Shown here: one piece after another, positions 1 to 64,000 of the stretch
Position numbering within the stretch: position 1 is the first letter of the stretch
How the letters are laid out: every line of letters begins with the position of its first letter
Assembly (NCBI GenBank): GCA_003225335.1
Contig: QHZE01000458.1
Location: 4,754 to 68,753, forward strand
DNA from: Acidobacteriota bacterium
GTDB taxonomy: Bacteria; Acidobacteriota; UBA6911
Reading direction: 5' to 3'
Length of the DNA: 64,000 bases
Made by a program: the position numbers and the translations under genes
Notes under the pieces: generated by a model
Seen by the model: only the letters and a program-made list of their open reading frames with translations
What the model was told of the DNA's origin: nothing
The model's database searches: none

Positions 1-463
1 CGCGATGCGGTTCACTCGCTACGTGGACATGCGGTACGTCGGGCAGTCATACGAGCTGATGATCGAGTCGCGCAACTGCGAACTCGAACCGGCAGACATC
101 GGCAGGCTCAACCAGGCGTTCTTCCGGCAGCACGAGCGCGCCTACGGCTACGCTGTCACCACCGAGCCGACCGAGGTGGTCAACCTGCGTGTGACGGCGA
201 CCGGCTTAATTACACGGCCGCAATTGCGGCGCGTGCCGGCCGGCGATGCGGACTCCTCAGCGGCGATCAAGGGTAAGCGGCAAGTGTACTTCAGCGAAGC
301 GGGCCGCCGTGCATCCTGCAAGGTCTACGACCGCTACAAGTTGAGGGCCGGAAACTGGATCGACGGGCCGGCCATCATCGAGGAGGCCGATTCTACCGTC
401 GTGATCCACCCCGGCTTCGGCGCTGGAGTGGACGCCTACGGGAACATCCTGATCCAGGAGTAA
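1..463 (+). CDS. hyuA: Hydantoinase/oxoprolinase A-subunit family protein, C-terminal 152 aa (5' end lies outside the window)
   Basis: The reading frame is open to the window edge. The C-terminal sequence is typical of the HyuA/N-methylhydantoinase A family. A HyuB-family gene follows after 6 nt, which is the canonical A-B arrangement. Confidence 0.6.
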   Translation, partial: AMRFTRYVDMRYVGQSYELMIESRNCELEPADIGRLNQAFFRQHERAYGYAVTTEPTEVVNLRVTATGLITRPQLRRVPAGDADSSAAIKGKRQVYFSEAGRRASCKVYDRYKLRAGNWIDGPAIIEEADSTVVIHPGFGAGVDAYGNILIQE

Positions 464-469
464 GAGCGT

Positions 470-2251
470 ATGTCGAAAGGGGCGAAACCCAGGCCAGTCG
501 CGCGGGAACCACAGCCGACCGGGCTGAGAATGGATCCGATCCGGTTCGAGGTGATGCGCAGCGCCTTCACGGCGGCGGCGGACGAAATGGCGGCCGCGCT
601 GCGCAAAGCAGCTTACTCGATCAACATCAAAACGCGCGCCGACTTTTCGTGCGCCCTGTTCGATTCCCAATTGCGCCTGATCGCCCAGTCGTTCACACAA
701 CCGGTGCACCTTGGCTCAATGCCGCGCGTGGTGCCCTCGGCGGTGGGCAAGTACGGCGTGGAAAAGCTGGGGCCGGGCGATGCGCTGGTAATAAACAACC
801 CTTACTGCAACGCTGTGCACCTGAACGACGTCACGGTCATCGCGCCGTTCTTCAGCGGGAACCAGCTTCAGGGGTATGCGGCGACGATCGCGCACCACGT
901 GGACATCGGCGGCTATGCGCCGGGCGGGTTTTGCATCTCCACCGAAGTGTACCAGGAAGGCGTGATCATACCGGTGGTCAGGCTGGTGGCGGAAGGCAAA
1001 ATTGTGGAAGATGTCTTCAGCCTGATCCTGGCCAACATTCGCTCGCCGCGCCAGTCGGCGGGTGACTTCCGTGCGCAGATTGCCGCAGCCCTTCTGGGCC
1101 AGAAGCGGATGGCGGAAATCATCGCAAAGTTCGGCGACGAGACGGTCAAAGTATTTGTGGAGGAGCTGATCGAGCACACGGAGCGGTGGTCCCGCCAGCA
1201 AATCGGGGCGCTGGCGCAGGGCGAGTACTACGCGGAGGCTTACCGCGATGACGACGGCGTGACGGACAGACCCATCCGCCTGGTGCTGCGTGGCGCGGTT
1301 CGGGACGGCGAAGTTTTCTTCGACCTCACAGGAAGTGACGAGCAACGGGAATCGCCCATGAACTGCACGCTCACGCAAACTTACTCGGCATGCGCCTATG
1401 TGGTGAAGTGCCTCATCGACCCGGATATTCCCACCAACGACGGTTTTTACCGCCTGGTACACGTGGAGGCGCCGGAGGGGACGGTGGTCCACGCCCGCCA
1501 CCCGGCCGGCGTGGTGGGCGGCTGGGAGATCGCGATGCGCCTTTGCGACCTCGGCTTCAAGCTCTTCTCCGACGCCATGCCGGACAAGGTGATGGCCTGC
1601 ACGAAGAGCATCAATTGCCACATGGCTTGCGGAGGCAGAGACCCGCGCGACGGAGAGTACTACACCTTTCTGGAAACGCTGGGAGGCGGGTACGGGGCGC
1701 GGCCGAACAAGGACGGCATGGACGGCGTACAAGCGCATTTCCAGAACACAGAGAACTCGGCAATCGAGGAGACGGAGAACAACTACCCCTTCATGATCAC
1801 GCGGTACGAGTTGATTCCCGATTCGGAGGGCGCCGGTCGCCACCGCGGTGGGCTGGGCATCCGGCGCGACTGGATGTTCCGCGACCATGAAAGCACGCTG
1901 ACGATCTTTTCCGACAGCCGCAAGTTCCCGCCTTGGGGGTTGTTCGGCGGCGGCAGCGGCGCTCCTTCGCGCTACATCATGAATCCGGATGCCGAAGCGA
2001 CGGAACTGCCGTCGAAGGTCACCGCGCGGCTTAAGCCGAACTCCGTAATCAGCTATCGGACACCGGGAGGCGGCGGCTACGGCCCGGCTCTGGAACGCGA
2101 CCCGCAACGGGTCTTGGCCGACGTCATTGACGGGAAGGTGAGTGTGGACCGAGCCCGTGAGGCGTACGGAGTGGTCGTGGACCCGTTGACCCGCAGTGTG
2201 GACCCGGAAGCCACGCGGCAACTGCGCGAGCAGATGACCGTACGGAAATGA
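470..2251 (+). CDS. hyuB: Hydantoinase B/oxoprolinase family protein (HyuB-like, 593 aa)
   Basis: The long ORF follows hyuA after 6 nt. The composition and motifs match the HyuB/N-methylhydantoinase B family (DPIRFEVMRSAF... at the N-terminus). Confidence 0.7.
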   Translation: MSKGAKPRPVAREPQPTGLRMDPIRFEVMRSAFTAAADEMAAALRKAAYSINIKTRADFSCALFDSQLRLIAQSFTQPVHLGSMPRVVPSAVGKYGVEKLGPGDALVINNPYCNAVHLNDVTVIAPFFSGNQLQGYAATIAHHVDIGGYAPGGFCISTEVYQEGVIIPVVRLVAEGKIVEDVFSLILANIRSPRQSAGDFRAQIAAALLGQKRMAEIIAKFGDETVKVFVEELIEHTERWSRQQIGALAQGEYYAEAYRDDDGVTDRPIRLVLRGAVRDGEVFFDLTGSDEQRESPMNCTLTQTYSACAYVVKCLIDPDIPTNDGFYRLVHVEAPEGTVVHARHPAGVVGGWEIAMRLCDLGFKLFSDAMPDKVMACTKSINCHMACGGRDPRDGEYYTFLETLGGGYGARPNKDGMDGVQAHFQNTENSAIEETENNYPFMITRYELIPDSEGAGRHRGGLGIRRDWMFRDHESTLTIFSDSRKFPPWGLFGGGSGAPSRYIMNPDAEATELPSKVTARLKPNSVISYRTPGGGGYGPALERDPQRVLADVIDGKVSVDRAREAYGVVVDPLTRSVDPEATRQLREQMTVRK

Positions 2252-2391
2252 GTCGGGCAATAACAGAGACCGCGGACGCCGTCGTCATCGGCGGCGGGGA
2301 ATCCTTGGCACGAGCACAGCGTACCACCTCACCCGGTTGGTGTTCGGCAAGGCCGTGCCGTTGTTTAGGGAGCGCGAAAGGAGGCGTTTGG

Positions 2392-3561
2392 ATGCAAACG
2401 GCGGATGTGGTTGTCATCGGGGCGGGTATCAACGGAGCGGCCATCGCATACAATCTCGCGAAGCGCGGCCTGAAGAACGTGGTGCTCGTTGAGAAACACC
2501 TGCTGGCTTCCGGCGGAACGGGCAGGTCGGCCGCCTTTCTGCGCCAGCACTATTCGAACGAAGAGTTGGTGCGGATGGCGAAGCGGTCGGTGGAGATTTT
2601 CCGCAATTTCGACGACATGATCGGAGGCGATTGCGGGTACGTGCAGTGCGGTTGGGTTTTCCTGGTTCCCGAGGGCGTGGCGGAGGCTTTCATGGGCAAC
2701 GTGGCCATGCAGCAACGGCTGGGCGTGGACACGCGAGAGATCAGCAAGGAGGAACTGAAGGAGCTCGAACCGCGCGTCAACCTGGCGGACGTGGACAGAA
2801 TCTGTTACGAGAAAACGACGGGGTACGCGAACCCCCACGACTCTACCTACTGCTACGTCCAACGCTTCCGGGAGCTCGGCGGCACGCTGATGCATATGAC
2901 GCCGGTGCAGGGCTTGATGATCGAGAACGGCGCGGTGAAAGGCGTGCGGACCAGCCGGGGCGACATCGCCACTGGCGTGGTGATCAACGCGGCCGGGCCA
3001 TGGGCCCACATTGTCGGGCAGTGGGCAGGGTTGGACGTTCCCATCCAGGTGACGCGGGAGACGGAAATCATCCTGGAGACCGCCGATGTGGACGGGCCGC
3101 CGAGGCTGGCGTTCTCCGATATGGCGAAGGCCATCTACTACCGGCCGGACGGCGGCACCCGCACGCTGCTGGGCCGCGGTTTCCCCAAGCCGTATGAGTT
3201 TGTGGATCCAGACCACTTCAAAGACCAGGCGGACATCGATTTCCTCGACGACATGTCGCGCCGCTTCGTCGAGCGCTTCCCCGGCTTCGAAAAGGCGTTG
3301 TTCATCAACTCTTACGTCGGCCTCTACGACGTCACTCCAGACTGGTATCCCATCCTCGGGAAGGTGGAGGGCCTCAGGGGCTTTCACATGTGCGCGGGAT
3401 TCAGCGGGCACGGCTTCAAGCTGGGTCCGTGCATCGGCGAGCTGATCGCCGAGGAGATAATCGACGGCAAGGCGGAGAGTGTGGACATTTCACGGTTCAG
3501 CCTGTCGCGGTTCTCGCGCGGCGAACTGTTCAGGGCCGCGTACGGGGGCAACCGCGCATAG
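2392..3561 (+). CDS. FAD-dependent oxidoreductase (DAO family, sarcosine-oxidase-beta/D-amino-acid-dehydrogenase-like)
   Basis: A Rossmann dinucleotide motif (DVVVIGAGINGAAIAYNL...VEKH) sits at the N-terminus. An AAAGGAGG ribosome-binding site lies 5-12 nt upstream of the ATG at 2392. The ORF track's longer version starts at 2248 and overlaps the hyuB stop (ATGA); that is an alternative start. Confidence 0.7.
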   Translation: MQTADVVVIGAGINGAAIAYNLAKRGLKNVVLVEKHLLASGGTGRSAAFLRQHYSNEELVRMAKRSVEIFRNFDDMIGGDCGYVQCGWVFLVPEGVAEAFMGNVAMQQRLGVDTREISKEELKELEPRVNLADVDRICYEKTTGYANPHDSTYCYVQRFRELGGTLMHMTPVQGLMIENGAVKGVRTSRGDIATGVVINAAGPWAHIVGQWAGLDVPIQVTRETEIILETADVDGPPRLAFSDMAKAIYYRPDGGTRTLLGRGFPKPYEFVDPDHFKDQADIDFLDDMSRRFVERFPGFEKALFINSYVGLYDVTPDWYPILGKVEGLRGFHMCAGFSGHGFKLGPCIGELIAEEIIDGKAESVDISRFSLSRFSRGELFRAAYGGNRA

Positions 3562-3610
3562 GCGTGCGGGCCGCGCCTTCGGCGCTCCACATCTAATTCA
3601 TTCAACTTCT

Positions 3611-3701
3611 GCTCACCCCTGGCTAATTTCCGTCCCACCCCTTCGCGGTGGAAGAGTTTCGACCCATAGGCGGGGCGGAATGGGTTGCCGTATTTATGGC
3701 C
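3611..3701. repeat. Half-copy of MITE family B (right arm only)
   Basis: About 90 bp are near-identical to the right arm of the family-B elements at 33193-33427 and 56148-56385 (gctcacccctggctaa...ccataggcggggcggaat..gttaccgtatttatgg). Confidence 0.6.
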
Positions 3702-3709
3702 ACATGTAC

Positions 3710-3969
3710 TTAGCTAGTTTCTGGCGCGAAACCAAGGACCCCGAAGGGGTCCAGCAGGACAGCCCAGGGTGCAAGCCCTGGGTTCAAGGGCCAAATTGCG
3801 GAAAGCCCTGAAAGGGCGGCGCAGGGAGTTCGATCTCAACTCCAGATAAATGCTCGTCATAAGGCGCCTCTTTGGTACCGGGACCAACTGCATCGCCCCT
3901 TCGGGGCTTCCCTTGTTACTGTGCTTGTTCCCAGGGCTTGCGCCCTGGGCTTTCCTGAGTCGCCCCTGC
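3710..3969. mobile_element. MITE family A copy, truncated at its distal end
   Basis: This is the reverse complement of the full copy at 19272-19561. It starts with the terminal inverted repeat (TIR) ttagctagtttctggcgcgaaac. The other TIR is missing. The repeat lacks coding capacity of its own, although the frameshifted glycoside-hydrolase-like gene 3916-6334 reads into it for its last codons. Confidence 0.65.
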
Positions 3970-6334
3970 CGGGGGAGAGAACTGTGGAAACGGGTAATAG
4001 ATCTTGTCCCAGGCAACCGGATCGGCGTAATGTCGTCCGTGGTGGAAATTCCAAATATTTTTCATCGTCTGTTCCACCAGCTCCATCCCGCTCACCAGGA
4101 AAAGGTTGGCCCGGTACAGCACCCCTAAGTCCGACGGGTGATCCACCACCTCGGCAAATTTCTCCGTAGTCTTCCTTCCTAATTGCCTCGCCTCCGTAAA
4201 CAGGGCGATGCTGTCGTCCATTCGCCGTAAGAAGTCCTGTTGATCTGACCTGCTGCGTAGCCGGAAGGCCTCTCCAAAGGCAATGTAGGCACGCCGTGCC
4301 GTGATCAAGGTCTGCAGGAGTAGGATGTAAGACTCGGTCTTGTTGCGCAGGTAATTCAACTCTGCGCGCCCGCGCGGTGCCACATTCTGTGAAGCCTTCT
4401 CCAGCGACCGCAAAGCTCTCTTCAACATGTCCACACTTTGTGTGAAGTAGCGAATGCTGTCGTGGCTCTGGCTAATGAATTTTTCCCAGCCCACAGGCCC
4501 CTCGAAAGGATTGGGCTGCCTGTAGAGCTGATAGGCTGTGGCAATCTCGGGGAGCACACTGCAGCAATTGAAGTTGGATCGGCCTACCCAACCCAGACTC
4601 CTTAGGCTTCAGCTTCGGATTCCAGGCGCCTTCGGCCCAATAGCGGTAGTTAGTTTCGGTGCCCCGGGCCCGGTTCAACTGGCCGACCAGGCCCGTCACC
4701 CCGTTCTCCGCTGACCCTTCCAGCGCCCGATCTTTGTCATAGAGGTTTACGTTGAACTGCATTCCGAACATGGCACTGTCGTCATCCAAGCGGTGCACTA
4801 AACTCCGCTCCCGTTCGCCCATCCCGCCGAAGTACTGCATAGGCACTCCTTGGGGCGTCGAGATGGCCCGCGACTCCATGCTGAAGAACGGCACAGTCTT
4901 GGGGAACATCTTGTCTAAGATGGGCATGAGATATCCGCGAAAAATTGTGCCAATACTCAGCCTCACGTTCGGTGCGATGCGGTCCCGCGCCTCGAGCATC
5001 TTTCGGATGATGTGTATCGAACCGATATTGGAATCAAGGACGATGTCGGGATCCCGCTCGTAAGCCGTGTAAGGCGCCCATAACTTAAGAAGCGCGTCGT
5101 ACCTGGGCCGCTCGCTCAGAAAAAGAGACTGGCTGCGCTCGTCTGAACAGTCCGGATAAAGTTCTGGGATCCACAGCAGAAATCCTTCGGCATCCGGATA
5201 GGTGGTGGCCAGAGCTTTTAGACGGCTTTCGTTGATCTCGTGCAGAATGGGGTCGGCCGGGCACATCTGGGTCCCCAGAATTGGGTGGAACGGCAACTGT
5301 GAATTGGCGGCTCGAGTGGCATAACGCGCCAGGTTGCCGGGCAAGGTGGTGGGATCAAAACTTAGTGTCATTTTGATCTTGCGAGTCTTGGCATACCGGA
5401 TCATTTCGTTGAGGAAGTCTCTGGCCACCTGGAAAGCCTGCTCGGGAGTTTCCACATCTTGAAATTCCCGCGGAGCCATCCGTGTCCGGCCGTCAAAGAG
5501 ATGTTGACCTACAGGAAGGTCCTTAATCAGATAAGAGCCGTAGTGATAGCGCCACAGCATGTAGCCGCTCTCTTTTCCTGTGGCGTCGCCCAAGAGCTTG
5601 TGCTCGCCCCGATACTCGAAATCGATCCAGGGTTCGTGCTCAAACCAGCCAAAGTTAAGGTAATTCATCTTCAGTTTAGCCATCTGGTCCAGAAAGGCCT
5701 TGACCTGCGACAGATGCCAGATACTGCGGTTCGGGTAAATGCTCGATATTGCCAGACCTCGACGCGGGAAGGGGGTTTCAACGCGAGCACTAAGAGCAGG
5801 CAGTCGCAGATCCTTGGTTTTCTCTGGCAAGATGTCTTTGTTGAACATGAAGGTCACGCCGAGTTGCTCCAGCAGTTCGTAAGCCGCGTACATAGTTGAG
5901 GCTTCGTCATTACCTCCCACGACCAAGATCTTCCGCCCGGGTAGCCTGGCGGTCTGCAAGACAAAGCCGTCCGATTTCAGACCGGAAAAGCTCACTAATC
6001 CTTTTCCCGCAGCCTGCTGAACCAAGCTGTTGACGGTAGGTCCTCCGAGCAGAATCCACAGTCCGACCGGCTTAGCCGTAGGCTGTCCGACCGAGCTGAT
6101 TTCCAATGCGGCACCGGTGATGGCTGTGATGTAGCGCTGGAGCTCTTCGGCCACAAAGCGGTGGAATGGGGTGACATTGTTGCCGATCACAATGACTGCC
6201 TGGGGCTCCCCGTCACGAACTAGATAGTCGGCTGGCGCTGAGCTGGCTGTCTGTCCATGAGAAGACCTTAAAGGGATGACAGTCAGGGCGCAAATCACGA
6301 ATTTATTTATTATCCGTGCCTTGGGAAAGTTCAT
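3916..6334 (-). pseudogene. Secreted glycoside-hydrolase-like protein (about 830 aa if repaired), frameshifted near 4470-4560; the C-terminal codons come from MITE A
   Basis: Two ORFs overlap in different frames: 6334->4472 (620 aa, signal peptide, ...IVIGNN... N-domain) and 4557->3916 (213 aa). The 213-aa part is homologous to the C-terminal domain of the gene at 38395-39567. The last residues (...PAGATQESPGRKPWEQAQ) are encoded by MITE A. Confidence 0.5.
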
Positions 6335-6501
6335 ACAATCGTCCTTAGATTGGAGTCTCAGCCTTTACACAACGAGCTTTAACCCAGCATTATTTATTCG
6401 CTGCTGGGCACAGCGACACTACCGTCAGCGGTACTCTAGCTAAGAGTCGGCGGCCGAGGAACGAATCATGCCAGCAGACACAAAAAAAGCTATGCTCCAC
6501 T

Positions 6502-9500
6502 TTACCAAATAAACTTAAGGCCAAACTGAATGGCACGCGCCAGTCCTGCGCTGCTGATTATGCCGAAGCTGCTAGACTCTAAGGTGGTGTCCGGGCGGCC
6601 GAGGTTAACAAAATTGAAGGCGTTAAAGAACTCGGCACGAAATTGGAGGCTCTTTGACTCGCTGATCGGAAAATTTTTGTTCAGTGAAAGATCCACGTTT
6701 TTGTATCCAGGCCCATCTAAATACTGAACCCCGGCGTTGCCATAAGTCCTGAAGGCCGGGAGCGCAAAGCACCCGGTATCAAACCATCGTTCGCGCGTGC
6801 GCTGGTCAGGTGGCAGATTGCCGTTACAGATCCGGTTAGGGAAGTGGTTGAAAATAGCTCCGGTATCGGAGGGGTCCGCTATCGTATCGACGTGGAATGC
6901 GGTGCCGGATTGAAGGTTGAAAATACTATTGACCTGCCAACCGTGGAACACCTGCCTGGCCACACCGCTTTTCAGGTTTTGTCCGAGCGGCAGTTCGTAG
7001 CTCATGCTGTAAACAAAAAGGTGGCGGATGTCGAAAACACTGCGGCCGCGATCCAGATCGCCAAGACGATAGTTTCGCGTCGCTTTCGCATCAAAGGAGT
7101 CGTTATCTAAAGCCTTCGACCAGGTATAAGAGGTCTGAAAGGTCAACCCGTGGCTGTAGACCTTGCGTAGCGTTAACTGCAGACCGTTGTAGCTGGAATT
7201 GCTAAAGCCCCGGTCGTCCAAAATAAAGGAAAAACGAGGATAAGGCCGGCGCTCTTCTAAGGGTCTAGTGTCATTAAGGGCAGGGAGCGGCGCAACGTTC
7301 GAGTCAACGCGCTTGGACAGCTTCGTACCCTTTGAACCAATGTAGGCGCCTTCTAGAAACAGGTCACCGGGCAATGTGCGCTGCATGCTTAAGGTCCACT
7401 GCTGGACGTAGGGACTCCTTCGGTCGCTCAGCACAAACAGCGCAATGCCTTCGTAGGAGTTAGGGTCAAGGACATTTACATCGGGAAACAACTTCGAAAT
7501 ATCAATCGTGGGCACATTTTGGTCGCTGACTAACGTCTGACCTACAATGAAGGGAGGGAAATTCCTCTGGAAGGCCCATTCGTTCCCAGGGAGCCGGTCA
7601 TAGAAAATACCGTAGCTGCTGCGAATGGCCCATTTTTGACTCCCCCCTGGCGCCCAGGCAAAGCCGAACCGGGGGGCAAAATCATTACGGTCAGGTGTTA
7701 GCAATCCGCGGGAAACTCCGTCCCTTCCCGCCAGCAGAATCTTGCCAGTGCTAAAGTCAAAAGTCCCGATGTGGTCGTACTTTTCAATCAGCGGCTGGGT
7801 GTACTGATAGCGCAAGCCAAAGTTCAGGGTCAGGTTTTTGGTGAGTTTAAAGTTGTCGTTGACATAAGCATCCCACCAGGTTCCTCTTCGGTAAGCAGCG
7901 GGAGCGTTATTCTGTCCCCCGGCAACGAACGGCGCACCCAACAAGTAATCCGCCACCGAGTGACCGCTGAATTGCCCGGTGAATGTAAGACTCCCGCTCT
8001 GCTGGTACGCACCAATATCACGGAACTGCACACGGATGACCTGGCCGCCTAGAGTGATGTTGTGCCGACCGCGGGTGTAAGCCAGATTGTCAATGAAGTG
8101 ATAGTTGTTGTTTAAGGTGATAACACAATTTTGAAAGGTAAACCCAAAGGTACCAAATCCCGCCAGATCGACTGCTGTGACGCCGTTGCATAGGGGATTC
8201 TGGTTAAGATTTTTGAGACCCAACGCGACTGGCCAATTGGGGCTGCTGACCGCCCCCTCGGGAGTACTCGTAAATAAGACTGCCCGATCCAAACCCGAGC
8301 GAACATCGTTGACAAGGTTCGGACTGAAAACATGAGTCCACGCCAGGACGGCGTTGCGCGTGTTGAATGGACTGCTAGAGCCGTTGAAAGGTAAAATACT
8401 TGTGCCAAATTGGTCCGAGTTTGAAAGAGAAAGCCGGCCGAAAACCTTGTTACGGTCAGAAGAGTTCCAGTCCCCTCGGATATCATATTTATAATCATTC
8501 TGCACGAACCGGGTATTCCCGATTCGATTGAAGGGGCCGTCAGTTAAGGGCGTCGGTGGCGGGATAAATTGGTTATACGTTTTGGCAAACGGGCTAATAC
8601 GATCTGCGGGAATGATGTTTCCCTGGAAAGGCCGCCGGGTGCCTGTATTCGGAACATAGGTAAGGGGGTCGTAAATGATCGTTGCTGGCAGCAACGCGGA
8701 AAAGTCTCCGTTCAGCATGGCCGGGGTGGGCACAATGGCCCGCTCACCCGTGAAAGTTCGGCGGATTCGCTGTCCCTCATAAGCGCCAAAAACAAACACT
8801 TTGTCTTTTACGATCGGTCCTCCGGCCGCCACCCCAAACTGGTTCTGGCGGTTGGGGCCTTTGCCCTGCGCGAAAGCGTTGCGGGCGTCCAGCTTGTCGT
8901 TCCTCAAAAACTCCCAGGCCGCCCCGTGGAATACGTTGGTCCCTGATTTCGTCACCACATTCACTACAGCGGGAAGCCCGTACTCGGGGCTGAAGTATCC
9001 CTGCTGCACCTTGAACTCGCTGATGCCCTCTAGTACCGGCTGGGTCCCCACCGCAGCATAGAAGTTGTGTTTGCTGGGGATGCCGTCGAACAAAATGTCG
9101 TTCGATCCCTCCCGCATCCCGGACACGGCGACAGCAACCCCGGGCCGGCCGCCGGACAAACCCGTTGCATTGCTCTCGACGTTTCCGACAGCCGGATTGA
9201 CTGCGCCGGCCGACAAATAGGCCAAACTCAGAAAGGAGCGTCCGTTGAGCGGCAGTTCCACGATTCTCCTCTCCTCGATGACGTTTCCCAAAGAGGCGGT
9301 TTCAGCGTTGACCGCAACCGGGTTAGCCTCCACATTGACGGTCTGAGTCACTTCGCCAACCTGCAGGACAATGTCTTGCCGGCGTTGCTCGTCTACGCGT
9401 AGGACCAAATCATTTATTGTTGATGTACGAAATGAGACCAGTTCTGCCTTCAGAGAGTAAATTCCAGGCTGTACAAAGACGAATCGGTAATTCCCATTGT

Positions 9501-9702
9501 TGTCACTGTTGATCCTGCGGACTTCGTTGGTTTGAGTGTTGGTTAAAGTCACAGCAACGCCAGATACTACTGCCCCAGACGGGTCGGTAATCGTTCCCAA
9601 CACCTCACCGCTGCTTTTTTGAGCCGCAGCTTTGCCAGCTGCGCACAAAAACAGGATAAGCCCTATCCAGATAGATCGGCTTTTCATAAGGAGCCTCCCC
9701 AA
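6502..9702 (-). CDS. TonB-dependent outer-membrane receptor (CarboxypepD_reg-like N-domain + plug + beta-barrel, 1066 aa)
   Basis: Signal peptide MKSRSIWIGLILFLCAAGKAAAQ. An Acidobacteria-type CarboxypepD_reg domain is present (GTITDPSGAVVSGVAVTLTN...GNYRF). The C-terminus ends ...IQFGLKFIW, with terminal aromatic residues. Confidence 0.8.
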   Translation of the reverse strand: MGRLLMKSRSIWIGLILFLCAAGKAAAQKSSGEVLGTITDPSGAVVSGVAVTLTNTQTNEVRRINSDNNGNYRFVFVQPGIYSLKAELVSFRTSTINDLVLRVDEQRRQDIVLQVGEVTQTVNVEANPVAVNAETASLGNVIEERRIVELPLNGRSFLSLAYLSAGAVNPAVGNVESNATGLSGGRPGVAVAVSGMREGSNDILFDGIPSKHNFYAAVGTQPVLEGISEFKVQQGYFSPEYGLPAVVNVVTKSGTNVFHGAAWEFLRNDKLDARNAFAQGKGPNRQNQFGVAAGGPIVKDKVFVFGAYEGQRIRRTFTGERAIVPTPAMLNGDFSALLPATIIYDPLTYVPNTGTRRPFQGNIIPADRISPFAKTYNQFIPPPTPLTDGPFNRIGNTRFVQNDYKYDIRGDWNSSDRNKVFGRLSLSNSDQFGTSILPFNGSSSPFNTRNAVLAWTHVFSPNLVNDVRSGLDRAVLFTSTPEGAVSSPNWPVALGLKNLNQNPLCNGVTAVDLAGFGTFGFTFQNCVITLNNNYHFIDNLAYTRGRHNITLGGQVIRVQFRDIGAYQQSGSLTFTGQFSGHSVADYLLGAPFVAGGQNNAPAAYRRGTWWDAYVNDNFKLTKNLTLNFGLRYQYTQPLIEKYDHIGTFDFSTGKILLAGRDGVSRGLLTPDRNDFAPRFGFAWAPGGSQKWAIRSSYGIFYDRLPGNEWAFQRNFPPFIVGQTLVSDQNVPTIDISKLFPDVNVLDPNSYEGIALFVLSDRRSPYVQQWTLSMQRTLPGDLFLEGAYIGSKGTKLSKRVDSNVAPLPALNDTRPLEERRPYPRFSFILDDRGFSNSSYNGLQLTLRKVYSHGLTFQTSYTWSKALDNDSFDAKATRNYRLGDLDRGRSVFDIRHLFVYSMSYELPLGQNLKSGVARQVFHGWQVNSIFNLQSGTAFHVDTIADPSDTGAIFNHFPNRICNGNLPPDQRTRERWFDTGCFALPAFRTYGNAGVQYLDGPGYKNVDLSLNKNFPISESKSLQFRAEFFNAFNFVNLGRPDTTLESSSFGIISSAGLARAIQFGLKFIW

Positions 9703-9823
9703 CGGCTAATTTTCCGAAAGAAACCTATTTCATTGTCGCTGGTCAAACTGCTCTGGACCTGGCCGTGATCTCTTCGGCGTCTCTCCGAAGCTAGGGATCA
9801 CGCATTGAGGAAAGTGGGCCTCG

Positions 9824-10516
9824 TCATGTGACGTCGGAGATTTTCTCCAGGGTCTTGCGTCCCTGCTCAACATGATTGCGGAGGAGCTGCTCCGCCAGCT
9901 CGCCGTCCTTTCGCTCGAAGGCCTCGATAATTTGTCGATGCTCCCCGGTAGAATGGTGCATGCGGCCGGGCATGTTGAGCGAGAATATGCGAAATCGGTA
10001 GATCTGCTCCTTGTAGCTGGACACCAGGCTCGAGAGCCTCTGGTTGGTGCATCTGTCCAGGAAAGTCTGATGGAATTCGGTGTTCAGGTTCATGAAGGTG
10101 GAAGCGTCGCCCGCCTTGGCAGCCTTCACCATTTGGCGGTCCAGTTTCCTAAGCTTGCGAATATCGGCTGGCTCCATATTGGCGGCAGCGATCCGAGCGG
10201 CGAGCCCTTCCAGGGCAGCAACAATCGGATAGATTTCACCGAGATCCACCTTGGAGATCTCAGATACTACGGCCCCTTTTCCTGGGTCCAGGGTGACCAA
10301 TCCCTCGTGCTCCAGTCGCATCAACGCCTCCCGGATCGGAGTCCGGCTGATGCCGAGATGGTTCCCAAGATCGACTTCGTTCAGTTTCTGACCCGGCTTG
10401 AGTCCTCCCCTGGTGATAGACTCCTTGAGGAACTCATACACCTCAATCCGCAGAGGCTTCCTCTTAAACCGCTCCTTTTCGAGTTTTAGTTCTTGGAGGT
10501 TGCTTTCGGCCATCAT
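9824..10516 (-). CDS. GntR-family transcriptional regulator (FadR/FCD subfamily)
   Basis: A helix-turn-helix is present (LNEVDLGNHLGISRTPIREALMRLEHEGLV) followed by an FCD-like C-domain. Two adjacent ATG codons at 10516/10513 follow an AGAAAGGAA ribosome-binding site. The ORF track's start at 10561 is probably too long. Confidence 0.8.
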   Translation of the reverse strand: MMAESNLQELKLEKERFKRKPLRIEVYEFLKESITRGGLKPGQKLNEVDLGNHLGISRTPIREALMRLEHEGLVTLDPGKGAVVSEISKVDLGEIYPIVAALEGLAARIAAANMEPADIRKLRKLDRQMVKAAKAGDASTFMNLNTEFHQTFLDRCTNQRLSSLVSSYKEQIYRFRIFSLNMPGRMHHSTGEHRQIIEAFERKDGELAEQLLRNHVEQGRKTLEKISDVT

Positions 10517-10752
10517 CGTTCCTTTCTCTGGATCCCTTGATCTACGGGGAAAGGCGATCAATCGGGCCGAGTGGTCGTAAACGTCGCCTGTGAATGATTC
10601 GACTAGCTACTGGACGAGAGAGACAGATTGTTCACACTCGGCTCTGGATTCCCTCATGTCGCCGGCATCGCCCAGACTATCAGCGTGGGGATTGCTTTCG
10701 ACGCAAACGGTCCATGCTACGTGTCGGTGAGCCGGAGACATGGCATCGTGGC

Positions 10753-11919
10753 TCAAGGCAGAGACCTGGCGACATCGCCGCGATAGATGTCGATAATCTC
10801 ACGATTATAGGCTAACCCGAAACCGGGTTTCTCGGAAGCCTCCATGTAACCGTCCCTTATCGGTGGCCTATTCTCTGGGAGCTCGTGCCACATGGGATCC
10901 CGCTCCGGATCGGGAAACACCTCGACATAAGTCGAGTTGGGAACTGACGCTAAGAGGTGAAGAGCTACCTGAGGCTCCTCATGATGCCCCATCTTGACGT
11001 TCATCATCTGCGCAAAGGTGGCGGCTCTCCTCCATTCCGTGACCCCTCCGGCTATGGTTGCATCTACATTGAGGATGTCGACACATCTGTTGAGAATCAA
11101 ATCGCGGCATCCCAGGCTGGAGATTTCTCCTTGCCCGGCCACGATCGGAATGTCCGTTTCTTCCCGCAAGCGCCTCAGCCCGACCAGCTGATCGTTCCAC
11201 CGGATCGGCTCTTCCAGCCATTCCAGCTCGTAATCCTTGGCGCCACGCGCAAACTGGAGCGCCTCATCGAACGTCCAGGCCTGGTTGGCGTCGCAGCACA
11301 GCAGGAGACGCTTGCCGAAGTGTTTCCGCAGCGTCTCGACTCGCTTCAGATCCTGGGTGATTTGCAGGCTTCCGACCTTAAGCTTGATGCCGGACAGCCC
11401 GAAGGCCAAGAACGACTCGACTTCGCTCACCAGACCTTCGAGATCCCCGGCGCTCCGGTGGTACCCTCCGATCCCGATCACAGGCACCTTGTTTCGAAAG
11501 CCCCCGAGCAGACGCCACACAGGCTTGTTAAGAGCCTTTCCCAGGGTGTCCCAGAGTCCCAGGTCGATGATCGCTATTGCTTGCATGAGAACGGCGTGAT
11601 TGATCAGGTCAAGGGTATGAATGCCCCGGTTGTGAAAGGGGAGCGGAGCAGTACTGATCATCGCCTGCCACAGCTCTTCGATGGGCAGAAGCTCCATTCC
11701 AATGATCCGAGGCGCTAGAAACTCGTTGGCGACCGCCACGACCTTCGCTTGGTAGATATCTTCGTCTCCCCCGAAAGCCTCCCCGAGGATCCCCTCCTCA
11801 GTTTCCACCCTGACGAAAAGGGTATTGCGGGAGACAATTTGGTAGGTGCTTCCTTGAAACGCCCTGTTGAGCCTGCGAACCAATGGAATGACCTGTATGT
11901 TCTTGATCTTTTGAGTCAT
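10753..11919 (-). CDS. Enolase-superfamily sugar-acid dehydratase (mandelate racemase subgroup; L-rhamnonate/L-fuconate/galactonate dehydratase-like)
   Basis: A KxK motif is present (GIKLKVG). The metal-ligand region is present (CCDANQAWT ... LEWLEEP). The fold is a typical MR/MLE N-capping domain plus barrel. The gene is adjacent to the GntR regulator and shares an intergenic region with the divergent operon. Confidence 0.7.
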   Translation of the reverse strand: MTQKIKNIQVIPLVRRLNRAFQGSTYQIVSRNTLFVRVETEEGILGEAFGGDEDIYQAKVVAVANEFLAPRIIGMELLPIEELWQAMISTAPLPFHNRGIHTLDLINHAVLMQAIAIIDLGLWDTLGKALNKPVWRLLGGFRNKVPVIGIGGYHRSAGDLEGLVSEVESFLAFGLSGIKLKVGSLQITQDLKRVETLRKHFGKRLLLCCDANQAWTFDEALQFARGAKDYELEWLEEPIRWNDQLVGLRRLREETDIPIVAGQGEISSLGCRDLILNRCVDILNVDATIAGGVTEWRRAATFAQMMNVKMGHHEEPQVALHLLASVPNSTYVEVFPDPERDPMWHELPENRPPIRDGYMEASEKPGFGLAYNREIIDIYRGDVARSLP

Positions 11920-11960
11920 TGGCTGGAAGTGAGCTAAAATATCTCCGAGATACATTTATA

Positions 11961-11970
11961 TTGTATACAA
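11961..11970. promoter_or_regulatory. Perfect 10-bp palindrome TTGTATACAA, a candidate GntR-type operator in a divergent promoter region
   Basis: The sequence fits the GntR/FadR consensus core (T.GT...AC.A). It lies within about 45 bp upstream of the dehydratase start and about 300 bp upstream of the CoA-ligase operon. Related TGTATACA motifs occur at 41855-41862, 42126-42133 and 26867-26881. Confidence 0.35.
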
Positions 11971-12269
11971 GATCCGCTGAAAGAACATAGTGGAAATTGG
12001 AAATTGATTCGCTTGGCCAACCGGGGTTTCCCGGCCCCCTGATTGTGTCCCGGCAGTACGGCGGCAACCCTCCGGCTCCGGGAGACGGGGAGTCAGGGAG
12101 TTTTGGAGCCGCCCTCTCCATGCCACGAGCCTCGGGAGGTCTGAAGGCCTCCACAAGATTCCGCAGTTTCTACAAGTTGCCAGAGAAACTTTGTAGACAT
12201 TCGGATGGCAATTTCCTATACTATGCGGTTGTATGCAATATACATTATTTGGGCTGGGCGGAAGGACGA

Positions 12270-13499
12270 GTGCGACTCTACGAGTATGAGGCCAAAGAGA
12301 TCTTGAAGGCTCGCGGCATCAATGTTCCGATTGGCCTGTTGATTCCCGGTCACGAGCAGTCGACGCCCATTGATTCCTTGGTTCCGGCGGTTGCCAAGGT
12401 TCAGACCCAACGGGGAAGGCGTCAGAAGCTGGGAGGTGTCGTCGCCGTTGATTCCGTGACATCGGCGCTGGAAATCGTCCAAAAGATGCTGGGACGCGAG
12501 ATTGGTGGCGAGCAGGTGCATCACGTATTGCTGGAGCAGCGCATTCCCTTTGAGGAGGAGTACTTCTTGGGGGTCACCTACGATAGCCTCGCCCGTCGTC
12601 CTGTCGCGGTTTTCAGTGACCGCGGGGGAGTCGACATCGAAGAGGCCGCCGCGTTTCAGCCTGACCGGGTCCACCGTTTGGTCATTAATCCCTGTAAGAA
12701 ATTCCGGAACTATCATGCGTGCGACTGGCTCTGCGGGCTAGGGTTTTCAGGGAAGCGTCTACGCTCATTGACCGATATCGTCAACAGAGTAGTTTCGATG
12801 TTCTTCGAGTACGATGCGTTTCTCCTCGAGATTAATCCGCTGGCGAGAATGGCGGACGACAATTTCGTAGCGCTCGATTGTCATATCGATATTGACGGAG
12901 ACGCCCTGTCACGCGTGCCGCTGAAGCACGTTGAGAACTTGTCCAACCGAGCGGAGGGCACCCGGCGCCTAACTGAGTTCGAGCGGAGGGCACGCGAGAT
13001 CGATGAACTCGATTATCGGGGCGTTGCCGGCCGCGTGGTGGAATGTCCAGGGAACCTGGGGCTCCTGATCGGTGGAGGTGGTGCCAGTTTGACCATCTTC
13101 GATGCCGTGCGAGACTGCGGGGGACGACCGGCCAACTATTGTGAGATTGGAGGAAACCCAACGGTAAGGAAAGTCAAAGAGCTGACGAAGCTCTTGGTCA
13201 GCCAGCCCAACGTGGAAAAACTGGCCGTGATCATGAACGTCGTAAGCAACACGCGGGCAGATCTGGTGGCACGAGGAGTCATCATGGGGATCCGAGAAGC
13301 GGGGAAAGACCCGTGCGAGACGATCGTCGTATTCCGCCTTCCCGGTTCGGGTGAGGATGAGTGTCGGAAGCTGCTGAACTACTATGGCATTCCCTTCAGT
13401 GGGCGAGAACTCCCGATCGACGATGCGGCGGCCCTTGCGGTTGCAAGATGCAACAAGCCGGTGGGGAACGCGGAGGTGTCTCATGGGCATTTTGACTGA
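12270..13499 (+). CDS. ADP-forming acyl-CoA synthetase beta subunit (succinyl-CoA-synthetase SucC-like, ATP-grasp)
   Basis: The N-terminus LYEYEAKEILKARGINVP is typical of SucC. A GTG at 12270 follows GGAAGGA. The C-terminal region has the ligase-CoA domain. The ORF track's start at 11997 runs through the intergenic region. Confidence 0.65.
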   Translation: MRLYEYEAKEILKARGINVPIGLLIPGHEQSTPIDSLVPAVAKVQTQRGRRQKLGGVVAVDSVTSALEIVQKMLGREIGGEQVHHVLLEQRIPFEEEYFLGVTYDSLARRPVAVFSDRGGVDIEEAAAFQPDRVHRLVINPCKKFRNYHACDWLCGLGFSGKRLRSLTDIVNRVVSMFFEYDAFLLEINPLARMADDNFVALDCHIDIDGDALSRVPLKHVENLSNRAEGTRRLTEFERRAREIDELDYRGVAGRVVECPGNLGLLIGGGGASLTIFDAVRDCGGRPANYCEIGGNPTVRKVKELTKLLVSQPNVEKLAVIMNVVSNTRADLVARGVIMGIREAGKDPCETIVVFRLPGSGEDECRKLLNYYGIPFSGRELPIDDAAALAVARCNKPVGNAEVSHGHFD

Positions 13500-14394
13500 C
13501 CAAAATACAACCATAGTCGTCCAAGGCATAACTGGTCGGGAAGCCAGCATCCTGGTCAAAGATTCTCTCGACTACGGCGCCCGGATCCTCGCGGGGGTGA
13601 CGCCCGGCAAAGGCGGGCAGCACGTGTCCGGAGTTATGGTCTACGACTCCGTCAGGAGGGCCGTCCAGGAGCACGGGGTCAATGCGAGTGTCATTTCGGT
13701 GCCGCCCCTGGCGGTAAGAGACGCTGCCTTCGAGGCGCTGGAAAGCGGCATCAAACTTATCGTTATCCTCACAGAGCGCGTTCCAAGACAGGATATCGTG
13801 CAGATTCTCACTTCTGCGGAGGAGGAGGGAGCCAGGGTCATAGGACCCAACAGTCTTGGACTTCTCACCCCGGGCGTTACCAAGGTTGGCGGGCTTGGCG
13901 GGAGCGTGAACAATACGCGTAGGAGTTTCACGAGTGGGACAGTCGGGGTGATTTCCCGAAGCGGCGGCATGACCTGCGAAGTCGCGAATTTGCTCACCCA
14001 AAACGGGATTGGCCAATCGACGTGTGTTAGCATTGGCGGTGACCCGATCGTCGGGTTGAACTTCACGGAGCTTTTCCGCTTCTTTCAAGATGATCCTGAG
14101 ACTGAAGCGGTGACCATTTTCTGCGAGCCCGGGGGGAGCATGGAAGAGCATTTCGCTGCGTACTATGCCACCCAGGAGCATCCGAAACCGGTCGTCGCGT
14201 TCGTGGCAGGCAAGTTCGTCGATCAAATGCCGGGGACTCGATTCGGCCATGCAGCCGTCATCGTCGAGGGTGTGCGGGGAAGCGCTCAACGGAAAGTCGA
14301 AGTCATGCGGAAGGCGGGAATCCACGTGGCGGACAAACTTTCGGAGATTCCACGCCTTGTGAAAACGGTCCTGAATCATGGGAATGTTCATTGA
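13483..14394 (+). CDS. ADP-forming acyl-CoA synthetase alpha subunit (SucD-like CoA-binding/ligase-CoA)
   Basis: MGILTDQNTTIVVQGITGREASI... is a canonical SucD N-terminus. GGAGGTG lies upstream of the ATG at 13483. The gene overlaps the beta-subunit gene by 17 nt. Confidence 0.7.
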   Translation: MGILTDQNTTIVVQGITGREASILVKDSLDYGARILAGVTPGKGGQHVSGVMVYDSVRRAVQEHGVNASVISVPPLAVRDAAFEALESGIKLIVILTERVPRQDIVQILTSAEEEGARVIGPNSLGLLTPGVTKVGGLGGSVNNTRRSFTSGTVGVISRSGGMTCEVANLLTQNGIGQSTCVSIGGDPIVGLNFTELFRFFQDDPETEAVTIFCEPGGSMEEHFAAYYATQEHPKPVVAFVAGKFVDQMPGTRFGHAAVIVEGVRGSAQRKVEVMRKAGIHVADKLSEIPRLVKTVLNHGNVH

Positions 14395-14590
14395 GATTTC
14401 GGTCCGGGATAAAGAGTTCCTCCGGACTGCGGCAGCACGCGCACTCGTGGATGCATGCCCGGTGGAGATCTTTGAGCCGGTCGATCGTCGTGTCCGTGTA
14501 AACAAAGACCAGGAGGATGAGTGCACCTTGTGCGGTCGGTGCCTGGAGATCGCCGGTGACCGGATAGAAATCATCAAGCACTACGATTGA
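14378..14590 (+). CDS. Small Cys-rich ferredoxin-like protein (70 aa)
   Basis: CPVEIFEP...CTLCGRC (CxxCxxC) motifs are present. The gene overlaps the sucD-like stop and directly precedes the E1 beta gene. Confidence 0.4.
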   Translation: MGMFIEISVRDKEFLRTAAARALVDACPVEIFEPVDRRVRVNKDQEDECTLCGRCLEIAGDRIEIIKHYD

Positions 14591-14650
14591 GGGGCAGGGA
14601 GATGCTGGGAAGTTTCGCTTCCGAGCGAGTCCAGAACCACCGGAGCGACG

Positions 14651-15625
14651 ATGAGACAGATCACATACTCGCAGGCCATTAACGAGGCCATCCGCGAAGA
14701 AATGCGGCGCGATCCGAACATTGTCCTCCTGGGTCAGGACATCGGCTCCTACGGCGGGACGTTCGGGGTTTATCGTGATCTATTCGAGGAGTTTGGGGAA
14801 GAACGCGTCCGAGATGGGCCCCTTTCGGAGGCGGCAACGGCTGGTTTTGGCATCGGCTTGGCGATCGCTGGAATGCGCGCCATCGTCGAGATCGAATTCA
14901 TGGATTTCTCGACGCTGGTTCTCGACGCCATCGTCAACCAGGCTGCCAAGATGCGATACTTCTACGGGGGCAAGTTGAAAGTGCCCGTGGTGATTCGAAC
15001 GCCCGCCGCCACCAAGCTTGGGCTGGGCGCACAACATTCACAAAGCCTCGAAGCATGGTTCATGCACAGCCCGGGCTTGAGGATTGCCATGCCGTCGACA
15101 CCCCGCGACGCAAAGGGCCTACTGAAGACGGCCATACGGCAGGATGATCCGGTCGTTTTCATTGAGCATGTTCGCCTGTACGCCAGCAAGGGCGAAGTGC
15201 CCGAAGACGAATACCTCGAGCCGTTCGGGAAGGCCCGAATCGTACGCGAAGGGTCGGATGTGACCGTCGTCGCGGTTGCGATGATGGTGCAGGAGGCGAT
15301 GCAGGCAGCAGAGGAACTGCAAAAGGAGGGGATCAGCGCGGAGCTTATCGATCCTCGGACACTGGCACCTCTGGACCGGGAGACGATCGTGAGGTCGGTG
15401 GAAAAGACTGGCAGGCTGATTGTCACGCACGAGGCCTATCAGACCGCGGGGATCGGTGCCGAGATCGGCCAGATCGCCCAGGAGGGGGCTTTCGACTACC
15501 TCGTCGCTCCGGTAAAGCGTGTGGCGGGTAAGGACCAACCGATACCTTGTGGTACCCTCCAGGAAAAGGTCTTTCCCAACCGCGACCGGATCATCGAGGC
15601 CGTTCGCGATCTCATGGCAAGTTAG
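14651..15625 (+). CDS. TPP-dependent 2-oxoacid dehydrogenase E1 component, beta subunit (transketolase-like C-domain)
   Basis: ...LLGQDIGSYGGTFGVYRDL...MDFSTLVLDAIVNQAAKMRY... matches the E1-beta / acetoin dehydrogenase beta family. Confidence 0.8.
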   Translation: MRQITYSQAINEAIREEMRRDPNIVLLGQDIGSYGGTFGVYRDLFEEFGEERVRDGPLSEAATAGFGIGLAIAGMRAIVEIEFMDFSTLVLDAIVNQAAKMRYFYGGKLKVPVVIRTPAATKLGLGAQHSQSLEAWFMHSPGLRIAMPSTPRDAKGLLKTAIRQDDPVVFIEHVRLYASKGEVPEDEYLEPFGKARIVREGSDVTVVAVAMMVQEAMQAAEELQKEGISAELIDPRTLAPLDRETIVRSVEKTGRLIVTHEAYQTAGIGAEIGQIAQEGAFDYLVAPVKRVAGKDQPIPCGTLQEKVFPNRDRIIEAVRDLMAS

Positions 15626-15629
15626 GACT

Positions 15630-16610
15630 ATGACGCAGTCTTTGAAGACCACGGTACTGGCCCAGGCACAGATGCTCGACTTTTACCGCCAGATGACGCT
15701 CATCCGTCACTTTGAGGAGAGGGTCGTTGAGCTGTTCGGCAAGGGCCTCATCAGCGGGTCGACCCACCCCTGCATTGCCCAGGAGGCCATCGCAGTTGGC
15801 GCTATCGCGGCGGTGAGCCGGGAGGATCAGGTCTTGGCCACCTACCGTGGGCATGGGCAGATGCTGGCAAAGGGAGGGGACCCGAAGAAGATCATGGCTG
15901 AGATCCTTTGCCGGGGGACCGGGTACTGCAAGGGGAAAGGGGGTTCCATGCATCTGTGCGATCCAGAGATAGGGTTTCTGGGAACGAATGCCATCGTCGC
16001 GGCCCACATTCCCATTGCAGCAGGTGTGGCTCTGGCCAACAAGATCCGGGGCAACGGCCTGGTTACTCTCTGCTTTTTTGGCGATGGGGCTTCGAATGAA
16101 GGCGTGTTCTACGAAACGGCCAATATGGCCGCCCTGTGGCGAGTGCCACTCGTGATGATCTGTGAGAATAACGGCTTCGCCATTTCGGTTCCGGTTGAAA
16201 AAGCGGTAAGTGTCAAGGATATCGCCGTGAGAGCGCAGGCGTTCGGGTTTCCGGGCGAGGCGGTGGATGGTAATGACGTGCTCCAGGTTTACGAGATCAC
16301 GCGAAAGGCGGTCGAACGCGCCCGCCGTGGGGACGGGCCTACGTTGATCGAGTGCAAGACCGTGCGCTGGGAGCGTCACAGCGCCATTTCCGCGGGAAAG
16401 TACGCATCCCGGGAAGAAATGAAGCGCTGGCAAAAGACGGACCCCATCCCACGCTTCCGCGCTCACCTGGCCGACACAGTCCGAGTCTCAGGCGCGCAGT
16501 TGGAGTCGATCGAGAGGGAGGCCAGGGAAGTGGGCGACCAGGCGGTAGAGTTTGCCCTTCAAAGCCCTCCGGCTGCAGAGTCGGAGCTGGCGGAAGATAT
16601 CTTTGCCTGA
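15630..16610 (+). CDS. TPP-dependent 2-oxoacid dehydrogenase E1 component, alpha subunit
   Basis: A TPP-binding motif is present (GDGASNEGVFYETANMAALW). YRGHG and GKGGSMH motifs are present. The ATG lies 4 nt after the beta stop. The order is beta then alpha, and no E2/E3 genes are nearby. Confidence 0.8.
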   Translation: MTQSLKTTVLAQAQMLDFYRQMTLIRHFEERVVELFGKGLISGSTHPCIAQEAIAVGAIAAVSREDQVLATYRGHGQMLAKGGDPKKIMAEILCRGTGYCKGKGGSMHLCDPEIGFLGTNAIVAAHIPIAAGVALANKIRGNGLVTLCFFGDGASNEGVFYETANMAALWRVPLVMICENNGFAISVPVEKAVSVKDIAVRAQAFGFPGEAVDGNDVLQVYEITRKAVERARRGDGPTLIECKTVRWERHSAISAGKYASREEMKRWQKTDPIPRFRAHLADTVRVSGAQLESIEREAREVGDQAVEFALQSPPAAESELAEDIFA

Positions 16611-16631
16611 AGCTTCCGAGAGCGCCATCCA

Positions 16632-18035
16632 GTGAAAAGCAGAGCCAGGATCGGGCTCGTAGCCCTCTACTTCGATATGTTCGACGATATCATGCCCCCC
16701 TCCTTTCGGCAGGAAAAGGAAGCCGTCGGCAGAGAAATCGCCACGATGCTGGGTCAGCTCTGCGAAGTCGATTACCCCGGCATTATTGCGAACGAGGCAA
16801 AGGCGGTTGAGGCGGCGGACCGGTGGGGCCAGGCGGGCCTGGACGCCATCATCTTTTTTCCCACGATGGCATCACCTCCTTCGTTCAGCTGGGCAGTGGC
16901 TCGCGCCTCTAAGCTCCCTTTGCTGATTTGGAACGGCCACTTGATCCAAGAGATTCACGACTCATTCACGTATCACGACGCCAATCGATACAGCAGCAAC
17001 GTTGGTACCATCATGGTCACCAACGTCTTTCTGCGGGAGGGCCGTACTTTTCACCTCATCAGCGGCTACTACCGCGATCGGAATGTCCTCGAACAGATAC
17101 GACGATACCTCGATGCGGTGGTTGCGGCGAATCGGCTGCGTAATGCGCGGGTCGGCCGCATCGGTCGCGAGATCCAGGGGTATGCCGACGTGAGTATCGA
17201 GGAAGAACCGCTCCGGTCCAATCTGGGAACTCAGATTGTTCCAATCGAGAAGGAGGAATTGGAGCGCGCTTACCGTGACGTCAATCCTTCCCGGATTCGC
17301 GATCATCGGAATCAACTGGGGGAAGAGTATCAGTTGGAAGTGCCTGAGGAGATCCTGGAGAGTTCCATCCGGATCGCGCTTGCGCTCGAAGACTTGTTCG
17401 TCAAGCATCAGCTGGACGCGGCCGCGATCAATTGCCACTCCGATCTCTTTCGCCGAAACCCTGAAATCGGGCTGGTTGCATGCTATGGGGCCTCCCGGCT
17501 AACGGGAATGGGGTTTCCCGTCTCATGCACGGGAGATATACCGACCTCGATCGCCATGCTGGTCCTGAAGGCTCTTGGCGGGCAAGCGCACTACTGCGAG
17601 TGCGTCATGACGGACCATGTGCAGAACTACATCCTCTTCACCAACACCGGAGAGGGAGACCCCACTCTGGCGCGCACCAATCGTAAGAAATGCCTGATCT
17701 GCAATGAGCACTATCCCGGTCTCCGCGGTGGAGGTGCGAGCCCGGTCTTTTCGTGCCGAGGCGGCGCCGCAACCATGGTTGGATTTTCGCCCAAGATGGG
17801 GGCTGCGAAGGGGCATGTCCTCGTTGCCGCTCAAGGAGAGGTGCTCGGGACCTTCCATGAGGACACCCGGGTGGCCAATGCGGCCTTCCGCTTCAAAAAC
17901 CACAGCTGTCTGGAAGGATTCAATCGCTGGTGCATGGCCGGCGCACCCCATCATGGCGCTTTCACTCTGGGAGACTTCTCCCGACAAATGCAATACGTCG
18001 CAGACTTGTGGGGACCGCAGCTGATCCTCATTTGA
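16632..18035 (+). CDS. L-fucose/L-arabinose isomerase family protein (467 aa)
   Basis: GTG start. The N-terminal ...IGLVALYFDMF... and the C-terminal ...HHGAFTLGD resemble the FucI/AraA-like sugar isomerase family. Confidence 0.55.
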   Translation: MKSRARIGLVALYFDMFDDIMPPSFRQEKEAVGREIATMLGQLCEVDYPGIIANEAKAVEAADRWGQAGLDAIIFFPTMASPPSFSWAVARASKLPLLIWNGHLIQEIHDSFTYHDANRYSSNVGTIMVTNVFLREGRTFHLISGYYRDRNVLEQIRRYLDAVVAANRLRNARVGRIGREIQGYADVSIEEEPLRSNLGTQIVPIEKEELERAYRDVNPSRIRDHRNQLGEEYQLEVPEEILESSIRIALALEDLFVKHQLDAAAINCHSDLFRRNPEIGLVACYGASRLTGMGFPVSCTGDIPTSIAMLVLKALGGQAHYCECVMTDHVQNYILFTNTGEGDPTLARTNRKKCLICNEHYPGLRGGGASPVFSCRGGAATMVGFSPKMGAAKGHVLVAAQGEVLGTFHEDTRVANAAFRFKNHSCLEGFNRWCMAGAPHHGAFTLGDFSRQMQYVADLWGPQLILI

Positions 18036-18184
18036 GAGGCGATAGAGTATGGTCGGAGAGACTCCTGAAGCCGCCCGTTCATACAAGCGCATTCGCGACC
18101 AGGCCGATATCCTTGTCCCTCCCTTCGATCCGGAGCTTTTCCAGCGCCATCACGACGGCATCATCGCCTGAGAGACAGTGCGCC

Positions 18185-19225
18185 ATGCCCGCAGAAGCGA
18201 GTTTCGGAACCGGGATCCTGGTGGTGCTGGTCGGCGCCTTCGCCAACGGCTCCTTCGGCCTGATGCTCAAGTACGCCAAGAGCTGGAAGTGGGAGCATCT
18301 TTGGTTGACCTACTCCGTGTTCGCGATGCTCATAATCCCCTGGACCCTGGGATTTGCCACGGTTCCAGAGCTTCTCACCGTCTTGCGCTCGGCCAGTACT
18401 CGAGACCTGAGCGTCGTCTTCGTATTTGGGTTCGGCTGGGGAATCGGTGCGGTGCTCTACGGTTTGGCACTGAAACTGGTTGGGATGGCCCTGAGCTACT
18501 CAATAGTCGTAGGCCTCACAGCCGCTATCGGCTCGTTGGCACCGCTTGTACTTGTACACCCTGAGGAGGTTTTCACCCTGAGGGGCAGGGTGATCATCAG
18601 CGGGGTCCTCATGATCGTTGTCGGAGTTGTGTTTTGTGCCTGGGCCGGCCATCTGAAGGAGAAGGTGCTCGCATCGACTTCGGTGGGAGCGCATCCGAGT
18701 TCAGAGCGGGAGAACTTTCCGCTCGGGCTGGGCGTTGCGGTTCTTTCGGGAATCCTGTCTCCCATGCTGAACCTGAGCTTCGCCTATGGAACCCCCTTGA
18801 CTCGCCTGGCCGTCGGCCATGGGACGGATCCGCTCTTTGCCGCCAACATCATTTGGGTGGTCGCGCTCTTAGGGGGATTCCTGGTGAACACTGGGTATTG
18901 TGCCTACCTGATTTCCAGCAGGGGCAGCTGGGCATTGATGTCGATAGAGCGCTTCCATTACCTTCTGGGACTCATCATGGGCGTGTTGTGGTCGGCCGGC
19001 ATCGTCTTCTATGGGATCGGCGCTTCCAAGCTCGGGGATCTCGCGGCGGTCGTGGGATGGCCCGTGATGTCCTCGATGGCCATCATGAGTGCAAATCTGT
19101 GGGGTGCAATTGCCGGAGAGTGGGCCGACACCGGTAGAAAACCACGCATCGTCATGTGGCTTTCGGTTGTGGTGCTGGGCGCCGCAATGTTCGTCGTCGG
19201 CTGGGGAGATCGGCTCGGGCGATAG
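18185..19225 (+). CDS. rhaT: L-rhamnose/H+ symporter family (RhaT-like, DMT superfamily) sugar transporter
   Basis: The sequence (KSWKWEHLW...FGFGWGIGAVLYGLALKLVGMALSYSIVVG) is similar in pattern to E. coli RhaT (KKWSWETMW...FGAMWGIGNINYGL...). About 10 TM segments. The internal ATG at 18185 was chosen because the frame upstream runs into the previous gene. Confidence 0.7.
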   Translation: MPAEASFGTGILVVLVGAFANGSFGLMLKYAKSWKWEHLWLTYSVFAMLIIPWTLGFATVPELLTVLRSASTRDLSVVFVFGFGWGIGAVLYGLALKLVGMALSYSIVVGLTAAIGSLAPLVLVHPEEVFTLRGRVIISGVLMIVVGVVFCAWAGHLKEKVLASTSVGAHPSSERENFPLGLGVAVLSGILSPMLNLSFAYGTPLTRLAVGHGTDPLFAANIIWVVALLGGFLVNTGYCAYLISSRGSWALMSIERFHYLLGLIMGVLWSAGIVFYGIGASKLGDLAAVVGWPVMSSMAIMSANLWGAIAGEWADTGRKPRIVMWLSVVVLGAAMFVVGWGDRLGR

Positions 19226-19271
19226 AATGGGCTCGCACTCTCCTTCCGATTTTCCGTCATTTTCTGCAATC

Positions 19272-19561
19272 TTAGCTAGTTTCTGGCGCGAAACTAGCCC
19301 CGCAGGGGCGACTCAGGAAAGCCCAGGGCGCAAGCCCTGGGAACAAGCACAGTAACAAGGGAAGCCCCGAAGGGGCGATGCAGTTGGTCCCGGTACCAAA
19401 GAGGCGCCTTATGACGAGCATTTATCTGGAGTTGAGATCGAACTCCCTGCGCCGCCCTTTCAGGGCTTTCCGCAATTTGGCCCTTGAACCCAGGGCTTGC
19501 GCCCTGGGCTGTCCTGCTGGACCCCTTCGGGGTCCTTGGTTTCGCGCCAGAAAGTAGCTAG
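19272..19561. mobile_element. MITE family A, full copy (about 290 bp) with roughly 22-bp TIRs
   Basis: The TIRs are ttagctagtttctggcgcgaaac ... gtttcgcgccagaaagtagctag. It is the reverse complement of the copy at 3710-3969, with internal sub-palindromes. Confidence 0.7.
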
Positions 19562-19632
19562 AAATGTCCTGTCCGCATCCGTGCAAGCACCTTGCGGTCC
19601 GATCCATGCGTCGATCGGCGCTTGACCCCGTT

Positions 19633-19971
19633 GGGGTGTAATTAGAAGTGCGAGTCACGTTTCATAAATGCGGTAACGTAACGTATTCCGCCCCAGCGGT
19701 GCGAAAGGAAATTAGCCGGGGGTGAGCGAAGCGAACCCCCGCGTAGAAGAGGAACAATGATACGCGCACCCCGGCAGGGGTTGCAGGAGCTCCCCCGCGC
19801 CCGTGCCGCTGCCGGGGCGCATTCGTTTATTCCAATATTCCGGGGGTTCGCCTCGCTCACCCCCCGGCTAAGCTCGCAGCACCCTTCCAGGGCGCCGGGC
19901 CCGATCTGGGAAAATACGTTGGTGTATTTATGAAATCATGAACTTGGTGACTCGCACTTCTGATTACACCC
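19633..19971. mobile_element. MITE family B-related element with extended 25-bp outer TIRs
   Basis: The outer TIRs are ggggtgtaattagaagtgcgagtcac ... gtgactcgcacttctgattacaccc. The core is shared with the B copies at 33193 and 56148 (ttcataaatgcggtaacg...ccggcaggggttgcagga...). Confidence 0.65.
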
Positions 19972-20037
19972 GCCGGTGAGAGACACGACCGGGTCAATTC
20001 AGACCGCGATGCCATCTGGTGTCGCATTCGGGACGTG

Positions 20038-21864
20038 CTACTTCGGGGATTGCTGCGGGGTGCGCTTCCGGATAGCCTCAAGCTCTCTCCGTGCCCGTTG
20101 CTCTTCTTCGGATCTTCCGAGGCTGGCATAGATCTGCGCTAGCTGTTCGAGTGACTCTTCAGCGATTGGGCCTTCCCGTTCCAAGCGAACCGCCGTTTGG
20201 AGATCTGGAATCGCCTGCTCCACCTCGCCCGCTTCCAGCCACGCGTCCGCCACGATCTGGTGGATCCTGGCCGTGGTGGAGTCCTTTCCCGCCAGCAGCC
20301 GGGCCATCCTGTGCGCCGCGTCGCGCCTGGAGAGACGCACGTAGGCCTTCAACAGGGCGGCGATTACTTCCCGATCATCGGGTGCCGTCTTCAGTTGGGA
20401 CTCCAGGCTCTCGGCGGCTTCCGAGTAGCGAGTTGCGGCCAGCAAGCTCAACCCGAGCCATCGGTGCAGATCCGGGATGTCCTGCGTAACCTTGAGCGTC
20501 TGGCGCAGCGCCGTAACGGCGGGATCGAACTGAGAGGTAAGATAGAGGTCAATCCCCAAGAAATAATTGGCCCCCACCAGGCTTGGGTTCAGCTCCAATG
20601 CCTTTCGCAGATTCGCCATCGCTTCGTCCAGTCGGTTCTCGTCGTGGTAGAGGAGCCCCAGATTCATGTACGCTTCCGCCAGGTTCGGCGCTAGCTTCAG
20701 GAGCCGGAGGTATTTCTGTTCCGCCTCGGCCGGTTGTCCGCGTTTTTGGGCGGCGATCGCCTCTCGGAGCGATTCAGCAACGGTGCTCCCGGGATCGAGA
20801 TACTCGACCTTCTGACGGCCTCCGCCGATGAGCATCTTTTCCTTGGCGCCCGTCTCGGTTCGGCGAAGTTCCTCGGCGCGCGCGAGCTCCTTTCGGGCAT
20901 CCTCCACCCTTCCGTTTCGGCTGTAAAGCAGACCCAGGGTGTAATGAGCCTCCCGGTGGTTTGGCTCCAACGCAAGACATCGTAGGAGATGTCTCTCGGC
21001 CGCCGCAAGCGATCCGTCGTTGAGTGCCAATCGGCCCAGGGAGGCGAAGCTGTTGGCATGTTCAGGACGGGCTCTGAGAATCTCGTCGTAGAGCCTGCGG
21101 GCCAAGTCCGGGTCGCCGTTGCCTTCGGCGATCTGCGCCAGATGGAACTTCGCCTCGACGAAGTTGGGATCGAGCTCGAGGCATTGTCGAAGACTTACGG
21201 CAGCTTCCTCTGTCCGCCCGACCTTGTAAAGGTAGTACCCTCGAGAAAAATGACCGTAGGGGCTTCGAGGGTTTCTTCTGAGAACCTCCTGCAGCAAACG
21301 CAGACAGTCTTCAATATCGCCGCGGGCAAAATGGGAGGTGGCGAGGAATAAGGTGTACTGTTCGTTTGCAGGATCGAGCGCCCGTGCCTTCTGAAGCGCG
21401 TGGATGGCATCACCGTAGAGCCCCCTCCCGTAGCCGGTCTCGGCGAGACGAAGTAACAGCTCAGGATCGGAAGTCCCGGCTTTTGTGGCCTGATGGAAGT
21501 ACGAGAGCGCTTCATCGGCGTTGCCGACTTCCTCATTGGCTAGAGAAAGCGAGAGCAGCGCTTCCGGGGAGCTTGGGTCGTGTTCTAGAGCTTTTGCCAG
21601 AATCACGATCGCCTCAGCGGGACGATGCTGGGCAAGGCGCACCCTTCCGAGCAAGCTCAGGGCTCCGGCATGATTCGGTTCTTTCTTGAGAATGGCCTCG
21701 AGGATCTTGGCGGCGCCATTCCAGTGCTCCTGTTTAATGGCTGCACGGGCTTCTTCGAGGCTATCGCGCGCCGTAAGATAGACCGCGTTTGAGGGTGGCC
21801 CGATCAAAAGGACCAACCAAAGGATCGCGATGCGTGGGAATAGATTCGGAACTCTAGCCATCAC
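20038..21864 (-). CDS. Secreted tetratricopeptide (TPR) repeat protein (608 aa)
   Basis: Signal peptide, then more than 12 TPR-like repeats (AxxxYxxALxxxP periodicity). Confidence 0.75.
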   Translation of the reverse strand: MMARVPNLFPRIAILWLVLLIGPPSNAVYLTARDSLEEARAAIKQEHWNGAAKILEAILKKEPNHAGALSLLGRVRLAQHRPAEAIVILAKALEHDPSSPEALLSLSLANEEVGNADEALSYFHQATKAGTSDPELLLRLAETGYGRGLYGDAIHALQKARALDPANEQYTLFLATSHFARGDIEDCLRLLQEVLRRNPRSPYGHFSRGYYLYKVGRTEEAAVSLRQCLELDPNFVEAKFHLAQIAEGNGDPDLARRLYDEILRARPEHANSFASLGRLALNDGSLAAAERHLLRCLALEPNHREAHYTLGLLYSRNGRVEDARKELARAEELRRTETGAKEKMLIGGGRQKVEYLDPGSTVAESLREAIAAQKRGQPAEAEQKYLRLLKLAPNLAEAYMNLGLLYHDENRLDEAMANLRKALELNPSLVGANYFLGIDLYLTSQFDPAVTALRQTLKVTQDIPDLHRWLGLSLLAATRYSEAAESLESQLKTAPDDREVIAALLKAYVRLSRRDAAHRMARLLAGKDSTTARIHQIVADAWLEAGEVEQAIPDLQTAVRLEREGPIAEESLEQLAQIYASLGRSEEEQRARRELEAIRKRTPQQSPK

Positions 21865-22071
21865 CGCAGACTCTAAAAGGTTTTCTGGTCGCCGCCGATT
21901 CTAACTTGGCTACCTAAGCTTTGCAGAAAAACGGGAGTGTTCAGTTCAAAGCCATCAGCCGTTGACATGAACTAGAGGATTTGAGCCTTCTCGAAATCAT
22001 TTCAACTTAACACAGTGTCCCGGAAATGTGGCTTGGTTAGACTGAAGGGCAACCGCCTTGTAAGTATTACT

Positions 22072-22086
22072 GTGTGATAATCACAC
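22072..22086. promoter_or_regulatory. Perfect 15-bp palindrome GTGTGATAATCACAC upstream of the ASPIC/UnbV gene (candidate operator); a TATAAT box lies at about 22113-22118
   Basis: The arms are 7 bp with a 1-bp spacer. It lies 50 bp upstream of the ATG at 22136, in a divergent intergenic region shared with the TPR gene. Confidence 0.3.
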
Positions 22087-22135
22087 TCCCGCAAATCTCA
22101 GGTAGCTAGCATATAATAGCCCTCTTAAGCGTTCC

Positions 22136-23869
22136 ATGGTCTCAAGAAGAGTGACTCTCTCGAAACTCCCGCGGTTGTTTCCCGCCAAGAGGCACTGGAC
22201 ATGGATTGGGACGCTCTCAATCCTGGTCTTCTGCCTGAGATCCGGTTCGGCCGACAGGCCCTCTCCGACCAATCGCTGGCCGACTTTTGTTGATGTTGCA
22301 CAGGAATCGGGCCTCCACTTCCTGCATCGCTCCTCCGCAACATCGAACAAGTATCTGGTCGAAACTATGGGCTCGGGAGTGGGACTACTGGACTATGACG
22401 GCGACGGGTATCTCGACATCTTTCTCCTGAACGGCGCGAAGATCGAGACCGAGATGAAGCCAGGGATGTCACCCGATAAATCGCAATCTCCTTATTGGAA
22501 TCGCCTCTTTCGAAACAACCACGACTGGACATTCACGGATGTCACCGAGCGCGCAGGAGTGCAAGGGAAGGGCTATTCGATGGGGGTAGCGGTGGGAGAT
22601 TATGACAATGACGGCCGACCCGATCTCTATGTCACTGCCTTCCCCTCAAACCAACTCTATTGGAACAAGGGCGATGGAACCTTCGTCGATGTCACAGCAA
22701 GGGCGGGGGTGGGAGGAGGCGGCTGGTCCTCCAGCGCCGGTTTTTTCGACTACGATAACGATGGGAACCTGGACCTTTTCGTCTGTCGGTATATGGAGTG
22801 GGATTTCCATGACATCTCCTGCGGCCGGCCAGAACTGCGTTCTTATTGCGACCCGAAGCAGTTTCCCGCCATTTCCAACCTCCTTTACAAGAACCAGGGC
22901 AACGGGACATTTCTGGACGTGACGCGGACGAGCGGCATCGGCGAGCACCCAAGCAAGGGACTGGGAGTGGCCTTCAACGACTTCGACGGAGACGGGTGGA
23001 CCGACATCATGGTAGCCAACGACGGTGTTCCGCAGTCCCTGTTCCGAAACAACCGTAATGGGACCTTCACCGAGCAAGCCCTGCTTGCCGGTGCCGCCTA
23101 CGACGAAAATGGGAACACCTTCGCAGGCATGGGCATAGATTTTGCCGATTACGACGACGACGGCTGGCCCGATATCTTCATTACGACACTCTCGCTTGAA
23201 AAGTACGCTCTGTTTCGCAATCTCGGTGGAAAGGGTTTTGATTACGTGACCAACCGATCCGGCATCGGCAAGGCCAGCCGGCTGACGGCAGGATGGGGAG
23301 CTTTCTTCTTTGATGCCGATAACGACGGCTGGAAAGACATTTTCGTTGCCCAGGGGCATGTGATGGATACGATTGAATCGACCAACCCTACGCTGCGCTA
23401 CATGCAATCACCGTCGTTATTGCGTAACCTGCGGGGGAGGTTTCAAGATGTTTCCCAGGAGTCCGGCAAGCCGTTCTCCGTCCCTCAAGCCGGCCGGGGA
23501 GCTGCATTCGGCGATCTGGACAACGACGGGAATCTTGATCTTGTGGTCGTGGACCTCGATCGCCCGGTTCAGGTGTTGCGTAACAAGGGGGGACATGACC
23601 CCGGGTGGATCACGCTTAACTTGTCGAGCCCACACTCCAACCGGGACGCTGTAGGTGCCAAGATTCAGGTGGAATCGGAGCCGGGACACGTCCAGTTTGG
23701 GTATGTTACGCGTGCTGTTGGTTATCTCTCCTCGAGCGACGTCCGGACACACTTTGGGCTCGGGGATGCTTCTGTCGTGCAGAGAATCAAGATCCGTTGG
23801 CCGAGCGGAAGCGTGCAAACACTGGAATCAGTGCCCGCCAGGCGCTTCCTTAAACTTTCGGAGCCGTGA
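22136..23869 (+). CDS. CRTAC1-family protein (FG-GAP/VCBS-like repeats + C-terminal ASPIC/UnbV domain), secreted
   Basis: Repeated DYDGDGYLDIF / DYDNDGxxDL calcium-binding FG-GAP motifs are present. The C-terminal ...IKIRWPSGSVQTLESVPARRFLKL is typical of ASPIC/UnbV. Confidence 0.75.
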   Translation: MVSRRVTLSKLPRLFPAKRHWTWIGTLSILVFCLRSGSADRPSPTNRWPTFVDVAQESGLHFLHRSSATSNKYLVETMGSGVGLLDYDGDGYLDIFLLNGAKIETEMKPGMSPDKSQSPYWNRLFRNNHDWTFTDVTERAGVQGKGYSMGVAVGDYDNDGRPDLYVTAFPSNQLYWNKGDGTFVDVTARAGVGGGGWSSSAGFFDYDNDGNLDLFVCRYMEWDFHDISCGRPELRSYCDPKQFPAISNLLYKNQGNGTFLDVTRTSGIGEHPSKGLGVAFNDFDGDGWTDIMVANDGVPQSLFRNNRNGTFTEQALLAGAAYDENGNTFAGMGIDFADYDDDGWPDIFITTLSLEKYALFRNLGGKGFDYVTNRSGIGKASRLTAGWGAFFFDADNDGWKDIFVAQGHVMDTIESTNPTLRYMQSPSLLRNLRGRFQDVSQESGKPFSVPQAGRGAAFGDLDNDGNLDLVVVDLDRPVQVLRNKGGHDPGWITLNLSSPHSNRDAVGAKIQVESEPGHVQFGYVTRAVGYLSSSDVRTHFGLGDASVVQRIKIRWPSGSVQTLESVPARRFLKLSEP

Positions 23870-23870
23870 G

Positions 23871-24018
23871 GCCGGGCTCCAGTGGCAGGCTGCGGCCCGC
23901 AGGCCCGCTGGCCGCGTTGCTCGCTCCTTACATACCGCAACGGGTATGCTCGTCGCTCGCGCCTTGCCAGCGGGCTGAGGGCCTGCAGCAAAGTGCAAAT
24001 GCTATTCTGTGACGTGCC
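23871..24018. repeat. MITE family C partial copy
   Basis: It is similar to the element at 59171-59441 (gcaggcccgctgg...cgagcg... core and a cctgcagcaaagtgcaaatg...-type terminus). It lies directly after the stop of the ASPIC gene. Confidence 0.5.
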
Positions 24019-24764
24019 CTAACCGGAAAAGCTCAAATAATCCATCCTACCGCCGTCTACAGTTACGATCTGTCCGGTCATGAAGCTGGCGTCGGAGGAA
24101 GCCAGAAAAGCGACGACAGAGGCGATGTCGGAGGGCTCGCCGACCCGGCGCAGGGCACTCCTCCCGGCGAAATCTTTCACCAGGCCATCTACCTCCTCCG
24201 GGGTCCTCCCGCGAGTCACAATGTCGGTCTTCACAAGCCCGGGGGCAACAGCATTGACGTTAATGTTGTACGGCCCGAGCTCGAATGCGAGCCGCTTGGT
24301 CAGCGTCATCGCGGCGGCCTTTGTGGTGCCGTAGAACGTAGTTCCCGAAGACGCGTTCGCGTAGCCTGCGATTGAGGTGATGTTTACGATCGAGCCGGAC
24401 CGTTGATGAGTCATCGAAGGGATCACGGCGCGAACACAGTGGAGAATCCCCTGGAGATTAACACGCCACATCTTTTCGAGGTCACGGTACAGATCTGCGT
24501 CCAAGTAAGAGAACAGATCGCCATGGTGAACCACCGCGGCGTTGTTAACCAGAACGTCGAGACGGCCAAACCTCTCGATTGCTTGCTGGACCATCGAATG
24601 CACTGCGGCGCTGTCGGCCACATCCGCTTGAATCGCCAGTGCCTCTCCTCCCGCGGCCCCGATGCCCTCGACGACCTGCCGAGCAGCGGAGAGGCCCCGG
24701 TTACCAGGGCTACTCTACCAAGAAATCTCTTGCACTGTACCAGGCCGTCTTCTGTGTGTTGCAT
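24019..24764 (-). pseudogene. Short-chain dehydrogenase/reductase (SDR) with a frameshift about 24650-24700
   Basis: The N-terminal glycine motif (GRVALVTGAS) is in one frame (ORF 24764->24423). The remaining 200 aa, with the NNAAV, YxxxK-like and PGLVKTD motifs, are in another frame (24621->24019). Confidence 0.6.
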
Positions 24765-24777
24765 AGGCCCCCGACTA

Positions 24778-25271
24778 GGTCCTCTTGGTGGACACGAAGT
24801 TCACAAACCTGTCAAATTTGCATCATGGGTCTCGCTCGGGAGGGCACGGCTTCAGCCGTGCCGCTAAAATTGGGTCAAGCCGGGGCTTTAGCCCCTGAGG
24901 GACTGCATCGACTCACTGTTGTGCAACACCTCAGCGGCTAAAGCCTCTCCTCCTGATACGCATTCCTACGGCACGACTGAAGTCGTGCCCTCCCGTGTTA
25001 AATAGCCAGATCCAGCACGGGTTCCTCCCCGACTGGCTGGGCGGCGGTATGAGGATCCCTCGCTATACATAGCGAGCAGACCTCATACCGCCGAGGGTAG
25101 GGAACCGCCGATGGACGCCGATCCACGCCGATGAGCGGCGCCGAACATCGGCGTGCATCCGCGTTCATCGGCGGTTTCAAACAACTGCGCTTGTTCCATT
25201 TCTCTTTTATCAACCATGCCTCTCGGACGAAATTTGACCATTTTGTGAACTTTGTGTCCACCAAGTGGACC
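24778..25271. repeat. Structured intergenic element bounded by inverted copies of an about 45-bp motif (aaatttgac..ttgtgaactttgtgtccaccaag), full of hairpins
   Basis: The left arm at 24778-24826 is the reverse complement of the right arm at 25228-25271. The interior contains several perfect hairpins (gggagggcacggcttcagccgtgccgc; ggctttagcc...ggctaaagcc; ggtatgagg...cctcatacc). A third copy of the motif is at 48708-48747. Confidence 0.45.
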
Positions 25272-25359
25272 TAGCCTATCATCGTAAAGAGTGAATACAA
25301 AGTGCAGGATACACAAATCGGTTGATTCCTCTGGCCGTCGCCTATACCGTGAAAAGAGC

Positions 25360-26694
25360 ATGTCGCCGAGGAACGCAGGAACGATGTCCGAGATCCGACC
25401 TGTGGAAAGCGCTCACTGGCAGTTTGACAATGTGCGCTGGTTGATTGTTGGCGTGCTGTTTTGCGGTAGCCTCGTGAACTATCTCGATCGCGTGGCGCTT
25501 TCTATCGTTGTGCCGCAGATCCGTGGAGAGTTCGGCCTCAGCAACAGCGATTACGCGCTGATCCTGAATGCCTTCATGGCGGCCTACGCTTTGTCATACG
25601 GATTCGGGGGAAAGCTCGCCGATTGGCTGGGTACGCGGGCAAGCTTTTACGTGACAGTCGGCTGGTGGTCGGTCGCCGCCTGTCTGCACAGCCTATCCCG
25701 GGGCCTCGTTTCGTTAGCCGCCTTTCGCTTCATGCTGGGTCTGGGCGAGGCAGGATATTTCCCGAGCGGAATTCGGGCGATTTCCGAGTGGTTTCACCCG
25801 CGGGATCGCAGTAAGGCGGTCGGCATTCTCCTGGCGGGCATGAGCGTCGGAGCTCTTTTGGGTCCGCCGGTGGTTGCCGCTCTGACCCTCAAGTTCGGCT
25901 GGCGGGTGATGTTTTTGCTCACCGGAGCTCTTGGGTTTTCGTTGCTGCTCCCCTGGAGCTTGTTCTACAGGAGGCCCGAAAGGCACCCCTGGGTGACGCC
26001 GGGCGAGCGAGAATATCTGAAGGAAGCCGCTGCCGTCCCCGAAGGAGCCTACGAGAGGCGAATGATGGTGCGGGACTTCCTGCGTTACCGGACCGTCTGG
26101 ACCGTGATTGCGGCGCGGCTGATCTTGGATTCCAGCAATTATTTCTTCCTCTTCTGGATCCCGGACTACCTGATCCGCCAGCGGGGTTTCAGTCTGGCGA
26201 TGATCGGCGGGATGCTTTGGATCCCCTACGTGGCCTCGGACGTTGGCTTGATCACCGGGGGTTGGACTTCGAGCTATCTGATGCGTCGTGGCTTCCCCGT
26301 GGGGTTTGCACGCAAGAGCTGCATGGTCGGTTTCGCTTCGCTGCTCCCGCTGGTCGTTCTGGTGAATTGGTCTACCAGCCCTACCTGGATTATCGCGTTA
26401 CTCTCGATTGTGCTGTTTGGCTTTGCAGGTATAGCAGTGAACATACAAACAGTGGCAACCGATCTGGCTCCCAGCCACTCTGTGGGAACCCTGTATGGCA
26501 TCGCTGGATTTTCCGGTAGCGTTGGGGCGGTGTTTCTGCAGACCGTGATAGGCTACCTGGCGGACCGAGGCAGGTACGGCCTGATTTTCGGCATGGTAGG
26601 GTTTCTGCCTTTCGTGTCCGCACTAATCATGTTGACGGCCCCTATTGGAACACTTCGCAGGCCGGAACCGGCGCCCGATCTTGAAGGAACATAG
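25360..26694 (+). CDS. MFS transporter (anion:cation symporter/hexuronate-like subfamily)
   Basis: 12 predicted TM segments. The MFS signature region is present (DRVALSIVVPQ...GLGEAGYFPSG...). The start is at an internal ATG (MSPRNAG...). Confidence 0.8.
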   Translation: MSPRNAGTMSEIRPVESAHWQFDNVRWLIVGVLFCGSLVNYLDRVALSIVVPQIRGEFGLSNSDYALILNAFMAAYALSYGFGGKLADWLGTRASFYVTVGWWSVAACLHSLSRGLVSLAAFRFMLGLGEAGYFPSGIRAISEWFHPRDRSKAVGILLAGMSVGALLGPPVVAALTLKFGWRVMFLLTGALGFSLLLPWSLFYRRPERHPWVTPGEREYLKEAAAVPEGAYERRMMVRDFLRYRTVWTVIAARLILDSSNYFFLFWIPDYLIRQRGFSLAMIGGMLWIPYVASDVGLITGGWTSSYLMRRGFPVGFARKSCMVGFASLLPLVVLVNWSTSPTWIIALLSIVLFGFAGIAVNIQTVATDLAPSHSVGTLYGIAGFSGSVGAVFLQTVIGYLADRGRYGLIFGMVGFLPFVSALIMLTAPIGTLRRPEPAPDLEGT

Positions 26695-26917
26695 GCCATT
26701 CGACGTAGATTCGGACGGTTTCGTTAGAACGTGCGGTTGGTGCTGCCGATAAAGCTGCTGTGGCCGTGGCTCTAATCGCGGTCCTGTTTGCGTCAACCGC
26801 GGATGCCTCGATGGTGCAGCGACGACGAACGCGAGGGTGAATAACCCATTGACCACTCCAGAATCCGTGTATATAGTATACAGAGATCTCACACCGGTCG
26901 AATCTCGTGGAGTGGTG

Positions 26918-29260
26918 ATGGGAGGGAAAGGTCGCCGTCTTCGGCAGCTCTATCTGTTAGCTCTTTCACTGTGGATCTCCGGCATTGGCCCGGGCGAGGC
27001 AAAGGACAATCTTGGTGTACGCCTCCCTTCCCTGGAGCGAATCCTCCCACTGGGGGGTCGAGCCGGTACGGAGGTCTCTGTGTCGTTGCTGGGCGACATG
27101 CTGTCAAACACCGAAGCTGTCGAGTTCGACTGCGCGGATCTCAGCTTCAAACTCGGCAAAGCCAACGCCGGTGGAATTGACGGCGCGATTCGGATCTCAC
27201 CGGGTGCCGCCCTGGGTCCCCACATGTTGCGAGCCAGAACCAAGGACGGGCGGACCAATGCGTTAATGTTTACCGTGGGTCAGTTCACCCCTGTCGCCGA
27301 GCAAGAACCCAACGAGTCCAAGGACCAGGCCCAGAAGGTCGCTCCGCCGTGTGAGATTTACGGCAGCATGGGAAAGGAGGACCGAGACTACTTCTCAGTC
27401 CAGGCGGAGGCCGGCGAGCGCTGGCTGTTTGAAATCCGGGCGGCTCAATACGGTTCGACTTTCGAGAGCCAGTTATACCTTCGTGACGAGAACGGAAGAG
27501 AGCTTGCTTTCAACGACGACCGTGGAGACTTCGATGTCAACTCGATGATCGATTTTACCTTCAGGAAAAAGGGCAAATACTTCGTTCACGTGGATGCCTT
27601 CAGAAATGTGCGCAGCTGGGAGTTCACGAAAAACTGCGGCTATGTTCTTCGCATTTCTAAACTCCCGCGTCTCTCCTACATTGCGCCGCTGGGTGCTCGG
27701 GCAGGAAGCACTGTCAAGCTGCACATCGCGGGAGTCGCTCTCCAAGAAACACGGCGGGTTTTCCTGTCGCCGACGCGACGCGGAGAGTACTCCACTCTGT
27801 CGATACCGTGGACGCTTCCGGTTCGTTTTGTGGAGGACTTTTCCAGCGTGGCCGAGGCTCCCAGAGTGGAAGCGAAGGTCCTAACGGCTGGCCCCGAAAG
27901 TGCGGAGGTGGAGTTCACTGCTCCCGCGGAACCGTTAGGCACATGGTCGGTGTTTGTGGAGGGGAAGGACGGGATAACGGATCCGATGCTCTTTGAGGTA
28001 GGCCGGGAAGATGAGCTCGCCGAAGTCGAGCCTAATGACGCGCGCGATGCTCCCCAGCCGATTGCTCTGGAAGGGGAGAAGCCTCTGGTCATCAACGGCG
28101 CTTTGCAGCGCCGAAAAGTGACCGAGCTGATCCAGGACGTGGACTTCTATGCGCTGAAGGCGAAGAAGGGTGTTCCGTTACACCTGTACACCGTCGCCTA
28201 TCAGTTGCGGGCGCCGGAGATCGATACGGTTCTGAGGGTGCTCGACTCCAAGGGAAAAGTGCTGGCCGAGAGCGACGATTTGACTGCAGGCCGGGGCTTC
28301 CTGATGGGCTCGGCCGACAGTAGCCTGTTTTACGTTCCCGAACAGGATGAAGAGATCTTCGTAACCGTTCTGGACAGGGTCGGGAGGGGTGGGCCGAGCT
28401 ACCAGTACCGCCTTCATATCAAGGTCGAAGAGCCTGGTTTTCACCTTATTGTCGCTCCACAGTCCGGGCTCCGGTCCGTGCCGATTTCCAATTTCACCGT
28501 TCCTCGAGGAGGCGAGGCCAACCTGCTTGTTAGCCTGTTTCGCCTGCCACCCCAAAGCTATTCGGACGATCCTCTCGCAGCCTCTTTGGCTCCGCCTCCC
28601 GGTGCTGTCATGAAGGGAGTGGTGCGGGTCTGGGTTGAAGGGCTGCCGCCCGGTGCGACCGCAGTGGAAAACAAGTTTCGTGCCGATGAGATCACGGAAC
28701 CCGGAGGGGATGGCGTCACGATGGCGATCCCCGAACGGCTGGTGACGATCAACATGCCGGCCTCGGTCCCAGCGGGAACTTACCCGTTCCGGGTGATGGG
28801 TGAGGTCATCGGGAACGAAAAGGTCCGCGCCGTCGGCGTGGCCATGGACAGTATGGGCGGCCTGATGGGGTCCTGGAACTACTTCAATCTTCCGGGCGCG
28901 GAGACCATGCTCACTGTCATTGATCCCGGAGGAATGACGCTCGAGCTTGAGAAGGACAAGGTCAGCATTGCCCAGGGGGGATCGACCGAAATCATCATAA
29001 CCAACTGGCGGAAAAAGGATGATGATCCTTTACCCAAGATACGGATGGTCCATGTTCCAGAAGGGCTCCGGCATGAGGTGAGCATTGGTGAAAAGGGCAA
29101 TCTTTTGGTCACGCTACGCGCCGGTGAAGATTTACCGATCAAACCGATCGAGGATGTGTACATAGAGATTGAACTGGGCAACCGGATCGTCTCCACACGC
29201 CCTTTTAACATCACGGTCTTTGCTAAGGAAAAAGAAGGCCTCACAGCCGGTCAGTTCTAA
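26918..29260 (+). CDS. Large secreted protein with pre-peptidase C-terminal (PPC)-like domains
   Basis: Signal peptide. There are at least two PPC-like segments (DRDYFSVQAEAGERWLFEIRAA...; DVDFYALKAKKGVPLHLYTVAY...DDLTAGRGF...). It sits immediately upstream of a DUF1549/DUF1553 + DUF1501 pair. Confidence 0.5.
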   Translation: MGGKGRRLRQLYLLALSLWISGIGPGEAKDNLGVRLPSLERILPLGGRAGTEVSVSLLGDMLSNTEAVEFDCADLSFKLGKANAGGIDGAIRISPGAALGPHMLRARTKDGRTNALMFTVGQFTPVAEQEPNESKDQAQKVAPPCEIYGSMGKEDRDYFSVQAEAGERWLFEIRAAQYGSTFESQLYLRDENGRELAFNDDRGDFDVNSMIDFTFRKKGKYFVHVDAFRNVRSWEFTKNCGYVLRISKLPRLSYIAPLGARAGSTVKLHIAGVALQETRRVFLSPTRRGEYSTLSIPWTLPVRFVEDFSSVAEAPRVEAKVLTAGPESAEVEFTAPAEPLGTWSVFVEGKDGITDPMLFEVGREDELAEVEPNDARDAPQPIALEGEKPLVINGALQRRKVTELIQDVDFYALKAKKGVPLHLYTVAYQLRAPEIDTVLRVLDSKGKVLAESDDLTAGRGFLMGSADSSLFYVPEQDEEIFVTVLDRVGRGGPSYQYRLHIKVEEPGFHLIVAPQSGLRSVPISNFTVPRGGEANLLVSLFRLPPQSYSDDPLAASLAPPPGAVMKGVVRVWVEGLPPGATAVENKFRADEITEPGGDGVTMAIPERLVTINMPASVPAGTYPFRVMGEVIGNEKVRAVGVAMDSMGGLMGSWNYFNLPGAETMLTVIDPGGMTLELEKDKVSIAQGGSTEIIITNWRKKDDDPLPKIRMVHVPEGLRHEVSIGEKGNLLVTLRAGEDLPIKPIEDVYIEIELGNRIVSTRPFNITVFAKEKEGLTAGQF

Positions 29261-29294
29261 AGGGCTCTGAGAGGCCGGACTCGAGGGTTGGAGG

Positions 29295-31877
29295 ATGGTT
29301 TCAGGCGAACGCGTGGGATTGTTGCTCTTCATGGCTGTAGCGCTTGGCTTCCTTGTCGCAGACTCCGCCCAACCCGTGATCTCGGGAGTCTCGGTGGAAG
29401 GACACAAGGGGGATGAATCGGGATCCGCCGCCCGAAAGGGGGGCGCCGATCGCTCCGGCGAAAAGCCTGTACCTGTTCTTCCGCGAGGAGTGCCGAAGAA
29501 GATCGTACTCGAACCGGATGGGATTCACCTCAGCCATCCGGGGGTGACGCAGCGTCTGGTCGCCACGGGTCACTATGGCGATGGGACCTCGTATGATGTC
29601 ACCGAGGCGTGTCAGTATGAATCCCTCGCTCCCGGAGTTGTGACGGTCAGCGCGGATGGTGTCTTGAAAGCCGTAGCCCCAGGCCGGGTATTTGTGAGAG
29701 CCCGCATGGGACGGACCAGTTCGAGAATCAGTGTGAGCGTGGCCAACAATCAAGCCGGGGTGACCGTGAATTTCGGTCAGGATCTGCTTTCGATCTTCAC
29801 CCAGAAGGCGTGCAACAACCCAACCTGTCACGGTGCCATTGCTGGTCAGAACGGCTTCAAGCTTTCGCTCTTCGGCTATGATCCCAAGGCCGATTACGAG
29901 ATGATCGTGAAAGACAAGAACGGCCGGCGTGTCGACCTTGAAAACCCAGAACAGAGCTTGATTCTGCGAAAGCCGTCGCTCAGCGTACCCCACGGCGGCG
30001 GGTTGCGGTTGCCCAAGGACTCGCAGGAGTACCAGACGATCTTGAACTGGCTGCGGCAAAGGGCCACCTACAATGCCGACGGTCCCCGCGTTGTAGACCT
30101 GGAAATCTTCCCCAAAGACCGGGTTCTTGTGGGCTTGGGAACAACCCAGCACCTTGTTGTGCTCGGGCATGTTTCGGACGGGGCGACACGTGACATGACT
30201 CGCGAGGTCCGCTACCAGGTTAAAGATGAAAACATCGTGACAGTGGAGCCTGACGGGAGAGCGAAAGCCGTGGCGCCCGGGCAAACGCACGTGATGATTC
30301 GAGGCATGGGACGTGTCAGCGTGGCGCGCGTCGGTGTGATCAAGGAGCCTCCGCCGAAAGACTATCCGAGACTGGTGGCAGACAACTTCGTTGACGAGGC
30401 CGTCTTCAAGCAACTGCGGAGGCTGAATCTGGATCCGTCGGAGTTGTCCGGCGACGACGAGTTCTTGCGCCGCGTCTACCTCGACGTGATCGGGCTTCTT
30501 CCGACGCCTGCTGAACGGGAGCGGTTTCTGCACGACGGTCGCAAGGACAAACGTGGCCGCCTCATCGACGAGCTGCTGGCACGGCCTGAGTACGCGGCAT
30601 TCTGGACTACGAAGTTTGAAGACAGCTTCCGGAACCACCAGACACCCATCCAGAGTCGGGCCCAGGGCGCTTTCAGGAGGTACATCTACAGATTTCTGGA
30701 CGAAGACCGGCCTTACGATGAGGTGGTTCGGGAGATGCTGAGCAGCGTTGGAGATCAGACTCAGAACCCCGCAGCCTGCTTCTGGGCTCCGATGGCAGAT
30801 ATCGTGGTCGACGATCTCAAAGTAAACCTGGCGACCACAACGGTGAGCCGGCTCTTTCTCGGCAGCCGAATGGAATGTGTGGAATGCCACAATCACCCGC
30901 TGGAAAATCTCACCCAGAACGACTTTTTCGACCTGAGCGCCTTTTTTGGCCAGTTGCGCCTGAAGCACGGTTACGAGGCCTATCGGCGTGTGTGGTATCT
31001 CGATCCCGACAGAAAGGTGCTGCACCCCCGGACCAAGGAGCCGCTCAAGCCGGGGATTCCGTTTGACCGGAGCTTCCCTGTGCGCAGCACCGGAGATCAT
31101 CGGGTGGATCTGGCACGATGGATCACGAAGCCAGACAACCCGTTCTTCTCCCGGGCGATTGTCAACCGGGTCTGGCGTGAGTATCTCAACGTTGGGATCG
31201 TGGAACCCTTCGACGATTTCAGAACCACTAATCCACCGAGCAACCAGGAGTTGCTCGACGGACTCGCGCACTATCTGGTTGCCAACGGCTTCCGGTTGAA
31301 GGCCGTGCATCGGGCGATTCTGAACTCCAGGACGTACCAGTTAACCTCCAGGCCCAATCGGCACAATGAGCTCGACGGCCCGCAGCTTTTCACCCACTAC
31401 AACGTACGCATGTTGCCGGCTGAGGTGATCCTCGACGCCCTGGCGCAGGTCAGCGGGGTCGAGCAGCGCTTTCAGTTCTATCCCAAGGGGACCCGTGCGA
31501 TCGACGTGATCTATCCCGATTATCCTGGTTACTTCCTGGACATCTTCGGGTATCTTCAGAGGTTGAGCCTCGAAGAACGGCGCAAGGAGCCCAGCCTGAG
31601 CCAGGCATTGCATATGATGTTCGGCGACACGGTGCTCACGAAGATACAGAGCAAAGACAATATAATCGGTCAGCTCTTGAAGGCGGGCAAGAGCGACGAA
31701 GAGATTCTGAATGAGCTGTTCTTGAAGGCGTACGCGCGCAACCCGGCAGCCGAGGAGTTGAATTTGACGAGGCGCTATTTAGCCGACGGTCAGGAGAAGG
31801 GACTCGAGAGAAAAGAAGTGTTTGATGATCTCCTATGGATCGTCTTAAACTCAAAAGAATTCATGGTTAACCACTGA
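29295..31877 (+). CDS. DUF1549/DUF1553 (PSCyt2/PSD1) domain protein with an N-terminal Big_2 Ig-like domain
   Basis: The DUF1549 region is present (RRVYLDVIGLLPTPAERERFLHD...LIDELLARPEYAAFWTTKF). A DUF1553-like CVECHNHPLEN motif is present. The RBS GAGGGTTGGAGG is present. Confidence 0.75.
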   Translation: MVSGERVGLLLFMAVALGFLVADSAQPVISGVSVEGHKGDESGSAARKGGADRSGEKPVPVLPRGVPKKIVLEPDGIHLSHPGVTQRLVATGHYGDGTSYDVTEACQYESLAPGVVTVSADGVLKAVAPGRVFVRARMGRTSSRISVSVANNQAGVTVNFGQDLLSIFTQKACNNPTCHGAIAGQNGFKLSLFGYDPKADYEMIVKDKNGRRVDLENPEQSLILRKPSLSVPHGGGLRLPKDSQEYQTILNWLRQRATYNADGPRVVDLEIFPKDRVLVGLGTTQHLVVLGHVSDGATRDMTREVRYQVKDENIVTVEPDGRAKAVAPGQTHVMIRGMGRVSVARVGVIKEPPPKDYPRLVADNFVDEAVFKQLRRLNLDPSELSGDDEFLRRVYLDVIGLLPTPAERERFLHDGRKDKRGRLIDELLARPEYAAFWTTKFEDSFRNHQTPIQSRAQGAFRRYIYRFLDEDRPYDEVVREMLSSVGDQTQNPAACFWAPMADIVVDDLKVNLATTTVSRLFLGSRMECVECHNHPLENLTQNDFFDLSAFFGQLRLKHGYEAYRRVWYLDPDRKVLHPRTKEPLKPGIPFDRSFPVRSTGDHRVDLARWITKPDNPFFSRAIVNRVWREYLNVGIVEPFDDFRTTNPPSNQELLDGLAHYLVANGFRLKAVHRAILNSRTYQLTSRPNRHNELDGPQLFTHYNVRMLPAEVILDALAQVSGVEQRFQFYPKGTRAIDVIYPDYPGYFLDIFGYLQRLSLEERRKEPSLSQALHMMFGDTVLTKIQSKDNIIGQLLKAGKSDEEILNELFLKAYARNPAAEELNLTRRYLADGQEKGLERKEVFDDLLWIVLNSKEFMVNH

Positions 31878-31894
31878 TCTTACAAGGAGAGTGC

Positions 31895-33184
31895 ATGAGA
31901 ATCGCGCCGTCCGACTTGAAGTGCTGCCAGGGCAGGAGAGATTTCATAAAAATCGGCACGATGGGACTGGGCGGCATCACCCTGGCGAGCCTGCTGAGGG
32001 ACCAGAAGCTGTTCGCCTCACCCGCGAAGGACCTCAACTGTATCGTCTTATTTCAGCTTGGAGGCAACAGCCAGGTCGACACTTTCGACCCGAAGCCTGA
32101 GGCTCCTCCCGAGGTCCGGGGCAGCTTCAAAGCCATCAAAACCGCAGTGCCGGGAATCTACTTTTCCGAGCTGCTCCCGGAGTCTGCTGCGCGGCTGAGG
32201 AAGTTTGCGGTGATTCGGTCGATGCATGGGGATGATGCGATCCATGAGAGCGCGCAGCAGTACGTGATCAGCGGCACCAAAAGGAGAAATGACCTGGTGC
32301 ACCCGGCTTTGGGATCGGTGGTGACGCACGAATGGGGTGCGAAAAACGGACTTCCCCCTTACGTTGCCGTACCGAGCATGAGTCGTTCCGGGGGAGCTGG
32401 TTTCCTGGGATCGCTTTACGACCCGTTCAATGCCGGCGATCCCAATGCCAAGAACTTCTCGGTCAAGGACCTTACCCTCCCGCTCGGAATGAAGCTGGAG
32501 CAGGCCCAGGCACGCGCGGAGCTGCTGAAAGCCCTCGATTTACGCTTCCGCCAGGTGGAACGAGCCGGCTTGCTCGAGCGCATGGATGAGTTCTATCAGA
32601 AGGCCTACGACCTGGTGAGTTCACCGGCTGCGAAGAAGGCGTTCGACATAGCGGAAGAAAGTGAAAAGACCCGGGACAGCTACGGCCGAACCGCGGTTGG
32701 CCAAGGGGCCCTGCTGGCTCGACGACTGGTGGAGTCGGGGGTGCGGGTGGTTACGGTCTTCCATGGCGGCTACGATACTCATACCGAGAATGAGCCCGGT
32801 ATGAAGAAGGTCAACACCGAGTTTGACCGCGCGTTTGCGACCCTGCTCGATGATCTGGAAAGTCGTGGGCTGCTCGAGACGACGCTAGTGCTCGTTCTGA
32901 CCGAATTCGGACGTACCCCACGCCTCAACAACTATGCGGGAAGAGATCACTGGCCGCGGTCCTTCTCGGTTGCGCTCGCGGGTGTTGAAATCAGCGGAGG
33001 TGTAGTGGTAGGAAGCACAACGCCCACGGCCTCGGACCCCAAGGATGATCCGGTGTCGGTTGAGGACCTGGCATTCACCGTCTACAAGGTCCTGGGCATC
33101 GATCCCAACAAGGAGTTCCACGCAAACGGCCGTCCCATCAAGATCGCCAACAATGGCAAGTTGATTGGCGCGCTCTTCACTTAG
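31895..33184 (+). CDS. DUF1501 family protein (sulfatase-fold, Tat signal)
   Basis: A Tat-like N-terminus (RRDFIKIGTMGLGGITLASL) is present. Motifs: VVTVFHGGYDTHTEN...VLTEFGRTP. RBS AAGGAGA. Confidence 0.8.
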   Translation: MRIAPSDLKCCQGRRDFIKIGTMGLGGITLASLLRDQKLFASPAKDLNCIVLFQLGGNSQVDTFDPKPEAPPEVRGSFKAIKTAVPGIYFSELLPESAARLRKFAVIRSMHGDDAIHESAQQYVISGTKRRNDLVHPALGSVVTHEWGAKNGLPPYVAVPSMSRSGGAGFLGSLYDPFNAGDPNAKNFSVKDLTLPLGMKLEQAQARAELLKALDLRFRQVERAGLLERMDEFYQKAYDLVSSPAAKKAFDIAEESEKTRDSYGRTAVGQGALLARRLVESGVRVVTVFHGGYDTHTENEPGMKKVNTEFDRAFATLLDDLESRGLLETTLVLVLTEFGRTPRLNNYAGRDHWPRSFSVALAGVEISGGVVVGSTTPTASDPKDDPVSVEDLAFTVYKVLGIDPNKEFHANGRPIKIANNGKLIGALFT

Positions 33185-33192
33185 GGCTCTGG

Positions 33193-33427
33193 TTCATAAA
33201 TACGGTAACGAATTTCGCCCCAGCGGGGCGCGTGGGAGCTTAGCCAGGGGTGAGCGCTTTTTGCGAACCCTGGAACAGGGCCTGCGTGACCAACGCGCCC
33301 CGGCAGGGGCAGCCAGGGGTTCGCAAAAAACGCTCACCCCTGGCTAATTTAATTTCCTCACACCCCTTCGGGGTGGAAGAGCTTTGACCCATAGGCGGGG
33401 CGGAATACGTTACCGTATTTATGGCCG
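33193..33427. mobile_element. MITE family B copy (about 235 bp)
   Basis: The TIRs are cataaatacggtaacg ... cgttaccgtatttatg. The internal inverted repeat is ttagccaggggtgagcgc...gcgctcacccctggctaa. Confidence 0.7.
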
Positions 33428-33460
33428 TGTATACTTAGGGAGTGAGACGAATGCTGAGTC

Positions 33461-35077
33461 TCAGTGTTGAGCATTGCCGGCCGTCTTTGCCTCGGGGACT
33501 ATACGAAAGAATGCCTTTTGAACCGTCTCCCGATTGGCGATGTTGTCTTGAACCTTGACTTCCAGTTCGTAATTCGACGGAGGTATCCCTTCCAGCTTGA
33601 ACACCAACGCGATGAGGACACGGTCGGGGAGAATGACGGTCTTGTGTTGTTGTGGAGCATCGATCAGGGTCGCGCCCTCGCTGTTCTTGATCAGGGCCGT
33701 CACTGCAACCTCGGGAGCGAAGGTACTGGTATCTATGGCTGATCCGTAGATCTCAAAATAGATCCCAAGGCTCCTGTCGGACTCGAACATCCCGTCCAGC
33801 GAGGGATAGACCTTCCAGCCCATGGCTGTAACGAATGGATCAGGTAGTGACTCCCCTTCTGCGGGAATGATGTAGTCTGCCAGAACGAGTGACGAGAGAG
33901 CCAGGTCCGACGGCAGTCGCGAGGGAAGATCCAGCTTTCTCTCGACCACGCCGAGCTTCCCGCTCTCCGCATCCTTTATCACGATGTTGAGCTTGTACAG
34001 GCCGGGAGGCACCGGGAGCTGCTTCTGGAAATAAACATCCCTGGAGCTTGCTGTTCCCCCCTCCTGAGTGTCGTGATAGATCGTGTCCTCGAACTCATGG
34101 ATGATTCTGCCCCCGATTGCCTGGATAGATCCGTAGAGGTGGACGGTAGCGCGGTGAAGGCCGCCGGGCAGATCCTTGTAGGTTAACCCTTCCTTGGGAA
34201 CCTTCACCGTTATCGGCACCAAAAACGCTTTATCATTGAAGAGCAGGTAGGAGTTGGCAACCAGAAATGGGACGAGATTGTAGGTGACGCGGGTCTGAAC
34301 GCTTGCTTTGAGATCGCTGAATTTGATTTCGGGCGGGCGCAGAACCTGAAAGTAGGTGTTCAGCTTTATAAATGGATTGGACAGCTTCCGATAGGCGCCT
34401 TCCCCTTCGGCTCCTAGGTCGCGCATTGCGTTCATCGTCCTGACCCGTCCCTGACGTGTTTCCTGGCCGATCATCTCATAGAACGTCTGCCCTCCACCGG
34501 GCATATGGAGCAAAGCATCTTTTTCTTCCGGGCGCAGCGCCAGGCGAAACCCGCCAGTCATGCTGGGATCCACGAATTCGAGGTCGATTCCATCCCCCAC
34601 GCCCTCGACGTGGTTGTAGTACCACTTTTCGAAGGGGTAGGTCCGTGTGGACCCTCCCCCTTCATACAACGGCCTCTGATGCATCGCTCCGGCAGAGTAG
34701 CGTTCCCGGCTTGTCGGGGGCCCGAAGACGATGTAAACCCGACCCCGATCCGTCTTCCAGCCCGGAATACCCGCGTCGCGAAAATTCTCGTTGGCGAAGG
34801 CAATCCGGCGATAGTGCTCTTCTTTGAACTCGTTGTCTGCCGTCGTCGGGTCGGTGTCCCGGCGCCTCCAGAATTGTTCGATGAAATTTTCCTTCTCCTC
34901 CGGCCCAGCCAGCTTCTGGAAGACGCTCTTCTCTTCTGGTGTGATGATGTACACCACATCTTCCTTGAGCCATTTCTCGAAGGGGTCGGACTTCGAGCCG
35001 CGACCCTCCTGGCCCTCCAATCCTGGTGTCAAGAGACCCAGGTATATCACAAATATCAAGGATATCCGACGCAACAT
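33461..35077 (-). CDS. GWxTD domain-containing protein (secreted)
   Basis: Signal peptide MLRRISLIFVIYLGLLTPG. The GWxTD region is present (VVYIITPEEKSVFQKL...EQFWRRRD...IPGWKTDRGRVYIVFGPP). The start is at the internal ATG 35077, not the ORF track's 35368. Confidence 0.7.
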   Translation of the reverse strand: MLRRISLIFVIYLGLLTPGLEGQEGRGSKSDPFEKWLKEDVVYIITPEEKSVFQKLAGPEEKENFIEQFWRRRDTDPTTADNEFKEEHYRRIAFANENFRDAGIPGWKTDRGRVYIVFGPPTSRERYSAGAMHQRPLYEGGGSTRTYPFEKWYYNHVEGVGDGIDLEFVDPSMTGGFRLALRPEEKDALLHMPGGGQTFYEMIGQETRQGRVRTMNAMRDLGAEGEGAYRKLSNPFIKLNTYFQVLRPPEIKFSDLKASVQTRVTYNLVPFLVANSYLLFNDKAFLVPITVKVPKEGLTYKDLPGGLHRATVHLYGSIQAIGGRIIHEFEDTIYHDTQEGGTASSRDVYFQKQLPVPPGLYKLNIVIKDAESGKLGVVERKLDLPSRLPSDLALSSLVLADYIIPAEGESLPDPFVTAMGWKVYPSLDGMFESDRSLGIYFEIYGSAIDTSTFAPEVAVTALIKNSEGATLIDAPQQHKTVILPDRVLIALVFKLEGIPPSNYELEVKVQDNIANRETVQKAFFRIVPEAKTAGNAQH

Positions 35078-35208
35078 AATCGCGTCCTTCAACAGCAATC
35101 TGTCCGTCCCGGCAGCCCTTCTAAAAGCACTCGCTCTAGTGCACCAGATGCTGACACATCCTTTCGAGCGCTGCAAGAGACTGAAGCCGCAGTAACGCCT
35201 TGAGAGCA

Positions 35209-36300
35209 TTACCAAGCCGCCGAACCAAAGTGCGTCAGTACTCCGATGAAGGCCTGCTCGCTGCGACCATCGAGGAAGCCAGCATCCGTGAACGTGGCGA
35301 TCGGATTCACTGGGGAGCCGGTTCCGCCCTTGACGGGGATCGGTGCCACTGTCAATAAAAACTCCCATCGTTTGCGCTTGGCGGCAGCCTCACTCAGCGC
35401 CTCGAGATCGCAGTTGTCGAAAATGGGCACACCCATGGCAATCAAGACCAGTTGGTGGATCGGCTGCGCGACACCTTCAACTCCCGATGGCATGACGTCG
35501 CTGGCGGCGTCGCTCCCGAGCATCGCCACATCCCGCGCCTTCAGCCATCGTGTACAAGATGCATGAAGCCCGGCGGATCTTGCGGCAGGATCCCAAGGAC
35601 CGACGGCTGCCCGCCTCGCCCAACGGCCCGTACGGATGAAGAGCACATCTCCGCTCGACACTTTCACCCCTGCCTTCTTCTCCCATGCCTCGAGGTCCTC
35701 GGTGTAGATGGGGATCCCGGGTTCGAGGTAAGGCACACCTTTCAGCCTCGGAATATCCATCAGGAGGCCTCGAGTGAAGATGCCGTTCTTGAGGGTTTCG
35801 ATGCCAAGCTTGGCCGCACCTTTTTCGCTCACCTGTTCTTGCGAGAAGCCATTGTACATTTTCCCTCGATAGAGCATGTGGCAGAGCGCATCGAGATGCG
35901 TGTGAGCAAAGCCGTGATAGGAGACCGTGTAGGTGTCAAGCCAGAACTGAACCGAGTCATTGATCACCAGCCGGCTCATGACGTGCCCGAAGGGCGACGG
36001 ATTGTCGACAGCTTTCTCCTTCTCGGTATCTCGTGCGAGTGAAACCGATATCCCTTCCCTGACCAGCGCCGCCGACTGCTTCCGCTTTGCCGGAGTGATA
36101 AGATTGACGGCACCGAGCTGGTCCTCCTTGCCCCATCGCCCCCAGTTGGAAAGTTCGCTCATCCACCGGTCGATATCCGCCCGAGTCAGTGTTCGCTTTT
36201 CCTGAACGAGTGCCTGGTGTAAGGTTGCCAGAGGGATCACGGCATGGGTGGCGCCCCCGACTGCTACCACTGCCAAGAAGCTGTATACGAAGATTCTCAT
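35209..36300 (-). CDS. Cyclase family protein (kynurenine formamidase-like fold), secreted
   Basis: Signal peptide MRIFVYSFLAVVAVGG. The putative-cyclase motif FAHTHLDALCH is present. Confidence 0.6.
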   Translation of the reverse strand: MRIFVYSFLAVVAVGGATHAVIPLATLHQALVQEKRTLTRADIDRWMSELSNWGRWGKEDQLGAVNLITPAKRKQSAALVREGISVSLARDTEKEKAVDNPSPFGHVMSRLVINDSVQFWLDTYTVSYHGFAHTHLDALCHMLYRGKMYNGFSQEQVSEKGAAKLGIETLKNGIFTRGLLMDIPRLKGVPYLEPGIPIYTEDLEAWEKKAGVKVSSGDVLFIRTGRWARRAAVGPWDPAARSAGLHASCTRWLKARDVAMLGSDAASDVMPSGVEGVAQPIHQLVLIAMGVPIFDNCDLEALSEAAAKRKRWEFLLTVAPIPVKGGTGSPVNPIATFTDAGFLDGRSEQAFIGVLTHFGSAAW

Positions 36301-36478
36301 TCTGAGTATCTCCCGTGAACAGGTTGACGGAATCCGGCGTGTTGCATCTCGGCCACTCTCTGGAGTGGGACTACCCCTGGCTGATCCTTCGCTAACCATC
36401 TTCCCCGGAAATGCGTTGTACTGAACATGAGGTCGAGGAGGGCGGCTGTTTGATCACGAACTGCGATCTTCCCTTCTC

Positions 36479-37918
36479 CTATTGAAGCTGCCGAATGAGG
36501 GCTGATGCCCGTTCGACGGCGACCTGCTCGGACTCCGGACGAAGAGCCACCGGCAGGCTGTAGGCCTGGACGAAGAGGTCCGGGACCGCATAGCTCTCAT
36601 GAAGCTTCCATCCGCCCTGAGGATAATCCTCGGCGCGCGGCAGGTAACCGATGGAGCCGTTCGTGTAACCCAGGACCTGTGTGTGCTGGAAGGGGGACTT
36701 GGCTTTGATGGCGAGGCCGGTCTCGAAGAAAGCCTCGACGTTCAGCCCGGTCAGAACGATGTCATTTACCCGGATAGCCTGAATCACCAGGTCGATCGTG
36801 GGAGCGCCGTCGCGCACGGCATCGACAAGGTTTTTCGACCAATCCGCCATCTTCGCGGCGACGCGAATTTCCCAGTCTTGGGCCCCACCCGCTATTCTCT
36901 CCGAGAGCGTCTTCTGCCACTTATCGCGGATCTTCTGGGCCTCCTCGAACGACGGCAGCTCGATGAACCGGAGCTTGACGATCTCTTCGGCCGCCGCCAG
37001 GTACGTGCAGGTATCCCCTTCGACAGCCAACCACGGCGTGAACAGGATGTTGGGGATTTTGCCGAGTGGTCTCCTTGGCCCTCGGCGAACGTGGGTACGC
37101 AGACTCGCCGCAACCTGCAGAGCTTCTCCTCCCAACATCCGCCCGGCCCGATTCTTGTTCTGGCGGCAGTCGACCTCGTAACCGATCCCGACTGCCGGGT
37201 TGATATTGCCGCCGCACCCCTGTAGGAATAGCGCCGTGCCGCCCAGCTCCTTTTCCAAGACCTCACGGGCCGCACCTGGATAGTCGGATGAGGCCACCAT
37301 CGAGCGGGGACCCACCGTTACGGGGTGGCACCCGTAGCTGAACTGGACGGCGATAGGACTGCCCTCGAGATCATCGACGCGGATCACGCCCACCGCCGGG
37401 TCAATGGGCGCGCCAGGCACCTCTCCCAGGACGTCTTTGCCATCGGGGCCGGTCTCACGCCGGTAGACTCCGATGTGACTCTCGCCCCAGCCCGCGCCGA
37501 TACGCGCCTCCTGCAAACTCTGGTTCGCTTCGATTGTGGCCCCGACAAGCGACCGGATGAAGTTGTCTTGATAGCGCTGCTTGACGCTTCTCTGCTCGGA
37601 CGTGATCTCCATCCAGCCAGGAAAGGCTGGGGCGCTGTGAGTGTGGCTCATGTTGAGCATCACATGGGATGCGGGTGTCTCGATCGCCTCGGCGACCTTC
37701 CGGCGCGCCTCCGACACGACTGACCCGGGAATCAGGCAGAGGTCGCAGGCGATGATAGCAACCTTGCTCGATCCGTTTGCCAGAACCAGCACTGTCGCTG
37801 TGAGGTCCGTCTCGATCGCCTGTATCGGATCTCCAAACAGCCTCAAGCCTACTTTGTCGTGTCCGGTGACGGGATTTATCACGCGGCGCACGACGCCAGC
37901 AAAGAGTGTGTTAGACAT
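36479..37918 (-). CDS. Neutral/alkaline ceramidase-like hydrolase (N-terminal domain family)
   Basis: ...VAIIACDLCLI...VMLNMSHTHSAPA... resembles the neutral ceramidase N-domain. ATG at 37918 with a GGAGG ribosome-binding site. Confidence 0.45.
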   Translation of the reverse strand: MSNTLFAGVVRRVINPVTGHDKVGLRLFGDPIQAIETDLTATVLVLANGSSKVAIIACDLCLIPGSVVSEARRKVAEAIETPASHVMLNMSHTHSAPAFPGWMEITSEQRSVKQRYQDNFIRSLVGATIEANQSLQEARIGAGWGESHIGVYRRETGPDGKDVLGEVPGAPIDPAVGVIRVDDLEGSPIAVQFSYGCHPVTVGPRSMVASSDYPGAAREVLEKELGGTALFLQGCGGNINPAVGIGYEVDCRQNKNRAGRMLGGEALQVAASLRTHVRRGPRRPLGKIPNILFTPWLAVEGDTCTYLAAAEEIVKLRFIELPSFEEAQKIRDKWQKTLSERIAGGAQDWEIRVAAKMADWSKNLVDAVRDGAPTIDLVIQAIRVNDIVLTGLNVEAFFETGLAIKAKSPFQHTQVLGYTNGSIGYLPRAEDYPQGGWKLHESYAVPDLFVQAYSLPVALRPESEQVAVERASALIRQLQ

Positions 37919-38328
37919 ACTCAACCTCCAAGGTATTACCGTGCCAATCCGGGACGACGCTCGATCGTCTGGGATCCAAAAAAGTGCGATGCGCTTTTTA
38001 CTCGGCGGCGGAATCGATCCATTTGGTGTACGTCGACCATCAGGATAGTTGTTTTACCACAAACAAAAAACAATTCGGGCCTCGATCCAGCGCCTTCGCT
38101 AGCCTTGCCCCTCTAATCCGAATGGTAAAATACCTTATTCATAATACACCAATTATAGAGAGAAGAGAGAATTTCGACCGCCTGCTCGATCCCGGCCGGC
38201 TCGACGGTGCATTGTCAGCGCGAGTTGCATGCAGCGGAGAGATCGATTCCCGAAGCTCATGTCAGAGCGAGAGGAAAGGTGGAAGCCGGTACTCCCTGGC
38301 AGATGTGAGGTGCGGCCTATCTATTTCG

Positions 38329-38357
38329 TTGACAGCGTCCTTTGTCGAATGCAAAAT
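38329..38357 (+). promoter_or_regulatory. Sigma-70-like promoter candidate (TTGACA-17 bp-CAAAAT) in an AT-rich stretch upstream of the 38395 gene
   Basis: TTGACA at 38329-38334 and CAAAAT at about 38352-38357. It lies in an unusually AT-rich island (ctatatactatattc). Confidence 0.25.
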
Positions 38358-38394
38358 ACTATATACTATATTCTTTTGGGCGCCTTAAGCACAT

Positions 38395-39567
38395 GTGCTC
38401 ATTAAACTTTCGGCTTCGGCGAGCAAAGCGGGTCCTGAGCCTTGGGTGACTCTCGGTCACTGCGCCGTCTGCCCCGCACAGGGTAGCGGGACGAAAACGA
38501 TGAGATATAAGGCGGAGAGTGGGAGCTATCTTCGACCCCATATAGGCTCGGCCTGCTGTGCGCCTGGGGTCCTTGTCTTTTGCGTTATCGTCGGGCTAAC
38601 CCGTCCTTCGCTCCCGGCGGCGGGCGAACAAAAACGGAAGCACGACGAAGCGCGGACCGATCGGTTCAAACAATGGCTGAATGGAGATGTGGTGTACATC
38701 ATCACACCAGAGGAACGCGCCGTCTTCGAGAAACTAAGCACGGACGACGAGAGGGAGCGGTTCATCGAGCAGTTCTGGAAGAGGCGCGAAGGCGGCTGGA
38801 ATCCTTCGCTCACGCCCGAAGAGTTCTATCGCGGGTATGTAGGTCGTGTCTTCGGCATAAGGGCCCTCGACACGATGCTCCGAGCTTACCGGAGCCTCGA
38901 TGAAAATGAGATGTTTATGGGCCTCGAGTCCGAGTTCAACGACTCCCACTTCTTTCTCGGACTCGGCAACTTCCTCAACTATGCCGACACGCGTGACATT
39001 CGCATGATGGGTCAATTCCACACGCAGAGTAACCCGTTTGAGGGCCCGGATTTTCCGAGATGGAACGTCAAGGAGCAGGACCGGTCTCCCTGGGTCGAGG
39101 AGTGTCGCTACCGCCGCGACCGGTTTGCCGAAGGCATCGAGCGGTTGAAAAAAGCCCTGAGCTATCGGCATCAGGCTCGCGAGAAGGTGCTACCAGGCTC
39201 GAGAGACGAGCTGGAGTATCTGATCTTCAAAACCGATACCTACATTCCGCATCTGGAAACCGTCCGGGTCCTTCTGGGAGGCTATATGGCGTATGACGCC
39301 GCCTTCCGTGCCAGGAAAAAGGGGGACGAGAAGGAGATGCTGCTCGAGCTGGACAGATGCGAGTCACTGTTCGTACGGGCGCGCGCCCTGGCGCGGGAGA
39401 CCGCAGGACAGGTTGCGGGGAAGGCGGACGACCCGACGGAGAAATACATATTGTTCCGGTACAACGTGCGTTTTGTCATCCCCATCGCCGAGTTCTGCAA
39501 GTTCATCAAGAATGTCGTGGCCTTTCATCATGGCGAGCCTACTGGTCCGAGGTGGACTGGGAGGTAA
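38395..39567 (+). CDS. Chimeric protein: N-terminal GWxTD-N-like region + C-terminal about 130-aa domain shared with the 3916-4557 and 40800-41320 loci
   Basis: DVVYIITPEERAVFEKLSTDDERERFIEQFWKRRE parallels the 33461 GWxTD protein but lacks the GWxTD motif itself. The C-terminus ELEYLIFKTDTYIPHLETV...KNVVAFHHG is paralogous to 40890-41260 and to 3916-4557. An alternative start is at 38500 (MRYKAESG..). Confidence 0.45.
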   Translation: MLIKLSASASKAGPEPWVTLGHCAVCPAQGSGTKTMRYKAESGSYLRPHIGSACCAPGVLVFCVIVGLTRPSLPAAGEQKRKHDEARTDRFKQWLNGDVVYIITPEERAVFEKLSTDDERERFIEQFWKRREGGWNPSLTPEEFYRGYVGRVFGIRALDTMLRAYRSLDENEMFMGLESEFNDSHFFLGLGNFLNYADTRDIRMMGQFHTQSNPFEGPDFPRWNVKEQDRSPWVEECRYRRDRFAEGIERLKKALSYRHQAREKVLPGSRDELEYLIFKTDTYIPHLETVRVLLGGYMAYDAAFRARKKGDEKEMLLELDRCESLFVRARALARETAGQVAGKADDPTEKYILFRYNVRFVIPIAEFCKFIKNVVAFHHGEPTGPRWTGR

Positions 39568-39589
39568 TTACCCTCGGCAGGACTTACGC

Positions 39590-40426
39590 ATGAAACTGAA
39601 GCTTGCGTGTGCCGACTTCACGTTCCCCCTGCTGCCGCACGATCACGTTCTGGATCTCATTGCCGGGCTCGGGATCGAAGGAGTCGATGTCGGCGTGTTC
39701 GGTGAGCGTTCCCACCTCCGCCTGGATCGGGTCGCAAAGGATATCAGGGGTTCCGCCCGGGAACTCTCGGCGAAGATCCGTGACCGCGGGCTGGAGCTTT
39801 CGGACATATTCCTGATTCCCGGCGACTTCAGAACCCTGGCTCCAAACGATCCGGCTCCAGAGATGCGGAGTAAGTCCCGCGATCTCTTTCAGCGCATTCT
39901 TGAATTTACCGCCCGATGCAACGCCCCTCATATGACGGGCCTGCCAGGCGTCCATTGGGAGGAGGAGTCCCTCGAACTGTCTCTTGAGCGCGCGTCGGAC
40001 GATCTGGCCTGGAGGGTCGAGCAGGCGAAACAGGTCGGTGTCACGTTCTCCGTCGAGCCGCACATACACTCGGTCGTGCCGACACCTCCGGAGGCCGAGC
40101 GTCTGGTCAAGATGACACCCGGGCTGACCCTGACGCTGGATTACGGGCACTTCACGTACCTGGGCATCGCGGACGCTGCGGTTGAGCCGCTGCTCCGCCA
40201 CTCCTCGCACTTCCAGGCTCGCGGCGCCTGCAAGTCCCGTCCCCAAGCCTCCTTCAAGGAGAACACCATCGATTTCGCCCGGGTGCTCCGTGCCATGAAG
40301 CGCCTCAAGTACCGGGGATACGTAGCCCTCGAATACGTTTGGATTGAATGGGAGCACTGCAACGAGGTCGACAACCTTTCGGAGACCATTTTGCTGCGTG
40401 ATTTTCTCAGGTCGGTCAAACTGTAG
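39590..40426 (+). CDS. Sugar phosphate isomerase/epimerase (xylose-isomerase-like TIM barrel)
   Basis: MKLKLACADFTFPLL... and the AP-endonuclease-2/TIM-barrel family pattern are present. The start is at the internal ATG 39590, 23 nt after the previous stop. Confidence 0.7.
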   Translation: MKLKLACADFTFPLLPHDHVLDLIAGLGIEGVDVGVFGERSHLRLDRVAKDIRGSARELSAKIRDRGLELSDIFLIPGDFRTLAPNDPAPEMRSKSRDLFQRILEFTARCNAPHMTGLPGVHWEEESLELSLERASDDLAWRVEQAKQVGVTFSVEPHIHSVVPTPPEAERLVKMTPGLTLTLDYGHFTYLGIADAAVEPLLRHSSHFQARGACKSRPQASFKENTIDFARVLRAMKRLKYRGYVALEYVWIEWEHCNEVDNLSETILLRDFLRSVKL

Positions 40427-40448
40427 CTTTACTCCAGGGAGTGTCGTG

Positions 40449-40763
40449 ATGAGATCGAAAGGCATTGCGCTGAGGCTGAGGCCCGGCCGTTACGAAGACT
40501 ACAAACAACGGCACGACGAGTTATGGCCGGAACTGGAGGAGATCCTCGAGGCGAACGGTGTCAGCATGGTCATCTATCGCTTCAACGACTATCTTTTTGT
40601 GCACGAGACGGCCCCATCGGAGGAAGCTTGGGAGAGGTTGGGTGCGCATCCCGTCACGGCGCGCTGGAATGTCTACATGGCGGATGTGCTGGAAACCGAC
40701 GAAGATGGGAATATCCGTTTTTATCGTTTGCCTCTCGCCTTCGCCTTTGGGGAGTTCCGGTAA
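40449..40763 (+). CDS. rhaM: L-rhamnose mutarotase
   Basis: 104 aa. ...LRPGRYEDYKQRHDELWPELEEIL...NDYLFVHETAPSEEAWERLGAHPVTARWNVYMADVLETDEDGN... closely matches the RhaM family pattern (...HEEYxxRHDEIWPEL...). Confidence 0.75.
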   Translation: MRSKGIALRLRPGRYEDYKQRHDELWPELEEILEANGVSMVIYRFNDYLFVHETAPSEEAWERLGAHPVTARWNVYMADVLETDEDGNIRFYRLPLAFAFGEFR

Positions 40764-40799
40764 CTGCCGAATCAGGGCACATTCTTAAGGACCCTTTAT

Positions 40800-41320
40800 G
40801 GAGAACGGATCAGCCGGGGAAGTCGCTCTCGCCCTCGGAGGAGAGCCTCAGGCGGCGATTGTCATCGGGCCAGGTCTCACCGGGAGCGCAACACGAGCTC
40901 GAGTATTTGATCTTCAAGACCGAGACCTACATCTCGCACCTGCAGACCATTCGTGCGTTTCTGGGAGGCTTCATCGCCTATGATGCAGCCTTCCGGGCCA
41001 AGCAAAAGAAGGATGAGAAGCAAATGTTGGATCAGTTTGACATGTGCGAGTTCCTTTTCTCCGAGACCCGGGACCAGGTTTTGAAAACTGTGAAGCAGCT
41101 GGCCGCGTCAGCGTTTGTTGAGGATCCCACAGAGAAGTACCTCCTGTTTCGCTACAACGTACGTTTCGTGCTACCGATCGAGCAGTTCGGCAAGTTCATC
41201 AAGAATGTGGTCAATTTTCACCACGGCCAGCCCTACTGGGAAAGGGTCGACTGGGGTTTGATTGCCCCGGCCCGTACGGGTGACAGGCCGTGTGACGCGC
41301 GTCTCCGACGGGAGGTTTAA
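40800..41320 (+). pseudogene. Orphan fragment: only the C-terminal about 140 aa of the 38395-39567-type domain, with no plausible start
   Basis: ...HELEYLIFKTETYISHLQTIRAFLGG...KNVVNFHHGQPYWERVDW is paralogous (about 75% nt identity) to 39190-39560. The upstream frame overlaps rhaM. Confidence 0.4.
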
Positions 41321-41731
41321 GATGGTCGGAGGCTACCATCTCTCCACGCCCGTAGACATGGGGCGGACGGTGGCCCTTCAGGTCGGGAGCATTCACAGCG
41401 TCGTCAGCGCAAAGCTCAATCCCGGGCACGATCCTCTGGTCTACAGGCACATCGGCCTGGAGCCGAAGGACGCGCAGATCGTAGTGGTCAAGTGCGTGGT
41501 AGGGCACATGAAATCCTACGCCGGGATCATGAAGAAAACCATCTGGACCGATTGTCCGGGTGCGACCCCGTCAAACTTGACGCACTCAAGCACCGATTGG
41601 TCCCTCGCCCGCTGTTCCCGCTCGACAGGGCCGGCGTTTTGAACTGCCCTTCAAGGCTGCCGATGGAGCCGACATTGACGATATTTCCCCCGCCGGCTCT
41701 GCGCCCGAACGTGCCTTCGGCCAGGGGTTGA
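41262..41731 (+). pseudogene. MlrC-like (M81 family) C-terminal fragment with an internal frameshift
   Basis: ...RVTRVSDGRFKMVGGYHLSTPVDMGRTVALQVGSIHSVVSAK...VVKCVVGHMKSYAGIMKK... matches the MlrC C-terminal domain. The last part (..VKLDALKHRLVPRPLFPLD) is in another frame. The N-terminal about 350 aa are missing. Confidence 0.5.
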
Positions 41732-42154
41732 AGTATGCCGGAAGTCGGAGGCCACAGTGCCTGTGACGGGCGTCTTCATCTGGGACATGGCCCGGACAGC
41801 CGAGACGGAACCCGCTAAAAAATTTGTTGCTTGTCTGAATTGTATGTTACATATTGTATACATTCGGCACTGGGTGATTCGTTGGGCGGTAGACCCGGGT
41901 TCCTTAAATCAAAGCTCTCCGGTCCCCGTTTATTCCCCCGGGGCTGAAGGCGAAAAGATGGCTCAAGAGGGCGCTTCGTTCGGCGGACTTCGATTTTTTG
42001 GACGCATTTGTGCAACTATTTGCATCTTTTGCCGCAAGGCGCCTTCGACGTGCGGCGTCTAGGTGTTTGATTTAGCTGACCTTGGCAGGTTGTGGCGTTT
42101 CATGGTAAGCATCTTGCTTGTATCCTGTATACAGACTCGAGCGTGGGGGGCACC

Positions 42155-45100
42155 ATGAGTACAAGAAGGTTCGCGCCTTTCTTGACGATCGCTCTTTTTG
42201 TGATCGGCATGAAGGTGTGGGCACAGCAGCCGACCGGAGCAATTGGCGGCCGCGTGGTCGACAGCACTCAGGCCGTCGTTCCCGGAGCGGAGGTGAGCGC
42301 GCACAATCTCGAAACCGGCCTGACACGAAACGGTATCTCCAATGAAGAGGGGCTGTTTCGTTTCCCTGCACTGCCGGCGGGCCGGTACGACTTGACGGTT
42401 AACATGCAGGGGTTCAAAAAGGTGGTTATCAGCAACATCAAGCTGGATGTCGGCAGCATCGTCGACCAAACTGTAGTTCTTGAAATAGGACAGGTGACCG
42501 AACAGGTCACGGTCGAGGCAAACATCAATACCGTCAACACCATCTCCCCCGACCTGGGAGCGGTTGTAGGTGAGCAGATGGTGCGAGAGCTTCCGCTCAA
42601 CGGGCGGAACTTCGTTCAGCTGGCCGGAATCCAGTCCGGGGTTGTGCCGGACACGCACGGCCGCTCGACCGCCGGTGGCATCAACCGTCGCAGCGGGATC
42701 GCTGTGGCGATTTCCGGCAGCCGGCCGAGCTCCACGGCTTTCATTTTCGACGGAATACCATTCAAGGAGCACTTCTACGGCGCTCCCGGAACCCTTCAGC
42801 CTATCGACTCCATCCAGGAGTTCAAGGTGCAGAAGGGCTTCTTTACAGGACGATATGACTCGGCTGGAGTGATCAACCTGGTGACCAAGTCGGGGACCAA
42901 CCGTGTCCATGGAACGATTTGGGAGTTCTTCCGCAACGACAACTTCGATGCGCGGAAGTTCTTTGACGTTGGCAAGCTCCCCGAATTCCGGCAGCACCAA
43001 TACGGCTTCGAGACGGGCGGGCCGGCGATCAGAAACAAGCTGTTCTGGTTCGCCTCTTACGAGGCGGTACGCTTCTTCCGCATCGGCCAGGGATTCGCCA
43101 CTGTTCCGTCGCTGGCCTGGCGTAATGGCGACCTATCGAGCGTGAAGACACCGGTCATGGATCCCTTGACGGGGCAGCCGTTCCCCAATAACCAGATTCC
43201 ATCAACCCGCTTCGCTCCTTTCACCAAGCAGTTCCTGGATGAGGGGTTCATTCCGCCGCCCACACCCGGCCGTGAAAACCTGGCATTCAACTACACAGGA
43301 CAGGCGCCAACAGTGCAGGACGACGATAAGTGGGTGTGGCGAGGTGACTATGTTAAATCGGACAAAGACAAGTTTTTTGGGCGCGCCATCTATTCCAAGT
43401 CGTCTCTTGTTGCGCGGAGCCCGCTGAAGGGCCTGGATGACGACACCCCGCTTCGAGGGACCAACGTCGTTCTGAACTGGACGCACGTATTCACTCCCAG
43501 GTTACTGGTAGACGGGCGGGTGGGATTGAACCGTTCCTGGATGGCCCTGGCGCTCCTTCCCAGCCGTGACACCGACCCGATATGGTCGCAGCAGTTCAAG
43601 ATCAACAACATCAATACGAGCACTCTCTGCAACTTTCCGCCGAGCGCCGACATCGCCGGCATCGGCCGTTTTGGGGGCCGCGGCGACTGCATCCGTCCCA
43701 TTGACAACGACTACTATTACATGGCGGATCTGAATTATACGAGAGGCAAGCACCAGATGGCCTTCGGTTTCACGGTCGTGGACAAGTTCATCCAGCAACT
43801 GGCGGCTTCCTGGACGCAGGGGGCGTTTAGCTTTACCGGGGCCATCACCGGGGACGGTATGGCGGACTTCCTCCTGGGTCACCCGGAGAGCGCCATCGGC
43901 GCGGCTCCGGGTGCACCGAACCGGGTCTCCCTCTGGTGGGATGTTTATTTTGAAGATCAGTATCGGGTGAGTCGGAACTTCAGCTTGACCGCTTCGCTGC
44001 GCTATCAGCTCCATCCCTGGTTCTCGGTCGCCGGATCCACCCCGGCGGACAGAACCATCCACGTTTTTGATCCGGTCCGCCCTGGCGGCGGAGTGACCTT
44101 CGGAGAAAAGGTCATCGACACCGACAGGAACGATTGGGCGCCTCGCCTGGGATTTGCCTGGACGCCCTTCGGAAAGGACGATTTCGTGATCCGCAGCAGT
44201 TTCGGGATCTTCTATGACGAGACCCCTGGCAACCAGATGGGCTGGGATGCGATCGGCCCGGAACGCGGCAGTTTCTCCTCCGCAGGCAGCACCGACCCGA
44301 GGAACCCGGTAGTCATCCAGGGTCTCTTTGCGCCGGCTGTGCCATTCACCCTGACCGGATTCAACGAGGCGTTGGATAAGGGCACGCCGATCGGTCTCCT
44401 CCCCACCATGTTCTCCTCGCGCCGCCGCCAGCCCTATCTCCAGAGCTGGACCCTCAGCATCCAAAAAGCGCTGCCGAAACAGATGCTCGGCGAGGTTGCC
44501 TACGTCGGCCAGCACGGTTTGAAACTGTCCAAGCGCGTGGAACCGAACCGCCCGCTGCCAAGCGCAACCGACACTCGTCCGTTGGACCAGCGGCGTCCGT
44601 GGCGGAATATCGTGATCGTCCTCATGGATGACGGTATTGCCCAGTCCCATTACAACGCCCTGCAACTGTCGCTGCGCAGAACGACGGCCAATTTCAGCTT
44701 CATCGCGGGCTATACCTATTCCAAGGACACAGCCTGGGACGATTACGGCCCCTGGAAGAACTACGCATTGTTCGATCCAGGTAACAGCCGTACCAACTGG
44801 GATGTCCCTCACAGGTTTTCGTTCAGCTGGAATTACGAGATGCCGCATTTGGCTGGTCAAAATGCCCTGGTCCGCCACGGTCTGGGAGGCTGGCAGTTTG
44901 GCGGCATCACCTCCATAGAGAGCGGCACGCCTTTCGGCATCGGTATGTCGGCGGACCGTTCCAATACAGGGACCGTGTTCACCAAGTACCCGAACCGGCT
45001 GCGCGATGGGAGCCTGCCCGGCGATCAGCGCACGCCTGACAGGTGGTTCGACACTTCGGCCTTTGAGCTGCCGCCATTGAACACATACGGAAACGCGGGT

Positions 45101-45337
45101 GCCAACATCCTGGATGCCGATGGGCTGATCAACCAGGACATTGCGCTCATCAAGAACTTCGCTCTCCGGCCTCTGGGAGAGGGGGCGCGAGTGCAGTTCC
45201 GCGCCGAGTTGTTCAATGCTTTCAATCATCCGAACTTCCGCGGCCCGTCTTCGAACGTCCAAGCCAGCACCTTCGGCAGGGTCAGTTCCACGCTCGATGC
45301 CCGCATCATCCAGTTCGCTCTCAAGCTCCATTTCTAA
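42155..45337 (+). CDS. TonB-dependent outer-membrane receptor (CarboxypepD_reg-like + plug + barrel, 1060 aa)
   Basis: Signal peptide MSTRRFAPFLTIALFVIGMKVWAQQ. ...IGGRVVDSTQAVVPGAEVSAHNLETGL...GLFRFPALPAGRYDL. C-terminus ...IQFALKLHF. It is a paralog of 6502-9702. Confidence 0.8.
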   Translation: MSTRRFAPFLTIALFVIGMKVWAQQPTGAIGGRVVDSTQAVVPGAEVSAHNLETGLTRNGISNEEGLFRFPALPAGRYDLTVNMQGFKKVVISNIKLDVGSIVDQTVVLEIGQVTEQVTVEANINTVNTISPDLGAVVGEQMVRELPLNGRNFVQLAGIQSGVVPDTHGRSTAGGINRRSGIAVAISGSRPSSTAFIFDGIPFKEHFYGAPGTLQPIDSIQEFKVQKGFFTGRYDSAGVINLVTKSGTNRVHGTIWEFFRNDNFDARKFFDVGKLPEFRQHQYGFETGGPAIRNKLFWFASYEAVRFFRIGQGFATVPSLAWRNGDLSSVKTPVMDPLTGQPFPNNQIPSTRFAPFTKQFLDEGFIPPPTPGRENLAFNYTGQAPTVQDDDKWVWRGDYVKSDKDKFFGRAIYSKSSLVARSPLKGLDDDTPLRGTNVVLNWTHVFTPRLLVDGRVGLNRSWMALALLPSRDTDPIWSQQFKINNINTSTLCNFPPSADIAGIGRFGGRGDCIRPIDNDYYYMADLNYTRGKHQMAFGFTVVDKFIQQLAASWTQGAFSFTGAITGDGMADFLLGHPESAIGAAPGAPNRVSLWWDVYFEDQYRVSRNFSLTASLRYQLHPWFSVAGSTPADRTIHVFDPVRPGGGVTFGEKVIDTDRNDWAPRLGFAWTPFGKDDFVIRSSFGIFYDETPGNQMGWDAIGPERGSFSSAGSTDPRNPVVIQGLFAPAVPFTLTGFNEALDKGTPIGLLPTMFSSRRRQPYLQSWTLSIQKALPKQMLGEVAYVGQHGLKLSKRVEPNRPLPSATDTRPLDQRRPWRNIVIVLMDDGIAQSHYNALQLSLRRTTANFSFIAGYTYSKDTAWDDYGPWKNYALFDPGNSRTNWDVPHRFSFSWNYEMPHLAGQNALVRHGLGGWQFGGITSIESGTPFGIGMSADRSNTGTVFTKYPNRLRDGSLPGDQRTPDRWFDTSAFELPPLNTYGNAGANILDADGLINQDIALIKNFALRPLGEGARVQFRAELFNAFNHPNFRGPSSNVQASTFGRVSSTLDARIIQFALKLHF

Positions 45338-45578
45338 AAACGAGCGCTGGCGCCCTTGGGGGCCGGCCCCGTCGCGGGCCGGTCTCCGTCCCTCTCTATT
45401 CTGGCGGCCTCCGACTGAGACTCACCGGCTGCCGTTTGTGCGAGAGGCTCGTGCGCGGGAGGTGCGATGCGCCTGGCCAGATCGGGCTCACGCAGGGTCC
45501 CAGGGCAGAAATCGTGGACTCCAGCGGAGCCATGATAAATTGTGACAGACACCATACATTCGGGAGGTAGGGAATCCC

Positions 45579-45992
45579 ATGAGAGGTAGGGTACAAAGAC
45601 ACAAATTCAGCCCGTTTCTGATTGGTGCGGCGGGACTGCTTCCCTGGGCCCTGGCCGGCCAGGGCCGGGCAACGCAGGACATCGTCATGGATTCGGGCGA
45701 GGAAAAGGTCACTATAACTCAAGACGAGCTTGAGAAGGGGCAGAAGGTCTTCGAGAAGGAATGCGTCACCTGTCATATGAAGACCGAGCTGGTTGCAAAG
45801 AACCCGACCATGGACCTGACCGATGGAAAGTGGAAACATGGCGGCAAGCTTTCTCAGATCGAGCACACGATCCGAGAAGGGATTCCCGACACCGACATGG
45901 CGCCGCTGAAAGAAAAACTCTTGCCCCGTGAGATCAGGTACGTCGCCAAGTATGTCGTGTATCTGAACTACGGAAAAGAAGGGCAGAAATAA
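45579..45992 (+). CDS. Cytochrome c (single CxxCH), secreted
   Basis: Signal peptide. Heme-binding motif CVTCH. 137 aa. Confidence 0.6.
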   Translation: MRGRVQRHKFSPFLIGAAGLLPWALAGQGRATQDIVMDSGEEKVTITQDELEKGQKVFEKECVTCHMKTELVAKNPTMDLTDGKWKHGGKLSQIEHTIREGIPDTDMAPLKEKLLPREIRYVAKYVVYLNYGKEGQK

Positions 45993-46007
45993 GGGGGGGC
46001 CGAGCGA

Positions 46008-46364
46008 GTGTCGCTGACTACGATCCTTCTCGCTGCCGTCCTGCTAAGCTCCGCCTCGCCGGGTGACGAGGAAAGGAGCGTCGAAGGGACCCTCGTCGAT
46101 CAGAAGTGCGCTCCTTTCTACCAGGAATCGGCAGCCGACCTTCCTGCCCATGGAAAGCGTTGTGCGCTCGGCTGTAGGGAAAGCGGCTACGGGGTGATGG
46201 TTGGAAGGAAGTACATCTCCTTCAACTCCCAGGGAAGCCGCCTGGCCGAGGAGTGGCTCGAGAAAACGACAAAAGAGACCGATCTCAGAGTTGTCGTGAT
46301 CTTCGTCCTCGACAGCGCCAGCCAGAGCTATACGGTAAAAAGCATCAACAACCCCCGGGAGTAG
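46008..46364 (+). CDS. Hypothetical small secreted protein (GTG start)
   Basis: N-terminal hydrophobic signal-like segment. No recognisable family. Confidence 0.3.
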   Translation: MSLTTILLAAVLLSSASPGDEERSVEGTLVDQKCAPFYQESAADLPAHGKRCALGCRESGYGVMVGRKYISFNSQGSRLAEEWLEKTTKETDLRVVVIFVLDSASQSYTVKSINNPRE

Positions 46365-46485
46365 CGGGGCGATCTTTTCTTCGGGACCACGGCGAGTTCG
46401 ATCTTCTGCCTCGTCAGGTGAGCTCCACATCCCTGTCGCCCAGAAGGGATGCGATGGGGATCGAGCGTACGGCCTTGTCTAAATC

Positions 46486-46700
46486 CTAGGAAATCGTAAA
46501 TGTGTCGGCTGCCACGATGCGACCGCAGGATTCCTCTTCTTTCTCGCCAGGCTGTCTGGCCGCGGCGAGGACGGACTGGGCAGAGCCTTTAGGAACAATG
46601 AAGCCACCGTCATCATCGCCGATGACCAGGTCTCCCGGTCGACCGTGATGCCCGTTTCGAACGATGTCCGCCGACCTGGCTAGCTTAGCTGAAAAGAGGC
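46486..46700 (-). pseudogene. RraA-family (regulator of RNase E activity A / HMG-CPA aldolase-like) C-terminal remnant, about 70 codons, no start
   Basis: ...VRNGHHGRPGDLVIGDDDGGFIVPKGSAQSVLAAA... matches the conserved RraA C-terminus (PGDxxVxDDDGVVxxP). The frame runs straight into the tRNA-Cys 3' end, and the N-terminal about 110 aa are absent. Confidence 0.55.
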
Positions 46701-46776
46701 TGGAGGCGCCGAGCGGATTCGAACCGCTGCATAAAGGTTTTGCAGACCTCTCCCTTAGCCACTTGGGTACGGCGCC
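46701..46776 (-). tRNA. tRNA-Cys (anticodon GCA), 73 nt + encoded CCA
   Basis: A manual fold gives: acceptor GGCGCCG/CGGCGCC; U8 A9; D-stem CCC/GGG; anticodon stem GAGGU/ACCUU; loop CUGCAAA (anticodon GCA); T-arm AGCGG-TTCGAAT-CCGCT; discriminator U73, a Cys identity element; CCA. Confidence 0.9.
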
Positions 46777-46930
46777 TCAGTATCACAAGGCAGGAATCTT
46801 TTTAGCTACTTTCGGCGACATTTTCAAGGGTTTCCCGCATCGCATGATCATCAACCAGCCAGGATTCGCGTCGTGTCCGCGCCTCCAGCAGTGTCGGCTT
46901 GGACGCCTGAGCCGACCAGACCTCGATTTG

Positions 46931-46976
46931 GCCACAGAGCCACGGAGAAGTCTCTGTGTCTCCGTGGCTCTGTGGC
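46931..46976. other. Perfect 18-bp-stem hairpin (gccacagagccacggaga-agtctctgtg-tctccgtggctctgtggc)
   Basis: It lies about 95 bp downstream of the REC-HD-GYP gene stop. There is no U-tract on either strand, so it could be a terminator, a processing site or a protein-binding site. Confidence 0.3.
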
Positions 46977-47070
46977 TGAAGATCTGATTCGAGTTAATTC
47001 GTGGATTCGCGGGTCAGGTCGGATTCATCCGCGTCAATCGGCGTGCATCTGCGGTTCCGTACCTGCAGAA

Positions 47071-48213
47071 TCAGGCTCCAATTTCCAAAAGGGTGGCATC
47101 AAGGGGCAAAATATCCTCGGCATCCATCGGGGATTCCTGGCGACACGTATCCTGGATTTTGCGCGCCTCTTCAAGATTCTCAAAGAAGACGTCGAGTATC
47201 TGGGGATCGAAGTGGGAGCCACGGCCTTTGAGCATTGCTTCGCAGGCTCGTTCGTTGCTGAGGGCCTCCTTGTACGGCCGCGGGGTAGTCAGAGCATCAA
47301 ACACATCCGCAACAGCACAGATACGCCCGTACAACGGGATCTCTTCTCCGGCGAGCCCATAAGGGTAGCCCGTACCATCCCACTTCTCGTGATGGGAAAG
47401 GGCAATGCTCTCCCCTGCTTGCAGGAGCTTCGAGAGAGAGCCGTGTAGGATACAAGCGCCGATGACAGTGTGGCGTTTCATAATGGCCCATTCAACCGGA
47501 TTGAGCTTGCCGGCCTTCAGCAGGATGGCGTCAGGAATGCCGATCTTTCCCACATCATGCATCGGACTGGCATAGCGTAGGATCTCCACCTCGCCTGGAG
47601 GCAAGTCGAGGCTCCGGCCAATAAGGGCGCAGTAGTGGCTCATGCGTTGAATGTGAGCTGCCGTGTTCCCGTCTTTGTATTCTGCCGCCACAGCCAGACG
47701 TTGGATGGTGTCGAGGTGAGCGTCGTAGGCGCTCCGTTGAGCCTCAGCCATGGCCTGCAACGCCTGGTGGAGATCGGCCGTGCGCTTGCGCACCGTTTGC
47801 TCCAGGAGGGCTTGATTCCTCCTAAGCGCGTCCCGGGCTTCCTTCGTCTTCAGCAAAGACGACAGACGGACTCCGAGTTCTGTCAGGTCGACCGGTTTGG
47901 AGATAAAGTCATTTGCGCCCGCTTCGACCGCACGGAGCCGGGACTGTTTGCCGGACAGAGCCGTCACCATAACGATCGGGATCTCGTCAAGATCCGGATT
48001 ATTGCGAATTTGTTTGGCCACTTCGAAGCCGTCCATTCCGGGCATCGTCGCATCCAGAAGTACGAGGTCTATCTCCAGCTTCACCTTGGCCAGCGCTTCG
48101 ATTCCGTCCCGAGCACATTCAGACTCGTACCCTAAACAAGACACCATTGAGGCCAGCGTCTCTCTGTTGGGCTCTTCGTCATCTACGATTAAAATCTGTT
48201 TAAGGCGGTGCAT
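47071..48213 (-). CDS. Response regulator with an HD-GYP phosphodiesterase output domain (REC + HD-GYP)
   Basis: The REC domain is present (ILIVDDEEPNRE...D..MPGMDG...K). The HD-GYP motifs are present (HHEKWDGTGYPYGL). The start is at the internal ATG 48213, because the ORF track's 48273 is a GTG. Confidence 0.8.
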   Translation of the reverse strand: MHRLKQILIVDDEEPNRETLASMVSCLGYESECARDGIEALAKVKLEIDLVLLDATMPGMDGFEVAKQIRNNPDLDEIPIVMVTALSGKQSRLRAVEAGANDFISKPVDLTELGVRLSSLLKTKEARDALRRNQALLEQTVRKRTADLHQALQAMAEAQRSAYDAHLDTIQRLAVAAEYKDGNTAAHIQRMSHYCALIGRSLDLPPGEVEILRYASPMHDVGKIGIPDAILLKAGKLNPVEWAIMKRHTVIGACILHGSLSKLLQAGESIALSHHEKWDGTGYPYGLAGEEIPLYGRICAVADVFDALTTPRPYKEALSNERACEAMLKGRGSHFDPQILDVFFENLEEARKIQDTCRQESPMDAEDILPLDATLLEIGA

Positions 48214-48707
48214 CAATTTACTTTTTTCCCTATCCAGGGCAGATTCAGCTCTGACACCCTTGAAAATGGGCACAGAATGCAGTCCTGTACCCTGAGGAAC
48301 CGGAGGGCTCTGCTTGATCGTCCCGCCGAGTCCGACACGTTAGACGTGAACTTGAGACTTGGCGCTTATTCTCCAGAAGGAATCATGTGAAAGTCCGTGT
48401 CCCGTAGACTTGATCGGCAGGTTTGTACTCCAATTAGCAACCTTTCGGGGACAAAATTCGACCCTGGGCGCACCGGAACCAAGGAAACGACTCCGGCACT
48501 GATCGACTTCTGGACTTAAGCTCTTCGACTTGCTGAGGTTAGGATGGAGGTCGAAACGGAATTCGACCCCGCGCTTTCAACCTTGGCAATGCCTCCGGCA
48601 GCACAAAGCAGGCAGGTGAAACGTCAAAACACCGGCGCATGGCCGTCTCGGCCATGACCGGCTTAGATCCCCACTTCCCACGGGCGGGACACCCGTGCCA
48701 CGAGCCT

Positions 48708-48747
48708 GATGCAAATTTGACCGAATTGTGACTTTGTGCGCACCAAG
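48708..48747. repeat. Third copy of the 40-45-bp motif tgatgcaaatttgacc..ttgtgactttgtgcgcaccaag
   Basis: It matches the arms of the 24778-25271 element. It lies just 3' of the PaaK-like gene stop (48759). Confidence 0.4.
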
Positions 48748-48758
48748 AAAACACCGGC

Positions 48759-50120
48759 TCATGGTTGGCTCGATTCGAGGTCGGAAGTGTATTGGTTGAT
48801 TTTATCCTCGACGGCAATGACTTCTACGTCGATGGTTTGGGCGCCGAACAGCGGTTTCAAGGCGGCGCGCGCCGCATCCAGAAGCGGCAGCGCGGTTTCA
48901 GAGAGACGTAAAATGACGGTGCCATCGGCGCGCTGGTGCAGACCGAACTGCGGAATAGGAAACTGGCCGAGAGCATGCGTGACATCGATATTGTTGATCC
49001 ATTCTTCGCTTTCCGTGCGAAACCGAACAGGTGGCCGGCCGGATAGACCGGTCAGCACTGGCGCCTCTGGGCTGAAAGAAAGCGAAGCGTAATCACCAGT
49101 GCGGTAACGCAGCAACGGCAGGCAAAAATTGAATCCACCGGTAAGCGTGATTTCGCCTCTTTCGCCGACGTTCACCGGATGCCCGGCCTTGTCGAGGATT
49201 TCGACGTAGAGCATCGGTTGCAACAAGACATGACCGCCGACCGCCGGATCGAACACGGCTACCGGACCTGCTTCGTTGAGCGAGTAGACGTCGAGCACGG
49301 GACAACCGAAGCGTTCCTCGAGACGTCGCCTCAAGCCGGGCGACAACATCATCGAGACCGAAATCAAAGCGCGCGGCCTCGCCGTGATCGGCAGGTTTAG
49401 AAGCTCAGCAAACGAAATTGGATCGCCCCCATAGACTTCTGGCGCCAGCGCGTCGAGATATCGCGCCCGGTCATCGGGGTCGCGCCAATCGTTCGGATGC
49501 AGATTGATCTTGGCCAATCCTGATTCGTCCATCGTCGGCGTCACCGACACATACGTGAAGCACTTGCGCTGATGGCCCAACAGCACGACACCCACTTGTC
49601 CGCCCCCGTGTGTGAGGTCAACGCCGAACCTTCGCAACGCCCGTTTGTGAAAAGCGAGATAACGACCGGCAACCATGGGGTGCGAGGCGATAAGCATGGG
49701 ATGGCCGGAAGTACCGGTAGTGCGGAAATTGATGAGCCGATCCAATTCGACCGAATCAGGAACGAAACGGGCGATGTCGGCGGCAAAATCGGCGCGCGAT
49801 ACGGTTGGTAGATCTTCAAAACGCGGCGGGGGCGAGCCGAGCGCTCGATAGAACGGAACGTCTTCAAAAGTACGCGCAACAAACGCTGTTGCCCAAGACG
49901 GCATGCAGCCCCGCGACCAACCCACAGCGGCTTCCAGGACTTCGCGTTCAAAAATCCGCAGCGCCTCGATATCCGCCGCCGTGAGGCGGTTGCCGCTTTG
50001 ATTGCGATAGACGGGCGCGGCGGGATGCTCGCGCATGAATTCGAGCATGCGCCGTCCCGCTTCCGTAAGCGTAGGGTAACGATCGTGATCGGTGACGAGG
50101 TCGCTCATTCGCGCGTCCAC
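48759..50120 (-). CDS. Adenylate-forming enzyme, phenylacetate-CoA ligase (PaaK)/coenzyme F390 synthetase-like
   Basis: 453 aa. ...NFRTTGTSGHPMLIASH... is a P-loop-like adenylation motif. The overall architecture is PaaK/F390-synthetase. It is the last gene of the minus-strand operon and overlaps the upstream gene by 16 nt. Confidence 0.7.
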   Translation of the reverse strand: MDARMSDLVTDHDRYPTLTEAGRRMLEFMREHPAAPVYRNQSGNRLTAADIEALRIFEREVLEAAVGWSRGCMPSWATAFVARTFEDVPFYRALGSPPPRFEDLPTVSRADFAADIARFVPDSVELDRLINFRTTGTSGHPMLIASHPMVAGRYLAFHKRALRRFGVDLTHGGGQVGVVLLGHQRKCFTYVSVTPTMDESGLAKINLHPNDWRDPDDRARYLDALAPEVYGGDPISFAELLNLPITARPRALISVSMMLSPGLRRRLEERFGCPVLDVYSLNEAGPVAVFDPAVGGHVLLQPMLYVEILDKAGHPVNVGERGEITLTGGFNFCLPLLRYRTGDYASLSFSPEAPVLTGLSGRPPVRFRTESEEWINNIDVTHALGQFPIPQFGLHQRADGTVILRLSETALPLLDAARAALKPLFGAQTIDVEVIAVEDKINQYTSDLESSQP

Positions 50121-50689
50121 TTGTCGGCCGATTCTTCGGCGGCCTTCTTGGCCAACGCCTCGCGGATGGCACGCGCGCGGCGCTCGGCGGCGCGACTCGC
50201 TTCCAGCAGACGGCGGCGCTCGGTACTGCTCAGGCTGGAGAGCCGATCTGTGGCTTGCGCAATGGTCTCGCGCGCCGGGCGATAGTTGAGACGCGCCAAT
50301 ACCACGCGCGCAAGCTCTTCGCGCCGATCGGTGTCGTTCACGAATTTATGCGCCGCCGTGGCCGCAGCCAGTTCGGTAACGGTTTCGTCGAGCACGCGCA
50401 GCGCGTCCGCTTGCGGGATTTTTACGGACACAAACCATTCATCCGCGAGCAGCCAAACCGTAATCATTGCAAGCGCAAGCCGATTTCGATCGATCTTCGC
50501 GTCCGCTCCATGAAAGCGCATGAGCGCGGCAGCCGGGGCTCGAGCGCCGTACAGAGACAAAAGATCGTTCACCAAGGCCGGAACAAACACGCGACCCGTT
50601 GTACCGATCCGTGGTTCATCGAGAAAATCAGGCGGCGTCTCGGCCAGACGTCGCGTCAGCTTTTCCAGTATTGGGCCTTGTCGTTCCAT
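50105..50689 (-). CDS. Hypothetical protein (194 aa, C-terminal charged/coiled region)
   Basis: No recognisable domain. It is translationally coupled, with its start 4 nt after the rSAM stop and an overlap with the next gene. Confidence 0.4.
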   Translation of the reverse strand: MERQGPILEKLTRRLAETPPDFLDEPRIGTTGRVFVPALVNDLLSLYGARAPAAALMRFHGADAKIDRNRLALAMITVWLLADEWFVSVKIPQADALRVLDETVTELAAATAAHKFVNDTDRREELARVVLARLNYRPARETIAQATDRLSSLSSTERRRLLEASRAAERRARAIREALAKKAAEESADKWTRE

Positions 50690-50692
50690 GGT

Positions 50693-51661
50693 TCAGACGG
50701 CGAACTTGGCAAAAACATGGGTAGAAGGACAATCGTTGCACACCGGCGCCGGCTTGCGCTCGCGCGCCGTCGCGAAACTCCCGGGCAAGGAGAGCAAACC
50801 GTCGACGGAGCAAACGGCCTTTAGCGGCAGACCGAAATTCTCTGACGTGAAACTACATGGCGAGACACGGCCGCGCTCATCGACGAACAGGAAGCTCTCG
50901 CCGGGGGCACAATCGTTGACCGCAAGACTGATGTCGTGCGTGCTCGCGTCGATCCTTCTGAGATACTGCCCGCTTCCACATAAGCGCACACCCCGGCGAG
51001 CGAGTCTTGAACGCAGCCTGGGCAATATCGCCGACAGGGTTTGCGAATCTTGGCGCCGTAAACGGTGTGCGGAGAAGAATGCCGGTCGATCGCGTCCACC
51101 CAGTTGATTGAAGGTGATCTCATCGAATCCCCATCCGGCGAGCGCTTCACACAAGTCGGCGAACATCGTCAAATTGTCGCGCATGAGCACGACATTGGCA
51201 CGCAGTTTTAGCTGCGCCGCCATTGCAGTACGCGCCTGTGCGAGCGTTTGCACCGCTTCACGAAGTTGGTGCCAACCTCCAGGCCAACCTCTCACGTGCT
51301 CGTGAAATTCGGCGAAGCCGTCCACGCTCACGGTAAGCTCGGAAAAGCATTCAAGAATGTGACGCTGCACGCGCCCCAGGTGAAGCGTCGTGCCATTAGT
51401 CGTCGCGCTGACTTCAATCTGGAAAGTTTGACGCAATCGGTGCGAGACCTCGAACACAGGACGCCAAAGCAACGGTTCACCGCCGAGCCAACTCAAGAGG
51501 ATGCGTTCACCGGTCGTTCGTCGATACTCGCCCAGCACTCGACAAAACCGTTCCACCATCTGCTCATCCACGTCTTGCCGTGAGCGGGAAAGCGTTCGGT
51601 CATAGGCGCAGAAAGGGCATGAGCGATTGCAGCGTTCGGTGACGCGCCAAACGACGATCAT
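50693..51661 (-). CDS. Radical SAM enzyme with a C-terminal SPASM/twitch-like Cys-rich region
   Basis: N-terminal CNRSCPFC (CxxxCxxC). C-terminal Cys cluster ...CGSGQY...CAPGE...SPCSF...CNDCPSTH. The ATG overlaps the upstream stop (ATGA). Confidence 0.75.
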   Translation of the reverse strand: MIVVWRVTERCNRSCPFCAYDRTLSRSRQDVDEQMVERFCRVLGEYRRTTGERILLSWLGGEPLLWRPVFEVSHRLRQTFQIEVSATTNGTTLHLGRVQRHILECFSELTVSVDGFAEFHEHVRGWPGGWHQLREAVQTLAQARTAMAAQLKLRANVVLMRDNLTMFADLCEALAGWGFDEITFNQLGGRDRPAFFSAHRLRRQDSQTLSAILPRLRSRLARRGVRLCGSGQYLRRIDASTHDISLAVNDCAPGESFLFVDERGRVSPCSFTSENFGLPLKAVCSVDGLLSLPGSFATARERKPAPVCNDCPSTHVFAKFAV

Positions 51662-53484
51662 GGGTGAGTCTCCGCCCGGGTCGCCTTTTCTTTTGCTGCA
51701 TAGTGGCGCCGGCTGAACGAGCGCGCGAATTCGAGCAAATCCTCAAATTTCGCGATGGCGTGTATCTCCCATCCCTGTTCCCGGCGTGCCCGCTTCAAGT
51801 CCTCGAATACCGGCAAGTTCCGCCCGGCTTTTTTTTGATCCCACGCCGCCGGCAGGTTCAACGCCATCGTCCCGCCCGCGCGGCCTGTTGCGAGCGCATT
51901 GGCGGAGATATCCCATCCGCTATTGCCGCGCTCGTCACGCTCGAACATGGTCGTTATGCCGTCGTCGGAAATCATCAGGATGTGGACGGGCCGGCTGTTC
52001 GCATTCCTGCCTGCATACGTGTCGCGCAGCTGATGAATCGGAAAACACGTCCCTCCACCGTAGAACCCCGTGAGCACCTTCAGGATTTTGTCTTCGTCGC
52101 GCACGAATCCATCGGTGTGCAAGACCTGGTTCTTGCCGCTCCATAACGTCACCTGCACTCTTGAGCCGACGCGCAACGCCGACAGCGCAATGATTGCGCC
52201 GGCCAGCGTGAGATACGACGTTTGCCGCTGCGGGTTTGGCATGGAACCGGAACTGTCGACGTACATATCGAGATCGACCGGCATCCGGTCCGGGGTTCGG
52301 CCCGTTTCGCGGCCATATAATCGCCGCACCGTGGTGAGGCCGGGAATAGGCCGAGGCGACTGCATCACGCTCTGCAGCCAGTCAACTTCGTCTAATGGAT
52401 CGCCGATGTCCCAAGGCTCCAGACCCTCCATTTGCGGTTCGTGCGATTCCGGTATCTCGCGGGTCGGGAATCGGACGATATGCGGCAAGGCCCGTTCGCG
52501 GTAATAGCGAACCGCGATGTCGTGATCGGACAGTTTGATCCCGGCCGCTTTCAATATCTCGCCGTATTCGAAAGGCTCGCGTGCCTGGCCCGAAGAGTTC
52601 GACGATTTCTCTCGTCCTTCAGGGTCCTCGCCAACGGGTTCATCGAGACCGGAGATGCTCGGATCTTCCGCCGGATGGACGGCGCCTTCAATCTCATCCG
52701 CCTCGATGTCCTGCGCGCCGGACGGCTCGCATCCTTCGGCGGCATCCTTCGTGTCGTGCAAATAGTCGAGCGCCTTTTTATTTTCAGTGTCCTCAACCAG
52801 ATACGGCAGTAAGAGGGTTGCGAACTTTCCGGCGCCCCTCAGCCAGTCATTAGCGTATACACGGATCAATCGCGCGCCCAGCCAGGCATCGGTATCAAGA
52901 CGCTCATCGGCGCTGCCGCCGCCCAGCGTGCCTTTGTCCAATTTCCACAAGTTTTCATAAACCCGCATGTAAAGCGTCCACACGCCGCTTTGCTTCGCCT
53001 GCCCGTCGCCCGAGGCTTGCGCCAGCCGCTTGTATATATCCGCCATGCGCAAGTCGGCCTGGCGTTGCAATCGATCATTGATGTAGAGATCGGTGTAGAG
53101 ATTGGCAACCATCGGCGCGTGCCGCTCGAGTGTGGGCAATGCCCGCCGGATTCGAGCGAGCAACCGAAACTGATCGGTGGCGTTGCCCGGAGCGAGCACG
53201 TGATGGCCAATCTCATGCGCGAGAATCTCAACGGCGTAGTCGTCGAGGCCGAGGCTGTGTACCGTTTCGAGATCCACGACCACGCTTTGATCGGCGAGGC
53301 GGATCATAGCGAAGCTGCCGCTCAGGCCTTCCTGTGCCGCTTCCACGCGGCTCTCGCACAAGCGCGCATCACGCAACCGCGTGAACTTGCTCCACACTGC
53401 GACTGCTTGCGGCCATGCCGCGCGCCAGCGCTCGATCAGTGCCGAGCGCTTAGCAAGGAATTCGGCGTCGCGCAAAACGCTCAT
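51658..53484 (-). CDS. vWA domain protein with an N-terminal HExxH (zincin-like) region
   Basis: N-terminal AHEIGHHVLAP (HExxH). C-terminal MIDAS DLDMYVDSSGSM plus the vWA fold. The start at 53484 overlaps the upstream stop (ATGA). Confidence 0.7.
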   Translation of the reverse strand: MSVLRDAEFLAKRSALIERWRAAWPQAVAVWSKFTRLRDARLCESRVEAAQEGLSGSFAMIRLADQSVVVDLETVHSLGLDDYAVEILAHEIGHHVLAPGNATDQFRLLARIRRALPTLERHAPMVANLYTDLYINDRLQRQADLRMADIYKRLAQASGDGQAKQSGVWTLYMRVYENLWKLDKGTLGGGSADERLDTDAWLGARLIRVYANDWLRGAGKFATLLLPYLVEDTENKKALDYLHDTKDAAEGCEPSGAQDIEADEIEGAVHPAEDPSISGLDEPVGEDPEGREKSSNSSGQAREPFEYGEILKAAGIKLSDHDIAVRYYRERALPHIVRFPTREIPESHEPQMEGLEPWDIGDPLDEVDWLQSVMQSPRPIPGLTTVRRLYGRETGRTPDRMPVDLDMYVDSSGSMPNPQRQTSYLTLAGAIIALSALRVGSRVQVTLWSGKNQVLHTDGFVRDEDKILKVLTGFYGGGTCFPIHQLRDTYAGRNANSRPVHILMISDDGITTMFERDERGNSGWDISANALATGRAGGTMALNLPAAWDQKKAGRNLPVFEDLKRARREQGWEIHAIAKFEDLLEFARSFSRRHYAAKEKATRAETHP

Positions 53485-54482
53485 AGCAGAGGAAACAACC
53501 GTATAGTGAAGGTGTAGAGGGAAGTGACCGCTATGGTATGTTCGTTGCACGTCACAGCCAGTCCGTCCTCCGGCAAGTCGAGCTCGACTTGACGTCCGCC
53601 CAACAAAAGCTTCGATCCTTTTAGCGGCGCCGTTTTTGCGCGCAGGTCGATCTTCGAGCCATCGAATTCTTCGGCCGTGGCCGGATGTAGTACCGCGCCG
53701 TAGGCATCAGCGATCAGGAAACTGAATCGATCGAAGCTCTTTACGCAGAAACCTTCGGCGTTGGCGCGAACTTCGGGCGGCGCGCGAAATATCCCGCCAA
53801 AACCCGTGAACTGTCCGATTTCGATACCCTGTAACGCACGACGCTTTTCAACGGCCGGCGCCCACCAGGGGTCAGCCAGGAAGTTTTCGCGCACGGACGT
53901 CCACTTATCGCCCGCGGCTGCTCCCACGGCGGCAAGCGCAACGTTTTCGGGCAGCTGGTCAGCAACCCGAATCGCGCCCAAGCGAAAGTGCGCGAGGCCA
54001 CCGCGCCACGCCATGATCTGCCCTATTGCTCGCAAGCATGAGACGGAATCGGCGTATTTGGCTAAATCAGTCATGCCCTGTATCCATTGATCGGCGCGCG
54101 CGTTCGGTACCTTGCCGATATTCACCGCTGCATTGGTAAGCGCGCCGAGCACTTCCACCGGCTGTTCCGACACCAGGCGCGCGTATTGGGGCGCCAGCGC
54201 TTGCCAGACGCGATCGATAAGCTCGCTGCGGGCGCCTGGACCCGCAAGCGCTTGACCAACGAGCTCGAGCCCAATGTCGTACGCCACGACGGCGACCGGC
54301 GCCACACGTTCTGGAGCGATCTCGGCGACGGAGCGTACTACCGCATCCACACTCGTGCGCAAGAAGGCGGCGAAGGCCATGCTGTCGAGCGCCGGATAGT
54401 GATGTTTCGCCTCCGCGACGCGGGCATTGAACTGCGCCCGGCCGGCAGCGAGCACTCGAGCCAAGGGATCAGAGATGGTCAT
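53481..54482 (-). CDS. Hypothetical protein (333 aa) encoded between the MoxR and vWA genes
   Basis: No recognisable motif. Its position matches the third component seen in ternary vWA-MoxR systems. Its start abuts the MoxR stop. Confidence 0.4.
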   Translation of the reverse strand: MTISDPLARVLAAGRAQFNARVAEAKHHYPALDSMAFAAFLRTSVDAVVRSVAEIAPERVAPVAVVAYDIGLELVGQALAGPGARSELIDRVWQALAPQYARLVSEQPVEVLGALTNAAVNIGKVPNARADQWIQGMTDLAKYADSVSCLRAIGQIMAWRGGLAHFRLGAIRVADQLPENVALAAVGAAAGDKWTSVRENFLADPWWAPAVEKRRALQGIEIGQFTGFGGIFRAPPEVRANAEGFCVKSFDRFSFLIADAYGAVLHPATAEEFDGSKIDLRAKTAPLKGSKLLLGGRQVELDLPEDGLAVTCNEHTIAVTSLYTFTIRLFPLL

Positions 54483-56063
54483 TTATTGTGAGCGCAGCCA
54501 GTGTAGATAGTTGGTATAGCGCTGATGCAGATATTTAAGCTTGAGCAGATCGTCGTACAGGTGACCATATAATTTGCGGCCCTTTACGAGTTCGCCGATC
54601 AAGCGCTCGATCTTGGAAAGCCTTGAACGCGTCTCGCGCTCGCTGAGACCGTCCAATCCCTTGGCAAAATCGGCGGAGAGTTCGCCGACCGCATCGTTGC
54701 GATCAAGATCGAGACGGTTGTACTCGTCGTTGGCGAGATCGAACAAGCGGCGCAGCCATCCCAGACGGTCTGTGCGATACGCTGCATTCTCCGGAAGACC
54801 GAAGAACGGCGCATCCAGATCCGGCTGCAGTTTGTCGTGCAACACGAACGGCAGAGTCTGGCGCACGTCTTCGAGCTCCACGGTTCGGTTACCCCGAAAA
54901 TATGTCAGCGCCTTGGCAAAAATCAGCAGAGTCATCAGATTGCGCACCGACAAACCGTTGCGCGTCTGACATCCCAGGTCCTTGAGCCGATCGCGGCCGT
55001 TATCCGCTGCCACCATCTGACCCCAGTCGATACCGGAAAGCCGCGCGGTATCTTTCGTCATGTATTCGAACTGGGCGCCTGCGGTTTCAAAGAGCTCGAA
55101 CTGGCTGGCGAAGAATTCCAACCGGCGGCGCACCTCGACAGGTACTTCCACCTGGAGGATCTGCTCGCCGAGACGTTCGACCTCTTTTTCGGTGAATACA
55201 ATCTCGCGTGGCACAACCTCTTCGGGTCGAATGTTTTCTTCGATACGCACCAACAGATCACCGAGGAAGCGCGGGTTAAACGCCAGCGCCTGTACGATCA
55301 CGTCGATGCGGTCGCGCAGCGCTTCGATTACCTGGTAAGTGCCGCCGCCCTGGTCGTCGTTCGCCGTCAGGTACCACGCGGATTCCGGGCATTCGTAGAT
55401 ATGGTTCAGCACCTCCGCGTAGTTGTCCCCCATGACCGTCAACAACGCGCTTTGCGTGCGCGTGGGGATACGGTTGTATTCATCGACAATTTTCACCCGC
55501 ATCGACAACCACGAGCGCCACGCGATGCGGATGTCGTTCATGCTCTGCGCGTTCACCAAATCCGCCGGCAACGGATTGCCGAGCAAATCGGCGATCGTCA
55601 TTTGCGGATGTCCATGCTGCATTGCGCGGCGTACTTCGCGCACTGGATAACCGGCCAAGACGCCCATCAAAACTGCGCTTGCCGTTTTGCCTCGGCCTGC
55701 ACCGCCGACGAACAAGCATTTGCGCCGGGTCGCGAATGTCAACAGCGGGAACAAGATGAAGCTGGAGTAACTTTGAGCGGAGGGGAGCGTCAGCGTTCGT
55801 TTGCTGTCTCCAACCGCATATGTCTGCGCCGGTCCATCGTTGTACTCGACATCGTAGTGCGGGCTGATGACCGCATTGTTCACGATCCAGAAGTAAGCCT
55901 GCCGAAGTTTTTCATCGAGGGCCTGACTTCCTTCCTCGACCGCGGCGCCCGTTTGAATTGGTCCCTCATACAGGTCTGCAACGTCGAATTGACGAGTCTT
56001 CGGCGGGGCTTTCGGATTGGTGGGAGCTTGGGATACGCGCTGAAAAATGTTGAAAGGTGCCAT
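54483..56063 (-). CDS. MoxR-like AAA+ ATPase (with N- and C-terminal extensions)
   Basis: Walker A LFVGGAGRGKTASAV. Walker B KIVDEYNRI. The MoxR-type lid ...LSVRNLMTLLIFAKALTYFRG. AGGACGA RBS. Confidence 0.75.
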   Translation of the reverse strand: MAPFNIFQRVSQAPTNPKAPPKTRQFDVADLYEGPIQTGAAVEEGSQALDEKLRQAYFWIVNNAVISPHYDVEYNDGPAQTYAVGDSKRTLTLPSAQSYSSFILFPLLTFATRRKCLFVGGAGRGKTASAVLMGVLAGYPVREVRRAMQHGHPQMTIADLLGNPLPADLVNAQSMNDIRIAWRSWLSMRVKIVDEYNRIPTRTQSALLTVMGDNYAEVLNHIYECPESAWYLTANDDQGGGTYQVIEALRDRIDVIVQALAFNPRFLGDLLVRIEENIRPEEVVPREIVFTEKEVERLGEQILQVEVPVEVRRRLEFFASQFELFETAGAQFEYMTKDTARLSGIDWGQMVAADNGRDRLKDLGCQTRNGLSVRNLMTLLIFAKALTYFRGNRTVELEDVRQTLPFVLHDKLQPDLDAPFFGLPENAAYRTDRLGWLRRLFDLANDEYNRLDLDRNDAVGELSADFAKGLDGLSERETRSRLSKIERLIGELVKGRKLYGHLYDDLLKLKYLHQRYTNYLHWLRSQ

Positions 56064-56147
56064 CGTTTCGTCCTGTATCGTGTCCTCGGACTTCTGATTG
56101 TCGAAGTCCGAGGACCACTGACCTCACCGCACTTACTAGGGATTTCG

Positions 56148-56385
56148 CAAATACGGTAACCTAACCGCTCCGGAGCGGTAGGAACTTAGCCAGGGGTGAG
56201 CGCTTTTGCGAACCCCTGGAACCCGTGCCTACGCGACCAACGCGCCCCGGCAGGGGCGCGGGGAACTCCTGCAACCCCTGCCGGGGTGCGTATCGTTGTT
56301 CCTATTCTACCCGGGGGCTCGCTTCGCTCACCCCCAGCTAAGCTCCTTGCGCCCCGCCGGGGCGAAATGCGTTACCGTTTTATGG
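56148..56385. mobile_element. MITE family B copy inserted between two genes of the operon; it supplies the stop codon of the 776-aa gene
   Basis: The TIRs are gcaaatacggtaac ... gttaccgttttatgg. The TAA stop of the 56380-58710 gene is formed by the terminal nucleotides 56380-56382. Confidence 0.7.
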
Positions 56386-58710
56386 ATCACCTACTTCGTT
56401 CGGAAACTCGCGAATCGTTCTCTCCTGAAGCTCGGTTTCGATCGCGCGCGGCGACCGTATCTTGCGCACGAGATCGATCGCAGCGGGCGCTTCAAAACCT
56501 CGCGATCTCAAGAAACAAGCTGCCACCGTTCCGGCCCGCCCCAAGCCGCCGACGCAGTGAACCAGTACATTTTCCCCATCCTTCAGTTGTTTCGACAGTC
56601 GGGAAACAGCATCTAATAGTTCGGTTCGACCCGGCACGCGTCCATCAACGGCAGGCAAATGCTCCACTTCGATCCCGAGCGCGCTGTACCGGGACAACAG
56701 ATCGTTTACGCCGTATCGGTGGAATTCGTCGTCAGTCAACAAACAAATAACTCTATCGATATGCTCGTTCATTAAGACTCTTAAATCCTCGTCGAGCGAA
56801 CGTCCATAATCGCGACGCCCCGGCATAATAGTAAGGCCGAGTCTGCCTGGGGTGGTGATAGCCTGAGGCAGCCAATCGATACGAAGCGGCCCAACTCGTG
56901 AAGCGCGCTGTGTCAAGGCATCGGCAGCGAGGCACGCCGAGTACAGTGCCCACCGTTTTTGCCATATGTTTGACTCTTGAAAACTCAGCGTATGGACGGC
57001 GTACCGAATATGACCGATTAACCATTGAGAGGGGTCACGATCAGCGTGAACCAGCTCGGGATAGTGCTCGCGCAGCAGGCCGACGATCCGGTAGGCGCGT
57101 CTGAGCTCCGGATGGGTCACCGCAGCGTTCAGCGCCGGCAGTGGCGCCGCCAGATCTTCGATCGCTATCAACAGTTCGCTTATTTGGATCGCTTGAGCGA
57201 AGTCGTGCTCATTTTCGATCCTGGTGAAAATATAGAGCAGGTCGTTTTCAAGTTTGATCAAGTCCCGCAACACATGGCCGCGGTGCGCATGAAAGAAATC
57301 GATCAGCCACACATTCGCTTGGCCGTCGATAATGATGTTTGCGCCATTGAGATCGCCGTGCACGTATGAGAAATAGTGGGAACGCGGGATGCGCGGCAAG
57401 GCGGCCAGCGTTTGACCGTAGAACTTCACAATATTTGGCGCGTTTCTGCCACCCGGAAATTCCAATGAATCGGTCCCGGCCGGCGCGCTGAGAACCTCTC
57501 CGACCCTGTGCGCAACCGAAGACGCCCATTCCGGTTTGAAGTCGTAATACTGAAAGAGATCCGACCGTTCGGCCTGCGCGGCACGATAAAAGCGGCCCAG
57601 CTGATCAACGAATACTGAATCAAGTATTCGTTTGACGTCTTGATCAGACGCACCGGCTTCATAGATTTTCTGAAACGAACGGGAATCGCCGCGTCCCATG
57701 GCGGCATAGCGATATTTGATGGCGCCCCGTGTTTCCAGATCCGCAAAGTCCGCGACACGCGGAGCCGAATTCCCCAGCACCGCTTCAATCCGCTCAAACG
57801 ATGTACGCTCCTTGCCGATGAGCGCCTTTGGGCCGATCTTCACGACATGCGGCACCTGCTCATGGCCATGGAGGTCGATGCTTTTTGTTCCGAGAACAAA
57901 GTTGCCAGAGAATCCGCCATCCAATGTGCGAACGTCGACATGTCGACAACCGCGGAACAGGTAACGCACTAACTTGCGGTCGGTATCGCTAAGCGCCGTT
58001 TTGTCGAGCACCTGTACGTCGGGATGTTTTTGGCTGAATCCAATAAGCGGCGCGTCCTCGACCTTCCCGCCAAGGAACTCGATGAATTCGCCTACCGACG
58101 GTATAACATCCACCCCAAGAATACGTTCGAGCTGATCAAGCGCCACGAAGTGATTTTCGCGCGACGAGCTTGCCGTGAGCGCGGAACACACCGCCAGGCG
58201 GAAGTGCGGATAACGACTGCGCAGATCGTAGCCGAGGAAAGTGATCTTCGCTTCCGTCCACACGCCCATCAATCCCACGCATACCGCAGTTGTGCAATAA
58301 GGGCGCAGGACGTCGTCCAGGTGTGCATCGACAAAGTTGCTTAGCGTTGTCGCGTCAACGATTTCGAGGCGCTTGTTCGCGTGTACGTTTTGGATGTCAA
58401 AGACAAATTCGGCTCCAATCGAATTTCGTAAACAATGCCGGCCAAATTGCTCCAGATGAGACCGCTGCTTCGGGTCGCTGGAATCATGCCAGTCGCGAAC
58501 ATGAATGACCTTGAGGATTTCATCGGGTTGAGCATGCGCCCACGTGATCATGCGAGCGACGGGCCCCTCCGCCGGATTCCTTCCCAACAAACGCAGTGAT
58601 TCGTCGTGACCGACGTGCAATGCATTCGGTAACCCTTCGAAACGGCCAACCGGACCGACGAAGTCGTTCTGCAGGCAGTCGGTTATAAGGATCGAGGTGT
58701 TCGCCGACAT
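56380..58710 (-). CDS. Three-domain fusion protein: isochorismatase-like hydrolase + APH/kinase-like domain + protein-tyrosine/dual-specificity phosphatase (776 aa)
   Basis: N-terminus: ILITDCLQNDF ... TTAVCVGLMG (isochorismatase/nicotinamidase-type motifs with a Cys). Middle: SYVHGDLNGANIIID...WLIDFF (Brenner HGD...N and DF kinase motifs). C-terminus: VLVHCVGGLGRAGT (HCx5R PTP loop). Confidence 0.7.
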   Translation of the reverse strand: MSANTSILITDCLQNDFVGPVGRFEGLPNALHVGHDESLRLLGRNPAEGPVARMITWAHAQPDEILKVIHVRDWHDSSDPKQRSHLEQFGRHCLRNSIGAEFVFDIQNVHANKRLEIVDATTLSNFVDAHLDDVLRPYCTTAVCVGLMGVWTEAKITFLGYDLRSRYPHFRLAVCSALTASSSRENHFVALDQLERILGVDVIPSVGEFIEFLGGKVEDAPLIGFSQKHPDVQVLDKTALSDTDRKLVRYLFRGCRHVDVRTLDGGFSGNFVLGTKSIDLHGHEQVPHVVKIGPKALIGKERTSFERIEAVLGNSAPRVADFADLETRGAIKYRYAAMGRGDSRSFQKIYEAGASDQDVKRILDSVFVDQLGRFYRAAQAERSDLFQYYDFKPEWASSVAHRVGEVLSAPAGTDSLEFPGGRNAPNIVKFYGQTLAALPRIPRSHYFSYVHGDLNGANIIIDGQANVWLIDFFHAHRGHVLRDLIKLENDLLYIFTRIENEHDFAQAIQISELLIAIEDLAAPLPALNAAVTHPELRRAYRIVGLLREHYPELVHADRDPSQWLIGHIRYAVHTLSFQESNIWQKRWALYSACLAADALTQRASRVGPLRIDWLPQAITTPGRLGLTIMPGRRDYGRSLDEDLRVLMNEHIDRVICLLTDDEFHRYGVNDLLSRYSALGIEVEHLPAVDGRVPGRTELLDAVSRLSKQLKDGENVLVHCVGGLGRAGTVAACFLRSRGFEAPAAIDLVRKIRSPRAIETELQERTIREFPNEVGDP

Positions 58711-58721
58711 GGCGCTCGGAG

Positions 58722-58997
58722 TTATGAGTTTTTCGCTGGTGTTTGAACGGATTGTTCAGCTCGTCGTTTTTCATCGACAAGTCTGGCTTCGGTTATTAAT
58801 TCGTCACATTTGATAAGTAGCGGGAACACCTCGCCGGTCCTATTCCGCGGAATCTCCTCCGCCCCTTCGGTTGTCAGCGTTTCCGTGGACGTCAGCAAAT
58901 AAATACGGGTGGGCGCTCGACGGGGCAGGGGTTGGCCATTTGCTATCGGGAAATGTGTCTTAAATCCAATATCGGCCGGTTTGATTCCGATAACCAT
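58722..58997 (-). CDS. Small hypothetical protein (91 aa) immediately upstream (11 nt) of the 776-aa gene
   Basis: ATG start with no recognisable family. It is a possible first gene of the operon. Confidence 0.3.
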   Translation of the reverse strand: MVIGIKPADIGFKTHFPIANGQPLPRRAPTRIYLLTSTETLTTEGAEEIPRNRTGEVFPLLIKCDELITEARLVDEKRRAEQSVQTPAKNS

Positions 58998-59170
58998 ATG
59001 GCGCAGTCCTACATAAACATCGGCCGGCTTGTAATCTTCCGTTACGTTCTTGCGGCGGGATTTTGCGCGAAAACGATGTTCGGGCGGGCACAGGTCCCGG
59101 CCCTACAGGTCTGCGGGAAGGCCGAGTTTACATAGAAGGCACCAAGAATCGCACGTTTTTCGATCCTTAA

Positions 59171-59441
59171 GGCTCGCGCAGAAATAACTTCACATTTTGC
59201 TGCAGGCCCCCAGGCCCGCTGGTGAGGCGCGAGCGACGAGCTATACCCGGGGCCGTATGTGAGGAGCGAGCAACAAAGCCAGCGAGCCTGCGGGCCGCAG
59301 CCCGCAGGGGCGCGGCGGCAAGGGCGCGTATCGGCTTCGTTGCCGCTCCTCGACGATGTCCGACATCGCCTTCGTCGCGGCGCCTCGCATTTGCCCGCCC
59401 GGCGCTCGCGCCAAAATGTGAATTTATTTCTGCGCGAGCCC
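59171..59441. mobile_element. MITE family C, full copy (about 270 bp) with 29-bp TIRs and a CTTAA/TTAA flanking direct repeat
   Basis: The TIRs are ggctcgcgcagaaataacttcacattttg ... caaaatgtgaatttatttctgcgcgagcc. It is flanked by cttaa on both sides, and the right TTAA contains the stop codon of the hydrolase gene. Confidence 0.6.
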
Positions 59442-61559
59442 TTAAGCCTTTAAGGCCTGCCAGGAGTCCCACGATGCTTCATCCAGGACTTCCACGTTGC
59501 CAGCTTCCTGATAAGCCCTGCGGACGTCGGAAGTCTCCATGCGCTTGGCGGAGCCGTCCACTCCACCGGCTATCACAACCTGCCGCGGGGCGATCCCCGC
59601 AACCAGCCTGGGCAGGTCGGTGTGATTCAGTAGATTTGTCACAAAGTTGCCGAATGGATGCACGTAATTCTCAGCATCCACGAGCGCACGGAAAGAGATC
59701 AGCCCTCCTGCGAGATGGAGGGCCCCGATGGAGGTCTCCAGCGACGCGGCAAAAATTGCGGGGACGGTCATCATCCCCTTCGCCGCGAGAATCAGAGGCC
59801 GGCCGGCGAGGTCGACGCGGGCCCGAAGGGCCTGAACAAGCGCCAGAATATCCGTGACGCGCTGGCCCAGCAGCGGTTTCCCCAGAATCAACGAGGCCCA
59901 GGCATACTCTTCTTCGCTGTTGTGGGACCTTGCATAACGGGCCGCCCCGCGCGAAAACTCGGGCGTCAGATCACCGGCGCCTCTCAAGTCCGGGGCGCAT
60001 ACTACGCAGCCCGCCGTAGCGACCCTATCGTAGGTCTCTCCTTCGTGCCACTGCCCGCGCGCCGCCGGCTCCAGCACGACTACGACAGGCTTGGAACGGT
60101 CTGTCTCCTTAGGCCGAAAGAGCCAGGCCGGGATCCAGACTCGCGGCGCCGAAGGAACCTCAATTGCCTCGATCTCTGTGCGACGAAACCGCGTGCGCCC
60201 CAGCGTTGCGGCGCGGACGGCGCTGGCTGGGCGCTCGACTCCCAGCAGCTCCTCGAGCTTGACCGGAATGGCCCCCACCTCGCGCTTCTTGTTCAGGGAA
60301 AATGGTGTCTCGCTTTGCAGCGACTGCACCACGCTGCCCGACGCCGTCACAAAGAGCGTGGTCTCGGGCTCCGGCGACACCTGCGGTTCCTCTTCGACCG
60401 CTCGCGCCTCGCCCTTGAGCCAGCGGCCGAGCCAACTATAGATCTGAAGGCGCATCGCGTAGGCGAGCCCGTGAGGCAGCGGTGTGCTGTTCCAGGAAAT
60501 ACGGTCGCCGCGCCCCATGGTCTCGTAAATTTTCCGCAGCTTTTGAAACTCTTCCCATCCACTTGTAATGTAGTTCGAAGAGTAAGTGCCGAAAAAGTCC
60601 TTATCGCTCACCAGGACCAGGAGCGGCTTGGGAGCGAGCGGGTAGAGCAGGTCCCATCGATCGAAACCAATCGGGCCGGAACCAATGAAGTTCTGCTCGG
60701 CGTCATCGGTCGACCCTGGCGGGTTGAAGTTCGCGCAGGCCACGTTCTCGGTGTTAGGGCACACGATGGCTGCGGCAGCCAGGCGGTCGTCCACGCAGGC
60801 GAGGAGCATCGTGGTGGTTCCTCCGCCCGACTGTCCGGTCGAAGCGAGCCGCGAGCCATCGACCATCGGGTGCGAGGCAAGGTAATCAAGGCTCCGAATC
60901 CCATCCCAAACTTGCATCCGCGTGCTGGTGTCGCCGAACAACAGCATTTGCCGACCCGGCGCGGTGTGTTCTTCGTCGGCGTTCAGCCGGGTCCGGAATG
61001 GTTCTTCGGCCGGGTAATAGGTTCGCTCTCCCTGCCCCATCGGATCAAAGGCCAACACGACGTAGCCGAGTTTCGCGAGTCCTTGGCAGCACCGTTGGTA
61101 AAGGTCATAAGCCTTGCCGTCGGTGGCATGTCCCATTTGAAACAGGACCCCGGGGAATGGCGGGCGGCCCGAGGTTGGCACGTAGAGATTTGCCGGAACA
61201 AAAAACCTCGGCTGGCTCTCGTACACCACCTTTTCGATCCGGTAGCCTTCGCGCTCGAACGAGCCAACGGTCCGCGCGTTCAGCGGGGTGCGCTCCGGCG
61301 TTCCCCCCACGAGCTTCCAGAAGGTTTTTCGAACCCAGCGCTGGCGATCGCGGATCGCCGCTGTTGTGGTCAGTTTCGCGATCTCTTGATTGCGCAGGTT
61401 ATAGGCGCGCTGAGCCAGGATGCGAAGATAATCCGGCAGGCACCGCGAATAGCTCCGGTAGTTCGCAGCGGGAACCGCCCCTTGGCCGTGCACGACTCCG
61501 GGGAAAGCGGCTATTGCGGCCGTCATGGATAGCAATTGCCGTCGGGTTAGCATAGTCAA
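59442..61559 (-). CDS. Tat-secreted alpha/beta-hydrolase family protein (acetylxylan-esterase/dienelactone-hydrolase-like; two hydrolase-like halves)
   Basis: Tat motif TRRQLLSMTAAIAAFPG. Nucleophile elbow GQSGGG. 705 aa. Confidence 0.65.
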   Translation of the reverse strand: MTMLTRRQLLSMTAAIAAFPGVVHGQGAVPAANYRSYSRCLPDYLRILAQRAYNLRNQEIAKLTTTAAIRDRQRWVRKTFWKLVGGTPERTPLNARTVGSFEREGYRIEKVVYESQPRFFVPANLYVPTSGRPPFPGVLFQMGHATDGKAYDLYQRCCQGLAKLGYVVLAFDPMGQGERTYYPAEEPFRTRLNADEEHTAPGRQMLLFGDTSTRMQVWDGIRSLDYLASHPMVDGSRLASTGQSGGGTTTMLLACVDDRLAAAAIVCPNTENVACANFNPPGSTDDAEQNFIGSGPIGFDRWDLLYPLAPKPLLVLVSDKDFFGTYSSNYITSGWEEFQKLRKIYETMGRGDRISWNSTPLPHGLAYAMRLQIYSWLGRWLKGEARAVEEEPQVSPEPETTLFVTASGSVVQSLQSETPFSLNKKREVGAIPVKLEELLGVERPASAVRAATLGRTRFRRTEIEAIEVPSAPRVWIPAWLFRPKETDRSKPVVVVLEPAARGQWHEGETYDRVATAGCVVCAPDLRGAGDLTPEFSRGAARYARSHNSEEEYAWASLILGKPLLGQRVTDILALVQALRARVDLAGRPLILAAKGMMTVPAIFAASLETSIGALHLAGGLISFRALVDAENYVHPFGNFVTNLLNHTDLPRLVAGIAPRQVVIAGGVDGSAKRMETSDVRRAYQEAGNVEVLDEASWDSWQALKA

Positions 61560-62108
61560 GCCGGCCTATCGGGCCGCCCAGTATGCGGTGACCGACACGT
61601 AAGTGTTGTTTTCGAGATTGGCTAGAAGCGAGCGCCGCATTGCATAAATATCCAAGTCGCCTTGTTGTTGGTAGAGCACCGTACCGCGAAATCGATCTGC
61701 CATCATGAACCACCACTAACACTCACTAAAAAGGGCGACATTTTACCATGGAAACCTGCTTTGGAGATCTTGAGGTCTGTGTGCGCTGTCGCTCCAGACG
61801 GGTCCCACACCTGGGACGAGGAGTCCTGCGGCCGGACACTTCCGGGGCCTTCTTCGAGAGGACCAGCCGCTGATAAGTCGTGCCCCATCTGGGACGCCCG
61901 GAGCCTCGGACTATTGGCATGAAGATTGCTGGGTGTTGCACTAGATCGACCCGCTTCAAAGGAGGTGTCTATGTTTTCCCTCTGGCAGGACCTTCGCTAC
62001 GCCGCCAGGACGCTGGGCAGGGCCCGAATCAAACAAAAACGAACCAAAAGTGATGGTCGAACGTCTACTCTAGCGATAAGATTTCATGGTAGATTATCTA
62101 CCAACGAT

Positions 62109-62462
62109 ATGGCAAAGGGATCTCCCAACCGGATCGAACTGCTTCAGGGCACGCTCGACATGCTTATCCTGCGGACGCTGCTGTTTGGCCCCGCTCACGG
62201 ACACGAGATAGCCAAGCACATCCAGCGGACGACGGTCGACGTGCTGCAGGTCGAGCATGGCTCGCTTTATCCGGCCCTGCATCGGCTGGAACGCAAGGGC
62301 TGGGTCATATCGAAGTGGGAGATGGCGAAGGACCGCAAGCGCGAGCTCAAGTACTACCGGCTGACGCCGTCGGGTAAGAAGCAGCTCGCCCTGGAGGAGT
62401 CCAAGTGGAAGCAATTGGCCGGCGCCATCGCGCGGGTAATGTGGCCGGCCGAGGAGGGGTGA
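62109..62462 (+). CDS. PadR-family transcriptional regulator
   Basis: A winged helix-turn-helix is present (LDMLILRTLLFGPAHGHEIAKHIQ...LYPALHRLERKGWV). The start is at the internal ATG 62109. Confidence 0.8.
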   Translation: MAKGSPNRIELLQGTLDMLILRTLLFGPAHGHEIAKHIQRTTVDVLQVEHGSLYPALHRLERKGWVISKWEMAKDRKRELKYYRLTPSGKKQLALEESKWKQLAGAIARVMWPAEEG

Positions 62463-62463
62463 A

Positions 62464-64000
62464 ATGCGCTGGTGGCGCTCGATGGGCAACTGGCTGCCGT
62501 GGTCCTCACGGCAGCGGCGGGAGGAGGATCTCGACCGCGAAATCCGCGCTCATCTGGAGCTTGAAGCGGAAGAGCAACAGGACTCCGGCCTGGCCGCGGA
62601 AGAGGCCCGCTACGCCGCCCAGAGGGCCTTGGGAAACGCGACATTGGTGAAGGAAGATGTGCGCGAAATGTGGGGTTGGAGTTCACTGGAACGGCTGAAG
62701 CAGGACCTCCGCTATCCAGCGCGAACCTTTGGCCTATCCGCCATTACCGGGGTGCTGTTCGGCCTGGCGCCGGCTCTACGTCTTTCGCGCGCCAACCTTC
62801 AGGAATACCTCAAGGCGGGCGGCAGAATCGGCGGGGCCGAAATGCGGAAGAGCGCGCGCAGCGCCCTTGTGGTGTCGGAAGTAGCCCTCGCGCTAGTGCT
62901 TCTGTCAGGCGCCGGCCTCCTGGTGAAGAGTTTTTGGCGGCTGCTCGAAGTCCGGCCGGGTTTTAACCCCGAAAGCGTCCTGGCGGCGAGAATCAACTTA
63001 CCCGCGGTGAAGTATCCGGAGCCTCACAAGCAGAATGAGTTCGTGCATCAATTGCTCGGCAGGATCCAAGGCCTGCCCGGCGTGCGCGAGACCGCCGTCT
63101 CCACCTCCATTCCATTTTCGGACGTTACGGATGTCGGCATCCGCATCGACCGACGCGCGCCTGGAACCCCCGAATCCGGAACCGCGGCTAACTACTACGC
63201 CGTTACGCCGCGCTATCTCCAAGCGATGGGAATCCCACTGATGCGCGGGCGCTTCTTCACGGAGCGCGACACCTTGGCGAGCCAGCCTGTGGTGATCATC
63301 AACGAGGTGATGGCCAGGCGATTCTTCCCCAACGAAGACCCGATTGGAAAGCGATTGGACATTTCCGGCCCGACATACCTGCGTGAGATCGTCGGGGTCG
63401 TGGGTGACGTGAAGCAGGGTGGTCTCAGGGCCTCGAAGACACCGCAGGTTTATGAACCATTCCTTCAGAAGCCGTCGAATTCCTTCAATGTTGTCCTGCG
63501 TGCGGCGGGCAACCCAATGCACGTGGCCGAAGCGGTCCGCCATGAGGTGCTGGCTATTGACAAGGAGCAACCGGTTTCAAACGTCCGGACCATGGAGGAA
63601 CTTGTCGCCCGTTCGGTAACACAGGACCGGCTCTCCGCATTCCTGCTCGGACTGTTTGCGGCCTTGGCCCTGGGTTTGGCCGCTATCGGAATCTACGGTG
63701 TGATGGCATACCTTGTTACCCAAAGAACGCATGAGATTGGAATCCGGATAGCGCTTGGCGCTCACCAGAGAGGCATTCTGCAGCTTGTTCTTGAGCAGAG
63801 CTTGCGGATGGTGCTGCTGGGCCTTGGGATTGGGCTGGCAGCTTCGCTCGCACTGACTCGCGTTTTGGGGAACCTGTTATATGAAGTGAAGCCGAGCGAT
63901 CCCCTAATATTCATCGCAGTATTCATTTTGCTCTTGGACGTAGCTCTCATCGCGGCGTTCATCCCCGCCCGCCGCGCCTCGCGCGTCGATCCAATGGTGG
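62464..64000 (+). CDS. FtsX-family ABC-transporter permease of the Acidobacterial 'ADOP'/MacB-like type, apparently lacking the first FtsX repeat; the 3' end lies beyond the window
   Basis: ATG 2 nt after the padR stop. The N-terminal cytoplasmic leader MRWWRSMGNW...LKQDLRY is typical of ADOP. It is followed directly by the end of an FtsX half (LFGLAPALRLSRANLQEYLKAGG) and one complete FtsX domain (TM + ECD + 3 TM). No stop occurs before the window edge. Confidence 0.7.
   Translation, partial: MRWWRSMGNWLPWSSRQRREEDLDREIRAHLELEAEEQQDSGLAAEEARYAAQRALGNATLVKEDVREMWGWSSLERLKQDLRYPARTFGLSAITGVLFGLAPALRLSRANLQEYLKAGGRIGGAEMRKSARSALVVSEVALALVLLSGAGLLVKSFWRLLEVRPGFNPESVLAARINLPAVKYPEPHKQNEFVHQLLGRIQGLPGVRETAVSTSIPFSDVTDVGIRIDRRAPGTPESGTAANYYAVTPRYLQAMGIPLMRGRFFTERDTLASQPVVIINEVMARRFFPNEDPIGKRLDISGPTYLREIVGVVGDVKQGGLRASKTPQVYEPFLQKPSNSFNVVLRAAGNPMHVAEAVRHEVLAIDKEQPVSNVRTMEELVARSVTQDRLSAFLLGLFAALALGLAAIGIYGVMAYLVTQRTHEIGIRIALGAHQRGILQLVLEQSLRMVLLGLGIGLAASLALTRVLGNLLYEVKPSDPLIFIAVFILLLDVALIAAFIPARRASRVDPMV

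Follow-up and report, generated by a model that had tools for sequence, protein, structure and literature searches.

Why should small repeats in a gene-dense bacterial genome end so often at stop codons? The question is raised by a 64,000-nt stretch of Acidobacteriota DNA (the window), in which the reading frame of a 776-aa protein runs into a short repeat and terminates there, and in which other repeats border other gene ends. We consider it probable that these repeats are non-autonomous DNA transposons of soil Acidobacteriota, belonging to at least three unrelated families (A, B and C), and that a CTWAG target combined with selection yields the copies found at stop codons.

Repeat families and the borders of the focal element

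Self-comparison of the window, which is ~58% G+C, resolved three repeat families, A, B and C. The elements are 160-320 bp long, with stops in all frames near their ends and no gene-like ORF. The features on which the argument draws are listed here, repeats and hairpins without strand.

3611-3708: partial family-B copy (self-comparison match to 3713)
3714-3975: family-A copy, right end short by ~26 nt (self-comparison match 3711-3973)
19276-19557: complete family-A copy, flanked by TTAG (19272-75) and CTAG (19558-61) (self-comparison match 19298-19560)
19635-19970: B2 composite, a B core in which the arms GGTGTAATTAGAAGTGCGAGTCAC / GTGACTCGCACTTCTGATTACACC replace the outermost repeat (self-comparison B match 19661-19895)
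23885-24018: half family-C element, its degenerate end abutting CTAAC (24019-24023) (self-comparison match 23885-23995)
33185-33433: family-B copy in a convergent intergenic region, with CTTAG duplications at 33180-33184 and 33434-33438 (self-comparison match 33195-33443)
54483-56063, minus strand: MoxR-like AAA ATPase, following the 776-aa gene in a conserved operon
56082-56115: 13-bp perfect hairpin between the focal MITE and the MoxR start, resembling the B2 outer arms
56132-56136, minus strand: distal target duplication of the focal B copy, CTTAC on the plus strand and GTAAG on the gene strand, a decayed CTAAG
56137-56393: family-B MITE, focal copy, 257 bp
56380-56382, minus strand: TAA stop of the 776-aa ORF, in the B inverted repeat (..CCA TAA AAC GG..)
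56380-58710, minus strand: 776-aa fusion protein with isochorismatase-like, TCAD9 and dual-specificity phosphatase domains
56394-56398, minus strand: gene-proximal target duplication of the focal B copy, CTTCG on the plus strand and CGAAG on the gene strand, a decayed CTAAG
59171-59440: family-C MITE of 270 bp, bounded by 17-nt inverted repeats without mismatch, GGCTCGCGCAGAAATAA (self-comparison match 59166-59446)

The borders of the focal copy were set by aligning it to 75 other B ends and by comparison with contig L099, from which the window differs between 56138 and 56397, the flanks matching up to 56137 and again from 56398. The preliminary description had placed the element at 56148-56385, a span that is a real repeat in the self-comparison but covers only the core of the element, whose limits are 56137 and 56393. 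Its inverted repeats (TAGGGATTTCGCAAATACGGTAAC on the left, GTTACCGTTTTATGGATCACCTA on the right) enclose an interior of G+C-rich hairpin modules. The stop of the 776-aa gene does lie within the element, as had been proposed, but it is not the last three nucleotides: the TAA sits 11-13 nt from the element end, in the gene-proximal inverted repeat GTTACCGTTTTATG.

Repeats are prone to misassembly, and contig L001 switches mid-element from the window sequence to a different locus, as is expected of repeat sequence. Two independent assemblies (L002 and L142) nevertheless cross the entire focal element and both flanks at >99% identity, and the alternative family-A allele of the same site is consistent in at least seven contigs of other samples, including two NCBI MAGs. 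We therefore attach practically no probability to the reading that the arrangement is a repeat-caused assembly artefact.

Three further copies also adjoin the end of a gene. In the family-B copy at 33185-33433, the left CTTAG contains the TAG stop (33182-84) of a DUF1501 gene. The family-C copy at 59171-59440 is flanked by CTTAA at 59166-59170 and 59441-59445, and a 705-aa alpha/beta-hydrolase terminates at a TAA in the right CTTAA (complement of 59442-59444); the earlier observation to this effect was borne out, with the element ending at 59440. At the half family-C element, the TAG that terminates a short-chain dehydrogenase gene (complement of 24019-21) is part of CTAAC at 24019-24023, and contig L136 has a different repeat in the place of this half element. 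The B2 composite at 19635-19970 adjoins no stop codon. The B2 subfamily is represented by 28 ends among contigs L115-L219, and its outer flanks are without CTWAG.

Target motif, duplication and element class

Soil metagenomes were scanned with a pattern that spans the B repeat end and the first hairpin module, giving 105 contigs with 110 arms; removal of redundant flanks left 75 non-redundant B ends, anchored on CGGTAAC. The terminal inverted repeat TACATGATTTCATAAATACGGTAAC is conserved among them, and the end consensus TACATGATTTCATAAATA|CGGTAAC is preceded by five conserved bases, C-T-W-A-G. At profile positions -23 to -19 we counted C in 57, T in 60, W in the centre (31 A, 36 T), A in 62 and G in 58 of the 75 ends, and beyond position -24 the information content is ~0. 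The commonest exact pentamers are CTTAG (28 ends) and CTAAG (14 ends). The near-equal use of A and T at the centre is what would be expected of a palindromic target entered either way round. In complete B copies the pentamers form direct repeats that share their central base at 12 of 13 distinct sites, the exception being a recombinant allele. Since the central base matches on both sides, the pentamer is a true target duplication and not part of the repeat end.

On the simplest reading, B would duplicate 5 bp of a CTWAG target, although at consensus sites the sequence would be no different under duplication of TWA (3 bp) with G...C as the repeat termini, and the non-consensus flanks of B and C are split between the two. 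Read as a 3-bp duplication, the repeats start with G (GGGCTCGCGCAGAAATAA..., GTACATGATTTCAT...). The consistent pentamers tabulated at the 75 ends, duplicated at 12 of 13 sites, substantiate the target-site specificity suggested for these elements. They also rule out the TTAA proposed as its basis: TTAA is found at 3 of the 75 B ends and at one C site, only within CTTAA or TTAAG, and the target is CTWAG (CTTAG or CTAAG, rarely CTTAA or TTAAG), most simply with a 5-bp duplication. TTAA-specific (piggyBac-like) elements were excluded, as there is no exact 4-bp TTAA duplication. Duplication of TA (IS630 kind) or of 8-9 bp was dropped when the 75-end profile fixed the element borders.

Family C shares the target. 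Its repeat GGCTCGCGCAGAAATAA is conserved in 22 ends, flanked by CTTAA, CTAAG, CTTAG or TTAAG, and it is present or absent among strains. At the DUF1501 site the filled allele L108 reads CACTTAG[GGCTCG...CGAGCC CTTAG]TACTCTGG and the empty allele L114 CACTTAG|TACTCTGG; C is present in L108 and L109, where it has inserted into the left CTTAG of a B copy and duplicated it, and absent from L114, L106 and L111. Family-A flanks are mostly YTAG before CTAGTTTCTGGCGCGAAAC and once CTAAG before TTTCTG. For B, empty-site alleles of 38 insertions were sought among the fetched loci and none was found; duplications, copy number and mosaicism are what point to its mobility, with replacement by A the only such polymorphism seen for B. 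Within flanks of 99.5% identity, several duplications show differences of 1-2 bases (at the focal site, and at C in L099), so that extra events are needed, such as gene conversion or excision followed by re-insertion. The outer C duplication at 59166-59170, for example, reads CTAAG in L099 and L103, whereas the window and four further contigs have CTTAA between identical flanks; two changes within 5 nt suggest re-insertion or conversion instead of point mutation.

The elements are thus short and non-coding, with conserved terminal inverted repeats and a target duplication, which are the properties of MITEs. A search of all fetched loci (~0.6 Mb) for the IS4/IS5-type motif D.G[YF] ... Y..R...E......K yielded no cognate transposase bearing the same inverted repeats; GGGCTCGCGCAGAAATAA or GTACATGATTTCATAAATACGGTAAC are the element-end sequences that would bound its gene. 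Scans of viral collections gave 4 chance matches to the C repeat ends and 0 to the B repeat ends, and a scan of genome collections with the inner 16-mer TTAGCYRGGGGTGAGC returned mostly chance matches among the matches listed.

Insertion sequences and MITEs of the IS427/IS1031 groups are bacterial relatives of the eukaryotic PIF/Harbinger and Tourist elements. Maize PIF, mPIF and Tourist prefer the palindrome CWCTTAGWG, whose core, CTTAG, is also seen in the elements here, and many IS5-family ends begin with G, as our repeats do under the 3-bp reading. The IS427/IS1031 groups of the IS5 family duplicate TTA/TAA (IS1237/ISLxx6) (PMC2516522), a short TA-rich target with which C|TWA|G would fit; the elements here differ in that they are read most simply with a 5-bp, not a 3-bp, duplication, and in that three families with unrelated repeats share one target. 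They resemble IS5/PIF-Harbinger MITEs, and we take the IS5 lineage as a lead to a putative transposase type rather than as a result. Bacterial MITEs at gene ends or in operons, such as Correia/NEMIS, RUP, ERIC and YPAL, are mainly intergenic, are co-transcribed as long hairpins and have an insertion bias due to target recognition (review PMC2229807). These too are small and non-coding with terminal inverted repeats and target duplications, but most have a TA target and are A+T-rich, whereas those described here have a G+C-rich, modular build, CTWAG as target and a systematic overlap with stop codons. REP/BIME sequences (RAYT-mobilised imperfect palindromes of 20-40 nt) and the palindromic elements derived from IS200/IS605 are likewise extragenic and often located between convergent genes; both lack such terminal repeats and a target duplication, and they are excluded by the long inverted repeats, the duplications and the motif. 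The families are new, but the kind of element is a well-known one.

Elements of different families also often stand back to back with a single pentamer between them (B|CTAAG|C and B|CTAAG|A; L108, L109, L139, L149, L155, L200 and L203), as in ...GAGTA|CTAAG|GGCTCG... and ...GAGTA|CTAAG|TTTCTG.... Neighbours exactly one pentamer apart, together with the occurrence of different families at the same site in different strains, could mean that a site-specific recombinase with a CTWAG crossover core moves the elements as cassettes, the apparent duplications being shared core sites. We regard this as very unlikely. The long terminal inverted repeats, particular to each family, are what transposase binding sites typically look like, the insertions are spread over dozens of unrelated loci, five bases are far below the length of known recombinase sites, and target duplication by a transposase yields the same array pattern, as each duplication would offer a fresh target.

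Insertion at stop codons

An ORF of 100 codons or more faces 24 of the B ends; its stop falls in the duplication at 11 of these, 8-30 nt upstream at 5 and within the element at 8. The coincidence noted in the window is thus reproduced in other copies (11 of 24 gene-facing ends). In two of the eight read-through cases (L151 and L159) the duplication has decayed and the ORF ends at the TAA of the repeat, as at the focal copy; this TAA lies at +12, in frame with the duplicated TAG (TAG TAC ATG ATT TCA TAA). Target specificity does bring the elements to stop codons, as had been suggested, but it is the native stop in the target that is duplicated, and the element does not supply a stop upon insertion. 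The ORFs that end inside an element appear to have arisen later, by decay of the duplication (focal copy) or by deletion (the family-A copy at 3714-3975).

Chance accounts poorly for these positions. With ~43 gene ends in the ~10 kb of non-coding DNA of the window, uniform placement would put an element border on a stop codon in ~1% of cases, and 4 of the 8 copies in the window have one there. Selection against insertion into genes is clearly operating: a long ORF almost never runs across the junction of a reconstructed empty site, and almost no B copy interrupts a gene. Insertion at random, with survival only of those copies that fell just after a stop, would make use of this selection alone. 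It does not explain why the five flanking bases are conserved also at ends that face no gene, why the motif is duplicated on both sides, or why stops are hit so much more often than the ~1% of uniform non-coding placement, and we consider it extremely improbable.

The motif itself is scarce. The window has 34 CTWAG sites, vs 58.7 +/- 8.0 in dinucleotide-preserving shuffles; 21 of the 34 are in genes, and the remainder are mostly internal to MITEs or form their duplications. We took a census of CTWAG in 232 kb of non-redundant long contigs, in which, as in the counts of stop codons above, genes were called by ORF length and codon-position G+C only. There were 45 free sites in genes and none adjoining a MITE, 7 free sites at stop codons and 4 adjoining a MITE, and 27 free intergenic sites. 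Stop-overlapping sites make up ~1/5 to 2/5 of the harmless sites, which matches the observed share, so that the motif plus purifying selection is sufficient, without a separate stop-sensing mechanism.

We propose the following sequence of events. Unseen transposases would insert B and C at near-palindromic CTWAG, duplicating it, and A mostly at YTAG. CTTAG holds TAG and its complement CTAAG holds TAA, so the target presents a stop triplet on both strands. In a gene-dense genome of 58% G+C, CTWAG is rare, and within genes it can occur only out of frame, where an insertion would destroy the gene; since such insertions are destructive, the harmless sites would largely be those CTWAG that overlap real stop codons. 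Duplication would preserve the gene's own stop and place a second copy of the target on the far side of the element, a copy at which further elements could accumulate or take each other's place. The stop-codon habit is striking but explainable in these terms, and it provides a simple, testable landing rule for such elements in G+C-rich, gene-dense genomes. For annotators, it is a warning that a repeat may be the source of a stop codon or a short C-terminal tail in genomes of this sort.

A more ambitious reading is that the habit is an evolved strategy, in which a guild of unrelated MITEs has converged on CTWAG as a safe harbour, gene ends are recurrent hot spots that vary among strains and see elements displace each other within a ~99.5% identical population, and turnover reflects current transposition and is not a by-product. 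We hold this to be rather doubtful. If it were true, the elements would be rewriting protein C-termini (+5 and +17 residues) and setting long hairpins into operons, a conserved conflict-system operon among them.

Same-site turnover and operon context

The 776-aa protein is identical or near-identical to proteins of uncultured 'Acidobacteria bacterium' MAGs and of many soil metagenome contigs; on this basis, and given the Acido-Lenti-1 motif in the window, we take the DNA to come from a soil population of Acidobacteriota. The protein cluster has two C-termini, ...REFPN* (771 aa) and ...REFPNEVGDP* (776 aa). The last five codons of the longer form (EVGDP) come from the duplication and the inverted repeat: the ORF in the window continues GAA GTA GGT GAT CCA and then meets the TAA in the repeat. 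Alignment of the focal site with further contigs revealed three states after the codon AAC. In the first, CGAAG is followed by B (the window, L001, L002 and L142); in the second, CTGAG is followed by B, with a TGA stop and a protein of 771 aa (L100); in the third there is a family-A element and a TAG stop (L099, L101-L103 and L226-L228). The far side of the site is GTAAG in all B alleles, and the flanks are 99.3-99.6% identical across the strains. Three more 771-aa protein variants that we checked all carry the family-A allele, none with an empty focal site.

The ancestral gene most likely ended ...TTT CCG AAC TAA G TGCGG..., encoding 771 aa, with its native stop in the CTAAG target. B would then have inserted into ...TTT CCG AAC TAA G at the end of this first gene of the conserved operon, and the gene-side TAA would later have become GAA in the lineage of the window, extending the ORF by five codons to the TAA of the repeat. 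The sequence that follows A in L099 (CGAAGTAAGG) is the remainder expected if B had been deleted between two AGTA repeats, which suggests that A and B were once adjacent here. The gene-side arm of B in L100 resembles the window copy at 19678-19808 (94% identity), pointing to exchange between copies.

Just upstream of the 776-aa gene, the window and L142 differ by the presence or absence of 130 nt (58696-58825), and a small upstream ORF has 91 or 79 aa depending on the strain (L100/L104/L227 vs L102/L103/L228).

Comparison of strains covered three sites, those at the 776-aa, DUF1501 and dehydrogenase genes. Behind the DUF1501 gene (31895-33184), the spacer differs among ten contigs that encode the identical protein. 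The cleanest allele, in L114, reads ...ttcaCTTAG|TACTCTGG..B..GTGTATA|CTTAG|AATGCTGAGTC tca, with the TAG stop in the left duplication, and the original spacer between the convergent DUF1501 and GWxTD stops would have been 11 nt. The window version of the site contains GGCTCTGGTT, which looks like a footprint of C excision. Beside the right B duplication, an 11-nt segment (GGAGTGAGACG / GAAGTGAGACG; 33439-33449) is present in some and absent from others of the strains L105-L114, and it may be the footprint of another element. This turnover at the same sites among near-identical strains is, in our view, the most interesting part of the system. It shows small mobile elements to be exchanged rapidly in uncultured soil Acidobacteriota, and it breaks metagenome assemblies as well.

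The focal MITE is housed in a seven-gene cluster (48759-58710, minus strand) whose gene order recurs in homologues that are 65-76% identical (L224 and L225): the isochorismatase-TCAD9-phosphatase fusion, the MoxR-like AAA protein, two unknowns of 333 and 630 aa, a radical SAM protein, a 194-aa protein and an AMP-binding enzyme. The radical SAM protein has weak matches to viperin (pVip; E = 3e-15) and is the only member of the cluster matched by PADLOC; the cluster is probably a conflict or defence system.

The position of the MITE inside an operon, between the 776-aa gene and the MoxR gene, agrees with the preliminary description, the gene order being conserved in the distant homologues. The fusion-MoxR spacer measures 316 nt in the window vs 24 and 117 nt in those homologues, and its transcript is predicted to fold at -184 kcal/mol (z = -9.9 vs shuffles). 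Such a fold, the retention of A or B in this spacer by every sampled allele (vs the 24-117 nt of the distant homologues) and the contrast with a putative ancestral DUF1501-GWxTD spacer of 11 nt could mean that the elements are kept by selection for some use, as a stabilising or processing hairpin, an attenuator or an insulator of convergent genes, and are not only tolerated. An intrinsic terminator was rejected, the minus strand of 55900-59600 containing neither a hairpin with a U-tract nor, on this operon strand, a promoter-like site. The motif census, moreover, predicts the stop-codon share without any benefit, and unrelated families replace one another at the same site. We judge selection for use to be unlikely, though less so than a recombinase origin, and prefer the CTWAG target with purifying selection. 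The downstream ORFs of the operon are intact in all alleles, and the natural alleles of the focal site (A, B with TGA, and B with the extended ORF) are suited to testing the effect of a 257-bp hairpin-forming insert on expression of a MoxR-containing operon.

The +17 residues are found at the family-A copy at 3714-3975, which is 99% identical to the complete copy at 19276-19557 and has on its left the CTTAG (3709-3713) that it holds in common with the partial B copy at 3611-3708. A minus-strand ORF, 3916-4557, reads 17 codons into this element (tail AGATQESPGRKPWEQAQ), vs homologues that stop one residue past ...FPQFSPP; the claim that the element replaces the C-terminal codons of a glycoside-hydrolase-like gene therefore holds in essence. 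The junction is at CCCCG, which is common to the gene end and the A hairpin, and the final codon, its stop and the terminal part of the element were probably lost together in a microhomology deletion. The gene itself, GH67 N-terminal-like (3916-6334, minus strand), is split into ORFs of 620 and 213 aa that overlap by 85 nt, and homologues of the 213-aa ORF reach further at the N-terminus; the split reflects either a frameshift or a sequencing error, or else the gene is a pseudogene.

Family A also bears on an Rfam entry. Acido-Lenti-1 (RF01687) is a 46-nt two-hairpin model listed as a candidate small RNA (Weinberg et al. 2010, PMC2864571). It scores 47.4 bits at 19296-19341 (minus strand), above the gathering score of 37, and lower on the other A arms, with 29.2 bits at 19489-19534 (plus strand), 22.8 at 3737-3782 (minus strand) and 25.0 at 3930-3967 (plus strand). 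The model thus matches the subterminal arms of family A; in contrast to the candidate small RNA of Rfam, these form inverted pairs inside a mobile repeat, and Acido-Lenti-1 may be an arm or module of a mobile element and not a free-standing small RNA gene.

Outside families A-C, the window contains inverted or palindromic repeats at 24775-25274, 34867-34974 / 38672-38779 and 46931-46976. At 62725-62896, inside tandem MacB/FtsX-type genes, related strains have ~1 kb extra (L099 4945-5993; L142 8922-9985), apparently owing to a deletion between paralogues in the window or to an insertion in the other strains.
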